A stretch of 64,000 nucleotides of DNA from Lama guanicoe (GCA_013239625.1 MU055753.1:4326153-4390152), one strand, 5' to 3'; numbered from the stretch's first letter, positions 1 through 64,000 are shown. Numbers and translations are program-made. Notes: generated by a model from the letters alone, not told the origin.

Positions 1-3000
1 CCAGGAGTGGGAGTGAGGTCCAGCCTATTTTTGATTCAGCTGCTGCTCCTTGTGCACTTACTGTGTGCCAGGCACTCATCTGGCCCCTGATTGTCAAATG
101 GGAACATTCAGGGTTGCAGGTGGTGGAGGTGAGCAGGGTCAGTGCCCAGGGTCTCAGACCAGGCTCTCCTCAGTAGTCTCCTTGCACTGGCTCCCGCTTC
201 CTGGACTCTCCGGTGCCTCAGTCATCCCCGTGGCAGGAACGTCTGCTCCTCAGTGGGACCCTCTCGCACTCCTCCTCCAGCCCTGGGCCCTAATGGCTAC
301 TCCCCTCGCTCCCACTTAGAGCAGCCCTTGTTGTCCGGTTACCCTGCCGGGCCTGGTTACCCTGCGGGGCCTTTGTCCCTCAGCTTCACCCCCAGCCTCG
401 CCTCTTGCTCTTGAGCTGCTCCGTGTGCAGGTGTGTAGCATCACTGCTCTGTCCCCATTGTGAGCTTCTGCTTCGTCAGCCCCTGCCATTCACTTCTAGA
501 TGCCCATTTGAGTGTCTCCGGATGTGTCTGGGCCCTGGCTGGGTGACCATGAATGTGGCCAGAGTGACTCAGGCACTGTGTGACCCCTCCCTGGGCTGTG
601 TTTCTCCTCGCACTCAGGGGCAGCAGAGCAGAGATGCTGCTGGGAATCCCCCCCCCGAGGGGCCTTCTGGGAACAAGAGCCCACTGTGCGCCAGGAGGAG
701 GCCGAGACACTGAGCCACTGTCTCCTCTGGGCGGGCACCGTGCCCCTTCCTGGCCCAGACTCTTTGTCTGGCCTGGGCCTGTCCCTCCCCCACAGCCTCA
801 GGGTCCACTACAGAGCACCCCCCCCCGCTACTTTTGAATCCCATCCACTTGAGGGCCAGATTGGGGTGGATGGGCACCCAGGAGTAGGACGGGCTGGGAA
901 CCCACAGCACTGAGGGCAGGGAGCTGGGCGGGTTAGGAGCACCCTCCAGCCTCTGCCTCAATCACAAGAGGGGGTTGGGTGGCGGTGAGGGACGCCAGGA
1001 GGTCTGCGTGCACAGGCAGGGAGCTGGTGCCTCTGTCACTAGCTGACCGGCTCTTGGTGTCTCTGGGGCTCCTTGTGTGTGCTCGCCACCCCCCCCCCTT
1101 GCTTGTGCTGTCCCTGCGAGTTGGATGCTGAGCGCTGGTCTCCTGGTTCAGATCCCAGAGGGACCAGTTCTCAGGATGCCGCCCAGACCCCGCCCGCCTC
1201 CACCCACTTCTAGGGAGCCTTGCATCTGACTGCAGCTTGTGGGGCTTGGGTTGGGCAGGGGCCTGGAAGGGCTTCCCAGGGGTATGGGAATAAGTGCTGC
1301 CCTGGGCCCTTTTCCGAGGGTCAGAGCTGGTGGAGGCAGGGGAGAGGGGCTTGGCCCTGGGGGGCTATGTCGATGGAGAGACTCCTGGGGCATAATCAAC
1401 TCAGATTGGAATGTAAGGGATGGGGCAGGAAGTCAGAAGGCATCCCTAAATGACCTCCTCCTCCCTGGGCCTGTTTCTGGTCAGCATAGGGCCCATGGGG
1501 GTGTGAGGAGTTGCCCTGGGATTGTTCCTAACTGGTCCAGGGCCAGCGGAAGTGTGAGCGGTGAGTCACGTCACTGTAGGGGTAACAGGAGTGAGTAGTG
1601 TCGTGGGCCTACCCCTGGTCGGTATAGAGCCAGTCGGAACTATGATCAATGGATCAATGTTCAGGCCTGGCCCTGTCTGGTACAGGGCCAGTGGGACCTG
1701 GTGCTGGGTCCTGGGTGGGACCCCAGTTGTCATAAGACCACTAGAAGCTGTGAGTACTGTCCTGGGCATGTCTGTGGGTGGCCTGGGGCTGGTAGCAGCT
1801 GTAAGCAGGATGTGGGGCTGCCTGTTTTTTGTGTGGGGCCAGGAGGAGCCGTGTGCTGTGCCCTCCCCGGTCTGTGTACAAGAGTGAGTGGCCTCCTTGG
1901 ACATCCCCAGGTCAGTACCTAGCTGGGAGTTGCTCTAAGCAGGGTCCCGGCCCTTCCCTGGTCTGTGTAAGTCCAGTAGCAGCTGTGTCCCTAATTATGC
2001 TGCCCTGAATATGTGACCTTGGACCAGGCAGGCCTTCCTTCTAGGCCTCAGTTTCCCCATTTGTAAAGTAAGAATGGGGCTTACTCTTACTTTACAAATA
2101 GGAAGAGTATCTCCTCCAAGCATTTGAGAAGGAGGCTCAGAATTGGAAGCTGTTTCTGGGGATATGAACAGATGGGTTACAGACACCGCTGTTCAGAAGC
2201 TGTCAGGGTCTGAAGCCCTTTGAGGAGGCCTAGGGATTTGGGTTTCTTGGCCCTCCTAGAATTGCTCTCCTGCTATCCTTGTTCCACTGTGCTCAGGAAC
2301 CTCCTGTCTTGGTTGGTTGTCCTATTTCCAGACCCCTTGTGCTCCTCCTTTGGGGACAGGACCCTAACCCTAACCTTGAAAGTGGTGTTTGGTGAAGGGG
2401 AAAATAGTACCAAGGAGGCCAGTGCTCAACATTACATGGAGAAGCGGTGGTGGCCTCTCTCTTCCGGGTCCTGGTCCGTTCCCCTGTGCCAAGGTGATAC
2501 GAGGTAGAGCTCTCAGATGCTGCGGAGCAGGCCACCCTCCCACGCTCAGCTTCTTTGCTGCTGTTTCTGGGCATGTGGCGCCCCCTGGTGGTCATGGCTG
2601 TGTTTTCACCTGGTGGTTTTCAGGTGGTCCCTTGGCTGTTGGAGCTCTTGGACCCTGGAAACCATGTGGTCCCTCCATGAGTTGGAGGGATCACGCACCC
2701 CTGTTGTGGGTCCTCTGTTTCTGGAACAGCTGTCATGGTGGTTAAGAGAGTGAGGTCTGGGTCACCAGGCTTGAGATTTGCCCCAATGTACTGTTGGGGC
2801 CTGCCTGTGTCCTCATGCTCACTCATACCTCTGCACTGGCCTCGCTCTCTGTGTGAGGATCACCCCGCCCCCCACTCTTGCTCACTAGATCACCTTGGAA
2901 GCCTTTGCTCTGATGTCATCTCGCTGGGAGGCATCACTGCCTCTGGAAACCGGAGCGTACTATCTTATCCCTATCACCCTTTGCATCTTTTAGCACCTTC

Positions 3001-3386
3001 CGTCTACTTACAGGTGTATTGTTTGTCTGCACTAGAAGCTCCAGGAGTGCTGGGACTTTGTCTGTTTTGGTTTCCTTGTTTCCCCACCAACATAAGCACC
3101 TAGGAGTGGCTTATAGCAGGTTGTTAACTACGTGTCCCATGAATTTCTCGTCTGAGGACCTAGTATGTGCCTGGCAATATCTTTTGGGATGACAGAGGCA
3201 GGTGCCAAGCGTGTCAGTGCTGAGCACATCCTAGCACTTTGGCAATGGGAGCTGGGCCTCCCTCCCCCTGGGGTCATCACTGCTTCCCTATCCTCCTGGG
3301 AGCCCCATGAACCTTCAGAGACCTGTCAGCATTGTTACTGAATAACCCGCCGCACCCTCTAGGCCCGCCCTGCTCTGCTTGGAACC

Positions 3387-6300
3387 ATGAGCGAGGTCCG
3401 CAGGGACAGCACCAGCAGCCTGCAGCGGAAGAAGCCACCGTGGCTGAAGCTAGATATCCCAGCTGTGGCGCCCCCGGCTGCCGAGGAGCCCAGCTTCCTG
3501 CAGGTAGGCCCTGGCCAGCAGGGGCTGTGGGGCCACCCTGTCCAGCCCCCTCACCGTGACCCCGTCGCCCAGCCCCTAAGACGCCAGGCATTCTTGCGGA
3601 GTGTGAGTATGCCAGCCGAGACTGCCCACCTGCCCTCACCCCACCATGAGCCCCGGCGGCCAGTACTGCAACGCCAGATGTCCATCACGCAGACCATCCG
3701 CAGGTACCCGTCCATCCTGGCTGCTCCGGGGTTGGGGGCTGGGGGCTGGTGGGGCAGAGGCAGGCACACAGAGCCCCCTTTGGGTCCCGGGGCTGGGGAT
3801 GGAGCAGAGGCCCCTCTTGTCTTGGCTTCCTCCTCCATCTGTCCCCCATGTCACCCTGTCCTTTTCCTGCTCTGGGGACCAAAAGCTATTACCTACCACC
3901 TTTCTCTGCTCTCCCCCAGCACTTGCTCTCTCCTCTCTGTCTCCCCCACCCAAATGCTCTGGCCCCCGGACAGCCGACAGGTGCGCTTTGGGCGTGTCCA
4001 CACTCTGCCCCTCTCGGGTCCCCCCGCTGCCCGCAGGGCCCTCACGCAGCGCCCGTCTCTCTCTCGGTCCCTGCTCAGGTACCGTGGGCAGGGCATGAGT
4101 GTGTTGGCATCAGCTGGCGTGTGCATGGCTTATGACCTCTTGGGAGCTGCCAGCGTGGTTGGTGTTCCCTGGGGGCTCCTAATGGCAGGTGCTGGCAGCA
4201 TTTTTGTGCATATGTCCAAGGGCTGGGGGCAGCCTGCCTGAGTTTACAGCGCCCACTGCCTGGGTTCTGTGGCATCTGAGGTCAAGCTGCTGCCCAGGGC
4301 TGAGCTTTCTCTGGCTGAGCTGAGGGCTGAACTCTGAATTCTATCTCGTGGCTCAGTGTCTACCCACAAACCCCCAATTCAGGGATGAGGATGAGGGCCT
4401 GTGTGAAACACTCACCTTTTTCACACAGGCCTGCCAGCTATGGTGCTAGTGGCAAGCTGGATTTGGCTAATTGTTTACTGGGGGGCCAAGGCTGAAGCCT
4501 ACTTATTCTCTGAATCAGACCCAGCCCACCTGGACCCCAGACCCTGGAGTTACAGGAGGCCTGGGGTAGGCACAGTGCCCAGATGGGGTGCCTGTGAGGC
4601 CCCTACTGGGGAGAGGGGAGAGCTGGCTTCCCCTTGCTGACTCCCTCCCGTGGCAGGGGCACTGCTGACTGGTTTGGAGTGAGCAAGGACAATGACAGCA
4701 CCCAGAAGTGGCAGCGCAAGAGCATCCGTCACTGCAGCCAGCGCTATGGGAAGCTGAAGCCCCAGGTCATCCGGGAGCTGGACCTGCCCAGCCAGGACAA
4801 CGTGTCGCTGACCAGCACTGAGACGCCCCCTCCACTGTATGTGGGGCCATGCCAACTGGGCATGCAGAAGGTATGCCCTTCTGCTGCTGCTGCTGCCTCC
4901 CATAGGCCCTCTACTCTGCTCCCCTGAACCAGGGTTGGGGACATGGCCAGCCTAAGCAAAGGAGGTTGCTTGGAGCTTGTGGTCTGGGAGGTTGGTCCCA
5001 TAAAGGCACCTAAGATACCCTCAGGGGAGGGGGTTTTGGGGGAAATGACAGGGTCCTGGGATTGTACAGCCCGTGCCCAGGGTGAACAGCTTAGTACACG
5101 AAATATAGGTGGAGAGAGGGACCCATCAGCCCAGTGGGGTGAGGTGGTACCCACTTAGCTGTCCAGGGGACCTATTGGGGCATGAGAGGAGCAGCAACTG
5201 TGTTCTCCACAGTGGGGTCTGGGGAAGGGAAGGCACCTCCTCCGCAACCACCCAGCGCCTGACTCCGGCATCTCCTCCCCTCCTCCAGATCATAGACCCC
5301 CTGGCCCGGGGCCGGGCCTTCCGCTTGGCAGATGACGCCACCGATGGCCTGAGTGCCCCGCACACGCCTGTCACACCGGGTGCTGCTTCCCTCTGCTCCT
5401 TCTCCAGCTCCCGCTCTGGTTTCAACCGGCTCCCACGGCGGCGCAAGCGCGAGTCGGTGGCCAAGATGAGCTTCCGGGCGGCCGCTGCGCTGGTGAAGGT
5501 GGCTGCAGGGGGCTGGGCTGGGGGTGGGGCCGAGCCGGCACCACGCCTCGTGCTCGCTCACCCCTTCGCTGGCAGGGCCGCTCGGTTAGGGATGGCACCT
5601 TGCGCCGAGTGCAGCGCCGAAGCTTCACTCCTGCCAGCTTCTTGGAGGAGGACACAGCTGACTTCCCCGACGAGCTAGACACGTCCTTCTTTGCTCGGGT
5701 AAGAGCCTGTGGGCATCACCTGTGACCCCTTCGCCTGTGCGTCTCACGCTGACTGCGCGTGTTTGCTCAGGAAGGTGTCCTCCACGAGGAGCTGTCCACG
5801 TACCCGGACGAGGTGTTTGAATCCCCATCAGAGGCAGCGCTCAAGGAGTGGGAGAAAGCCCCAGAGCAGGCGGACCTCACGGGCGGGGCCCTGGACCGCA
5901 GCGAGCTTGAGCGCAGCCATTTGATGTTGTGAGTGATTCCCTGCAGGCTGGGGAAGGGTTGAGGGGAGGCCCTGCTGCTGTCGGGGACCTCTGGGCACGA
6001 GGTCATGACACCCTTGAGGGCCAAGGGGTGAAGTCGTCTCGAGGACTGGGAGCCCAGCTTGGCAACTGCGACTGGGGGACCCAGGACTGGGCACAGTTCG
6101 AGCCTTGGCGGCCCACACCAGAAACACGACGGCAGTCCCACAGCCCACAGGCTGGAGAGAATCCAACTAGGGGTGGGGTGGGGGTGAGGGAGGTGATGTA
6201 GTTAATACCTGTAGATGGGCCAGGGAACCTCATGTAGGTCCAGTTCCCACCTCCCTGCCATACCCGGAGCGGCTCAAGATTGCTGTTTTACTGGTAAGGA

Positions 6301-9300
6301 GGAGGCTGCTGTTGACATCAGCCTGTCACTCAGTATCTTCACTGTTGGATGGGAGCAAAAGACGCAGGACTGCCCTCCTTCTGCAGGGAATGGACTGCAG
6401 CAGGTGGGAAGTCTCGGGCTGGAAGTGACAGCACTCCTTCCCCCAGGCCTCTGGAACGTGGCTGGCGCAAGCAGAAGGAGGGTGGTGCTGCGGCCTCGCA
6501 GCCCAAGGTGCGGCTGCGGCAGGAGGTGGTGAGCACAGTGGGGCAGCGGCGTGGCCAGCGCATCGCGATGCCGGTGCGCAAGTTCTTCGCCAGGGAGAAG
6601 CGGCCCTACGGGCTGGGCATGGTGGGCCGGCTCACCAACCGCACTTACCGCAAGCGAATTGACAGCTATGTCAAACGGCAGATTGAGGACATGGACGACC
6701 ACAGGTAGGCATGGAGGGGATGTGGCTTCTGGCAGGCAAGGCTCCAGGTTGGGGGTGGGGGCTTCTGGTGGAGGATGCTGCCTCTCCTGACAATTTGCCC
6801 CGCAGGCCTTTCTTCACCTACTGGCTCACCTTCGTGCACTCACTCGTCACCATTCTAGCCGTGTGCATCTATGGTATAGCACCGGTAGGCTTCTCACAGC
6901 ACGAGACCGTGGACTCGGTGAGCCTGGGTGCCCTCCTGTGAGAGCTGGGCTCTGGGCTCCCGCCCTCCTATTCTGGGAGGAGAGGGCCCAACTGAGCTCC
7001 GTCTGAACTNNNNNNNNNNNNNNNNNNNNNNNNNNNNNNNNNNNNNNNNNNNNNNNNNNNNNNNNNNNNNNNNNNNNNNNNNNNNNNNNNNNNNNNNNNN
7101 NNNNNNNNNNNNNNNNNNNNNNNNNNNNNNNNNNNNNNNNNNNNGCGGAGACCCTGAGCTGGCAAGGGCCGGGCCGCAGCTGCAGCGGCACATCCCATTC
7201 CCCTGCAGGAGGCTCTCATTCACCTGGGTGCCAAGTTCTCGCCCTGCATGCGCCAGGATCCGCAGGTGCATAGTTTCATCCACGCTGCGCGTGAACGCGA
7301 AAAGCATTCGGCCTGCTGCGTGCGCAACGACCGATCTGGCTGCGTGCAGACCTCGGAGGAAGAGTGCTCGGTGCGTGCCCTACCAGCTGCTGGCGGCCTG
7401 GTCTGCTCCTTGTGTTTGTGGTTCCCTTGAAATTTCAGATAGAGCCGGTTGAGCTGTCCTCAACTCCTAGTTCTCAGAATGTTATTCCATTGGTCTTTGG
7501 AAGGCCCCTCACCTCACATTCTCCCCTTTTCATCCCAACCTCCATTTCTGCCGGTGGCCCTGTAGACAGCATGCCCTTAATTAGGGTGCTCTCTTTCCCC
7601 ACGTGTCCATCTTACTTTTTTGTATGTGTCTTAAGTTTACATAAGTTGTATTGCCTTATTTTTCCCACTAAACAGTCTTAAAATTTCACCCAAGTTTTTT
7701 TTTAATCTTATGTGCAGTTTCCTGATTTCGGATACAAGTTGTTTCTGTTTTTAAGCTAATAGAAATTATGCTGTTGAACATAACAATCTCCCAACAGGTC
7801 TGCACATTCCCAGAGTGTCAATTCATAGAGGTTGGGTTGTACAGTCGGGAGGAGGAACTCAGTGGTTTTACTTTTGATACCTGCCTCCTGGAGATGGCCC
7901 TGGGAGAGGGGTGGGCTCTGCCCAGGGGCTGACCCTGTGTCCTCCCACAGTCCACGCTGGCAGTGTGGGTGAAGTGGCCCTTCCATCCCAGTGCCCCAGA
8001 CCTTGCTGGCCACAAAAGGCAGTTCGGCTCTGTCTGCCATCAGGACCCCAGGTCAGTGCTGCTGGCTCCCCCCTTTGTTTGTGTCTCTCTTGGGAGTAGG
8101 GTGGGCAAGTGCTAAGCCAAGGGCACAAAGCAAGGTCTGACCACATCCTGGGGTCATGCAGGGTGTGTGACGAGCCTTCCTCCGAGGACCCCCATGAGTG
8201 GCCCGATGACATCACCAAGTGGCCGGTGAGCTGGGGTGAAGGGGTTCTTGGGAAGTCACCTTTGTTTTGGTGGGGAGGAAATGATACCTTACCCATTAGT
8301 AATGGCAGAGAAGTCCCTATTGTGGGACCTCCCTGTGTTTTCAGATGCTACGCCATGGCCTTTAAGCCAGCCTGTCCATCCACCAATGCTTCTCTGAGCA
8401 GGTAGTCAGAGCAAAACCAGGTGGAGACTTGGGAGGTCAAATGACATTTTTCCAGTTTGACAGATGGTCCAACTGAGGTTCAGCTTGAAGCCTGCTTGTA
8501 GTCAAGGGAGGCCTGTTTCCTACCCTAGGAGCCTGTCCATCATTGCCCCGACCAAGCATGGTGAAGGGCCCAGGGTAGGGGAGGACTTGACCCAACTTAT
8601 CCCCATTTGTGACCCAGATCTGCACCAAAAACAGCGCTGGCAACCACACGAACCACCCTCACATGGACTGTGTCATCACGGGCCGGCCCTGCTGCATTGG
8701 CACCAAGGGCAGGTAGGGGTGCCTGTGTGTGCATGTGCAGCTGGTTCTGGGCACAGATTGTTGCCCTTGGGCTGGGCCCTTCTCCGCTACCAAGTCCCCC
8801 AAAACCCGACACCAGGGGGTGTGCGGTGACAAAGGGTCTGGACTTATCCAGGGCCAGCAAAGGTGGGCAAGCGGGGCTGAAGCCAGGGCCTAGGTCCCAG
8901 CGAGTCTCCCTCTGTCAGTCCTCCCAACCCTGCCTGACCTTGTAGGTGTGAGATCACCTCCCGGGAGTACTGTGACTTCATGAGGGGCTACTTCCATGAG
9001 GAAGCCACACTCTGCTCTCAGGTAGGCCTCTGGGGTGAGGGTCCCTCTCCTCTCCCCCTAGCTGCGGTGGGAGCTGATGGGCCCTCTGCACAGGTACACT
9101 GCATGGACGACGTGTGTGGGCTCCTGCCCTTCCTCAACCCCGAGGTGCCTGACCAGTTCTACCGCCTGTGGCTGTCCCTCTTCTTGCACGCTGGGCAAGT
9201 GACACTGTGGGCTGAGCGGGGTGGGGTGGGGTGAGGTGGGCGGTCTCAAGGACCCTAGAAGTAGCTGGCTGGCCTTCCCTGAGTGTCCCCCACTCCCGCC

Positions 9301-10083
9301 CCTACAGGATCCTGCACNNNNNNNNNNNNNNNNNNNNNNNNNNNNNNNNNNNNNNNNNNNNNNNNNNNNNNNNNNNNNNNNNNNNNNNNNNNNNNNNNNN
9401 NNNNNNNNNNNNNNNNNNNNNNNNNNNNNNNNNNNNNNNNNNNNNNNNNNNNNNNNNNNNNNNNNGGCAGCCTCAGGGTGGGGCCCTCCCGTGTGCACCT
9501 GTGGCCTGGCAGGAGCTGGGTCCACATCAGCACAGAGCTGCTCGAGCCCCTCCACTTGGCTCCTCCATCCTGATACGCTCTGGGCCACGGGAGGTGGGAA
9601 GACAGGCTTGGGGTACAGGGGCCTGCTCAGGCCCGCCGGCTCACACCACCCACCCACCCCCAGGTGGGCCCAGCCGGCTCACAGTTCGGCATCCTGGCCT
9701 GCCTCTTCGTGGAGCTCTTCCAGAGCTGGCAGATCCTGGCGCGACCCTGGCGGGCCTTCTTCAAGCTGCTGGCCGTGGTGCTCTTCCTCTTCACCTTCGG
9801 GCTGCTACCCTGGATCGACAACTTTGCCCACATCTCGGGCTTCATCAGCGGCCTCTTCCTCTCCTTTGCCTTCCTGCCCTATATCAGCTTCGGCAAGTTC
9901 GACCTGTACCGCAAGCGCTGCCNNNNNNNNNNNNNNNNNNNNNNNNNNNNNNNNNNNNNNNNNNNNNNNNNNNNNNNNNNNNNNNNNNNNNNNNNNNNNN
10001 NNNNNNNNNNNNNNNNNNNNNNNNNNNNNNNNNNNNNNNNNNNNNNNNNNNNNNNNNNNNNGCTGGACGCTCAGCTCCACTGA
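3387..10083 (+). CDS. RHBDF1: Inactive rhomboid protein 1 (iRhom1), multi-exon CDS, about 856 aa
   Basis: Coding exons read with splice sites and consistent phase: 3387-3503, 3573-3703, 4657-4870, 5289-5498, 5576-5698, 5771-5928, 6447-6704, 6806-6917, [one ~75-nt exon hidden in N-run 7010-7144], 7209-7370, 7951-8051, 8162-8225, 8618-8712, 8946-9021, 9094-9194, 9308-~9461 (mostly N), 9664-10083. Peptides [36 protein letters not shown], the Cys-rich iRhom homology domain, pseudo-catalytic GPAGSQFG and C-terminal LDAQLH* match iRhom1. Non-coding exon 1 presumably lies upstream of the window. Confidence 0.97.
3974..4078 (+). other. RHBDF1: Candidate alternative (cassette) coding exon of RHBDF1
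   Basis: Pyrimidine-rich tract plus cag at 3971-3973 and donor AG|gtaccg after 4078. 105 nt, phase 2-2, no stop; encodes (S)[34 protein letters not shown](R). Confidence 0.6.
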
Positions 10084-10284
10084 GCGGGCGGGGGCGCTGG
10101 GGCCACACGCTCCAGTGGGCAGAACCTGACCCGTGGGCAAGGGACTCTGCGAGCGCCGATTCCCAAACACAGACCCCTTGTGCCTTGTTCACTGCTGGTG
10201 AACCTCTCGTACTTCCCTGCATTTCTTACACTAGTTCCTGCCATGATCCTCTAACTTGTCTCTCGACGACCACCTCACGTGGCC

Positions 10285-10290
10285 AATAAA
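10285..10290 (+). terminator. RHBDF1 polyadenylation signal
   Basis: AATAAA about 200 nt after the RHBDF1 stop codon. Confidence 0.75.
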
Positions 10291-10951
10291 TGGACCGGGA
10301 GCGTTTTAGCTGCCACTAACTTGACCACAGCTGCTTCTCCTTTCTGGTTTCTGGCCAGGGGCTCTGGAGGGAGGTCTCTCAGGTCAATTCCTCAGAATAG
10401 GGAACTAAGTGTCAAATGCATCTCCCAGTGACACCGTCAGTCAGGTGGACACGCCCCATCCCCATTCTATAGAATGACTAACTGGTAGGCAACGATGGGA
10501 CGAGGATAGACGAGTATGCTGTCCCACCTCCCCATGCACACCGAGGAGCACCCCATCCCAGCCGCCCCTGCCCAGCCACCTGCTCCCAATTCCAGCCCCA
10601 GGCTACCTCCCTTTCCAGGAGCCACTGAAGACACTGTTGTGGGTGGGCCCCATGGGCTGAAGCTGGAGGCCCTGTCCACGGCTGGGCTCAGACTGCAGGC
10701 CCCCTGTGTCCCCACAAGCAGAAACAGAAAGCTAGTCACTGTGTTTTTACTTCCTCCTGGCTGTAGACATCAGAGTGACAGGCTCGTGTGGTTTGGGGAG
10801 AGGGGTGGCCCAAGCTTCAGGTGTAGCATCTCAGACTTTGGGACTCACCCACCACCAGTCTCTGCCTCTGCCTCCCATCTCTGATGGGGCAGTGCCAGTC
10901 CCTTCTGCCCCTGGAACTGTGGCTTGACTTCGCAGACTAAGCAAAAATAGG

Positions 10952-10957
10952 TTTATT
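10952..10957 (-). terminator. SNRNP25 polyadenylation signal
   Basis: tttatt on + (AATAAA on -) about 130 nt after the SNRNP25 stop; convergent with RHBDF1. Confidence 0.7.
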
Positions 10958-11084
10958 CTGTGCACAGGGCCAGGCTCCCAGCCCTGTGGAATCTGCCGTG
11001 TGATAAGGATTCATGCTGATAGTCCAGTTGGGCCCATCTGGGGTGAGGTGAGCTCAAGACTCAGAATTGTCCTTGTCTGGAGAT

Positions 11085-13589
11085 TCACTTTTGTCTCAGC
11101 TTTTTGATGAAGGATACCTCATCCCGATTCCGGATACCATAGCTGAAAGAGAAGGAAGGGCATGAAGTGTCCAATCTACAGAAGGGCACATTTGTGAATC
11201 CTCACCTGAGGCTGGTGAGGGACTGAGAGAAAGCAGGTGGAAAGAGCATGGTGTTCAGGAAGGTAAGGAGGTGGCAGTGGTCATCCTCCCACCCCCACGC
11301 ACGCTCTTATTTCTCTTCCCCTGGCTCTGCAGCCCTGAACTGCCTCTGGTGAGAAGCAGCAGGACCCCATCCCCTTCCGTTGCTCCTCTGCCTCCTGTTC
11401 TAGCAGGGAGGCCTCCAGGAAGCTCCTTGCAGGAGGGCGTCAGTCCAACCAGGGACTTTCCTGGCCTCACACATTCCCCAGGAAGTGATTTAAGATCCTT
11501 CCTTCCTTTAAAAGCACCTGGAGGGGACCCCAGCCCTATGGCAGAGCATGGGGAGTAAGAAAGCCACAGAACAGATACCTCCCTGCAGCTCAAGACAGCC
11601 TGAACTTACTCTCGGAGCTTCTTCCGGTCCTCTGTGAGTTTCTCTCCTGCGGAGGTCAGATGGTATGTCCTCCACACATAGGACCTGTAAGATGAGGACT
11701 CAGTAAACCATGAACAGGGTAAGCAGGGCAGCTGGGATGCAGATGCTGGGCATGAGGATGACTCAAGGCGCTCAGCTCTGCAGGTCCTGAGGCAGCCAGT
11801 CTCCTCCAGGCTATTTTCCTGTACCACGTGTGTACCAGGTGTGAGGCAGGTACAAGAAGGCACTGATCTCAAAGGGATGCATGGGGTGGCTGGGGGCCAA
11901 ACACACCTGGCTAATGAAACAGGTGGCAGTACCAAGACACGGCTAACAGGAAACTGAGGGTGAGGACCCAGGTGAGGAGCTGGCAGCCGTACCATCTGTC
12001 ACTAGGGAAACCACTTCCAGACACACTGGAAATGCCCTAGGGTGTCCCAATGTGAAGATATCCAGCTGCCCAGATGGCAGCTTCCCCAGGGAGGGTGATG
12101 GAGGCACAAAAGCACCTGCCCTGTCTGAAGGCTCGGGACAGGGAGCCTGTGGCTTCCACCTGCACTCTGTAGCAGAGCCCAGGTGACAGCAAGTGCTCGT
12201 GTGGAGTCCCACACCAGCTCCCGTGAAGGGCTGCAAGCAGGAGCTGCTGGCCGCCCCACCTACCAGCTGATGTGCTGAATGCCCCCTTCACGCTCCTGCC
12301 TGAGCTGCACGTATCGCTGGATGGCCTTCTTCAGGTCGAGGACCGTGGCATTCTGGACTACAACCACAGCTGCAACCAGGGACACAAATGGGAGAAAAAC
12401 CATGGTGGGAACCTGCAGCCACAGCCTCAGACAGCTAGAGAGGAACACTGAAGTTCTGTTTCCTCCCGAGGCTCAAGTCTGGGCAGGCTGGGCTTGTGGC
12501 TGCCCCAACACCTCTAGACACTGCCCTGAGTTTCCCACTGACCAGTCCTGCTAACATCTTTCCCTGTGAAAGTTGAAACTGCACGGCCTCAAGGGAGGGC
12601 AGCACTTACGCATTACTTCTCCATCCATCTTGCACACTCGGACCGTCATTGCTTGGCCATATTCTAGTGCTATTTGGGAATTGACCTCTTCCAAAGTAAC
12701 CTAGAAAAGACCAAGGGTGGTGGTGGGAACCCTGGCTGTCTTTACCACTCAGACCAACAATAAAGGAAAACAAGGCGATAGTGTTCAACAAGTGATGCTA
12801 TATTTTTTCAAGGTTCTTGCTCATATGTGAGAGTTTCCCAGTTTTTCAGCACCTCAATCTCGTGTCCCACCCACGTTTTCTATTAAGTGGACAGAGACTT
12901 GGGAGAAAGAAGAGCAAAGAAACAGACAAGGAGAATGGACCAACTTGAGAATCAGCCCCTGGCTCCTCCAGCCTGGGTGCTGGGTGGGAGGATGGACATT
13001 CGGCCTGACTGTCCAGCCTGAGATCCCCTGACCACCAGGACCCAGGCCAGGGCCTCACATAAGACTGAGGCAGGGGTGCAAAATTTACCGGGTCACCAAA
13101 AAACGGTAATGATCAACATCTTAATACAAGTGTTAAGGAAATAGGAGTTAAAAATTCCATGACGGAAAATAACAAGGATTAAAAGCTGGACCCTACCAAA
13201 CCATACTGAAGATTGAGAAGGAAAAAACCAGTAATACAGATCTTGTTTTTATTTGAAATTATATTACTTTGCCTATCATAGGCTTTTTTACACAAACTTT
13301 GCGTTTTAAAAACACTGCACTGACATGTCACGTGTCCTGACCAGAGGGTTTTTGGCACCCCTTTAAATTACGCCCCCGAGGCGAGAGCCTCCCTCGCCCC
13401 TCCACGCCCGGCCGGGGCTAAAACCCGCATTTACGCCCGGAGGCGTCTTCTCCAGTCCTTTGGGCCGCAGCCCGCCATCGGCACCCCCGGGGTCCGTCCG
13501 CGCCCCAACACACCGCCTCGATAGGAAGGCCCCCGCCCCGCCCGCACCTGGATCGGAAGGTCGCAGAGCAGCGGGTCCTGCACCACCAT
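11085..13589 (-). CDS. SNRNP25: U11/U12 snRNP 25 kDa protein (ubiquitin-like fold), 123 aa from first ATG
   Basis: Minus-strand exons 13589-13548 (MVVQDPLLCDLPIQ), 12700-12610 (VTLEEVNSQIALEYGQAMTVRVCKMDGEVM), 12369-12264 (PVVVVQNATVLDLKKAIQRYVQLRQEREGGIQHISW), 11684-11610 (SYVWRTYHLTSAGEKLTEDRKKLR), 11142-11085 (DYGIRNRDEVSFIKKLRQK*). All introns are GT-AG; total 372 nt. Confidence 0.96.
13048..13413. mobile_element. MER96B-like hAT-Tip100 MITE (degenerate, palindromic) in SNRNP25 intron 1
   Basis: Left end gggtgcaaaattt..caccaaaaaac and right end gtttttggcaccc..taaatt..cgaggcgag..cctc are inverted repeats around an AT-rich core; resembles the MER96B consensus as recalled. Confidence 0.65.
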
Positions 13590-14300
13590 GGCCAGACCTT
13601 CCTGGAACACGTCTACCGCCTCGGAGTGAGGCAGCGCCTCCTCCTCGTCCTCCTCCTCTTCTTGCGGCTCGGGCCGCGCAGACGCCTCCGCTGCCTCCAG
13701 GGCGCCTCGCCGCCCGCAGGCTCCGCCAACACCTCAACTCCGCGCGTTAGAGGAGACACAGCTACACCTCCGGGACGCTGAGGGGCGGGGCTACCTCGAG
13801 CACCAATGGGAAGTGAGTCTCTGGGAGATGGCCTGCCGCAGTGCTCACTGGGAGCGCGGAATCGGCGTGTCTATTGGTGGGCTGAGGGGCGGGGCGGCTG
13901 CCCGGACGAGTAGGAGTTCGGCGCGTCTGGCTGGCTGCGCTGAGCCGCTGCGGGAGCTGCCGGGAACACCGGGCCGGTCAGCCGAGATGCTGCTCTTTTG
14001 CCCGGGCTGCGGGAACGGGCTGATCGTAGAGGAGGGGCAGCGCTGCCACCGCTTCGCCTGCAACACCTGCCCCTACGTGCACAACATCACCCGCAAGGTG
14101 GGTCCCAGCCGGACCTCCCTGTCCGGCGCGAGGAGCGGAAGCTGACATTCTCACGGGTCTACCAGGCCCGGACCCAGGCCTTCCCCAGTCCTGTCCTGTT
14201 CTCCTGCTCCGATTTCCCTTCCTGACGCTCTCTGCCCAGCAACGCCGGCTTCTCGGAGGCTCTGCGGTCTTGCACGTGACGCTACCACCAGACCCTGTGC
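13370..14300. promoter_or_regulatory. CpG island / bidirectional promoter of SNRNP25 and POLR3K
   Basis: CpG-dense, with head-to-head ATGs at 13589 (-) and 13987 (+). CCAAT at 13803-13807, ATTGG at 13873-13877, and the GC-box repeat gctgaggggcggggc at 13777-13791 and 13881-13895. Confidence 0.88.
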
Positions 14301-16769
14301 ACGGGTTTTTGTCCGGTCCACTCTTCCCTTTGGGTACCTGTGTCTCTCGTTCGTGTTTTTATTTAAGTGATTATTTAAATTTGCAGTCTCTCCATTTTAT
14401 ACTCTTTCCCCTACTTCTACTTTTCCCGTGGGACTCTTGCCTTCCAACAGGCTTAATTGACTTACGCACTTTAATACTAGGATATAAACTGTAGGAGTGT
14501 TAGGGAACCAAACTTGGGTCTGGTCCGCTCGCCCCCGCACAGTAAAGCCAACTACTGACACTGAATTGTGGTAAGGCGCCAGACGAGGAGACTGGGTCAG
14601 CTCATGCTCTAAAAGCTAGAACTCCCTGGTGGATTTCAAGGAAGCATTTTTAAAGTCAAGGTGCTGGAGGGGAGTTGCAGAGTATGTGATCACATCCTGC
14701 ATAATTCTCTGATTGATTGATGATGAGGTAACAGAGTGGTGTCACAGGGGTGAGCATCAATCCTCAGGCCAAGGTCCTCATGGTCATCAAGTACTTAACT
14801 TTCTCTTTTTGGTGGGGATTTTAGCATCTGTAAAACAACCCAGGAAATATGCATCAGATACTGTTATTTGTTGCAACCGTTATCTAGGTACTTCGGAGAG
14901 GAGCTAAAGCAGAGGGCATGGGGGGAGGAGTCTGTCCCAGGAAGGCCCCATAGGGTTCTGCTTGGTTGCAGGAGGGCAGGAATTTTCCAATTTTCCCCCC
15001 TCTTTTGTTCTACTGTATAACTGTGTTGTGGGAGTTTAGAGCCTGAAACTGTGGAAAGAGTGAACTCTTTATGTAACCCTGAAATTTCAAGGATGTCTGG
15101 TAAATCTTGGAAAAGAAGCCAGTTGTGACCTTCTTAGAAAGCTCTCTGCCTGAGGGCAGTGGCTGGGCCACCTGGCTGAGTGCACCTGTTTGCCTTCAAT
15201 TGTATTTGGTTGTATTTGTTGAAGGAAGGAAGCGAAGTCTGGGGAGATGCTGGAGGGCGCGTAGGGCTTGGTGACCCAGGTGGATACTGTTCGCTTACTG
15301 AAGACTTGCCGTCGTTTGTTAGGTAACAAATCGGAAGTACCCAAAGCTGAAAGAAGTGGATGATGTGCTCGGTGGAGCAGCTGCTTGGGAGAATGTCGAC
15401 TCTACTGCAGGTGAGCTGTGGTTGAGTGTGAGGCGGCTGACTGTGCCATAGCAGGGTCGAGTCTGTGATATGCTTGTGTGCAGTGGGCGTTTAAAAGCAA
15501 AAAGTGTATTTGCTTTCTTCTTTAGTAGTTTATTTGTTACACAAACAATATTGGCACAAGTTTTGGAGTTACTCAGGCCTAATCTAGAGTCTCAGAGTGA
15601 TCTCTCATTATATGGCCTTAACCTTTCTGGGGCAAATCCATAGTCATAGATTGTGAGATCATGAAGTGAGTGTTTGGCATATAATAGGCATTCAACAGGT
15701 GGCAGCTGTGATGAGAGCCACAAAGACTGGAGTAATAAGAAATCAGAATCTAAGGGCAAAATACTGTCTTTTTTGTTCTAATGTAGATTTTTAAAAGTTA
15801 ATAGTAGAGAGCATTAAACTGCATAAATATCCAGTAAAATAAGTATTTATTTTTAGTCCTGATTCATTTTTGATATAGATAGATGTGACCAAGGAAGGAA
15901 AGAGGCATGACCTGCACTGAGAGGTGGGAGAGCTCACGTAGGATTCGTGCTGTCTTTTCACCCCAAGAGAAGAACATCCGGGCCTGCTTTGTTAAAAATT
16001 TAGTATTGGCAGGATTTATCAGTAGAAGATGAATTACATACCAAATGTCCAACTGGTGCTTGATAGTGTTTGAAGACATTTCCATCAAGAGCAAGGTTCT
16101 CAGACTGAAATCACAGTGAAAGTAAATATGTGCCTTGGAACACTTTGAAAAAATGTGGGATGTGTGGTTAGATCTTGATGAGACTAGCCCAGGGAACTTC
16201 TCCCAAAACGGATCCCTCAATTTATGGGCAAGTAGGTTGGTCGTACGCTGGGCGCTCCTTTGGGAAGGTAAGAGAGCTTGTGCACTTTTTAGGGGAGTCG
16301 GCAGGGTGTGGACCCTGTAATGCACACAGCAGCCATGTCACCTCTTATGTTACGTTTCCAACCAGTCTTCAGTCAGATTTGAGGAAAAGGGACCCAGAGA
16401 GAGGAGGAGGCGTGTTTTCAGGATCCCAGGTCTCCTCCTTTCTCAGTGAGAGCATAGCAGGAATGATGCCTTAAATCGTGGTAGAAGGTACCCTGGGTGA
16501 GGGATACCCAGTGAGCTGATGAGGATGGGGGATATCTTTGCTACCTTTGGCATAGCACCTACTTCTAATAAGTGTATTGGTCATGAGCATCATTTTTAAA
16601 AAAATAAATGTGGGTCACTTGTCTGTTTTTCTCATTGCCAGAGCCCTGTCCCAAATGTGAACATCCTCGTGCCTATTTCATGCAGCTTCAGACCCGCTCT
16701 GCAGACGAACCAATGACCACCTTCTACAAGTGCTGCAACACGCAGTGTGGACACCGCTGGAGAGACTAG
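13987..16769 (+). CDS. POLR3K: RNA polymerase III subunit RPC10 (C11), 108 aa
   Basis: Exons 13987-14097 ([37 protein letters not shown]), 15323-15410 ([29 protein letters not shown]), 16642-16769 ([42 protein letters not shown]). Two zinc ribbons and the TFIIS-like SADEP motif; 327 nt. Confidence 0.97.
14498..14970 (-). mobile_element. Solo LTR (ERV1-type) in POLR3K intron 1
   Basis: TG...CA termini, 4-bp target-site duplication GGAG (14494-14497 and 14971-14974), 473 bp, with CAAT-like and TATA-like signals on the minus strand. Confidence 0.8.
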
Positions 16770-17078
16770 GGCTAGGCTGGCCCAGCTGCGTCAGCATCTG
16801 CTTACCCGCTTCCCCAGGGTAGATTCCCAGCTGCTAGTGTGAACCGTGTGTCCTGAGGGTCTTTGCTGGGCTGGCTGGCCAGGGGGTCGGGAAATGGAGC
16901 CCATCTGCTAGTCAGTGGATTAACTCACTGATGTCCAGGGAGACTTTGTGTGTGGGGCGGTGTACCCATAACTGAGTGCCTCTGTTCAAGGTCCTGCTCA
17001 CCTTTTACATTTATCAGGCCATTGACATCCTCTCACCATGAACCAACACTCTTCAATACTTATATGGTTTGCACAACT

Positions 17079-17084
17079 AATAAA
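17079..17084 (+). terminator. POLR3K polyadenylation signal
   Basis: AATAAA about 310 nt after the stop codon. Confidence 0.65.
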
Positions 17085-18781
17085 GTAAAACATCAGTTTA
17101 GTACATTAGCTGTCCCTGAGTATTTACTGTCAATTGCAAACTTACTTAATCAAAAATTACTGTGAATATTTAATTAAACTGAAAAGTCTGACATCACCTT
17201 CTCCGTGTTTTAAATGCCTTAGGAAGACATCAAACCCCAGGCACAGTTCTAAAATTTAACTGTTTAGGGCCAAGCTGGTTACAGAATTGCTAATACCATG
17301 GGTTTCAATGTCTTTTATTATTTTTATTCTTGTTTCCTAGGATTGCAATACATTTATTAGATAGTATGTTTTTTATACTTTCTGTGGCCTTTCCACTCTC
17401 AAGAGAAAAAGGACACCTTAGACTAGCTGAGGGCAGTCTCGGTTAGCGATGATTTGTTTTCTTGTTCAGGGCCTCAGACTTAATTGCTTTTACAAATCTC
17501 TTAATAATGAAGTCTCACTTTTGAAATAATGGGACTTAAATTTATGCTTTTGATACAGACTTTTACTTTTTCGTACTTTGTCTCTTTCCAAGAAATGATT
17601 AATCTTTCTTTATGTTTCACATGATCATTTTCTTATTGTTACAACATGTTGACCAGGTCCTGAGCCCATTATCTCTGACTGGTTCTATTTCAAAACAGTT
17701 TGTTTTACAAATGTGATTTTGTCACGTGGGTGTTATCTTTAGTGTCTTCTTCTAATGCCATTCGTTGTATTTCATATGTTGTTGGAGGCGGCGTGGATCA
17801 GTGGTGAAGACTATGCCTTCTGAAGTTAGCCTGCCTGCCTGTCGAGCTGCTGAACCTTTTCCATCTCCTCCTGTATAAAATGGAGATAGTGATAGTCCAT
17901 TTCAGGGATTTATAACTTTTTCTGTACAGAGCCAGATAGTATGGATTTTAGGTTGTGTGGAAAAAGAATCAGAATCTTGGCAAACACAAGAAATAAACTT
18001 CTACAGTTTCTTCACAGGCAAAGTTCAAAAGGTAATCATAATTTGTAATGTGAGTCTATTGATGAAAAGAATGGGCACCATTTGCTTAACTGAGGTTCAC
18101 AGTTAATGTTCCTGTCACTAGAACTGTTTGCAAACGTGGGTCTCTTCATCCTGGTTCAGGGCCCGAGAGCAGATGAGGTTCACTGCCGACATTGCTGATG
18201 GATTCAGTAGATGCAGCATGGTAAGAGATGCGGTATTTTTCTCAGAGTATTTGTGGATGAATAATACAGTAGAAAATCAAGCTTGATGAAGCCCATTGTC
18301 TTTACAAGTTTGTTAATGAGTCACGGAAGCCTCTTCACGCCCCACGTGTACCTCACTGCCCATGATTGTAGGGCATATTAGTGGACTCCACTTCCAGTTC
18401 TGCCAAGTTAAATTTTCTTGCTTGAGTTGCTGGTCGTTCCTCTCAGATTGTGCGGAGGCTCAGCCTTCAGTCACTTCCCAGCTCAGTGGTTACGGTGACA
18501 TCTGGATCCAGCAAGAGCCAAGGAAAATCACTTCAAGTCTTTTGCCTCATTTTCAGTTGACTGTCGATGTTGCTCGCAGTGTCCTTAACTTTTAGAACAG
18601 CTGTTGTCGCCCAAATGCCCATAGTCTTAAATTTATTTTTTCTGGACAGACTTCTTCAGCTGCTGCAATCAAACACAATTAAATCACCTTCAGTAAGTGG
18701 CTTTCCTCGCTTGGTTAGCAGTGAGTTGCTTGGAAATTTAAGTTGGTTGCCTTGTTTTCATTTTTAATATCTGTGAAGACA

Positions 18782-20414
18782 TTTTTTTTACTTATTGAAA
18801 TATAGTTAGTTTACAATGTTGTGTCAGTTTCTGGTATAGAGCATAATGTTTCAGTCATACACGTACAAGTGTATATTTGTTTTCACATTCTTTTTCATTA
18901 TAGGTTACTACAAGGTACCGAATATAGTTCCCTATGCTATATAGTATAAACTTGTTGTTTATCAATTTTATATATAGTAGTTAGTATCTGCAAATCTCAA
19001 ACTCCCAATTTATCCCTTCCCCTCTTTTCCTCCCAGAAACCATAAATTTGTTTTCTGTATCTTGAGTCTGTTTCTGTTTTGTAAATAAGTTCATTTGTGT
19101 CATTTTTTAAGATTCCACATGTGAGCAGTATCATATGGTATTTTTCTTTCTCTTTCTGGCTTACTTCACGTAGCATGACAATCTTCAGGTCCATTTGTGT
19201 TGCAGCAAATGGCATTATTTTATTTTTTATGGCTAAGTAGTATTTCATTGTGTATATATATACCACATCTTCTTTATCCAGTGATCTGTCGATGGATATT
19301 TAGGTTGTTTCAATGTCTTGTCTGTTGTAAATAGTGCTACTGTAAACATTGGGGTGCATGTGTCTTCTTTTTTTGGGGGGGCAGGTAATTAGTTTTATTT
19401 ATTTATATTAATTTGTTTTTTAACAGAGGTACTGGAGATTGTACCCAGGACCTCATGCATGCAATGCATGCACTCTACTGCTGAGCTATACTCCCTCCTC
19501 CATGTGTCTTTTCGAATTTGAGTTCCCTCTGNNNNNNNNNNNNNNNNNNNNNNNNNNNNNNNNNNNNNNNNNNNNNNNNNNNNNNNNNNNNNNNNNNNNN
19601 NNNNNNNNNNNNNNNNNNNNNNNNNNNNNNNNNNNNNNNNNNNNNNNNNNNNNNNNNNNNNNNNNNNNNNNNNNNNTCTCCAGCATTTACCATTTATGGA
19701 CTTTTTAATAATGGCCATGCTGACTGGTGTGAGGTGATACCTCACTGTAGTTTTGATTTGCATTTCTCTGATAATTAACAATATTCAGCATTTTTTTGTG
19801 TGCCTATTAGCTTTGTATGTCTTCATTGGAGAATTGCTTATTTAAGCTCTTCTGCCCATTTTTGGATTGGGTTTTTTTTTTTGTTATTAAGTTGTATGAG
19901 CTGTTGCATATTCTGGAGATTAAACCCTTATCAGTTGCATCATTTGGAAATATTTTTTCCCATGTTGTAGGTTGTCTTTTTGTTTTATTTATAGTGTCCT
20001 TTGCTGTGCCAAAGCTTATATGTTTAACTAGGTCCCATTTGTTTAATTTTATTTCCATTGCCTGGGTAGACTGACCTAGATCATTGCTACCGTTTATGTC
20101 AGAAAATGTTTTGCCTATGTTTTCTTCCAGGAGATTTATGGCGTCCTGTCTTATGTTTAAGTCATTAAGCCATTTTGAGTTTATTTTTGTGTATGGTGTG
20201 AGAGAGTGTTCTAACTTCATTGATTTACATGCAGCTGTCCAGCTTTCCCGGCACCACTTGTCAAAGAGACTGTCTTTTCTCCATTGTATAGTCTTGCCTC
20301 CTTTGTTGAAGACTGATTGATTGTAGGTGTGTGGGTTTATTTCTGGGCTCTCTGTTCTGTTCCACTGGTCCATATGCCAGTACCACACTGACTGATTATT
20401 GTGGTTCTGTAGTA
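18782..20414 (-). mobile_element. 5'-truncated LINE-1 (ORF2 C-terminus plus 3' UTR)
   Basis: Minus-strand ORFs give L1 ORF2 peptides ([70 protein letters not shown]); T-rich tail at ~18782. Confidence 0.9.
19367..19500 (-). mobile_element. tRNA-derived SINE (Vic-1-like, camelid) nested in L1
   Basis: Minus strand reads ggagggagtatagctcagcagtagagtgcatgc..gaggtcctgggtacaatctccagtacctc (A/B boxes) followed by an A-rich tail; TSD catgtgtctt at 19357-19366 and 19501-19510. Confidence 0.85.
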
Positions 20415-22469
20415 TAAGAAATTCTGTTTTGTATTGAGAATAGTGCCTGTGACGAGCGCTTCGTCCAGTAATGCTGACCATCTGTAGTGTCACTGTGTAA
20501 GAAACACAATCCTTTGCCATCCAGTTTGATAACAGAATAATCCACATTCCACTGTGCCTTAAAAACATGACATTCAGAGTCCACTTTTCCTGTTTTGATA
20601 TGATGGGTGTGCACTCATAGCAAAAAAAAAGAATTGTGGTGCAACTATATGGTAGTGGCCCTGGAAACGCTGTTACGATGCACCACTGGGTTGTGAGTGC
20701 AGAGCAGCAACTCAAAGCACTGTCACAACTCTGCTGTCATAGCCTGAACAAGGCTGCAACACAACGAGCAGGTGCGTGTGGCTGTGGTCCAGTGAAACTG
20801 GACACTGGGATTGGAATTCCATAATATTTTCTTGTGTCATGTTTAAACTTTTTCCCCCAACCACTAAAGATGTGTAAACTATTTTTAGCTCACTTTTTTT
20901 TTTAAGAGATGGGGTGGATTTGGCCTGTGGGCCGTAGTTTGCTAACCTCTGGTCTACCTCGGGGTTGTGAGGATTTACGTATCTTGATATGTGACACCCT
21001 TGTGATGTGTCTGGCTGACAGAGTGTTTGTTGTTGTGCCTTTCTTTCATGGTGCTGGTTTTCAACAGGTGTTTGGCGACCCTGATTGTATCGTCTTTGTG
21101 TCTGAGGTTTTCCCTCCGTCTATGGATGTTGTTTTTCTATTTATCTCCATTTATTGTGGGAGAGGGGTTGGGTATCAGGTTATCCCATCGGAACACTTTC
21201 TGGGCAAAGGGGCACTGGCCTTCCTGCATCTAAGTGTCTGCCTGACACAAGAGCAGGTTTGGGGAATGAGCTGACCTGCTTGGCTCTTCCATGTTTAGGA
21301 TTCTGATGAATCCCATTAACTGTCCAGGATTCTCCCAGTTTCCTCTCATCACCTGGGGAGGGCACTGTGCTGACTTTCACAGTACTCCTCTGTTTTTTAG
21401 ACTGTGGCTTTCTCAGTCAATCCAGTCAAATCTCAGTTGCCTCGCTTTCTGGGATTCCTTATGGTTAATGCTTCATCTTCTTTTCTGCACTATTATGAGT
21501 TTAACTTTTATTTAAGATAGTGCATTTTTCACTTACGTACTTTACTTTTGGTTCTTTTTTATAGTTTCCATTTCTCCACTGAGATTTCCTATTCATTGGG
21601 AACATATTTTCCTTGATACCTTTGAGCACAGTTAAGAGTAGCCCCTTTAAAGCCTGTGCTATTTCCAAAAACTTAGTTTTGAGAGTCAGTCTCTATCAGT
21701 TGTCGTTCCCTTTCAGTATGAGTTACATATTTCCATTTTTTCATTCATCTCATAGCTTTGGATTTATCTTGGAAATTCTGAATGATATATGTTGTAAAGG
21801 CTATGGATTTTGTTATGTTTCTCTGGAGAGTGTTGGGTTTTGTTTTTGTTTTTTTAAAGCAGGCTATAAACTCTGATGTGGGCAGCAGCTGAAATCTTGG
21901 TTCAGGTTGTTTAACCTCAGTTGGGCCGCTTGAAATTGGCCTGCATACATGTAGTTCATCCAGAGAGTTTGGTAGAGTTTGGATGTCGATTTGGGGACTC
22001 CCGTCGCTGGCTTTTTTCTTTCCGTGATTTTCTTCCTTTGAGGCCTTTGTGGTTTCTCCTTGTATGGTCATGGTGTGGGTGGTGTGGTCCGCTGGTTCCA
22101 GCTTCAGCAAGGTGGGGAGAGCCTGACAGAGAGAAGGAAGCTCTCTTGATAAGGATACTAGAGAAGGGATGGCTGCAGTAAGTATAAAATTATGTGCTTG
22201 TAATAGGTCAGATAGGGACCAGGCTGATTGAAATTTAAATGTAGAAAGAAGTATGATTATGTCCCTGGTTATTCCCATTGTTTTATGGGCTTGAGCCTTT
22301 GATTCATCTCTCTGTGGGTCCTGGTGTTCTCAGACTCCAGAGAGCTGCAGCTCTGGGATATCCAGACCTGGCCCGAGATGTTTTGATGCATAGAATACAC
22401 ACGTGCACAGGCACATATAAACACAGGCACAGAGCCACACTGAAGTGTGACCTTATTTGGTGCCCCCAA

Positions 22470-22850
22470 GAACAAACAGCCAATAAGTACATGAAAAGAT
22501 GCTTATCTTCGCTAATAATCAAGGAAGTGCAAATTAAGGCCACACTGAAATATCTCTGCCTATCAGATTGGCAAAGATTTAAAAGACTGATAATGTACAC
22601 AGTTGGTGAGGGCTGCAGGCATGCTCACACATCTGCCAGGAGTAGAAGTTGGTACATTTTTGGAGGGCTACTTGGCAGTATCTGTCAGTATTTTACAATG
22701 GTAAGCCCTAAACCCCACAAGTCCACCCCTGGCAGTTTTTTGTACAGTACTCACGTTGGTGATTAAAGAGCCATGCCTTCATTAAAAATAGCATAGATGC
22801 ACCTAAGATGAATATAATGTTTAGGTCAGTTATATCTCAAAAAAATTTAA
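22470..22850 (+). mobile_element. Old LINE-1 3' fragment
   Basis: Translation ANKYMKRCLSSLIIKEVQIKATLKY is typical of the L1 ORF2 C-terminus. Confidence 0.65.
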
Positions 22851-23692
22851 ACAGTATCTGTAGGCAACAATCCAAATGTACATCAGTAAGATTATTAAAT
22901 TATATTATTATTAAGTCCTATATCAGTAGGATTATTAAAGTGGCGTGTACTACCAGTAAAGGCGTGAAGTAGGTTTCTATGCGCTGCCCTCGAACAATTT
23001 TGAAAGTAGCCGAAGGAACAAGGAGGCTGCAAAGCTCACAGCAAGGTATGAGGCCGTCAAAAGTGTGCATGTGTTGAGCTCAGACCTTGTCTGGAGGGAC
23101 TTGCTTCCTACAGGGGCTACCTCTGTGGTGAGATCAAAGGGGACTCCCATTTTTTATTTCCTTTTGTATTGTTTGTTTGCCTTTAACTGAGACTGCATAA
23201 CTTTTATGTTTAACACCCTCTCCATCCCAGTGCTCACCGACGGCCTCAGCTGGCGGCAAGGGAGCCTACGCCTCTCGGAAAAGCCTAGAAGGTGAGACCT
23301 GCCACTCTGCTCCTGGGCAAGGTCCTCACCTCCTGGGGCTAGTTTCATGCATCTCAGAGGTGTTTCTTGAGAGGAACACAGTGGACACTCATCCGCCTAT
23401 CAGTGGGCGAATCACCAAAGTCCATGTTTGGCGACCTTCAGTTCATGGGGAATGAAACGTGGGGTTTCTGATCAGTGCTGACAGTCGCCTGGCCTCACTT
23501 GGGATGGCCGCTCTGCTCTGCGCTAGTGGTTTCAGACGTGGGCGGCCTGTGTCAGCCTGCCGTGCGAGGCTCACGTCACCGGTGGTGCAGTTATCTCCTG
23601 AATCAGGCTGAAGGACTTCACTGCAAACTCAGGGGTGGCAGGGTGACGAGTCACATCCAGGTCTAGAGGGTCGGGGGCCAATCAGACTTGCT

Positions 23693-26600
23693 ATGGGACC
23701 TAGCAGGTGCGTCTGGGAAGGTGAGTCTGTAATCTGGACTTAACCACTCAAGTCAGGGTGAACGTTGGGAGACAGAGGGGTGGGTAGCCTGCCATCCCTG
23801 GGCCCCTGGAAGAGCCTGTGGGTGACATGGTACTCGCAGTCCCCTCTAGTTTTACTTCCTCTGGTGTCCTGGCCTTGGGCATAGCCCCGGAGGCAACAGG
23901 TTTGCAACGCTGATTGTGTCATTTCCAGGCCTGTCGGGGTCGGGAGTGCCTCCGGGAAGGCTGAGGGGCCCTGAGTTTGTCAGGCAGTTTCTAATGCTAA
24001 CCTCTACTGGGACCAGGGTGAGCGCGCGTTTCGGGGCCGGGTGGGCTGAGCTGTGACAGTGTACTGGCCTAGGGTTGCTAAGCCCCTCCTATCCCCTATG
24101 CCTTTGTGGGGGCTTTAGGGCAGAAGAGGAGCCACGAGTCTGTGGATCCCCCTTTGGAGCTGTGGGCAGGGCAACAGGTGAGGGTAGGATTCCAGGAGGG
24201 TCAACTCAGCCAAGCAGAGGGAGGAGAGGAGAGGGTTCGGGCTCAAATAATGTTTCAGAGCCCTCTCCAGAGAAGGCATTAACGCCGTCTCAAAGTGATG
24301 GCAGGTCTGTGGGCAGGCTCGGGATGGGGTGCTGGATGCAGGGGACGTAACATAGACCAGACAAGTTCTTGCCCTGGAGGAGCCTGATGCAGGAGATGGC
24401 ACAGCACTGAGTTTCCCTGCCAGGGCTGCTTAGGGCAGGGAAGGCTGCCAGGGAGAGTGGCTGGCAGAGGAGGCCACTCGGCAGGTGTGGGAGCAGGGGC
24501 ATCATTTCCCTCCGCTTAACCCCCAGGCTGCCTAGGAGAGCAGTGTCAGTGTCCTGACTCCAGCCCTTGCCCGACGCCACTATCCGTGTCCTGGCTCCTG
24601 TCAGCTGGCTGGGCCTGGCTCAGGGGTGTCCAGACAGACTGGGGGACTCAGGGGGTCTTCATGAAGGTGCATGATGCAGAAGGCAACTGGGCAGAGGGGA
24701 CAGTGTGAGACCTCACCCTGAGGCCCCCTGTCCCCCTCTGTGCTCCTCTGACATCTGTCCTTAGCCCTCTTTCTCCCTCTGCCCTGGGCCCCTGTCCATC
24801 TCTGCCCTTGTCCTGAGGCCCCCTGGGGTTTGGCCCTTTCTTCTCCCCTCAGTCTAGCCTGGCGTCCTGCAGATGCAGGTGCCCCTCCTGCTCAGTGCTC
24901 CCAGGACGCAGATGAAAGTGCTCCTTGGTGCTGCCTCTCTCTTCTGCTCTCTCTGTACCTTATCTGCACTCACCCTCCACTGGCCTTCCGGCCTTGACCT
25001 CTCCTGCTCCCTGCCCCACCCCTGGTCTGCACCACCTGGGAAGCGCTTTCTGCCCACAGGGCCAGGGGTTGCCCATGGGCGCCTGAGTGGTCCACTGTGG
25101 GAGGTGGCACCTGCTCCCACTTCCAACCTTGTTTCTTGGCACAGTCCCCATCTCCCCCAGGTTCCAGCTGCTTCTGGGGAACCAGGGTCTGAATTTCTTC
25201 CTCCTCCCCCAGCAGAGAGGGTAGTGCTCGATGAGTGTCTATTTAAATAGCAGCCTCTTTGCTGTCCACCTCTGTTGGGTGGGTAGGGAGAATAGCGGGG
25301 GTACCACTCCCTTACCTTTACAAACTATAAAGTAGACTCTGTGTGGAGGGGCACAGAGAGTGGATGCAGTAATCGGCATGAGGCCGATTCGGAGGCTCTG
25401 CTGTAGTGCGCAGGGAGCCCGGGACAGAGGCCTGCTCGGGCCAGGTGCTATGCCTGGCAGCAGGTATGAGCGCGGAGGGGTGGGGGGTGAGGGGCTAAGT
25501 CTGTCTGGAGACCTCACCCTGGGTCCGGCAGTGTCTGTGGGTCCCAAGGCAGGGGTCAGGCTACAAGGCAGCCCATGACTTTATGGTGGGCCAGGAAAGC
25601 TATGAGGCCCAGTGGTCACCTGGGCCAGACCTTGACCCAGAGGCTAGGGAGGAGATGTGGTTGTGAGAAGGGACCAGAGTGGCAATGTGCTGAAGGCCTC
25701 ATCCTCAGGCCTGGTGGGAAAGGAACGGTGCTGTGTGGGGATGTCAGCCGCACTCCCCAGCAGAACTGGAGGTGTGAGGGGGCGGTTCTGACCTGGGGGC
25801 CAGAGGCTGGGTCCCGTCCTCCTGCTTGCACAGCCATCCTGTGATCTGGTCGTGTCTGAGCTGTGATGAGGGCTCCCTGTGACATCTGAGTGCCTCTGCC
25901 AGAACCAGGGGGTGTGCAGCTGGGGCTGTCTGCTCCACCTGGCCCCGTGTCTGTTGTCCAGGGTGAGTTGGTCTTGCCTCAGTAACGTCCCTCCTCCTTC
26001 TCGCGGAGCCCTGAGGAGAGAGACCAATGCCCTGGGGAGGGGGTTGCTCACAGGCTTATGTGGGAGTTGGTGGGATGTGTGCCCAGAACAGAGGTGACAG
26101 CTGCCAATTATGCCAAGTCTCTGGTCTCTCTGAGCCTCGGCTTCCTCATCTGCAGGAGAGTGGGGGCCCCTCCCTGCCCTGCTCGCTAGGTTGAGATGGA
26201 AGTGTTCTCTGCAGAGGAAGAGCAGGGACCAACACCATAGATGGCCATGTTGCCACATAGCCCTGCCCATGTGTGGGTCTGGGCCTGTTCCTCCATACCT
26301 CTGAGGTGTCCTGTGTGGGTCCTGTCCTCCCCACGCCTGCTCCTGGGGCCACCCTACTCCACGCTCTTGAGCCATCTGCCTATGTGTCGAGTCAGCCTCT
26401 GTCTGTGCTGGCCCCGTTCTGCACAGAGGCAGGGTCCCTCCAGCACTGGGGCAGTGACCATCCACTGTGCCGCCTGGGTCCGCTCTTAGCCGGGAAGTGG
26501 CTGCTGCGTCCGAGCTTCCCCCAGATCCTGGTACCCTCTCTAATGCTGCCCTCACACCCCCGGAGTGAGCTGTTACCAGGCTGCCCTTCTCCATCCAGTA

Positions 26601-29600
26601 ACTGCCATGGCGGGTAAACTCGCCACAGCTTCATTCTAGGGAAGGATGAGGTCTTCCTGCCTGTTGATCTTAATGGGAGTCTGTCTCTGGGTATCCAGCC
26701 AGGCTTCTGGGAGCGGCGCTGGGGTTGGAGTTGTGTCTACCACCTGGGGAGTGTGTACGGGCTCCTTGAGGGCTTACGTGCTGTGGTCTGTGCACGTCTG
26801 TTGCTCTTTTGCTTCCTTATCACCCATCAGGCTTGCATAACCGGGCTGGCCCTGCTTCCTGCTGAGGAGCTATCGGTGCACCATCTGGAGCTGCTAATGG
26901 GTGATAGGACGTCAGCAGCCTCCTCACACTCAGGCGCTTCCTAACCACCCCACCCTCCACCCCAGCCCCGTCTCCAGCTAACCTCTGGCTCCCCCAGGGA
27001 CCTTGGGGCTGGTACTCCTGCACTGAGAGCCTTGCAGGGCACCTTGGGACAGGGGTGTGACAGTTGCATGGACTGTTGCATGGATACCCCACTGCCCCCC
27101 TCCTCCACGTCCCTGAGGCGGAACACTGGGATAGGTCTTTGTTTAAGGAGACAAGAGGGAGAGAGGACACGAGAAGGTAGCTGTGTGGCCCTGGTAGCGC
27201 CCTTGTCTGTGAACAGGGGCAGTCTCTCCACCTCCCCCAGCTGTTGTGGGGACTCAGGTGCATAATGCGCACGGCACGGTCGGCACAGGTATGACATCAG
27301 AGCCCGACAGATCGTGCCCGTGGTTCGTTGTTGTTGGTGAACCTGTTCCCTCAACCCTGCCTCCCCTGCAGGGTGTGGCCAGGGCCCAGGGACAGGGATG
27401 GGATCTGGGCTTGCAGGGGGCAAAGTTGGACACATGGCTGATTCAGAGCCCAGAAACCTCAGGAGACCTAAATTTGAGGCCCCTGAGTCTGAGCTTCAGT
27501 TTCTCATCGGTGCAGCTTGGACACTGGCGCCCAACCTCCTTCACAGGACAGGGTGAGGGTGTAGGTGGTGACCCACTCAGAGCACCTGCTCGGGTGCAAT
27601 TCTTGCAGAAAGTGTCTCGTGGGGAGGGTCCCATGGGGGGCACTCCTCACACAGAGCCCTTCAGCCCAGCCCCTTACAGATTGGACCCTCGAGAGCAAGG
27701 CCCTGATGCAAGAGATGGGCACCTGGCTGCTGATCTGCACCTGCATCTGTGCCTGGGTCGGCCCGGGAGGGTCTGTCCCAGGGGAAGGAGGAGGTGAGGG
27801 CTGGAGCTGTGTCTGTGAGGCCTGTGAGTGGAGAGCTGTGGGGCAGGGTTGTTCTCTGTCAAATCCCCTGAGGAATGGTCTGAGCTGCACTGGGACCTGT
27901 CTTCCTGAGGTCGGCTGGGACTTCAGCCCACCCCATCCTACGGGTCAGAGCCCATCTCCGTCCAGGTCTCCCAGCCTTGCCCTGGATAAACTCCCCTGGG
28001 CTCATTCTCTGGGGACCACCCTGTCAGAGGATGTTAGCTGCCAGGCTCTCCCCTCCCCTAGCCCTGCCCTGAAGCATCCACTGTGGGTTCCCTGCATCAC
28101 TGTTCCCAGGGCTGGGGGCTGGAACTTTCACCTGTCACTCCAACAACATCCTCAGGATTGACTGCCGCTGGTCTGCCCCAGAGCTGGGCCAGGCTGCCGA
28201 GCCCTGGCTCCTCTTCACCAGGTGAGGTGGGAGGGCAGGGATGAGGGGAGGGTCCCGGTGATGGAAGCAGCAGCAGGGGCCAGGCTGGTTCAGTGGCCCC
28301 TTGGTGCCAACACACGCCCTTTCCAGCAACCACGTGCCAGGCAGCAAGCACAGGTGTGTCTTCCGGGCCAGTGTGTGCACTGTGCTGCTGCCCCCTGAGG
28401 AGGTGCTCGTGCCTTCTGACAACTTCAGCATCACTTTCCACCGTCACATCTCTGGGAAGGAGCAGGTCAGCCTGGTGGACCCACAGTACCTGCCCCGGAG
28501 ACATGGTGAGGCCTGGGGTGGGGTGCCTTGGCTGCCAACATCCTGGCTACATGAGTCTGCAGCCCACGCTGCCCATGGCTCAGTGAGTGCTCTTGGCTCC
28601 AGGGTCAGGAGCAGGGTAGGCCCCTAGTAGGGGAGGGCCCACAGGTTGCTAGAGGGGTAGGGTTTTGGAGGAGGATGAAGGTGCAGGGCTTTGAGTTGGC
28701 AGGGGCTGCAGTTTGAGTCACTTGAAATGTACTTTGATCATAGCAAGAAGGACTTCAGTAAGACACTAGGAAGCACTTCCAGCAGCGGCTTATGAAAGAA
28801 AGGGAAGGCGAGATTTGAAACTCCTCTTGTCTGGCTGCAGGGGCTGGAGGAGAGTCATTGCTGTCGTGTACCCCCTGGGTCTTCTCAGGACCAGTCTCCC
28901 AGCGAGGCCCCTGTTCTGAGAGGGCCTGGACCATGCCTCTTCCTGCCCCTCCCCGTGGGAATCTCTCAGATCCCTCGTCCTGGTCGTGCTGACTGACACA
29001 CCCTCTCGTGGCTTCATTCCATTCCAGTGAAGCTGGATCCTCCCTCTGACTTGCAGAGCAATGTCAGCTCTGACCACTGTGTCCTGACTTGGAGCATCAG
29101 TCCTGCCTTGGAGCCGCTGACCTCGCTCCTTAGCTACGAGCTGGCCTTCAAGAGGCAGGAAGAGGCCTGGGAGGTAACAGTTGGTCCTGCTACCCTGGGG
29201 GCCTCTCTCTCCCGGGAGCAGTGGCCCAGGGCCGCTCCTCATCCCACCTAGGGTGATGTCAACTTGGAACTATGAGGAGGGAAGGTGACCAGAGCCAAGG
29301 AGATGTGAGTGCAAGTGTGGCGAGTGTGACTGTGCATGTGTGTGTGCACACGGGTGTGTCTGTGCATGAGTGTGCCTGCGTGTGCGTTAATGTATGTGTG
29401 AGCGTTCCCAGGGTGTGCCTCCATGATGAATGTATGCGTGTAGAGTGTGGTGAGCGTGTTTGTGTGTGCTCAGTGTGAGTGTGCATGCGGCTTGATGAAT
29501 ATAAGCGTGTGCCTGTGGGCGTGTGTAAGTATGCCCACACACATGGGTGTACCTGTTCTCAAGGGCTGATGGACCCAGTCTCACCCTCGGCATCTCCTAA

Positions 29601-32600
29601 TTGTCCTCAACCCCACAGCGGGCTCAGCACAAGGGTCACATTGTTGGGGTGACCCGGCTTGACCTGGAAGCCGTCGAGTTGGACCCTGGTTCCACCTATG
29701 AGGCCAGGCTGCGTGTCCAGATGGCCACCGCGGAGGGCGAGGTGGTGGAGGAAGAGCGTTATGAGGGCCAGTGGAGCGAATGGAGCCAGCCCGTGTGCTT
29801 CCCCTCTCCCCAGAGACGAGGTGGGCACTTCCACACTGCTGCCCTTTGGGGGTCCAGGTTGGCCCTCCCTCCCCTGCTGGTCCCGCCCTTTCACCCTCCT
29901 GGAACCCCTCCCTGAGACAGTCCTGACCCAGAGATGCCCTGAGGCGTGCAGAGAGGAATCACCTGCCACACCTTCCCAGGAGCCTGCTGCTGGTGGCTGT
30001 TGCTGGGAGCAAGTGCAGCCCAGGGGCTGTCCGCCAGGCCTGGTGCTTCTGTCTCTGGAGCCTGGATGTGGCCTCGTTTACTTAGTGGGAGCTGGGCTGA
30101 CCTGGTGCCCTAGGTACTAGGAAGGCTCACTGACCTTGCAGATGGGAAGGGTGAGGCCCTGGGTGCATGGTTCACCCAAGGTGCTTTAGCAAGCGACACA
30201 AACCTTCAAGGCCTGTCATACACCACTCGTACGGGTGCCTTTGCCTCACGGGTTTGGAGGAACACAGCCCCGGGCTGTTCCTGCTCACAGGTCCCCCGAC
30301 CCCAGCTTTGGGGCAGCCTGACAGCACCCTCGTTGCTGTGTGCATCTTCCTGCTGCTGACCAGCCTGACCTACCTGCTCTTCAAGCTTTCACCCAGGTCG
30401 GTAGCCAGGGGTGTATGTGGGAGGATGTGCCTGGGCATGAATGTGTTATCGTACGTGTCAGTGTGTGTCAGTGTGAGTGCGTGTGAGTGTGTGTGGTAGG
30501 CAGGGCACTGAGAGCCAAACCCACAACCCCTCCCCGCACAGTCCTGGATGGGGTTGGGTAGTCAAGCCCCTGCCCTGGACGCGGGGAGTTCCCAAGTTGC
30601 CAGGTGCGTGTGGGGGGCAGTCTGGCCCAAGAGAGCCCTGGACCCAAGGCACTGGGGCCAAGTCGCCTGAGGTTCTTGTCTCCTGCCTCTGGAGGTGCTT
30701 GGTGTTCACTCATTAGTTAACATGTTCCATGAAAGCACAGTGCAGGGCATCTGGTTTTCACGGGACCCTGTTCCCAGCCCTGATGGATGCCACCAAGAAC
30801 CAGATGGACACAAAGTCCCTCCTGAAATTGGCGATCACACATGTCAGGTTACAAGAGCAGGTATTGGGGGGGGCGGCATCATCAAGGAGGGGGTCCCAGA
30901 GAAGATCGGTCAGGTGCAGACAGGTAACAGAGAGAATGAGGGGGTCAGACAAAGAGCAGGGGCAGGTGAGAGAGGAGGTGCTGGGCAGAGCCAGCTGGGC
31001 GGGCCAGCACGTCCAGGAGGATGTCAGGCATGTCCTTGGATCGAAGGACAGCACTTGAAGCATGTCAGTGTGTGATGTGAACTGTTTCATGTTTTGAGAA
31101 TGGATTTTGGTGGTGTACGTGGTCGAGCAGGAGCTTTTGGGAGGCCAGTGGTAGTGTCCAGAGAGGGGTGATCATGTGTGAGCTCGCGAGAGAAGTGGAG
31201 ACGGAGCAAGGGAGGGAACTGCCAGAGTCTTAGGAAGAGAAACTGATGGGATGTGTGAGTGGATGAGATGTGACTGGTGGCCCCTGATGTCACCCCTGAG
31301 GTGGGCCAGGCTCAGGGCAGGTTGGGGAGGTCGACTTGGACCTACTATGTTGGAGCCTCGTGCACTGTCCTCATGGGAAGACCAGTGGGTCCTGGGCAGG
31401 CGGAGCAGGTGCTCGGGGGAAGTCGGGCGGGGCAGGCAGCTGTCTGCTTACTGCACAGTGGGGTTCCTGGAGGTTGCCGGCTTCCTCTGTGACTTGAGGA
31501 CACAGCTGGTCTCCCCCACCCCGGAACCCACCATCACAGCTCACCTTGAAAAGACATGTGTCTTGGTAGAAGCCAGTTCCACGGGGTCATTAGCCAGGGA
31601 GACCGCAGGTGCCAGGCGTAAGGTCTGGACCCAGTGAGAGGGGGGTGTGTGGCAGCAGCACAGATGAGGTTGGGGGGGAGCAAGGTTCCCTGCAGTGACC
31701 TCGGGCCTCCTGGAGTTGGGCCTGGGTAGGAGCCCCCCAGTCTCTGTAGGCCTCTGACTGTCCTCTCTTGGCCTCAGGATGAAGACAACCTTGTACCGGG
31801 ACGTGCCCTCCCCGGGGCCGTTCTTCCAGCCTCTCTACAATGTGCACAACGGGAACTTCCAGGTTCGTGACCCCCTGGCAGGGCAGGGGCTGGGGGCGGG
31901 GCAGGGGTTGCCCGGATCTCTGGCCTGCCCAGGATGTGGGCTTTCGGTGAGGGCTGGGGGCCTTTGTTAGTGCTTTGGGCGTTTCTGGTATATATGGTGG
32001 GTCTAAACTTATACGCTGTGGCTCAGATGGGAAAAAAAAGAGCTTTATTCTCAACTGCTGACTTCTTTTTGTTCTCATGTCTCTAATTCCATTTTTTGTT
32101 TTTGTTTGGTTTTTACTTTTTAATTTTATTTTTTATTGAATTATAGTTGATTTACAATGTTAGTTTCAAGTATACAGCAAAGTGATTCAGTTGTACATAT
32201 ATATATATATATTTTCAGATTTTTCCATTATAGCTCATTATAAGAAGTTGAATATAGTTCCCTGTGCTATACAATAAGTCCTTGTTGTTTATCTGTTTTA
32301 TATATGGACAGTGTGTATCTGTTAATCCCAAACTGCTAACTTATCCTCCCCCTCTCTTCCCCTTTGGTAACCATAGTTTGTTTTCTATGTCTGTGAGTCT
32401 TTTTCTGGTTTGTAAATAAAATTTGTACCTTTTTTTAGATTCCACATACAACTAATAGCATATAATATCTGTCTTCCTCTGGCTGACTTACTTCACTTAG
32501 TATGATGATCTCTAGGTCCATCCATGTTGCTGCAAGTGGCATTATTTCATTCTTTTTAAGGCTGAGTAATATTCCATTGTATATGATATACCAAATCTTC

Positions 32601-34938
32601 TTTTCTTGCCTTTTTAAAAACTTTATTCATTTATGTATTTATTTTACAGTATCATTTTTTAAATTGAAATATAGTTGATGTACAACAGTATATGTTACGG
32701 TATACAATACAGTGATTCACAATTTTTAAAGGTTGTACTCCATTTATAGTTGTTATAAAATGGCTCTGTTCCCCATGGTGTACAGTACATCCTTGTAGCT
32801 TATTTTATACCTGATGGTTTGTGCCTCTTACTCCTCCGCCTCCACCTTGCCCCTCCCCGCCTCCATTTCCCTGCTGGTGACCACTAGTTCCTTCTCCACA
32901 TCTGTGAGTCTGTTTCTTTTCTGTTATATTCACTAGTTTGTTGTGTTTTTTTAGATTCCACATGTGATATCTTACAGTATTTGTCTTTCGGTCTGACTAA
33001 TTTCACTCAACATAGTGCCCTCCGTGCACACCAGAAACTAATACAACATTTTAAATCAACTGTACTTCAGTTAAAAAGCAAGCAAACAAGCAAACGACCG
33101 TTTAGAATACGGGCAGAAGAACTGCTCTAATCCCATTGTTGACGGGGAAATAATGTGCAGGTTCTTGTGATGTTACCTCTGCCTCTTCAGGTTTGCCGCA
33201 GCCTTTCGAGGCAAACGGTCAGTTCACGGTGCCAACCTGGGGGCCCGTCTTCAACAGCCACACATCTGGTCCCTTCTTCTCTGAAGGCGCCTGTGTCTGG
33301 TGGCCGTGGGGAGGGCCTCTTGTGCCTGTGCTCTTGTGCCCGGGGCCCTCCCTGGTCCCTGGGCTACTCTGGTGGCCGCTGTGGAGTGCTCGGCCCCTCC
33401 TGGCATTGCGGCCAGTGAGCTGACTCTACGTGTCCCCGTCGTAGTGCCCTGGGGGCTCTCACAGGCCCCGGGCAAGCTGAGAGCAACCCAAGGGCGGGTC
33501 AGACCCTCCCTGCTGGCCTATGGTTCCTGCTCCAGAGGCAGGAGGTGGCTGAGGAGAAGCTCCAGTGGGTGGTCTCCAGTTCCCACCCTCTCAGGTCCCT
33601 CCCTCTGGGCAAAGCCCAGGAGGCAGAGCTTCCCGGGGTCCACGGACCCGCTCTTCCCAGGCTCTCCCCTCCTGGCCCTGCATGGCTTCCTTCCGCCTGG
33701 CCCTTCTCTCTCGTAACAGGGAGTCTGGCTTTCAAGATTGTCATCCAGACATAGAATTTGAAGCTTAAAGCTGAGCGCTTTGTCTGGGCCGTGTGGGGTA
33801 AAGGTTCTGATGGCCTGGAAAGGTCATCTGCCCCCAGCCCCTTCTCTGTAGAACCATGGTACCTGCCAGGGGTGATTTAGATGCCTCAGTGGCATTCTGG
33901 AGCCACAAGGGGGCTCTCCAGGAGGCAGGGCTGTGATGGAAATTGTGGTCTGTGGTGCACTCGGTGCAGACTCCCAGTCCCTCCTAGGGAGCAGTTTCCT
34001 TTTGCAGGGGGGTCCCTTGTGGCCCTACAGAGGGGTTCAGGTCTGCCGGCCTTGGGTCTAAAGTGCCAGTTCCAACAGCATCTCCTGTCGTAAGTGGAGG
34101 ATAGGGTGAGGTGCCCAGTCTCTGCCGCTGCTGGGAGGGCCTGGAGTGGCAATCAGCCCTCGGTCCCTGTCGCCTGGGTTCAGGCCACCGTGGGCACCGG
34201 GCCCTGCGCTGGGGGAGTGGTGAGGGGCTTGAAGGGAATCAGGGTCTTGTACTGAGGCTGCACTGGTAGGTGGCAGGAAGTGGGGAAGACCAAATGTTTC
34301 AGGCAGAGGCACTGCTTGGCCTCTGGGTGTGGATGTCGGGATGTCAGGAGAGCTTCCTGGAGAAGTGGGGGAGGCTGCTCCCATGGTGAGCCCTGAACAT
34401 GCTGCCTGAGGCCTTCCCTCCTCTCCATGCTCTGTTCTAGACCTGGATAGGGGCCCAGAGAGCCAGTCTACAGCCGAGCCAGGACCATGCCGGGACCCCA
34501 CGAGGAGCCTTGGAGTCCGGTGTCCGGGAGGCCATTGCTTTGCTCACCTATGACCCAGCGGATGCCGGGCAGTCAGGGGGCCTGGAAGAGGAGGAGGAGG
34601 CCAGCACCGGCCTCCCAGCATATGTGTTGCCAGCAGGGCGTATGGAGTGGGGAGGGCAGCCGCCCGCCTACCTGCCGCAGGAGGACTGGGTCCCTGCAAG
34701 CCCTACCAGGCCAGCTCTCCCACGGCCCGAGGACAGTAGCAGCGACTACTGTGCCCTGGGCTGCTACGGGGGTGGCTACCCCTTGGCCTTCACAGGAAGC
34801 ACACAGAGCTCGGAGCCTAGCCTGGCCTGGGCCTGTGGGCTTTCCTGTGACCAGCAGAGCCTGGATGCCCGGCCAGGAGGCAGCTGTGTGGGCATTAGTC
34901 ACAATCAGAGGCAGGATGCTGGTGAACAGGCCATATGA
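23693..34938 (+). CDS. IL9R: Interleukin-9 receptor alpha, 9 coding exons, 489 aa
   Basis: Exons 23693-23720 (MGPSRCVWE), 27680-27793 (signal region MGTWLLICTCIC), 28110-28221, 28327-28505, 29028-29173 (KLDPPSDLQSN), 29619-29820 (WSEWS motif), 30291-30396 (TM LVAVCIFLLLTSLTYLLF), 31778-31862 (Box1 VPSPGPFFQPLY), 34441-34938 (STAT-docking YLPQ). All GT-AG with consistent phases; 1470 nt with no internal stop. Confidence 0.95.
29300..29545 (+). repeat. Degenerate (TG)-rich low-complexity tract in IL9R intron
   Basis: Imperfect gtgtgt/gtgcat repeats. Confidence 0.7.
32090..32600 (-). mobile_element. LINE-1 3' UTR fragment in IL9R intron 8
   Basis: T-rich tail then ttattgaattatagttgatttacaatgt...aggtccatccatgttgctgcaagtggcattatttcattc, an artiodactyl-type L1 3' end in antisense. 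Confidence 0.85.
32601..33076 (-). mobile_element. Chimeric L1-3'-end element, copy A
   Basis: L1 3' UTR with an extra AATAAA tail, preceded by an inverted L1 tail; same architecture as 51288-51758. Confidence 0.7.
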
Positions 34939-35628
34939 GGCCCTCCTCCCCTTGGCAGACAGTCCCCACAGCGCTGCAGCAGGAACACGGACTGAAGTCG
35001 CCGGAGCTGACCCTGGACTGGCACTGGACCTCTGGTCGGGGGCCACCTACACAGTGGTCACACATCCGGTCTGGATGGAGGAAGGAGGGCTCTCCCCTCT
35101 CTGCCTCTCCGCGCGTGGGGCTCTGCTCTCAGCATCCTGCCAACCAGGCCCCCTGCCCACCACTTCCCTCCTTATTTCCTGGCTTAACCCCAGGCCCCTC
35201 TGAGAAGACGGGTGTCTGTGCCACAGCCTGTTCTTCCATTCCCTCCTTAAAGGGCCAGCCTGGGCCAGTGGACACAGGTGGCATGCTGTGACCAGACCAA
35301 GTGTCATCTCTCTGTGTCTTCCTGAGGTACCTCCCCTACTGAGATGTTCCAGATTAATGGCTAGGGGAGGGCCTTGGAGGACGTGTTGTGGGGGGGACAG
35401 TGTCTGGCTATTCTTGGGTTTTCTCGGCTCCAGGAATAGCAGGAGGGGAGGCCCCCTGCTCCTCCTTGTCCTCATCCTCCCGTGGGTCCCAGGAGGCTGA
35501 GAGCTGTGGCCAGAGCTCCCAGTCAGGGCCAGAAGTGACCACCCAGCAGTGGCCTTGTTCAGTGAAGGGCCCTGCCGCCACCCAGCACCCCATGGTCTGG
35601 ATAGAAGAGGGACAGAGCAGAGGGCGCC

Positions 35629-35931
35629 TGTATCTGTCTCCTGTGGCGGCCATAACAACGTAACCACAAACTAGCTGGCTGAGAACAATAGAAATTTGTC
35701 ACCTCTGCACTGCTCCAGTCCTGACAAGGCGTCTTCTGTGTGTGTGTGTGTGTGTGTGTGGATCCCTCCTTTTTATAGAAACACATAGTAGATGGGGGCT
35801 GACCTGATGACTTACTTTATCTTGACTTGATCATCTGCAAAGACCCTGTTTCCATGTAAGGTCATTTTCATGTGGACTAAGGGTTTAGACCTCAGCATAT
35901 GAATTTCTGGGGAGCACAGTTCAACTCAACA
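35629..35931 (-). mobile_element. MLT1-type MaLR LTR with internal (TG)n microsatellite at ~35737-35760
   Basis: Diagnostic ends tgtat..ataacaa..accacaaact..gctggct..aacaatagaaattt and atctgcaaagaccctgtttcca..taaggtca..gggagcacagttcaactcaaca. Confidence 0.75.
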
Positions 35932-37074
35932 GTGTCCCTGCCTCTGCCAGCCCTTCTGGCTAGCCCAAGGGACTGTGGCCCCTCCCGTGGCAACCCCATC
36001 ACCCTTGCTGAGGGCCCCAGGCAGAAGGTCCTCTCCCTCTGGCTGCCGGACTTGAGCCTGGTATGGGGGTCACCGCCCAGTGAGGGCTGGCATGAGCTTG
36101 TTCTGGGGTTGGAGGTGATGACACTTGGAAGACAGGATGCAATGGAGGCCTCTCTCTCTCTGGGTGCTGAGCCAGAGAGGGTACTTCTTTGGAGGGGCTC
36201 CAGGGTCCCCTGTGGCCTGGGCAGAATGGGACTTACAGCCCCAGGCCCCCAAAGGCAATGGTCTCTTCTGGCTCAAATAGGCATCCCCTCCCCTCTGCGT
36301 GGCTGCGGAGCCCTGAGGTTTGGTGGGGAGCCTCAGCAGAGCCGGGTCCTGGTCAGCAAGGACGAGTAGGACCCAGAATGTATCTTTATTACCCAGAGAG
36401 TGGGGGGGTGTGGACGGAAGTGAGGCACAGGCATCCTCAGCTCTAACCAAGTGTAAAAATACTAAGCGTGGGTCCACTTCCTGGAGCCGCGCCTGGGAGC
36501 CCCCGGCTGGTGTATTTATAACAGCATCTGCCTCCTATCTCTTCATGTGGGGCCTGCGTCCCCTGTGGGATCAGACAGCTGGGACACCTCTTCTGTGTGG
36601 CCAGGGACCCTGTTCACTTGATTCACACACTTTGTCCTGGGGGCATCTGAGTGTGACGCCACTTAGAGGCTGTGTGACTGTGGGTGACCACGCTGCCCCT
36701 CAGTACGCGGGACCTCCTCAAGTGTCTGTGAGTTCCTCTAGGCCAGAAGCCTGCACACCGCGCTGCTCGGAAGACACTAACTTCCCCCTAATCAGATGGG
36801 GCAACCCTTGGAAACCGTGCGCTGAGATCTGGTTTAAGGCAGAGCAAGGTTCGAAAGACCCTGTGAGTCCTGGTGAGGGGGCTGCTCATTGCTGGGCATC
36901 GAGGAAGAAGTCAGAGAGAAGGGGCCTGGGGGTCGACTTAGGGAGCTGCTGGTGGAGAGGAATGGAGTGGACCGTGTGGCTGGCCAGGCCCCAGGCAGCG
37001 GCTGGCTGGAGGGAGGCCTTAGGGCCAGGTTGAGGGAGGGTGAGGGACGGGAACTCACCCCAGTCAGGGCATGC

Positions 37075-38545
37075 TTTCTTTTTCTTTGGTTTTCAATGAG
37101 GTCAGATTCACATAATACAAAATTAACTATATCTGAATTGTATGATTTGGTGACATTTAGTATGTGAATGACATTTGAAACCAGCACCTCTGTCTAGTTC
37201 CAAGACATCCTCAGTCTCCAGAAGGAGACCCTGCCCCTCCCACCCTCCCTCTGTCCTCGGTGACCACTGGTCTGCTTTGTCTCTGGATTTACCACTTGTG
37301 GACGTTTGATAGAAGTGGAATCACACAGTACGTGGCCTACCGTGTTCATTTTTTTTCTCTTAACGTAGTGTTTTTGAGGCTCATCCACATTGTAGTGTCA
37401 GTGCCTCAGTTCTTTTTTGTGGCTGAATTATTACCCCAGTGTGTGGATGGACTACGTTCTGTTTATCCATTCATCTTGAGGTGGATGTTTGGGTTATTTC
37501 CACCTTTTCACTTGTTCTTCTTTTTAACATTTTTATTGATTTATAATCATTTTACAATGTTGTGTCAAATTCCAGTGTAGAGCACAATTTTTCAGTTATA
37601 CACGAACATATATATATTTCAGTTTTTTCTCTGTGAGCTACCATAAGATCTTGTGTATGTTTCCCTGTGCTATACAGTATAATCCTGTTTATCTATTCTA
37701 CAATTTTGAAATCCCAGTCTATCCCTTCCCATCCCCCGCCCATTTGGCAACCACAAGTTTGTATTCTATGTCTATGAGTCTATCTCTGTTTTGTATTTAT
37801 GCTTTTTTTTTAAGATTCCACATATGCGCGATCTCATATGGTATTTTTTTTTCTTTCTGGCTTACTTCACTTAGAATGACATTCTCCAGGAGCATCCATG
37901 TTGCTGCAAATCCTTTTCACTCTTGAGAACAGTGCTGCTCTGAACATTCCTGTACAACTTTTTGTTTGAATATCTGTTTTCAGTTCTTTTGTGTATATTC
38001 CTAGGGGTGGCTTTTGTAGATTATAAGTTAATTCTATGTTTATCTTTTTGAGGATCTGTCAAACTGTCTTCCAAAGTGGCTGCAACATTTCACATTTCCA
38101 TCAGTAATATACTAGGGTTCCAATTTCTCCATATCTTTGCCAACTTGTTATGTCCATTTTTTTGATAACAGCTATTCTAACAGATGCGAAATGACCCCTC
38201 CCTGTGATTTTGATCTGCAGGTCCCTGACGGCTAGTAATGTTGTGTGATTTGTGTATCTTCTTTGGAGGAAAGTCTGCTCAAGTCCTTTGTCCATTTTAA
38301 ATTTGGTTTATTTACCTTTTTGTTGCTGAGTTGTAAGAGCGCTTTATATATTCTGGAGACAANNNNNNNNNNNNNNNNNNNNNNNNNNNNNNNNNNNNNN
38401 NNNNNNNNNNNNNNNNNNNNNNNNNNNNNNNNNNNNNNNNNNNNNNNNNNNNNNNNNNNNNNNNNNNNNNNNNNNNNNNNNNNNNNNNNNNNNNNNNNNN
38501 GCCTGTGTTTTTGGTGCCATACCCAAGAAATCATTGCCAAGTCCA
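37075..38545 (-). mobile_element. Old LINE-1 3' region containing a younger nested L1 3' end (37513-37911)
   Basis: L1-like minus-strand translations (VSRIYKALLQLSNKK..WTKDLSR). The nested insert is flanked by the 10-bp TSD ccttttcact (37503-37512 and 37912-37921). Confidence 0.8.
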
Positions 38546-39224
38546 ATGCCAGTAAACACACGAAAAGATGTTCAATGGCTGTCCCATTAGGCACCCCACC
38601 AGCAGTGAATGAAAGTTCCTGTTACAACTGCTAATTAACAAAACTTAATTCAATACAGATTTTATTCATTTCCAATGTTAATTTAAGTCAGCATTTTTTG
38701 CTCCACCATCGAGTTTTTTCCATACATTTCTTTTTTTCCCCACACATTTCTAATACAGTTTGATTCTGTGTCACATTGCATAGTCCATCCTATGACACTC
38801 CTTAATCCATATTCTGGTCCCCTTGACATGGATGTACCCCAGTTTGCTTATGCATTCATCTATTAAAGGACATCCTGATCTCTTCAAGTTTTTACCCACT
38901 GTGAGTAAAGCTGCTATGCATAATTACAGCCTTGTTTGCATTTGGACATAAGTTTTCAAAGCATTTGTTGGAAGCAAGATTGTTGGATCCCAAGGTGAGA
39001 CTTGTTTAGCTTTGGGGGAAACCGCCCACCTGTCTTATGAAGTGGCTGTACGTGCATTCCACCAGCAATGAAGGAGAGTTCTTGTTCCTCACCACCAGCA
39101 ACTGGTATTTTCATATTTTTGGAGTTTAGCAGTTCTAATAGGTGTGCTGTGATAGCTCATGATTTTAATCTGTAATTCCTTAATAGTGCAGGATGCTGAG
39201 CGTATCTGTACGTCTTCTTTGGCT

Positions 39225-39920
39225 AGGCACCTGTTCAGATCTTTACCCACTTTTATGGGGTTGTTTTAGAGTTCTTTGTATATTTTGAGTCCAAATCCTT
39301 TATCAGATATGTGCTTCACAAATATTTTTCTCTCAGTTTGTGGCTTGTCTTTTGGTTTTTTTGAATAACGTCTTTCCTAGAGTAGAAATCTTTAATTTTG
39401 TAAAGTCTGTTATATTCCTTGTTTTTCTGTTGTAAGTTGGCTTTCTGTGTTGTGTGATAAAACTCAAAGCTCATGATCTACATGACTGAACCCAAGGTCA
39501 TGTAAATGTTCTTCCATGTTTACCTCTATAATTTCAATAGTTCTGCATTTCAAATTTGTCTATCGATAATTTTGAGTGAGTTCGGTATAAGTCATAAGGC
39601 TTATGGCTACACTCACTTCATTCCATACGGTCTCCCATTAATTGTTCCTTAACTATTTTTGGAGACGTTAAGGGACATTGTCTCCATTTCAGTTTGAATT
39701 TCCAGTTTAATGGATTCAGCACTTCTGCCAGCAGGGGGCAATGTCTCCACTGGACTGTGAACTTGGCCCTGCTCTCTCTGCACTGACCACAGGGTGGCGC
39801 TGAGCCTGCACCTCTTACCCATGTGGCTTCCACCATGGACTTGGCTCTGTGCTGAGGAGCTGTCTCTCCTCAGGCCCCACCAGGGCTGCGCTCTGGGGAA
39901 AAACTGCAGGTCAGCGTCTA
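39225..39920. repeat. Local duplication, copy 1 (old L1 fragment plus GC-richer segment with CTCF-like motifs)
   Basis: Collinear similarity with 41630-42340: ttcagatcttt, aaactcaaagct, caaatttgtct, ttccttaactatttt, ttcagtttgaatttcca, agcagggggca, tcagc.tcta. Confidence 0.75.
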
Positions 39921-40254
39921 TGCAACAGGAGCTCAGTCTCCTTAGGATTCTGGGGCTGTGGCTTCAGGACAAGGCGGGGCTGCGTCCATGCTGACAGAAG
40001 CTGGATTTCCTGATGACCCTGGTGCTTCCAGGAGGAAAAGCTGAGGACAAGTGGGGAGAAGCTCCCTGTGTGCAGCTGACTGCTGGGGGGTCGGGTGAGT
40101 CCATCTTCAGACGACCCAGGTGGGCTTGGGGTGTGGAAAACTGGGGTTTTATCTGTTTTGTGTCTGGTGTAGACAGCACGTGGCATGTGGTGTCCTCTTT
40201 TCCCAGCACTTCCTGCTGAGGGCGCTGTCCTTCCCCTTGGGGTGTTCCGGCCAC

Positions 40255-40830
40255 ATAGGTGTAGGTTTATTTCTGGGCTCTGTGTTCTGTTCCTCTGCTC
40301 CACGTGCCTGTTTTCATCCCAGTTCCACACTGTTTTGGTGACCGTAGCTTCGTATTGTAGTGTGAAGTCAGGAGATGCCTCCAGCCTGTTCTTTCTTAGG
40401 CCACTTTGGCTATTCGGGGTCCTTTGTGGTTCCACACAAATATTAGGGTGATTCGCTCTATTTCTGTGAATAATGCCATTGGGATTTTGATAGGGATTGT
40501 ATTCACTGTTTATACAGTCCTTAAGGGTAGAATGGACATTTTAACAAAATTAATTCTTCCATCCATGAGTTCGGGGTATCTTTCCATTTATTTGTGTCTT
40601 TTTCAATTTCTTCATCAATGTTTCAAAGTATTCAGCGTGCAGGGCTTTCATGGCCTTGGTTAAATTTACTCCTAGGTATTTTGTTCTTTTTGATGCAATT
40701 ATAAATAGGACTGTTTTCTTTCTCTTTCTGATGGTTCATTATTAGTGTTTAGAAATGCAGATGATTTCTGTGTATTGATTTTGAAACTTCTGAATTCATT
40801 TATTATTTCTAATTGGTTTGTGGTAGAATG
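40255..40830 (-). mobile_element. LINE-1 ORF2 fragment
   Basis: Minus-strand [40 protein letters not shown] resembles L1 ORF2. Confidence 0.8.
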
Positions 40831-41629
40831 ATGTGAAAAATTGGAATTAAAAAAAATACCACTGTTTCTACCACACCCAGGTCATCCACAGCACAGAAGA
40901 GAGTGGATCCTCATAAAGCCTTTCCACAGTGCCTCTAAATTGTGTGGAGCTTGGGTGAACTGGATCCGGGTAAGGCTTGGCTTCTGTGTGGAAATCTGCT
41001 GTTTTCTTAGCATTTCTGGCATGGTATTGACATGGTGTCTTGAAAAGTAATTTACTTTCCAGTAATTTCAAACGTACAGACAACTTTACCTCCATAAAAA
41101 CAAGTCTTGTATGTTGATGAAATATATTCCTGGATAGAAATATTGATGTTATTGGAAATGGAAGTGGTTTCATGAATTATTTTTCAGATTATTTATTGTG
41201 AGTGTATACAAAAAAGATAGACTATTATGAATATGTAACTTTGCTGAATTAGTTGATTAGCTTAAATATTTTTGTGTTGATTATAGTAAGTTTTATATAT
41301 GAGAGGATGTGATCTGAGTTCCCTGAATAGACACAGTTTTCTTTTTTTCCATTTACACACGTATGGCTTTTTTTCTCAAAACTGGGTAGAACTTCCAGTA
41401 TACTGTAACAGCGGTGAAGGCCAGGTTTCAGGCTTTGCTCCTGACTCAAGAATTAAATCCTTCTGTCTTTAACATTGAACATGTTTGCCCTAGCTTTGTG
41501 TACTACTATTTCCATATAGAACTAGACCAGGGTCACACAGAACTCAGGAGTTGAGCTGGACATTGTGTTTCTGGCCCCTCCCTCCCCCATCCTGGGCATA
41601 ATGTGGTATGGTATCTGTATCTTCTCTGG

Positions 41630-42340
41630 CCAGGTGTCCATTCAGATCTTTCCCTATTTGGAATAGGGTTGTTTGCATTAGAGTTCTTTGCATATTTTGA
41701 GACAAAATCTTTCTGAGACATGTGCTTGCAAATAATTTTACTCCTAGTGTGTACTTGTATTCCAATGTCCTGAACAACATCTCTCACAGAGTAGAAACAT
41801 TTCATTTGATAAAGTCCATAGTATTGCTTATTTTCCTTTGTAGATTGCCTTTTTGTGTCGTGTGTTGAAACTCAAAGCTTAGGTTCTACGTGACCAAATC
41901 CGAGATTATGTTGACTTTCTTCCATGTTTTCTTCTATATTTTATGGAGTTTTGCGTGTCAAATTTGTCTCTAAAAACGTTTGAGGGAATGTGGTATAAGA
42001 CAAGGTTTGCAGCCTCATTCACTGCATTCCATGTGATCAGCAGTGAATGGTTCCTTAACTATTTTAAAGAAGTTATGGATGGTTGGCTTTCTTTCAGTTT
42101 GAATTTCCAAAGCTGAGTGGACTCAGCAGGTGCGCTAGCAGGGGGCATGGTCTCCAGTGAAGTGTGAGCAAGGCCTGACCTGCACATTTCCAACTGACTG
42201 CAGGGCGATGCTGAGCCCACCTCTCTGAAACACTGCATGGTGGTTCCACCTGGGCCTGGCCCTGCGTGCAGCTGAAAGCAGTTCTGCCTCCTTCAGACAG
42301 CCTGGGCTTGGGCTTTGCCAATGCAGAATCTCAGCATCTA
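41630..42340. repeat. Local duplication, copy 2
   Basis: Direct-orientation, diverged paralog of 39225-39920. Confidence 0.75.
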
Positions 42341-45224
42341 GGCTGGAAATCAAATGACAGCATGAAATTCTAGCTGGACACTAGGCCACCTGCAAACATT
42401 GAAACTGAGACCTACCCTCTCCTGCTTAAAAGCATAGATTGGCGTGTTGCGCAGCCAAGTTCGAGCAGAGCTAGCACCAAGTTAAGACCTCCTGGGTGTT
42501 CTCAGAGCCTCTGAGAGAGACCTGAAATCAGAACAGCTTTCTCAGTCACATGTTCAGAACACGGGAGAGTCCGTGTTCTCTCCCGTTACATCTGTCAGCA
42601 CCCCCCCCCCCGATATCACATCACAGACAACTCTGGCAAACACTACTGTGGGAGTGAAGACCTTGGCTCTGGAACCAGATGTGGGTTCTGGCTGTGTGAC
42701 TTGGCCAAGCTGCTGTCCCTCTCTGTGCCTCTGCTTCCTGCTATCAGACGGAATAATTGCACCTCTCCCAGTGGGGTGTTAGGAATGAGAGTGAGGTTAT
42801 GCAGGCAAAGAGCTGGGCACCCGGTAAGTCTCACAAAAGTTCATGATTAGAGTTGTTATAGAGACTTTCTGATCATTGTCCAACGCCAACTTTGTTCTTT
42901 TCTTTAAACAAAGGAAGAAACAAAGACCAGAGAGGAAAAGCAACTTGGCCAATGTCATACAGCCAGCCAGCGATAATCAAGATTAGCAGTCAGTCCCCTG
43001 TCTCCATCAAAGATCCTTGTATACCAACTCCACAGTGGGACCTGAGCAGCTAAGAGCCCAAAAGTTTCATTCCACCCACACTCAAGTACTTAGTGTGTGC
43101 CTGGCCCAGTACTGCACACGGATACAGCCTTGCCCTCTGAGAGTTTACCCCCAGACTCGGAGGAAACCAGCATTTACAGAAATAGTCATGAGACTGAGGC
43201 AGGCATGACCAAGGGAGCCTCCTGACTGGCTGGGTGGGGACGAGGGTGGTCAAGGAAGGCTTCCTGGAGGAGGTGGTGGTGGCTGGGATCTGAAGGATGA
43301 AGAGGAGTCTAGGGTTTGTGGGCAGAAGGCTCCAGTGAGGAAAGGCCACAAAAGAGGCAGGTCCTAGACATGTCCCTTGGGGTGTGGCCAGGGCAGGGCT
43401 CTTGACCCTCAAGCAGAGGGGGCTACCAGCTCTTCAGAGTGGAATTCCTCAAATCAAGGCCTGGGACGCACCTACTGTGACATGAAACATTAAGATTCCC
43501 GAGCCCTAATCCAGACCCTCTGAATCTGGATCTCCAGGGCAGGACCCAAGAAGCTGTATCATTATTGCTGTTATTTTTACAGGCTCCCCAGGGGACCCTG
43601 CTACCCTCCAGGGTTTCAGCGCCAACACTGCAGCTATACTGGAGTCGGGGGGAGTCAGAGAGGTGTGCTGAAACAGGCCAGCACACAGAAGCTGTGAGTC
43701 TGTCCAGCCATGTCCCAAAACTTGCCTGAGGGTCTGCTCTGTGCCAGGCCTGGACACACAGGAACTCGGGGAGGGGAAGTGGGAAGGAGGGGAGTCTTAG
43801 GGAATAAGACCCAGGACACACCCTCTGCAAAGTCAACCAAAGAGGGAGTCTTTCTCAAAGTGGGGTCCCAGGAACCCCAGTCCTATAAATTACCCCTGAA
43901 ATGAAGGCTTTGTCAGTCAAGGTGGTTAGGAAAACCCAACCCCGCAATACATTCATGAGCCAATAAAGGCTCTGAGAAGTCCTGCAGTGGAGAAAGCTGG
44001 TATTTAGTGAGTGTCCAGGAAGGCTCAGAAAAGGATGTTGTTGATGGAGGATCTGAGTGAGGCGAGGTAAGGCTGCCAGGTCATGGGCCGACCCCCATCG
44101 CCTGCATCCCAGGCTGAGCAGACCCCATGGGGACAGTGAGCACTTCTGCCCCTCAGCCCTACCCCAGCCACTCACCATCAGCCTGGCCTCACCAGTCAGA
44201 CGTGGTGAGTCTCAACCAAAAAATTTAACCCCTGATGGTTTGGGCCACGACTGGGAACCTGCAGGGTGGGTCAGGTGGGGGACTTTGCTCCTCTGGAGCT
44301 CATACCGGCTCCACCTCAGGGCAAGGCCAGTGCCCAAACCAGCTGGATAGGGCAGGTTTGAGAAAGCACCTTCTGGATCCCTCCCTGGCCCGCCCGTTAT
44401 TCTAGCTGAAGCCCAGCACTAGAAGGGACCCGGGGTGAGGGGACAGCCAGCCCCAGGGACCTGGTAGTCCTGCTGGAGAACAAAGGACAGCTCAGCAGGA
44501 GCTTATGGTCAGACAGGCGTTGGTTCCAAGTCCTGTTAGGCCACTTACTGCTTGGACCATCCCAGGCAAGCACCTTACCCTCAAGATGCCTCAGTCTGTC
44601 ACCTGAGAGCGACAGCAGAGTCATTATGGTAATTTGACACTTATTGCACACACCTAACCAGACAGCAGACACATTCATGGGCATTACTTTGACAGCATCC
44701 TCACTATAAGCCCCTGGGGGAGGTTTGTCTGCCCCTTTACAGACGAGGCAAGTAAGGTTCAGAGATGACAAGGCACCTGCCCAGGGTCACACAGCTTATG
44801 AATGGGAGCCAGGATCGTCTCCTCAGACAGTCTTGTTCCAGAGGCAACATGATCAAACACTGGGCTACAGCTACTCATAGGGGTGCTGAGAAGAGCCAAC
44901 AAACAGCAACCACCACCATCACCACAGTAGTATGAGCTCACATTTACTTTCTACAGCCAGGCTCCCTGCTCCCTTCTTAATCTTCATTACCACCTCAGGT
45001 AGGTGGTGGCCAAGTGGGTGATCATATTATTATCTCCACTTTACTGATGTGAAAATGGAGGACCAGAGAGGTTCAGTAACTTTCCCAAAGTCACACAGCA
45101 TTTAAATGTCAGTGCCAGAATTCTAACCCAGGCAGGCCCCAGAGACCAGGCTGGTTAACAACACCACGTGACAGTCCTGCTGGGCTGCCACCCCACCACA
45201 GGTGCTCAACAGATTCACTTAAAG

Positions 45225-45960
45225 GCCACATGCCCCAAACCCCAATGGGATACCATCGCTCACCCACTAGGATGGCAATAATCAAATAGACAATAACAAT
45301 TGTTGGCAAGGATGTGGAGAAATCAGAACTCGCACACACTGCTGACTGGACTGTAAAATGGTACAGCCGCTTCGGAAAACAGTCTTAAAGTTGGTAAACA
45401 TCAAGGTGCCCACGACCCAGCAATTCTACTTGACATCTGCCCAGGAGAGATGAAAACACAGGTCCACACAAAGACTTGTACACAAATGTTCACAGCAGGA
45501 CTACTTACAAGAGACAGAAAGTGGAAACAACATGTTCAACTGATGAATAGATACAATGTGGACCATGCACAGAATGGTATACAATTCTGCCAAAAAAATG
45601 AATGCAATGCTGATACACACTACAGTATGGGGAANNNNNNNNNNNNNNNNNNNNNNNNNNNNNNNNNNNNNNNNNNNNNNNNNNNNNNNNNNNNNNNNNN
45701 NNNNNNNNNNNNNNNNNNNNNNNNNNNNNNNNNNNNNNNNNNNNNNNNNNNNNNNNNNNNNNNGGGCTGGGGTAGGGTTGGGGATTAGGTGGGGAGTGAG
45801 TGCTAAAGGGTGTGGGTTTCTAAGGTGATGAAATGCTCTAAAATTGATTATAGTGATGGTTGATAATTCAGTGAATATACTAAAAAACATTGAATTGTAC
45901 ACTTTAAATGAGTGAACTCTATGGTATGTGAGTTATATCTCAAAGCTGTTACCAAAAACA
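45225..45960 (+). mobile_element. Old LINE-1 3' end
   Basis: MKTQVHTKTCTQMFTAGLLT and the tail tgaattgtacactttaaatg..atggtatgtgagttatatctcaaagctgtt. Confidence 0.8.
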
Positions 45961-47273
45961 TTGGCAAGTGCCATTTAAAAGTGATAGGGGTTTCCTTCTT
46001 CCCCCACCCCCTTGAATGGGTCCCGCCTTTTATCCTGTTTTCCGTGGAGGCTGGGACAGCTCCACCTTATGCCCAACAGCCTGGAAGATGCTGGTTAACA
46101 CTCAACAGAGGGTTGACCATGTGCCCGGCTGGTGCCAAGCAAATCACAGAAAGATTAGCTCATTTAATCCTAACACCCCGTGAAGTAGCACTGCTCTCCC
46201 ACTTTACAGATGGGGAAACAGAGGCACGGAGCAACTAGATAACTTGGCCCCGGTTCCACTGCCAGAAAGCGGGGTGGAGCTGGGATTCCAATCCAGGCCT
46301 GTGGAGCACAGTCTCAGCACTTCTGCCTTTTGGGTTTGGAGTCCTGAATGAGAGGCCCCAAAGGGTCCTGCATTCCCCGCCCCCATCCAGCTGGCCACGG
46401 GAGCGGACCTGTGTCCCCCTGAGAGCTGCAGAGCCCTGTGCCAGGAGCACAGGAATGCGGGCAGGTCGGGCACCAGCAGGGAGGGGGCGCAGATCCCAAG
46501 AGGGCCGGGAACTGGCTGGGCCGGTCCAGCTTTTCACCTCGCTAGCGAGCCACACCAAGGCAGCCAGAAGAGGCCCCTGGGGACCGCCAGCCTGGCTGAC
46601 GAAGGCCCAGATCCAGCCCTTCCCTCTCAACCTCTTCTCAGTCCTGTCCCAGCCACGGACACGAAAGTCTCCTGGCTGAGCCAAGAAAGCTGAGATGCCC
46701 CTGCCCACCTTAGAGAAGGGAAGGGACCAGGGAGGCAGATCAAAGTGACACGCTGGGAGAAGGACATATCCAGCCTCCCTCCATTTACTCAGGAGTTTAA
46801 CACAGACATAGGTGCTGAGGGCAGTGGCCAAGGGCACTAGAAGGTGCCCCTGAAGTCATCCAGCCCCACCTGCTCATTACACAGATGGGCAGACAGAGGC
46901 CCTCTGAAGTGAAGGCACCCGCCCAAGGTCACACAGGGGGCAGCTGGTGTCTGGAGCCAGATAGGGTTCAAATCCTGACTGCACCAAACATCAGTGTAAC
47001 CTTGGAGGAGCTACTTTATATTTCTGGGCCTTGGTTTTATCATCTGTCAAATGGGTGAGATACATCTTCTCTAGGTAAGTGAAGTGGGAAGGGAAGGGTC
47101 AGAGTCAGTTCCAGAAACACTGGAATCAGGTTTCGAAGACCACTCTGGGACTCGAGGACTGAGCTGGAGGTTCAGAGCAGCCTCTAGGGGCCCAAAAACG
47201 GATTAGACATCATATAAGTTCATGAGCCCGGCACACCGGAGACACTCCATAAATATTCATTCTAATCACCTAC

Positions 47274-47747
47274 TGTTGGACCAACAGACGTTCTTCAAAG
47301 TCCAATGACCCCCATTCCTGGGCTCTCAGATGTCTGCCTGTGATCCCTCAACAGATAAAGCACATTCTTTACTAGGTGTGTTTCCCCTAACAAACTAATA
47401 GCCCTAGGTAATAATCTCACAGTAGCTCAGGCTGGTTCATTTCAGCCCACCTTGTCAGAGTTATAAACCCCACCACTCTTCACAGACCCTAAACCTCTCA
47501 CCTCACCTACAGCCAATCAGAGCCCTGTGCACAAGCCGATCAGGCGCCTTGTGACCTGACCTTGTAAAACACCCCAGTAACCGGCCGTTGGGGCTCACAC
47601 AGGCACCTCTTGCCTGTGTGGCCCGCTGTTGCCTATGGCAGCGTACCCTAATAAACTCCCTTCTATTCTCACGTTTTATCTCTGGTGAATTCTCTTACCA
47701 ACCTGTGCCTCACCTTGTCGCTGACCAGCCGCCCTGGTGTGCCCACA
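47274..47747 (+). mobile_element. Solo ERV LTR
   Basis: TG...CA ends, about 474 bp, CCAAT at 47513, TATA-like tgtaaaa at ~47563, AATAAA at 47649-47654; TSD degraded. Confidence 0.7.
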
Positions 47748-48353
47748 CCGCCTTCCACATTCAAGGAGCCCCGTAAATGGTGACAATGACCATTCATTCA
47801 CGAACACATATCCACTGTGTTTTACTCCCCACAGGGGTTGCCATTCACAACAAAGCTGACTCCTTACATTGGTCCCTGGTCTGTGTACAGGGTTCCGCCA
47901 TGGTCCCCCTTTCTCTCCTGGGGACTCCTGCTGGCCAGCGGCGCCTGGTCTTGTAAAACAGATTCCTTCTGAAAAACAGTAACTTCACAGCACGAGGACA
48001 GCAAGGTGAACACCGCCAGGGAGAAGGTGCATCCACGCAGTGGAATCCAGACGCCGGCACCATGGAGAACACATCCCTCCCTCGGAATCCTCCCCAGTAA
48101 TGCACAACCTCCATCTCATGGCTGGGAGCTGGCAGACAAACCCAAATTGAGGGGTGTTCTACGAAATACTTAACGAGACCTCACCAAGTGACCAGTCACA
48201 AAAGACAAGGCCGAGAAACTGTCAGGCAGGAAGAGACGAGGGAGACGTGACGACTAAATGCAACCTGGGGTCCTGGAACAGAAAGAGGACATCGAGGGGA
48301 CTGGGGAGACAGACCAAAGTTCATAGTTTAGTTTTTTAAAAAAAGGTTTCTCC

Positions 48354-50391
48354 TAGGATTTCTGGTCAAGACAGTAGAGTGGTGGGACCACGAGCTCGCC
48401 TCTCCTCATGACTACAGCAAAACCACAACTGACTGCTAAACAATCATTGGGAAAAAAGACTCAAACCTAGCAAAAAAGATCTTCAACTGGAAACATAAAG
48501 AGGGAAACACAGGGGGACTGTAGGAGGGGTGTGCTCACGATATAATCGGGCCCCATACCCCTTGGGTGGGCGACTCACAAGCTGAAGAACAATTGAGCCG
48601 CAGAGGCCCTCCCACGGCAGTGAGAGCTCTGAGCCCCACGTCAGGCTCCACAGCCCAGGGTCCTGGCATTGGGAGGAGGAGATACCAGGACATCTGGTTT
48701 TGAAGGCCAGTGGGGCTTAGCCCCAGAAGCCCCATGGGACTGGGGGAAACAGAGACCTCATTCTCTTGGGAAGTGTACACTGAATCTTGCATGCGCCAGG
48801 TCCAAGGGTAGAGGCAGTGATTTCATAGGAACCTGGGTCAGACCTGCCTGCTGGTTCTGTAAGGTCTCCTTGGGGGGCAGGGGATAGCTGCGGCTCACCC
48901 AGGGGACACAAAAGCTGGTGGCGGAAGAGTGTTCATCTACATGAGCTTTCCTGAGGCTGACATCTTGATTGGACCATTAGCACCAAGACCCAGCCCCACC
49001 CAACAGCCTGTAGGCTTAAGTGCTGGGAAGCCTCAGGCCAAACAACAAACTGGGTGGGAACACAGCCCCATGCATCAGCAGACTTCCTGAGCCACAAACT
49101 GCCTCTAGACAGGACCCTAGATAAGGCCCTACCACCAGAGGACCAGGACCAAGCTCCACCCAGAAGTGGGCAGGCACCGACTCCTCCTGCCAGGAAACCT
49201 GCATAAACCTCTAGTCCAGCCTCATCCACCAGGGAGCAGATACCAGAAGTAAGAAAACAACAACCCCAAAGCCTGTGGAAGGAATCCACAAACACAGGCC
49301 AGACTCTACAGTGGGATGGGCTGGACGCTGCCCCTTGGGTGACAAGAGAGGAACGTATTGCTGGGATGCACAGAACATCTCCCAGAGGGCCACCTCTCCA
49401 AGATCGAGAAACATAACTGACCTACCTAAAAATACAAACAGAAATCTAGACAATATGAGGAGGCAGAGGAACATCTCCCAGCCCAAGGCACAAGACAAAA
49501 TCCCAGAAGAAGAAATACGTGATGAGGAGACAGGCAATTTATCTGAGAAAGAGGTTAGAGTGATGATGGCAAAGATGTTCAGAGGAGTATAGAAGCACAG
49601 AGCAAAGTTTTTAGCAAAGAGCTGGAAAATATAGAGAACACCCAGAGCTGGAGAATAAAATCACTGAAATGATTAACACACTAGAAGGAACCAAGAATAG
49701 ACTAAATGAGGCAGAAGAACGGATGGATCAGTGAGCTAGAAGACAGATTAGTGGAAATCACTACTGCAGAACAGAAAAAAGAAAAAAGAATGAAAGGAAA
49801 TGAGGATCGTTTAAGAGAGCTCTGGGACAACATGAAGCGCACTAATGTTCACATTATAGGGGTCCCAGAAAGAGCAAAAAGGACCTGAGAAAATTTTTGG
49901 AGAGATTATCACTGAAAACTTCCCTAACTTGGGAAAGGAAACAGTCACCCAAGTCCAGGAAGCACAGAGAGTTTCACACAGGATCAACCCAAAAAGGAGC
50001 ACACCAAGGCACATAGGAATCAAACCGACAAAACCTAAGGATAAGGAGAAAAATAATAAAATCAGCAAGGGAAAAGCAACAAATAACACACAAGGGAACT
50101 CCCATAAGGTTATCAGCTGACTTTTCAGCAGAAACTCTATAGGCCAGAAAGGACTGGCATGATATATTTGAAGTGATGAAAGGGAAAAATTTACAACCAA
50201 GAATACTCTATCCAGCAAGGCTCTTACTCAGACTTGATGGAGAAATCAAAAGCTTCACAGATAAACAAAAGCTAAAAAAATTCAGCACCACCAAACCAGC
50301 TTTACAACAAATGTTAAAGGAACTTCTCTCGTCATCAAACCACATGAAAAGAGAAAAAAAAGAAGAGGGAAAAAAAGACCTACAAAAGATT
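48354..50391 (+). mobile_element. LINE-1 5' UTR and disrupted ORF1 (3'-truncated)
   Basis: GC-richer 5' UTR, then ORF1 peptides MRRQRNISQPKAQDK.., WISELEDRLVEITTAEQKKEKRMK..LRELWDNMKRTNVHIIGVPE, MKGKNLQPRILYPARLLLRLDGEIKSFTDKQKLKKFSTTKPALQQMLKELL, broken by stops and frameshifts. Confidence 0.92.
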
Positions 50392-50538
50392 NNNNNNNNN
50401 NNNNNNNNNNNNNNNNNNNNNNNNNNNNNNNNNNNNNNNNNNNNNNNNNNNNNNNNNNNNNNNNNNNNNNNNNNNNNNNNNNNNNNNNNNNNNNNNNNNN
50501 NNNNNNNNNNNNNNNNNNNNNNNNNNNNNNNNNNNNNN

Positions 50539-51129
50539 TTCTAATCCAAGAGCACAAGATATCTTTCCATTTCTTTGTATCATCTTCACCTCCTTCATCA
50601 GTGTTTTACAGTTTTCAGAGTGTAGGGTAACCTCCTTGGTTAAGTTTACTTCTAGGTATGTTGTTGTTTTTGATGCAATGAAAATGTTTATGCCAGCTAT
50701 AAAATTGTGGTTTTTGAAGTGACAAAAAAAAAGTGAATGAAGGGCCGCAAATGGCAAGATATCCTTTTTTTGGGTGAGTTGTATTCCATTGCATATATAC
50801 ATTATATCTTCTTCATCCATTCATCTATTGATGTGCACCTGGGATGCGTCCATATCTTGGCAATTATAAATGGTGCTGCTGTTAATAGTGAGGTGTATGT
50901 ATCCTTTTGAATTAATGTCTTTGTTTTTCTCGGATATATGCCCAGGAGTGGGATTTTTCAGCCACACTCCATATTGTTTTCCATGGTGGCTGCACCAATT
51001 TACATTCCCACCAACAGCATACAAGGGTTCCCTTTTCCCCACACCCTTGCCAGCATTTGTTATTTGTGTTCTTTTTGATGATGGCCATTCTGACAGGCGT
51101 GAGATGGTGTCTCACTGTGATTTGGACTT
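50539..51129 (-). mobile_element. LINE-1 ORF2 fragments in antisense
   Basis: YLEVNLTKEV.LHSENCKTLMKE and [49 protein letters not shown]. Confidence 0.88.
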
Positions 51130-51287
51130 NNNNNNNNNNNNNNNNNNNNNNNNNNNNNNNNNNNNNNNNNNNNNNNNNNNNNNNNNNNNNNNNNNNNNNN
51201 NNNNNNNNNNNNNNNNNNNNNNNNNNNNNNNNNNNNNNNNNNNNNNNNNNNNNNNNNNNNNNNNNNNNNNNNNNNNNNNNNNNNNNN

Positions 51288-51758
51288 ATTTAAAATGGTG
51301 TATTAGTTTCTGGTGTACAGCATGGATGGACTTGGTGGGCATTATGCTACATGAAATAAGTCAGACAGAGAAAGACAAATACTGTAAGATATCATTTACA
51401 TGTAGAGTCTAAAAACATATAACAAACTAGTGAATATAACAGAAAAGAAGCAGACTCACAGATGTAGAGAAGGAACTAGTGGTCACCAGTGAGGAGAGGG
51501 AAGGAGGAGGGGCAAGATGGAGGTGGAGGAGTAAGAGGTACAAATTATCAGGTATAAAATAAACTACAAGCATGTATTGTACACAATGGGGAATATGGCC
51601 AATATTTTATAGTAACTATAAATGGAGTGTAACCTTTAAAAATTGTGAATCACTATACTGTATACCTGTAACATATAATACTGTATATCAACTATAATTT
51701 AAAAATATGATATTGTGAAATAAACACATAAATGAATAAAGTTTTTGGAAAAAAAAAG
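51288..51758 (+). mobile_element. Chimeric L1-3'-end element, copy B
   Basis: Inverted L1 tail joined at cagcat to an L1 3' end (WMDLVGIMLHEISQTEKDKYCKIS), plus an extra AATAAA/poly-A tail; homologous to 32601-33076. Confidence 0.7.
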
Positions 51759-52156
51759 AGCTAGGACTCAATCTCAGAGCCTCCCAAGTGTTCACAGCTT
51801 TCCCCGTTCACCGCCGGTCATTCCCTCCCCACTTCTGAGACTCTTTGTCTCCCCATCCAGAGCCCTCCTGCTGGCCCCGCATCCTTATCCCCAGGCCTTG
51901 GGCACCTTCGTCTCCTGAGGCCAGCTCCTCTTCCTCCCCCAGACCCCTTCTGTCCCTGCTGACAGGACTCAGGTGCAGGACTGTGGGCTTCCCTCCACTG
52001 TTCCCGCTGCCAGCTCCCAAGTCCATCCGGCCCCTCACCGTAAAAAACTTGAAAACTCTTGACCTAGCTCAAACATGCAGAAAAATACCTAAAGCAATCC
52101 TACCACCCAGACTCAGCTGATGTTCCCACAAGGCCAAATGTGCTTCAGATTTTGTT

Positions 52157-52185
52157 AAAACAAAACAAAACAAAACAAAACAAAA
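52157..52185 (+). repeat. (CAAAA)n simple repeat
   Basis: Five to six tandem caaaa units. Confidence 0.85.
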
Positions 52186-55100
52186 CCAATGTTATCTTTC
52201 ATTATCCCTTGAGCCCCTCCCCTGGGGTAGGGTAATTTTGGAGCTGCTGGTTTCTTCCTAAGCCTGATTTAGACTTTCAATACATATCTGTGTCTGCATC
52301 CAGAAACACTATATGGAATTCCTTTGTATGAATGTTTTTAAATGCCCACAAACGTGCTGTGTCCTTTATCAGTCTGCTTTGTTCATGCAACATGATGCCT
52401 TTGCAGGCTTGTGCTCAGGGACACACACTTTGTCCAACTCATGCCCCTAGGTGCTCCCTCTTCACCCACCCCCTCCTCCAGAAGCCTGTTGCCTCCATTA
52501 TCTCGGCACTTATCTCCCGCATTGTTGCCTTGTTGCCGCTTGTGTACAGAGCACACAGAAGATGGGAGATGGAGGCAGGGGGTGGTAGGCTCTCAGCTCA
52601 AGTCCTTGAAGACCTTTCTTTCCACTAGATAGAAGCCCCACCCACCCCACTTCTTGGTGGGGGTGTGTGTGTGCCCGCACCAGCATGTGCTCCTGTGAGA
52701 TGTTTCAGGGGGGTGGAGGAGAATCTTAGCAGTCCTCCATGGCTCACCCTCATTCATTCATTCACTCATTCAGCACATGGGCTGCCTCTGCCAGTCTCTG
52801 GGGGAGACACATCTTCATTCCCATCAGGTGTGTCACCAAGCAGAGTCAAATGGCACTGAGATAAGAGTGACAAGGGAGATGGATGAGACAATGGAGGAGG
52901 TGGATCTGCCCCAGCAGATAAGTTAGGGAGGGCTTCACAAGGGACAGAGACCTACTGAGGAAGAGACGTGAGTGAAGAGGGGCGGGAAGAGCACTGCAGG
53001 CAGAAGGAACAGCATTAGTAAAGGCCAAGGGGCTGGAAACAGTACGGAAAGGAGAGAGTGAGGGGAAAGCGTTTTGTGTTGTGTAAGGTGGCAGGCCCCA
53101 GGGCCTGAGAGCAAAGGGCAGCCTGGGACTGGATTAAGCAGCGGGAGACAGGACCAGATCTACATCTTACAAAGAGCTCCCTGGCTGCCATTGGGAGAAG
53201 GGACTGGGGTGATGGAGCAGAAGCAGGAACTGTGAACAGGCTACTGCAAGCGCTCAGACAGGAGGGGTCTGGTGGCCCAGCTGGGGCTGCTAGCTCTAGA
53301 GGCAGGGAAACATGGAGGAAAGGGCTGGGCTTGCCTGCCTGGAGGCAGGAAGGGGCAACAGGGGTCTCCCTCCCCAGGCTCAGGAGACTGGAAGACAGAA
53401 GACCCACCAAACACAGAGAGAACAAAGACCAAGGGCCATTTCAGTCTTCCCACTCCGAGCCAGGCCAGGGCAGACAGCAGGGAGAGTGACAGGTAGCACT
53501 GGCACCAACCTGCACAGCCCTGCCTGGGGCTGAGAGGAGCTCGGAATCCTGGCCTCACCCCTTGATGAGGAGCCTGGGAAAGAAATGCTCTCCAAGGCAG
53601 CTTCTCCCCTAGCCCCCAGGGCCCTTCTGATACCTCTCACCCTCCTTAGAGTGTCACCTAAATGGTTTGAATTGAGCTAAGCCTCTCCCCTCAAACTTCC
53701 TGTCCCCAGATGACTGCCCTGACAATGCCTGCAATGCCACCATGGCAGCCATTGTTATAGGTTCAGCTCCATTCTGTTCTGAATCTAATTTACCAGGTCT
53801 CACTTCCTCTGCCAAGAGGACTAGGAGAGTGAGGGCAAAACCACAGAGAAGAGAGGGAGAAAGAGTTTCTGGGCAGTCAGAGATTCAAACCCCAAGGATT
53901 CCACCATCTAGCCTGGGAAAGTCCCCAGAGACAGCTGCCACCAGCTCCAGGTACAGGTGGGGAGACCTAGTTTCCCTCTGCAAGAGCCCCCAGGTCCCCA
54001 GCATCGGCTACTTGTGAGCTGTGAGCCCAAGGTGACTGCCTTTACTCCTGGCCTCACTGTTACACTCTGTGAAATGGGACACCATCACCAGCCTGGCAGG
54101 CACGGGATCAGAACGAGATGCTCTAACGTCCATGGCCGTGCAAGGCGCACAGTAGATGTTGAGAAATGGCTGAGTGGATTACGCTGGTCCTAGTCACCCA
54201 CACGGTGGGAGGGGGGCTTTGCTCACAGTGCCCTCCCCCAAACTGCTCAAGCTTTCCAGTTGTCACTGAGCAACGCATGCATGTGTGTCTCTCCATGTGT
54301 CTTCTTAAAGAGGGGGCCCACATGAATGCCGGGGTGAATGAATGTCCTGTCCCACTTGGGCCACAGCCTCCACAGCTGGAGGGAGACCAGCTGCCTGGGC
54401 TGCTCTGGTCTTAGCAACCTCCTTGCCCTTAACAGCAGGGTGTGGTTACCAATATTGGCTGCTATGACTTTCTGGGCACTCACGGTGAGCCTGGTCTGTG
54501 GTCGGGCCCATCACCTGCATTCCCTAGCGACCTCACCAGCTGGGGGTTGCCGCATCACTCCCATTTCACAGGTGAGGAAACTGAGGCTCAGAGGTGTGAC
54601 AGAACCTGCCTAAGGTCACACAGTTCAGGATGCAGAGCTGGGGCTTGACCTCACACCTGGATGACATCAAACTCTAAGCTCTTAACCACCCAGGGTACCC
54701 CAGGCGGCTTCTAGTAGGACATGTGCCCCTTTCACCAGCCCTCAAAGCCTTGGGCGCTGCCTCCCCAACAGGGTCCCCTCACTGGGACTGGGCCATTCTT
54801 GCAGCACTTTGCCCGGGTGAGGTTGGGAAGTGAGGCCAGGCTGCTGGGTGTTTACTGGGACCCAGGTCTGGGTGGATGGGCAAAATTAGTCCCATTTTAC
54901 AAATGGGGAAGCTGAGGCTCACAGTGAGGCCAGATTTCTTGGCCAAAATCAAATACAGGCAGAATTCACTCTAACTTCAGAGGTGGATCTAACCAATCCA
55001 CTCCCCATGCCAGGTCAAACACCTCCTCAGGAAGTCCTCCCTGACCTCCCAGGTCTCCACCCTAACCCTGACAGCCCTCACTTCAGACAGGGAGCACCAG

Positions 55101-56479
55101 AGCCGTCAGGCTGGAGACCTCGTCTGTCCAGCTCTACGTCCCCTCCCCACTACCCTCGCCGGGCTCGCACCACCACCACCACGACAGCCTGTAACCACAC
55201 TCACAATTAAGCATAATTCCACCAAGTGCAGGGAGACTGTCAGTGTCTCCCCCACATCCACCCCCACCCCCCAGGAACGGCACCCCTGGAGTTGTGCAGT
55301 GCACCGCCTGTCCATCACGGCATCCAGCTCAATCCCAGACACACAGGAGGCGCCTATTCACATTTATTCGATAGTTATACTCGTCGTAGCTGCCGTGGGT
55401 CGACACTTCCTATAATTCTCAACCCTTTCCCTGAATTATTTCATTTAATCCTCATGCCAACAATATTACCAGGGAAATACTATTCTTATGCCTATTCTAC
55501 AGGTGAGAAAACAGAGGCTCAGAGAAGCCAAGAAGCTCCCCAGGTCACACAGCTGGGAAGCGGGGGCTGGCTGGGGCTGTACTCTCAGCCATGAGCAGGG
55601 TGGTAGGACCAAGGCCCCTCACGCCTCTCCCCGCTGAGCTGGACACTGCCCTTGGGGGCCTGCACCATCGGGCCTGACCCCTGCCATCAGCTCAGGTGTG
55701 AACACCAGCTCCCACGCCTGTCATTAGGAAGCAGGGCGAGGGGAGCAGCGGGTTCACACCCAGTTTCAGCTGCTGGCAAACAGGGAGGGGTGGTGTTCTC
55801 CAAGGGGGGCTCTCCACTCGCCCATTTCTGTTTACTTGTACAGTCCAAGTCGGGACTGCCTGGGTGTGAAGGTCACAAGTCCTGGCTCCGAGCTCCCCTT
55901 CGCTGGGGCGGGGGTGGGGGGATGCTGGCCCTGTGTAGGCACCTCCTATGTGGTAGGGGCATTCTCTCCGTTGTTACATTGGCTCCTCCCAGCCACCCCG
56001 CACAGAAGATATTAGCAACATTCCCGCTTTTTAAATGAGGAAACAGGCTGAGAGGTTCCGTGATCTGCCCACAGCAGATGTAGCAAAGCTGGGACCAGAG
56101 GCTAGGAGATCCTGCCCACCTCAATGCTGACTCTTACTGGCAACCCCGCCCTCCTCCAGACAAAGAAGCAGGCTCCCAGAAAACTGAAGGTTAAAGAATA
56201 ACTTGGGGGTCAGCACCCTGTGACCAGCAACCACATCCATCTTAGAGTTATAAAGTACAGGGCTAGGCACTGGTAACACTCAAGAGATTCTTGTTGAGAA
56301 AATTGGGTAAGAGGTTACCGCCCACTCCACAGTCTGGTCCATGAACCTGTACCCACCAAGGGGAAGGGGCAGAGGGCTATGCTGGTCTGGCCAGACCACG
56401 CAGGGAAGCACCTGGCACCTACCCAGGGCTGTGACTGTGCGAGGCCACGGGTGCCCAAAGGCAGAGTCCCACGTTGATG

Positions 56480-57230
56480 GTGCTTCCCAGCTCAAGGATG
56501 GCCCTCGGGCCCCGCGTTCCCGCGCGTCGCACACTCCTGGCTGGGTTCCTCGCCCTCTGGGCCCCCCAGGCCAGTGCTTCTTGGGCATCCTCGCAGCCCT
56601 CGCGACCCGGCTGTTCCCCCCACGCCCTGAGCGGCGCTTCCCAGCTCAGCGCGACCCCCAGCGAGCGACCCGCGGGCGCCTCCTCACCTGCGGGTCCGAA
56701 CCGTGGGGCTGTATTTGTCTCTGTTTCTCTTCCTGAAGAGCGAGTTCACGGTGGCGCTCAGGGCGGGCGGACGGGGCGCCGGGTCGCGGCGCAGGGCTGG
56801 GCACTGGGCAGCGGCGGGCCCGGCGTGCACGGAGGGGCGAGCAGCGCGCGGAGCTGAGCGGACCGCGACGCCGGAGCCACCAGCGCGGAGCGGCCGCGGC
56901 GCCCAGTCTCTGTTCTCGAGGGGCGGGGCGCGCGCAAGCCACCGGCTCTTCCGGCCCCTCGCGAGAGGGTGGTGCTTACCTTCCCGGAGGCGGGGCTCCG
57001 GGTGGGCGGGACTTCCAGGCGCGCCGGGCGCCCACCCTTGGCTCCGCGGAATGAGTAGGGGATCCGGCTCGGGCTGGAGGTGAGGCACCCGGTCCTGCCG
57101 GGACAACACCCACACCACAGCCGGGACACTCGCGGGCTGGGGCGCACTGGCCGCTTTCCCGAGCACGCCCAGCACCCTCCTCACCCCGACCCTTGGCCTG
57201 GCGCGCCCCCTGGCTGAGGGCCGTCACCTG
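56480..57230. promoter_or_regulatory. CpG island, PPL-type TATA-less promoter
   Basis: Strong CpG density and GC boxes (ggggcgggg ~56920-56928) surrounding the PPL-like first exon. Confidence 0.85.
56688..56749 (-). pseudogene. PPL: Orphan periplakin first coding exon with GTG in place of ATG
   Basis: Minus strand: GCCACC GTG AAC TCG CTC TTC AGG AAG AGA AAC AGA GAC AAA TAC AGC CCC ACG GTT CGG ACC CGC AG|gtgagg = (V)NSLFRKRNRDKYSPTVRTR, versus the recalled mammalian periplakin N-terminus MNSLFRKRNKGKYSPTVQTRS. 62 coding nt with an intact donor; no further PPL exon found downstream in the window. Confidence 0.82.
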
Positions 57231-59535
57231 GCTCTCCGCTGCCTCTCTTGGGCATCAGGGCTCCCCTTTCTTCGGCTGACACCCAGGTGGGCCCCCCAGG
57301 CAGGTGTGGCAGAGATCGGACTGGTCTCTGTGCCCCTGATAGCTAGTGAATTACTTTCAGGTGGTAGCATCCGTTGAAGGCAATTGAGAAAAGGGAGCTC
57401 TGGAGCGCAACTGCATGAGTTCAAATCCTGCTGCCGCAACGGTCAGTTGACTCCTTGGCAAGGCTTCTTGCTGCTTCCAGCCTCAGTTTCCTTATTTGTC
57501 AAACAGTGATAACAACAGGCCCATCCCATAGGGTTCTGAGGAGATTCCTGTAGGTAATCACACAAAGCACTTACTTAGCATGTGCCGAATGTGCTAAGTT
57601 CTCTGTGCCAGCAGGAGGCCAGGTTAGACCGTGGCCCTGGTGCTGTGCGCCTGTGGAAAAGGCTGCAGTTGGAGAGAGTAGAGTCTGACGGCGAGCCCAA
57701 GTAGGGTCCTGACAACCGGGAGACTTTAGCGCCACTCTAGAGAGCACTGGGAATTCTGAGCCCAGCTGGGAAGGGGGAGAACACAGTGGGAAGATGTCAG
57801 AAGGCATCAGAGATAAATTATGGCCAAAGGGCTATTATGGCTCAGATGGGGAGTGATGAGGTCTGCAGAGGAGGAAGGAAGGGTCCCTCACTGGGTATTC
57901 AGAGTCCTCAGGCCAGTCCCTTCCCTAGCTTTTTTTTTTTTTTTTAATAGAATAAGGAGGTCGGTGGGGAAGTGGATTCCTACAGACTTTTCCCACCCCA
58001 GACCCCAGAGCATCTGAGAACAGTGTCCTTTAGACCATCTATTGTCCCTGCCACCAAAGGATTTCAGTGTTTAAGGGTTACAAAGACTCTAGGAAAACCT
58101 TATTTTAAGGGGGCATCTGCAGGTGGGCTTAAGGGGGGTCTGTGGCTCCTCTTACAGTTGCTTTCAAAATGTGTGTGTCCATATGTGCATTTTTTCTGGG
58201 GGAGCATCTATCAGTTTCAATTGGTTCATCCACTCACTCTTTCAACAGATATGACTACTCTAGCAATCTTGGCTGCCTGGTTCTGCTACATTGGTGAGAA
58301 AAGGGAAAACCCCAAAAACAACAGTCTTTCTCTTAAGGGAGGGGGAAAGACATATTAATAATAATATAAAAAACTGATGACTTCCAATTGTTAACTTTTC
58401 AAAAGTGTCTGGAGACCTTAAAAGGAAAAGGACCCCAGGGGGTGCAGCAGCTTAGCAGCTGTGCATTAGGCTCCCCAGAGGAGTTTGTAAAATGCAGATT
58501 CCAGGGCTCTGGACCCCCCTCACCGGCATCCTGGCTCCTGACTAGGGAGTGTAGGAAGGGTCCTAGGAATTGAACTTTTGGCAAGTCACCCTGGTGGTCC
58601 CTGGCCTCTCTGTGAGAAGCCAAGAGTGAGGGATCCTGCCTGTAGCCCCGTAGCTGCTCAGGTTGGGAGCCCTGAGCAGATCTTCCAGCCAAACCTAACC
58701 CCTCTTTCCCCTCTGAACTTGGCTTTGCCTGGCTCCTCTCTCAGGTGCTCCACCAAGGTGGGGAGTTCCCCATGAGGCAGCTGAGAGCTTGAGCAATTCC
58801 CTCCATCCTGAAGTGACTTCCCTTCCCAAGTCTGAGGTTAGAATGGGGCCTGGTGGCCAACTGGAGACTGCAAGTCCAGCTGGCCAACATGGGAAGCAGG
58901 TGTCAGGGAGGAGCCAAGGCTTCAGAATGCATGTGGGGGGTGCTACCTGGGGTTTGCAGAAGCCTGAACTGAGCACAGAGCTTGCTCACCTAGGACCCCT
59001 TCCTGCACTCCAGGTGGGTCACAGAAGGGGCTTAGAAGGGAACATTGTCCATTCCCCTGTTTTATGGCACAACTCTTCCTGGAAACCCTTTCCTTACTTG
59101 TCCCTATTACATTTCCCTCGGAGGCTAAACTTACCTTGGGAGATGTTCACGGCAGCACTGTTACCAGGGAGGAGGCCCTGAGAACAACCTGATGGCCACT
59201 GGGACTGGGTTCAGGAGGTTAAATAACTCAGGGCGCATCTACACCGGGAAGACCACGTAGCTGGAAAAGAGCACGATGTGGAAGGCAGCGTCAGGCACCA
59301 GAAGCAGAGTGCAAGGGAGAAGCAGGAAGCATGTGCGTGTATATGCACAGAAAACTTCTGGAAGGATCCACAAGAAACTGTTAGCCAGGAGTCCCCTCAG
59401 GAGAGAAATCTGAATTTTCATTGTATGCTCTTTTATAGTGTTTGGATTTTATTTTATTTTTAAAAAATTTCCTTTGGATATTATTTTTATATGTGCTTGG
59501 ATTGTTTTTTCAATAGCCTTTTCCAGTTACTTTTT

Positions 59536-59737
59536 TGTTTAAGAGTTTTTCATGCTGTACTTTTTTTTTTTTTTTTTTGCAAAAATTCTGTGGTTTGAAC
59601 CCAGGATCTTGCACATTCTAACACTTTGCTCTGCCCCTGAATTTTTTTTTTTTTTTTTAGCAGAAATCCTGAGGATTGAACCCAGGACCCAGCACATGCT
59701 AAGCATATGCTCTGCCACTGGGCTATACTAACCCTCC
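59536..59737 (-). mobile_element. Dimeric tRNA-derived SINE (Vic-1-like)
   Basis: Two head-to-tail monomers, each with a gggttcaa B-box and its own poly-A, inside one 14-bp TSD tccagttacttttt (59522-59535 and 59738-59751). Confidence 0.78.
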
Positions 59738-61409
59738 TCCAGTTACTTTTTAAAAACCTGTTTCAAAATGACCCACGCCTGGCTTTCCCTCTTCCCAGAG
59801 CCTTCCCTGCTGCCCTCTCCCTTGGCCTCTCTCCACTTCATGCCCTGCTGTCAGCACCCACCATACTCTGTGGTACCAACCTCCTTATTTGTTGGACTTT
59901 CTTACTGGACTGAAAGATACTGGTTGATAAGGATTATGGAAGATACGGCATTTGGGTAAACTAGAACCCATGCTGAACAAGGAAGCTGCTCTACCTTCAA
60001 GTTGCTGATAGTCTAAGATCAGAGACAAAGATCCAACACTACAAAGCCTACTGGGATTACTCTGGGAAGAAGAGCCTTATCAGGACTCCAAAGATGGGGA
60101 GGAAGGGGAACAGATTCCCCCTCTTAACTCCCCCCAGGCTTGGGTGGAGTCCTTGTTCAGTCTCTTTCAGCTGTGTGAGCAGCTTGGCAAGTCATTTTGT
60201 CTCTCTGAGCCTCAGTTCTCCTCATCTGTGAAATGGGCACAACAGCATGCCCCCTCCCCCAGCACTTAGTGAGGGCTCCACAAAAAGGAGGGGGTTACAC
60301 CTGTAGCTGGAGGCTCAATGCCTGTGGGCTGAGGGTTATAAGCAAGTACAGGAACTCCAAACTATGTCAGAGCTGTGGACTTCTCCCAACTTTTAAGTCT
60401 CCGTTCCCCACACCTCCCCAAAGTCTGGCTTTGAGGAGGGAGCCAAACTAGGGGCCTTTACGTTAGCAGACTTATAGCTCAGCTGCTGAGTACCAGCTGT
60501 GACACTGGTGATATTATTGCCATTTCTTATTTATTGAGGGCTGGCTCCATGCCAAGCAACATGGCATGTGCCCAGCATGCCTCAGCTGATTGACGCCCCC
60601 CAAGGACTGCCACCTGGGAAGAGGCTTTCTTATCTCATTTTCTAGGGAAGGGTTCTGAGGCTAGTTGCTGGGTTAGCCTGCTCCAGCCCCACGCTCTTGG
60701 ACTCCCACCCAGTTCCACCCTCCTGGGCTCAGGAGGCAGCAGGGAATCCTGCTGACTCAGCCTGGCCTGGCCCAATTGCTTTGGGAAGAATTAGCAGATT
60801 TGAGGAGGAATTCAAGTTGTGCTTCACAACCCTCCTTCCTCCATTCTCTAAAATCTGGGTTCCAAGCTGGTGTGGCTGTGCGTGCATGCGTGTGTGTGTG
60901 CACATGTGCATACACATGTGCACGACACTCTGTGGGCCGGCCGGATGGGGTGGGAGCTGTGTTCTGGCCCCGCACATCCTCCTCTGGGCAGATCGGATTT
61001 GTTTGGTTCCACGGAGCCCTCTTATGCCAAGTGACTCATCCGCTCTGCTTGTGACGTGGGCTGGGGACTTGGGGAGGGTATTTGCTTTCCTGGGGTTTCT
61101 TTGATGGGGCCATCCAGATCCCTGGCAACCAGGCCACCTTTGGCCCCTGAATCCTGTCCGCTCTTGGCAGCTGGGCCAGGCTGCCAGCTCCCAGGAGGCC
61201 AGCACCTTCCAAAGGGTCACCCACACCCTCCCTGTTTGCTGTCATTATTTCCCCAGCAGCTGGAGAGGCACTGTCTCACTCCCTTGCTGGCTGCTGGCTC
61301 TGGTGTTTCTGTGAACCAGCCAGTTTGAAACAAGAAGGCCTGTTCCTTACTGCAGAGCCTTCTGCCAGGGCGGAGGCCTGGCCTGCCCTCCTGTGGGCAG
61401 CGCATTTCC

Positions 61410-61590
61410 CATCTCCAGCTGTAAGGCCTCACTCCCACCTGGGAAGCATTTTAAAATGCAGATTCCAGGGTCCCTCCTCTGAGATTATGGTTGAGTGAGT
61501 CTGCATAGGGCCCCGGAATCTGCATGTTAACAAACACATACCCTCTGGGATGCTGAAACATGTGGGTTTCTGGGCCACCCTGAGAAACAC
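61410..61590. mobile_element. MER5-like hAT MITE
   Basis: aaaatgcagattccaggg..gggccccggaatctgcat.ttaacaa..tgagaaacac; similar relics at ~43430-43640 and ~58450-58630. Confidence 0.6.
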
Positions 61591-64000
61591 AGCTGTGAAC
61601 AGAAGGAGATGGAACACAGGCTCAGGGCCTGGTCTACAGCTGCCTGGGAAGAGCCCATAGGCTGTAGCTTGAGGGCAACCTAGGTTTGAATCCTGGTTCT
61701 GCCACATCCAGCTGTGTGACCTTGGATAGGTGGCTTAACCTCTCTGAACCTTGGTTTCCCCATCTGTAAAATGGGGAAGAGCTAGTGCTCTGTGATGTGT
61801 GCAGACCACCTGGCATGGAGGTCCTTCTACTCCTCACTCTTTGAGGGGACAGGAGGGGGCTGGCCCAGTTTCACCCCGTGTTTTGTAACATATATTTACT
61901 TTTCTTACAGAACAATGCAAGGGATGGAAAATCCTGTTGGCCCTCCAGCCCAGATGCGCTTACACTCAGCCCTGAGCTGGGGGCCTGCTGAGCTCCCCAC
62001 AGCCTCCCTGGGACCAGAGGAGAGGCTGGGCCTCGGCAGTAAGGACAGGAGAGGGTCCATGGTGAGTCATCCACTCTGCCTGCCCCTGAGTCATGCCCTG
62101 AGAATGTGCCTCAGGGCCCCACCTGCCTGGGGTCCCTGGCTGGCTGCCCCATCCTGGTCACCTCCCCACTGCCTGCCAGACAGCCCCAGCCCGCTGCCCA
62201 CCCCCCAGGGAGCTACTGCTGGGATAACTCCCCTGCCAGACTCTCTGGATGCAGGTGTGCATCTGTCCAGCAGTCTGCTGTCAACATACTGAAACAGTTC
62301 CTGACCAGTGGTTGAACAGTGGCTACTTTGAGCCCCCAGTACCCCTGGCTACCCTGGCCTCACCCCAGGACCCAGTCACAGAGGGTTTAACCCTCTGCTC
62401 AGCAGGAGGCCCCTGGGACCTGGCCTCACTCACGAATTGGCATCCACTGTGGCCCTACCGCCCCTTCACCCCATCTTGCAGATCTGGGCCTCATCTTGAA
62501 CCTTGCATGGCTTTCCAGCATAGCCTACTCCACGTCTCTGGACACCTCGTTTCAAGCCTGTCCCTGTGCCTCTCAGATCAGGCGGTAAGAACCACCCAGT
62601 GAGGAGGTCAGGCTGTCAGGGCAGAGAGAGGCTCTGGGTGGGGCTGGGATCCCTGCAGGACCAGCCACCCAACCGCAGAACTCCCCTCACCACAGCCAAG
62701 CCTACTTCCTCCCACCCCACCTGCCAGGGCTCACGCTGCCCCAGGGGCTACATTTCTGGGGCCAGTGTGTGACAGCCCCTGGGGATGGGATGGCCCAGTC
62801 AAGAGGTCAGGAGCCCATTCCCTCCTGAGCTTGGGGGCCTGAGTGATGGACAGTCCAGGCCACAGGGGACAGAACGCAGAATCAAATCAAATTTTAGCTT
62901 GAAACCAACCCCAATTGAAATCCTGGCTCTTCCATGCACCCAGCTATGTAATCTTAGGCAGGTGGCTTAACCTCTCTGAACCTCAATTTCTCCATTTGTA
63001 AAATGAATAAGAACCAGTGAGCTAAGATGTCACATCCCAGCTCCTCCATCTCCTAGCTATGTGACCCTGGGAAAATGTCTTCAACTCTCTAAACCTTGGT
63101 TTCTCCACCTGCAAAATGGGCACACTCCGGCACCAGCTCCTTAGGGTCTTAAAAGAATTCAGTGAAGTAAGACATGTAATAATAACAGAAAATAACAACT
63201 ATTGTTGAGCGTTTACTCTAAGCCAGGCCCTGGGCTTAGTGCTCGGCCTGGGGAGTTGGCCCTGTGATTTCCAGCCTCACTGACGGGTGATAGACATACA
63301 ACAAAGTGCACATATTTAAAGTCTACCATCTGATGAGTTTTGACACAAGCACCCAATGGTGGAACCATCACCAGAGCAAAGATGACAAACTGGCCCCCTT
63401 CTTCCCATTTTTCAGATGTGGAAGCAGAAGCTCCAAGACATTCAGCGCTTGCTCAAAGGGGTCAGGAGGGGCCTCAGGATTTAAACTCTGCTCTCTGAGC
63501 CAGCACGCTTGTCCCCACCTCCACCACCAGTGGATGGCACAGAGTAGGTGCCCAGGGTCATGTTGAGTGAATGAATGAATGAACAAGAGGGTCAAGGCAC
63601 CGTGGTGGTCCCAGGGAAGGTCCCCAGAGGAGGACCAACCACGGCCTAGCAGGTCCTGAGTCAGAACCATGGTGGAAGAGAAGGGAATCATTCGTTCATT
63701 CATCCAATATTTATTGAGCATCTACTATGTGACAAGTCCTGTTCTAGGCAAACAGGATAGAAGGTAAGCACAATGGATACAGGTTCCTGCCCTCAGAGAG
63801 TTGGTGGCAGAGGACTGGGGTGAAGTTCCTGTGTGGGTGGTGGCATGGCTCCTATGACCCCAAGGACAGAGCACCCCAGGCAGACAAAGTCACGGAGAGG
63901 GAGGACTGGGGACACTGTGAGGAAAGTGGCCAGACCCCAGACTGAGGGTGGCTGGAGTCCTGGCAAGGAAGAGGGGGGAGACCCTTGCTGGCAGGGACCC

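Follow-up and report, generated by a model that had tools for sequence, protein, structure and literature searches.

The 64-kb window analyzed here (the whole 64,000-nucleotide stretch of DNA) carries on its minus strand the promoter, 5'UTR, and first coding exon of the periplakin gene, PPL, a feature of at least 0.75 kb that is, by its sequence, a genuine PPL 5' end in genomic, non-processed form. Whether a chromosomal rearrangement in the camelid lineage left this promoter, 5'UTR, and exon without the rest of the gene is, in our judgment, evenly balanced, and it is the reading that we develop below. The positions of the features discussed are collected in Table 1.

Table 1. Positions of the PPL 5' module, the exons predicted to be spliced to it, and the neighboring genes and repeats in the window.
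Feature	Position (nt)	Strand	Evidence and remarks
PPL coding exon 1 remnant	56688..56749	-	Sequence and tblastn; donor GT at 56687-56686
PPL 5'UTR and proximal promoter	56750..57434	-	Collinear with PPL 5' flanks from other mammals
CpG island enclosing the exon	56501..57200	.	GC 0.75, o/e 0.89; sharp bounds, uneroded
L1-rich spacer separating IL9R from the PPL remnant	37200..51300	.	L1 pieces on both strands; Transposase_22 (E 9e-13), Tnp_22_trimer
N runs in the spacer	38363-38500, 45635-45763, 50392-50538, 51130-51287		572 nt in all
Exon 2 of XP_031303600 (isoform X1)	42018..42344	-	Repeat-derived; acceptor tttccag intact in the window
Terminal coding exon of XP_031303601 (isoform X2)	26830..26894	-	Acceptor cccattag intact
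IL9R coding region	27682..34938	+	Convergent with the PPL remnant
POLR3K exon 1	13987..14097	+	Zn_ribbon_RPB9 (E 5.7e-8); exon 2 at ~15323-15410
SNRNP25 exon	12263-12472	-	Ubiquitin_4 (E 5e-10)
RHBDF1 (iRhom1)	3387..10080	+	Start codon to C-terminus ...LDAQLH and stop; PDB 9q7y 'Inactive rhomboid protein 1' (E 8e-32)

The exon proved to be exactly what the preliminary description had reported, a 62-nt minus-strand exon with a GCCACC leader, a GTG start, and an intact donor, lying within a CpG island. It consists of the GTG that was once an ATG, 19 further codons, and the AG of a split codon, and 56749-56688 on the minus strand translates to VNSLFRKRNRDKYSPTVRTR. Around the start the minus strand reads GCGCCACC/GTG AAC TCG ... 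CGC AG/GTGAGG; written out, the first half of this stretch is ...CCCTGAGCGCCACC GTG AAC TCG CTC TTC AGG AAG AGA AAC AGA and the second half GAC AAA TAC AGC CCC ACG GTT CGG ACC CGC AG/GTGAGGAG, so that GCCACC serves as the leader and CAG/GTGAGG as the donor. At the exon-intron boundary (...ACC CGC AG/GTGAGG), the exon is thus followed by a GT donor and not by exon 2 sequence. Within the 64-kb window the PPL module is present as a single copy, and no second one was found.

Assignment of the exon to PPL, and not to some other gene as could have been the case, rests on comparison with proteins and genomic ORFs of other species. Searched against all representatives of a 1.84-billion-protein library, a 31-residue translation covering the exon region returned three proteins: a dromedary LOC cluster, an ORF from one other species, and an unrelated repeat protein. 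The second of these, P0003, clusters with P0007 and is an unspliced genomic ORF whose C-terminal end is ...ATMNSLFRKRNKGKYSPTVRTRR before the stop, and a word-index search with this end found P0010, a 191-aa transcript-derived fragment carrying Pfam family PF23160. The N-terminus of P0010 reads MNSLFRKRNKGKYSPTVRTR-SVSNKELSELIEQLQKNADQVE, the residues after MNSLFRKRNKGKYSPTVRTR being SVSNKELSELIEQLQKNADQVERNIVDTEAKMQ..., and its relatives in a homologue search include entries labelled 'periplakin-like'. In a tblastn comparison of P0010 with the window, the sole match was 56749-56690 (17/20 identical, E 1.8e-6). The PPL N-terminal peptide is MNSLFRKRNKGKYSPTV(R/Q)TR, and the window exon matches P0003, P0007-P0009, P0011, and P0012 as well.

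The same comparisons extend beyond the exon on both sides. The four unspliced genomic ORFs P0003, P0007, P0008, and P0009 end in ...TRR and a stop, as does the window frame, so the exon-intron junction is the same as that of other species. Upstream, P0007/P0003 match 56821-56699, P0009 matches 56947-57039, and P0008 matches 57274-57369 and 57393-57434, P0008 and P0009 being ORFs of other species that run over the PPL 5' flank; all of these matches lie on the minus strand and in order, and PPL promoter homology thereby extends ~690 bp upstream of exon 1. This collinear flank homology, together with the GT donor after the exon, identifies a genomic copy and not a processed retrocopy, and the flank matches of P0009 and P0008 join that of P0010 in confirming that the exon is PPL exon 1. 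Further upstream still, at 59561-59720, an 81-bp unit occurs twice in tandem (83% match), each unit opening with a T run ahead of a tRNA-like SINE core; this tandem probably consists of two neighboring SINE fragments.

Three attributes of a functional PPL exon 1 are absent here, namely an ATG start, a PPL exon 2 downstream, and the retention of K10 and G11. The real differences from the PPL consensus are M1>V, K10>R, and G11>D: the window encodes V1 (GTG at 56749-56747), R10, and D11, the dromedary sequence encodes V1, R10, and G11, and M1, K10, and G11 are found in 7/7 of the other sequences compared (P0003, P0007, P0008, P0009, P0010, P0011, P0012), even P0012, the most divergent of the seven (MHSLFKRRNKGKYSPTVQKK), keeping K10-G11. 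Three residue changes had been claimed for the exon besides the start codon, and K>R and G>D stand. The third, Q>R, does not, as P0003, P0007, and P0010 also read VRTR; arginine at position 18 is ordinary in non-camelid sequences and is no camelid change. A read error, raised earlier as a possible source of the GTG, can be set aside, since the dromedary RefSeq models XP_031303600-603 carry the same V1 and R10. The coding capacity of the exon has thus decayed as proposed, with the ATG gone and two residues altered that are invariant in the seven other sequences, and the fact that G11D differs even between the two camelid sequences indicates relaxed constraint. We infer that the exon is dead for periplakin coding and is evolving without coding constraint.

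A working PPL exon 1 would nevertheless be compatible with several of these features. The donor is perfect, the GCCACC Kozak-like leader is kept, and the CpG island is intact, so that the exon might be used through non-AUG (GTG) initiation or serve as a non-coding leader; exon 2 would then lie outside the window, at the far end of a very large intron. Such an intron would need to exceed 56.7 kb and to contain at least four unrelated genes (IL9R-POLR3K-SNRNP25-RHBDF1), in the dromedary models the donor is joined to exons foreign to PPL, and the changes at the invariant K10 and G11, with G11D distinguishing two camelid sequences, speak against a protein-coding role; we consider a working exon highly improbable.

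The body of PPL is missing from the window. In a regular mRNA the PPL sequence following exon 1 is SISNKELSELIEQ..., with the exon 2 peptide given as SISNKELSELIEQLQKNADQVE..., and the preliminary description had found no such exon downstream on the minus strand. Searches with P0010 and about 60 further PPL fragments bear this out, the 35-56 kb interval included: PPL residues 21-205 have no match on either strand of the 64-kb window, and the best other window match of P0010 has E > 2. The fragments tested include P0061 and P0062, genomic ORFs that span exon 2 and flanking intron, and P0012 (205 aa); P0015, a human cDNA product by its UniRef name, was left out of the comparison. No match to PPL exons 2-6 was found on either strand of the window. 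The idea that exon 2 is hidden in one of the masked stretches was considered and rejected as implausible: of the eight N runs in the window (129-158 nt each), the four that fall in the spacer are flanked throughout by L1 ORF1/ORF2, except that one side of one run is another repeat. Elsewhere around the module (42.5-56.4 and 57.3-64 kb), none of the 20 longest open frames belongs to a Pfam family, one C2-set match falling below the cut-off, and no other gene, such as SEC14L5 or a subtelomeric gene, was found there. Outside the window, word-index protein searches, whose length limit kept them below the 1,750 aa of a complete periplakin, returned only N-terminal PPL fragments and no camelid PPL, and a degenerate exon-1 pattern that also fits the window version gave 0 matches in a metagenome scan. 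Our literature search found nothing on camelid periplakin, its loss, or its location; the exon-1 peptide string is present in one unrelated degron paper.

What lies downstream of exon 1 on the minus strand is, in order, a set of L1s and then IL9R, POLR3K, SNRNP25, and RHBDF1. The first ~5 kb past the donor are without recognizable coding sequence and give way to L1 pieces, which are interrupted by a repeat-derived segment at 42.0-42.4 kb and resume before IL9R. The earlier statement that the DNA past exon 1 runs into L1s and the 3' end of IL9R is borne out by the Transposase_22 pieces and by a match to PDB 7ox5 ('Interleukin-9 receptor', E 5.7e-29) in the WSEWS exon of IL9R, within 29601-29912. 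The ORF at 27565-28158 holds WTLESKALMQEMGTWLL from the IL9R signal-peptide exon, and the last coding exon is in frame at 34441-34938, ending ...DYCALGCYG...AGEQAI before the stop, a sequence recognizable as the IL9R cytoplasmic tail. IL9R and the PPL remnant are convergent and ~21.7 kb apart. In the exons inspected (signal-peptide, WSEWS, transmembrane, and last exon, with its stop at 34936-34938), IL9R has the look of a gene and not of a pseudogene.

The remaining neighbors were identified in part by domain matches and in part by inspection, the SNRNP25 and POLR3K peptides having been recognized by eye. The first coding exons of these two genes are only a few hundred bases apart, and a CpG island at 13301-14300 (GC 0.68, o/e 0.83) is common to the divergent SNRNP25 (minus strand) and POLR3K (plus strand). 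Three N runs (7010-7144, 9318-9465, and 9923-10061) fall inside RHBDF1, and at least two of them cover coding sequence, one masking the exon that follows 'WLSLFLHAG' and starts ...ILH, another the central part of the last exon ahead of ...LDAQLH. Since these runs sit on ordinary RHBDF1 exons, the masking looks arbitrary and unlike assembly gaps at repeats.

Much of what can be said about the present use of the module comes from the dromedary. The best library match, P0001, and its cluster mates P0004-P0006 correspond to RefSeq XP_031303600 to XP_031303603 of Camelus dromedarius, which are computational (XP_) predictions labelled 'formin-like protein 14' and 'predicted GPI-anchored protein 58'. 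These names look artefactual, the product of a long open frame that crosses the GC-rich promoter and 5'UTR of PPL, and the sole recognizable protein-coding piece in XP_031303600-603 is the 20-residue PPL remnant. All four models begin in the GC-rich upstream flank, run in frame through ...SATVNSLFRKRNRGKYSPTVRTR, and exit at the old donor, which the predicted isoforms join to non-PPL exons whose acceptors are intact in the window. In isoform X1 the next exon is the repeat-derived one at 42 kb, where the frames of the window and of the dromedary are off by a 1-nt indel. The repeat copy supplying this exon lies at 41960-42224; a second copy at 39552-39815 is in the same orientation and 70% identical, the copy at 39.55-39.8 kb being the older. 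In isoform X2 the final 22 residues are identical to the translation of 26895-26830 on the minus strand of the window (22/22; tblastn, 100%). Since this 26.9-kb exon sits ~0.8 kb beyond the IL9R signal-peptide exon, on its 5' side, the intron of isoform X2 crosses the whole IL9R coding region in antisense.

These models also bear on whether the junction is real. An assembly artefact, in which the IL9R block was wrongly joined to the PPL 5' end, for instance across an L1 or a gap, would find a natural setting in the 20 kb between IL9R and the PPL exon, which are L1-rich and hold four N runs. Where their frames agree, the window and the dromedary models differ by ~1-2% substitutions, and they are further distinguished by G11D and several indels; they are therefore different genome sequences. 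As the dromedary models share it, the order from PPL exon 1 through the 42-kb exon to IL9R is not peculiar to one assembly, and the second genome sequence appears, on these predicted models, to have the same neighborhood. Misassembly had been named beforehand as the circumstance that would undo the IL9R-PPL junction, and models that run from exon 1 to the far side of IL9R, linking it to the equivalents of the 42.3-kb and 26.9-kb exons in a different genome sequence, argue against a one-off misassembly. The placement of N runs on ordinary exons within RHBDF1 and the loss of the ATG in both genomes, which fits a real orphan, point the same way, leaving an artefact as a very slight prospect.

The module as a whole has not followed its exon into decay. 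The preliminary description spoke of a decaying promoter, a characterization that we would withdraw: the CpG island is fully kept, and in the dromedary it is annotated as the first exon of four isoforms. Across 56480-57230 the GC content is 0.746 with 90 CpGs and a CpG o/e of 0.86, against a CpG o/e of 0.26 and 0.23 in the 1-kb flanks. A silenced, methylated island should erode toward the flank value of ~0.25, and in this respect the promoter is unlike the unconstrained exon. From the predicted models and the state of the island, we infer that the promoter is still in use and that the exon no longer serves PPL. In vivo transcription from the PPL module is likewise presumed on the basis of the predicted models and the intact island.

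If so, the product is most likely non-coding in camelids. Besides the 1-nt indel in the 42-kb exon, the long upstream 'ORF' also shifts frame between the window and the dromedary, and no Pfam family was found in the window ORF; the indel, the upstream frame shifts, the lack of a Pfam family, and RefSeq names of the low-complexity type together indicate a non-coding or junk-ORF unit. The models thus suggest that the orphaned PPL promoter has probably been recycled into a transcript antisense to IL9R.

How the module came to lie beside IL9R can be approached from the human arrangement, where the first genes at the 16p tip are POLR3K-SNRNP25-RHBDF1-MPG-NPRL3 (PMC5506863). The simplest putative origin would be one inversion of a terminal block of ~5 Mb, with putative breaks distal to IL9R and within PPL intron 1, the second of them falling in the interval from 56.7 kb to the 3' end of IL9R (~35-36 kb). 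PPL exons 2-22 would then have ended up, reversed in orientation, at the new end of the chromosome. The module would now serve to start a lineage-specific transcript antisense to IL9R, as its promoter and first exon, and would be spliced to new exons, a repeat-derived one at 42.3 kb and another past IL9R at 26.9 kb. Human PPL lies ~4.9 Mb proximal of the 16p tip and is transcribed toward the telomere; with PPL pointing at the tip ancestrally, a single inversion would put exon 1 facing the distal side of IL9R, as is seen in the window.

The principal competing origin is a segmental duplication that carried the PPL 5' end, comprising the promoter, exon 1, some of intron 1, and upstream DNA, as a copy to a subtelomeric site distal to IL9R, in which case the real PPL would keep its own exon 1 elsewhere, the copy having lost its ATG and been co-opted as a non-coding promoter. 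The features of the window fit a duplication equally well, whether the single exon, the genomic non-processed structure, the coding decay, or the lack of exon 2. In humans, IL9R pseudogene copies occur at several chromosome ends, and the IL9R neighborhood is duplication-prone. Subtelomeric genes of 16p have also been listed (PMC5506863). Library searches with the exon and the 179-aa ORF of the window turned up no camelid-like copy beyond the dromedary cluster, a result that counts weakly against duplication as camelid genomic ORFs are barely represented; a silent copy would be expected to lose its CpG island, which here is intact; and the orientation is the one that an inversion predicts, though it would also arise with 50% chance under duplication. 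We rank an inversion first, with the window fitting both origins, and consider a duplication unlikely without dismissing it. As a side issue, a telomere-repeat scar was looked for and rejected: TRF detected no array in 35-64 kb, and the one near-match, CCCTAACCCTGA at 55060-55071, is an isolated 12-mer amid ordinary sequence that we attribute to chance.

Carried to its full extent, the inversion would mean that PPL was cut in two by a terminal inversion on the alpha-globin side in the ancestor of living camels, and perhaps of all camelids, that camelids are either natural periplakin knock-outs or make the protein from a new promoter with a new N-terminus, and that the old promoter was recycled in antisense across IL9R. 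We put forward this complete scenario only tentatively.

Should the split be true, it would offer a clean natural case of a rearrangement breaking a cornified-envelope/desmosome gene, in which two fates can be followed side by side, that of a decaying coding exon and that of a CpG-island promoter surviving by driving something else. It would also ask whether camelid epithelia are without periplakin or have an N-terminally altered form. The N-terminal region of periplakin targets the protein to the membrane, and mice that lack periplakin are viable. An antisense transcript through IL9R could, in addition, affect IL9R expression. If the module is instead a duplicated fragment, it would amount to a routine pseudo-exon with a recycled promoter.

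A parallel from outside the camelids is offered by P0011, a 338-aa NCBI RefSeq model from Manis javanica (pangolin) named 'nuclear envelope pore membrane protein POM 121-like', which opens with the PPL exon-1 peptide MNSLFRKRNKGKYSPKVQTRR before changing to unrelated Ser/Pro-rich sequence. PPL exon 1 is thus annotated in a second lineage as spliced to something else, and P0011 may be either an annotation chimera or another rearrangement.

Set against the canonical 5' end of mammalian PPL, the module in the window shares the 20-residue exon (17/20), the ...CGC AG/GTGA junction (TRR and a stop when unspliced), the GC-rich promoter blocks, and the CpG island, and differs in having no ATG, in K10R and G11D, in the absence of exon 2, and in the presence of IL9R downstream. 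It resembles the human subtelomeric duplications of IL9R in being a gene fragment directly distal to IL9R with genomic, non-processed structure, but no second copy was found and there are no telomere-like arrays near the junction. As in a gene-cutting inversion that leaves an orphan CpG island, exon 1 stands apart from its gene, beside the block found at the human tip and in the predicted orientation; here, however, the window covers a single junction of the two, and its position is not fixed to the base. Xist, which arose from Lnx3, is a non-coding RNA gene built from protein-coding remains and repeats, and the module resembles it: a formerly coding promoter and exon would provide the start and the donor, with downstream exons drawn from repeats or unrelated DNA, and there is no conserved frame. 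The module differs in that the transcript described here comes from predicted RefSeq models alone and the parent gene may persist elsewhere. By its sequence, the PPL orphan is shared by no fewer than two genome sequences of camelids.
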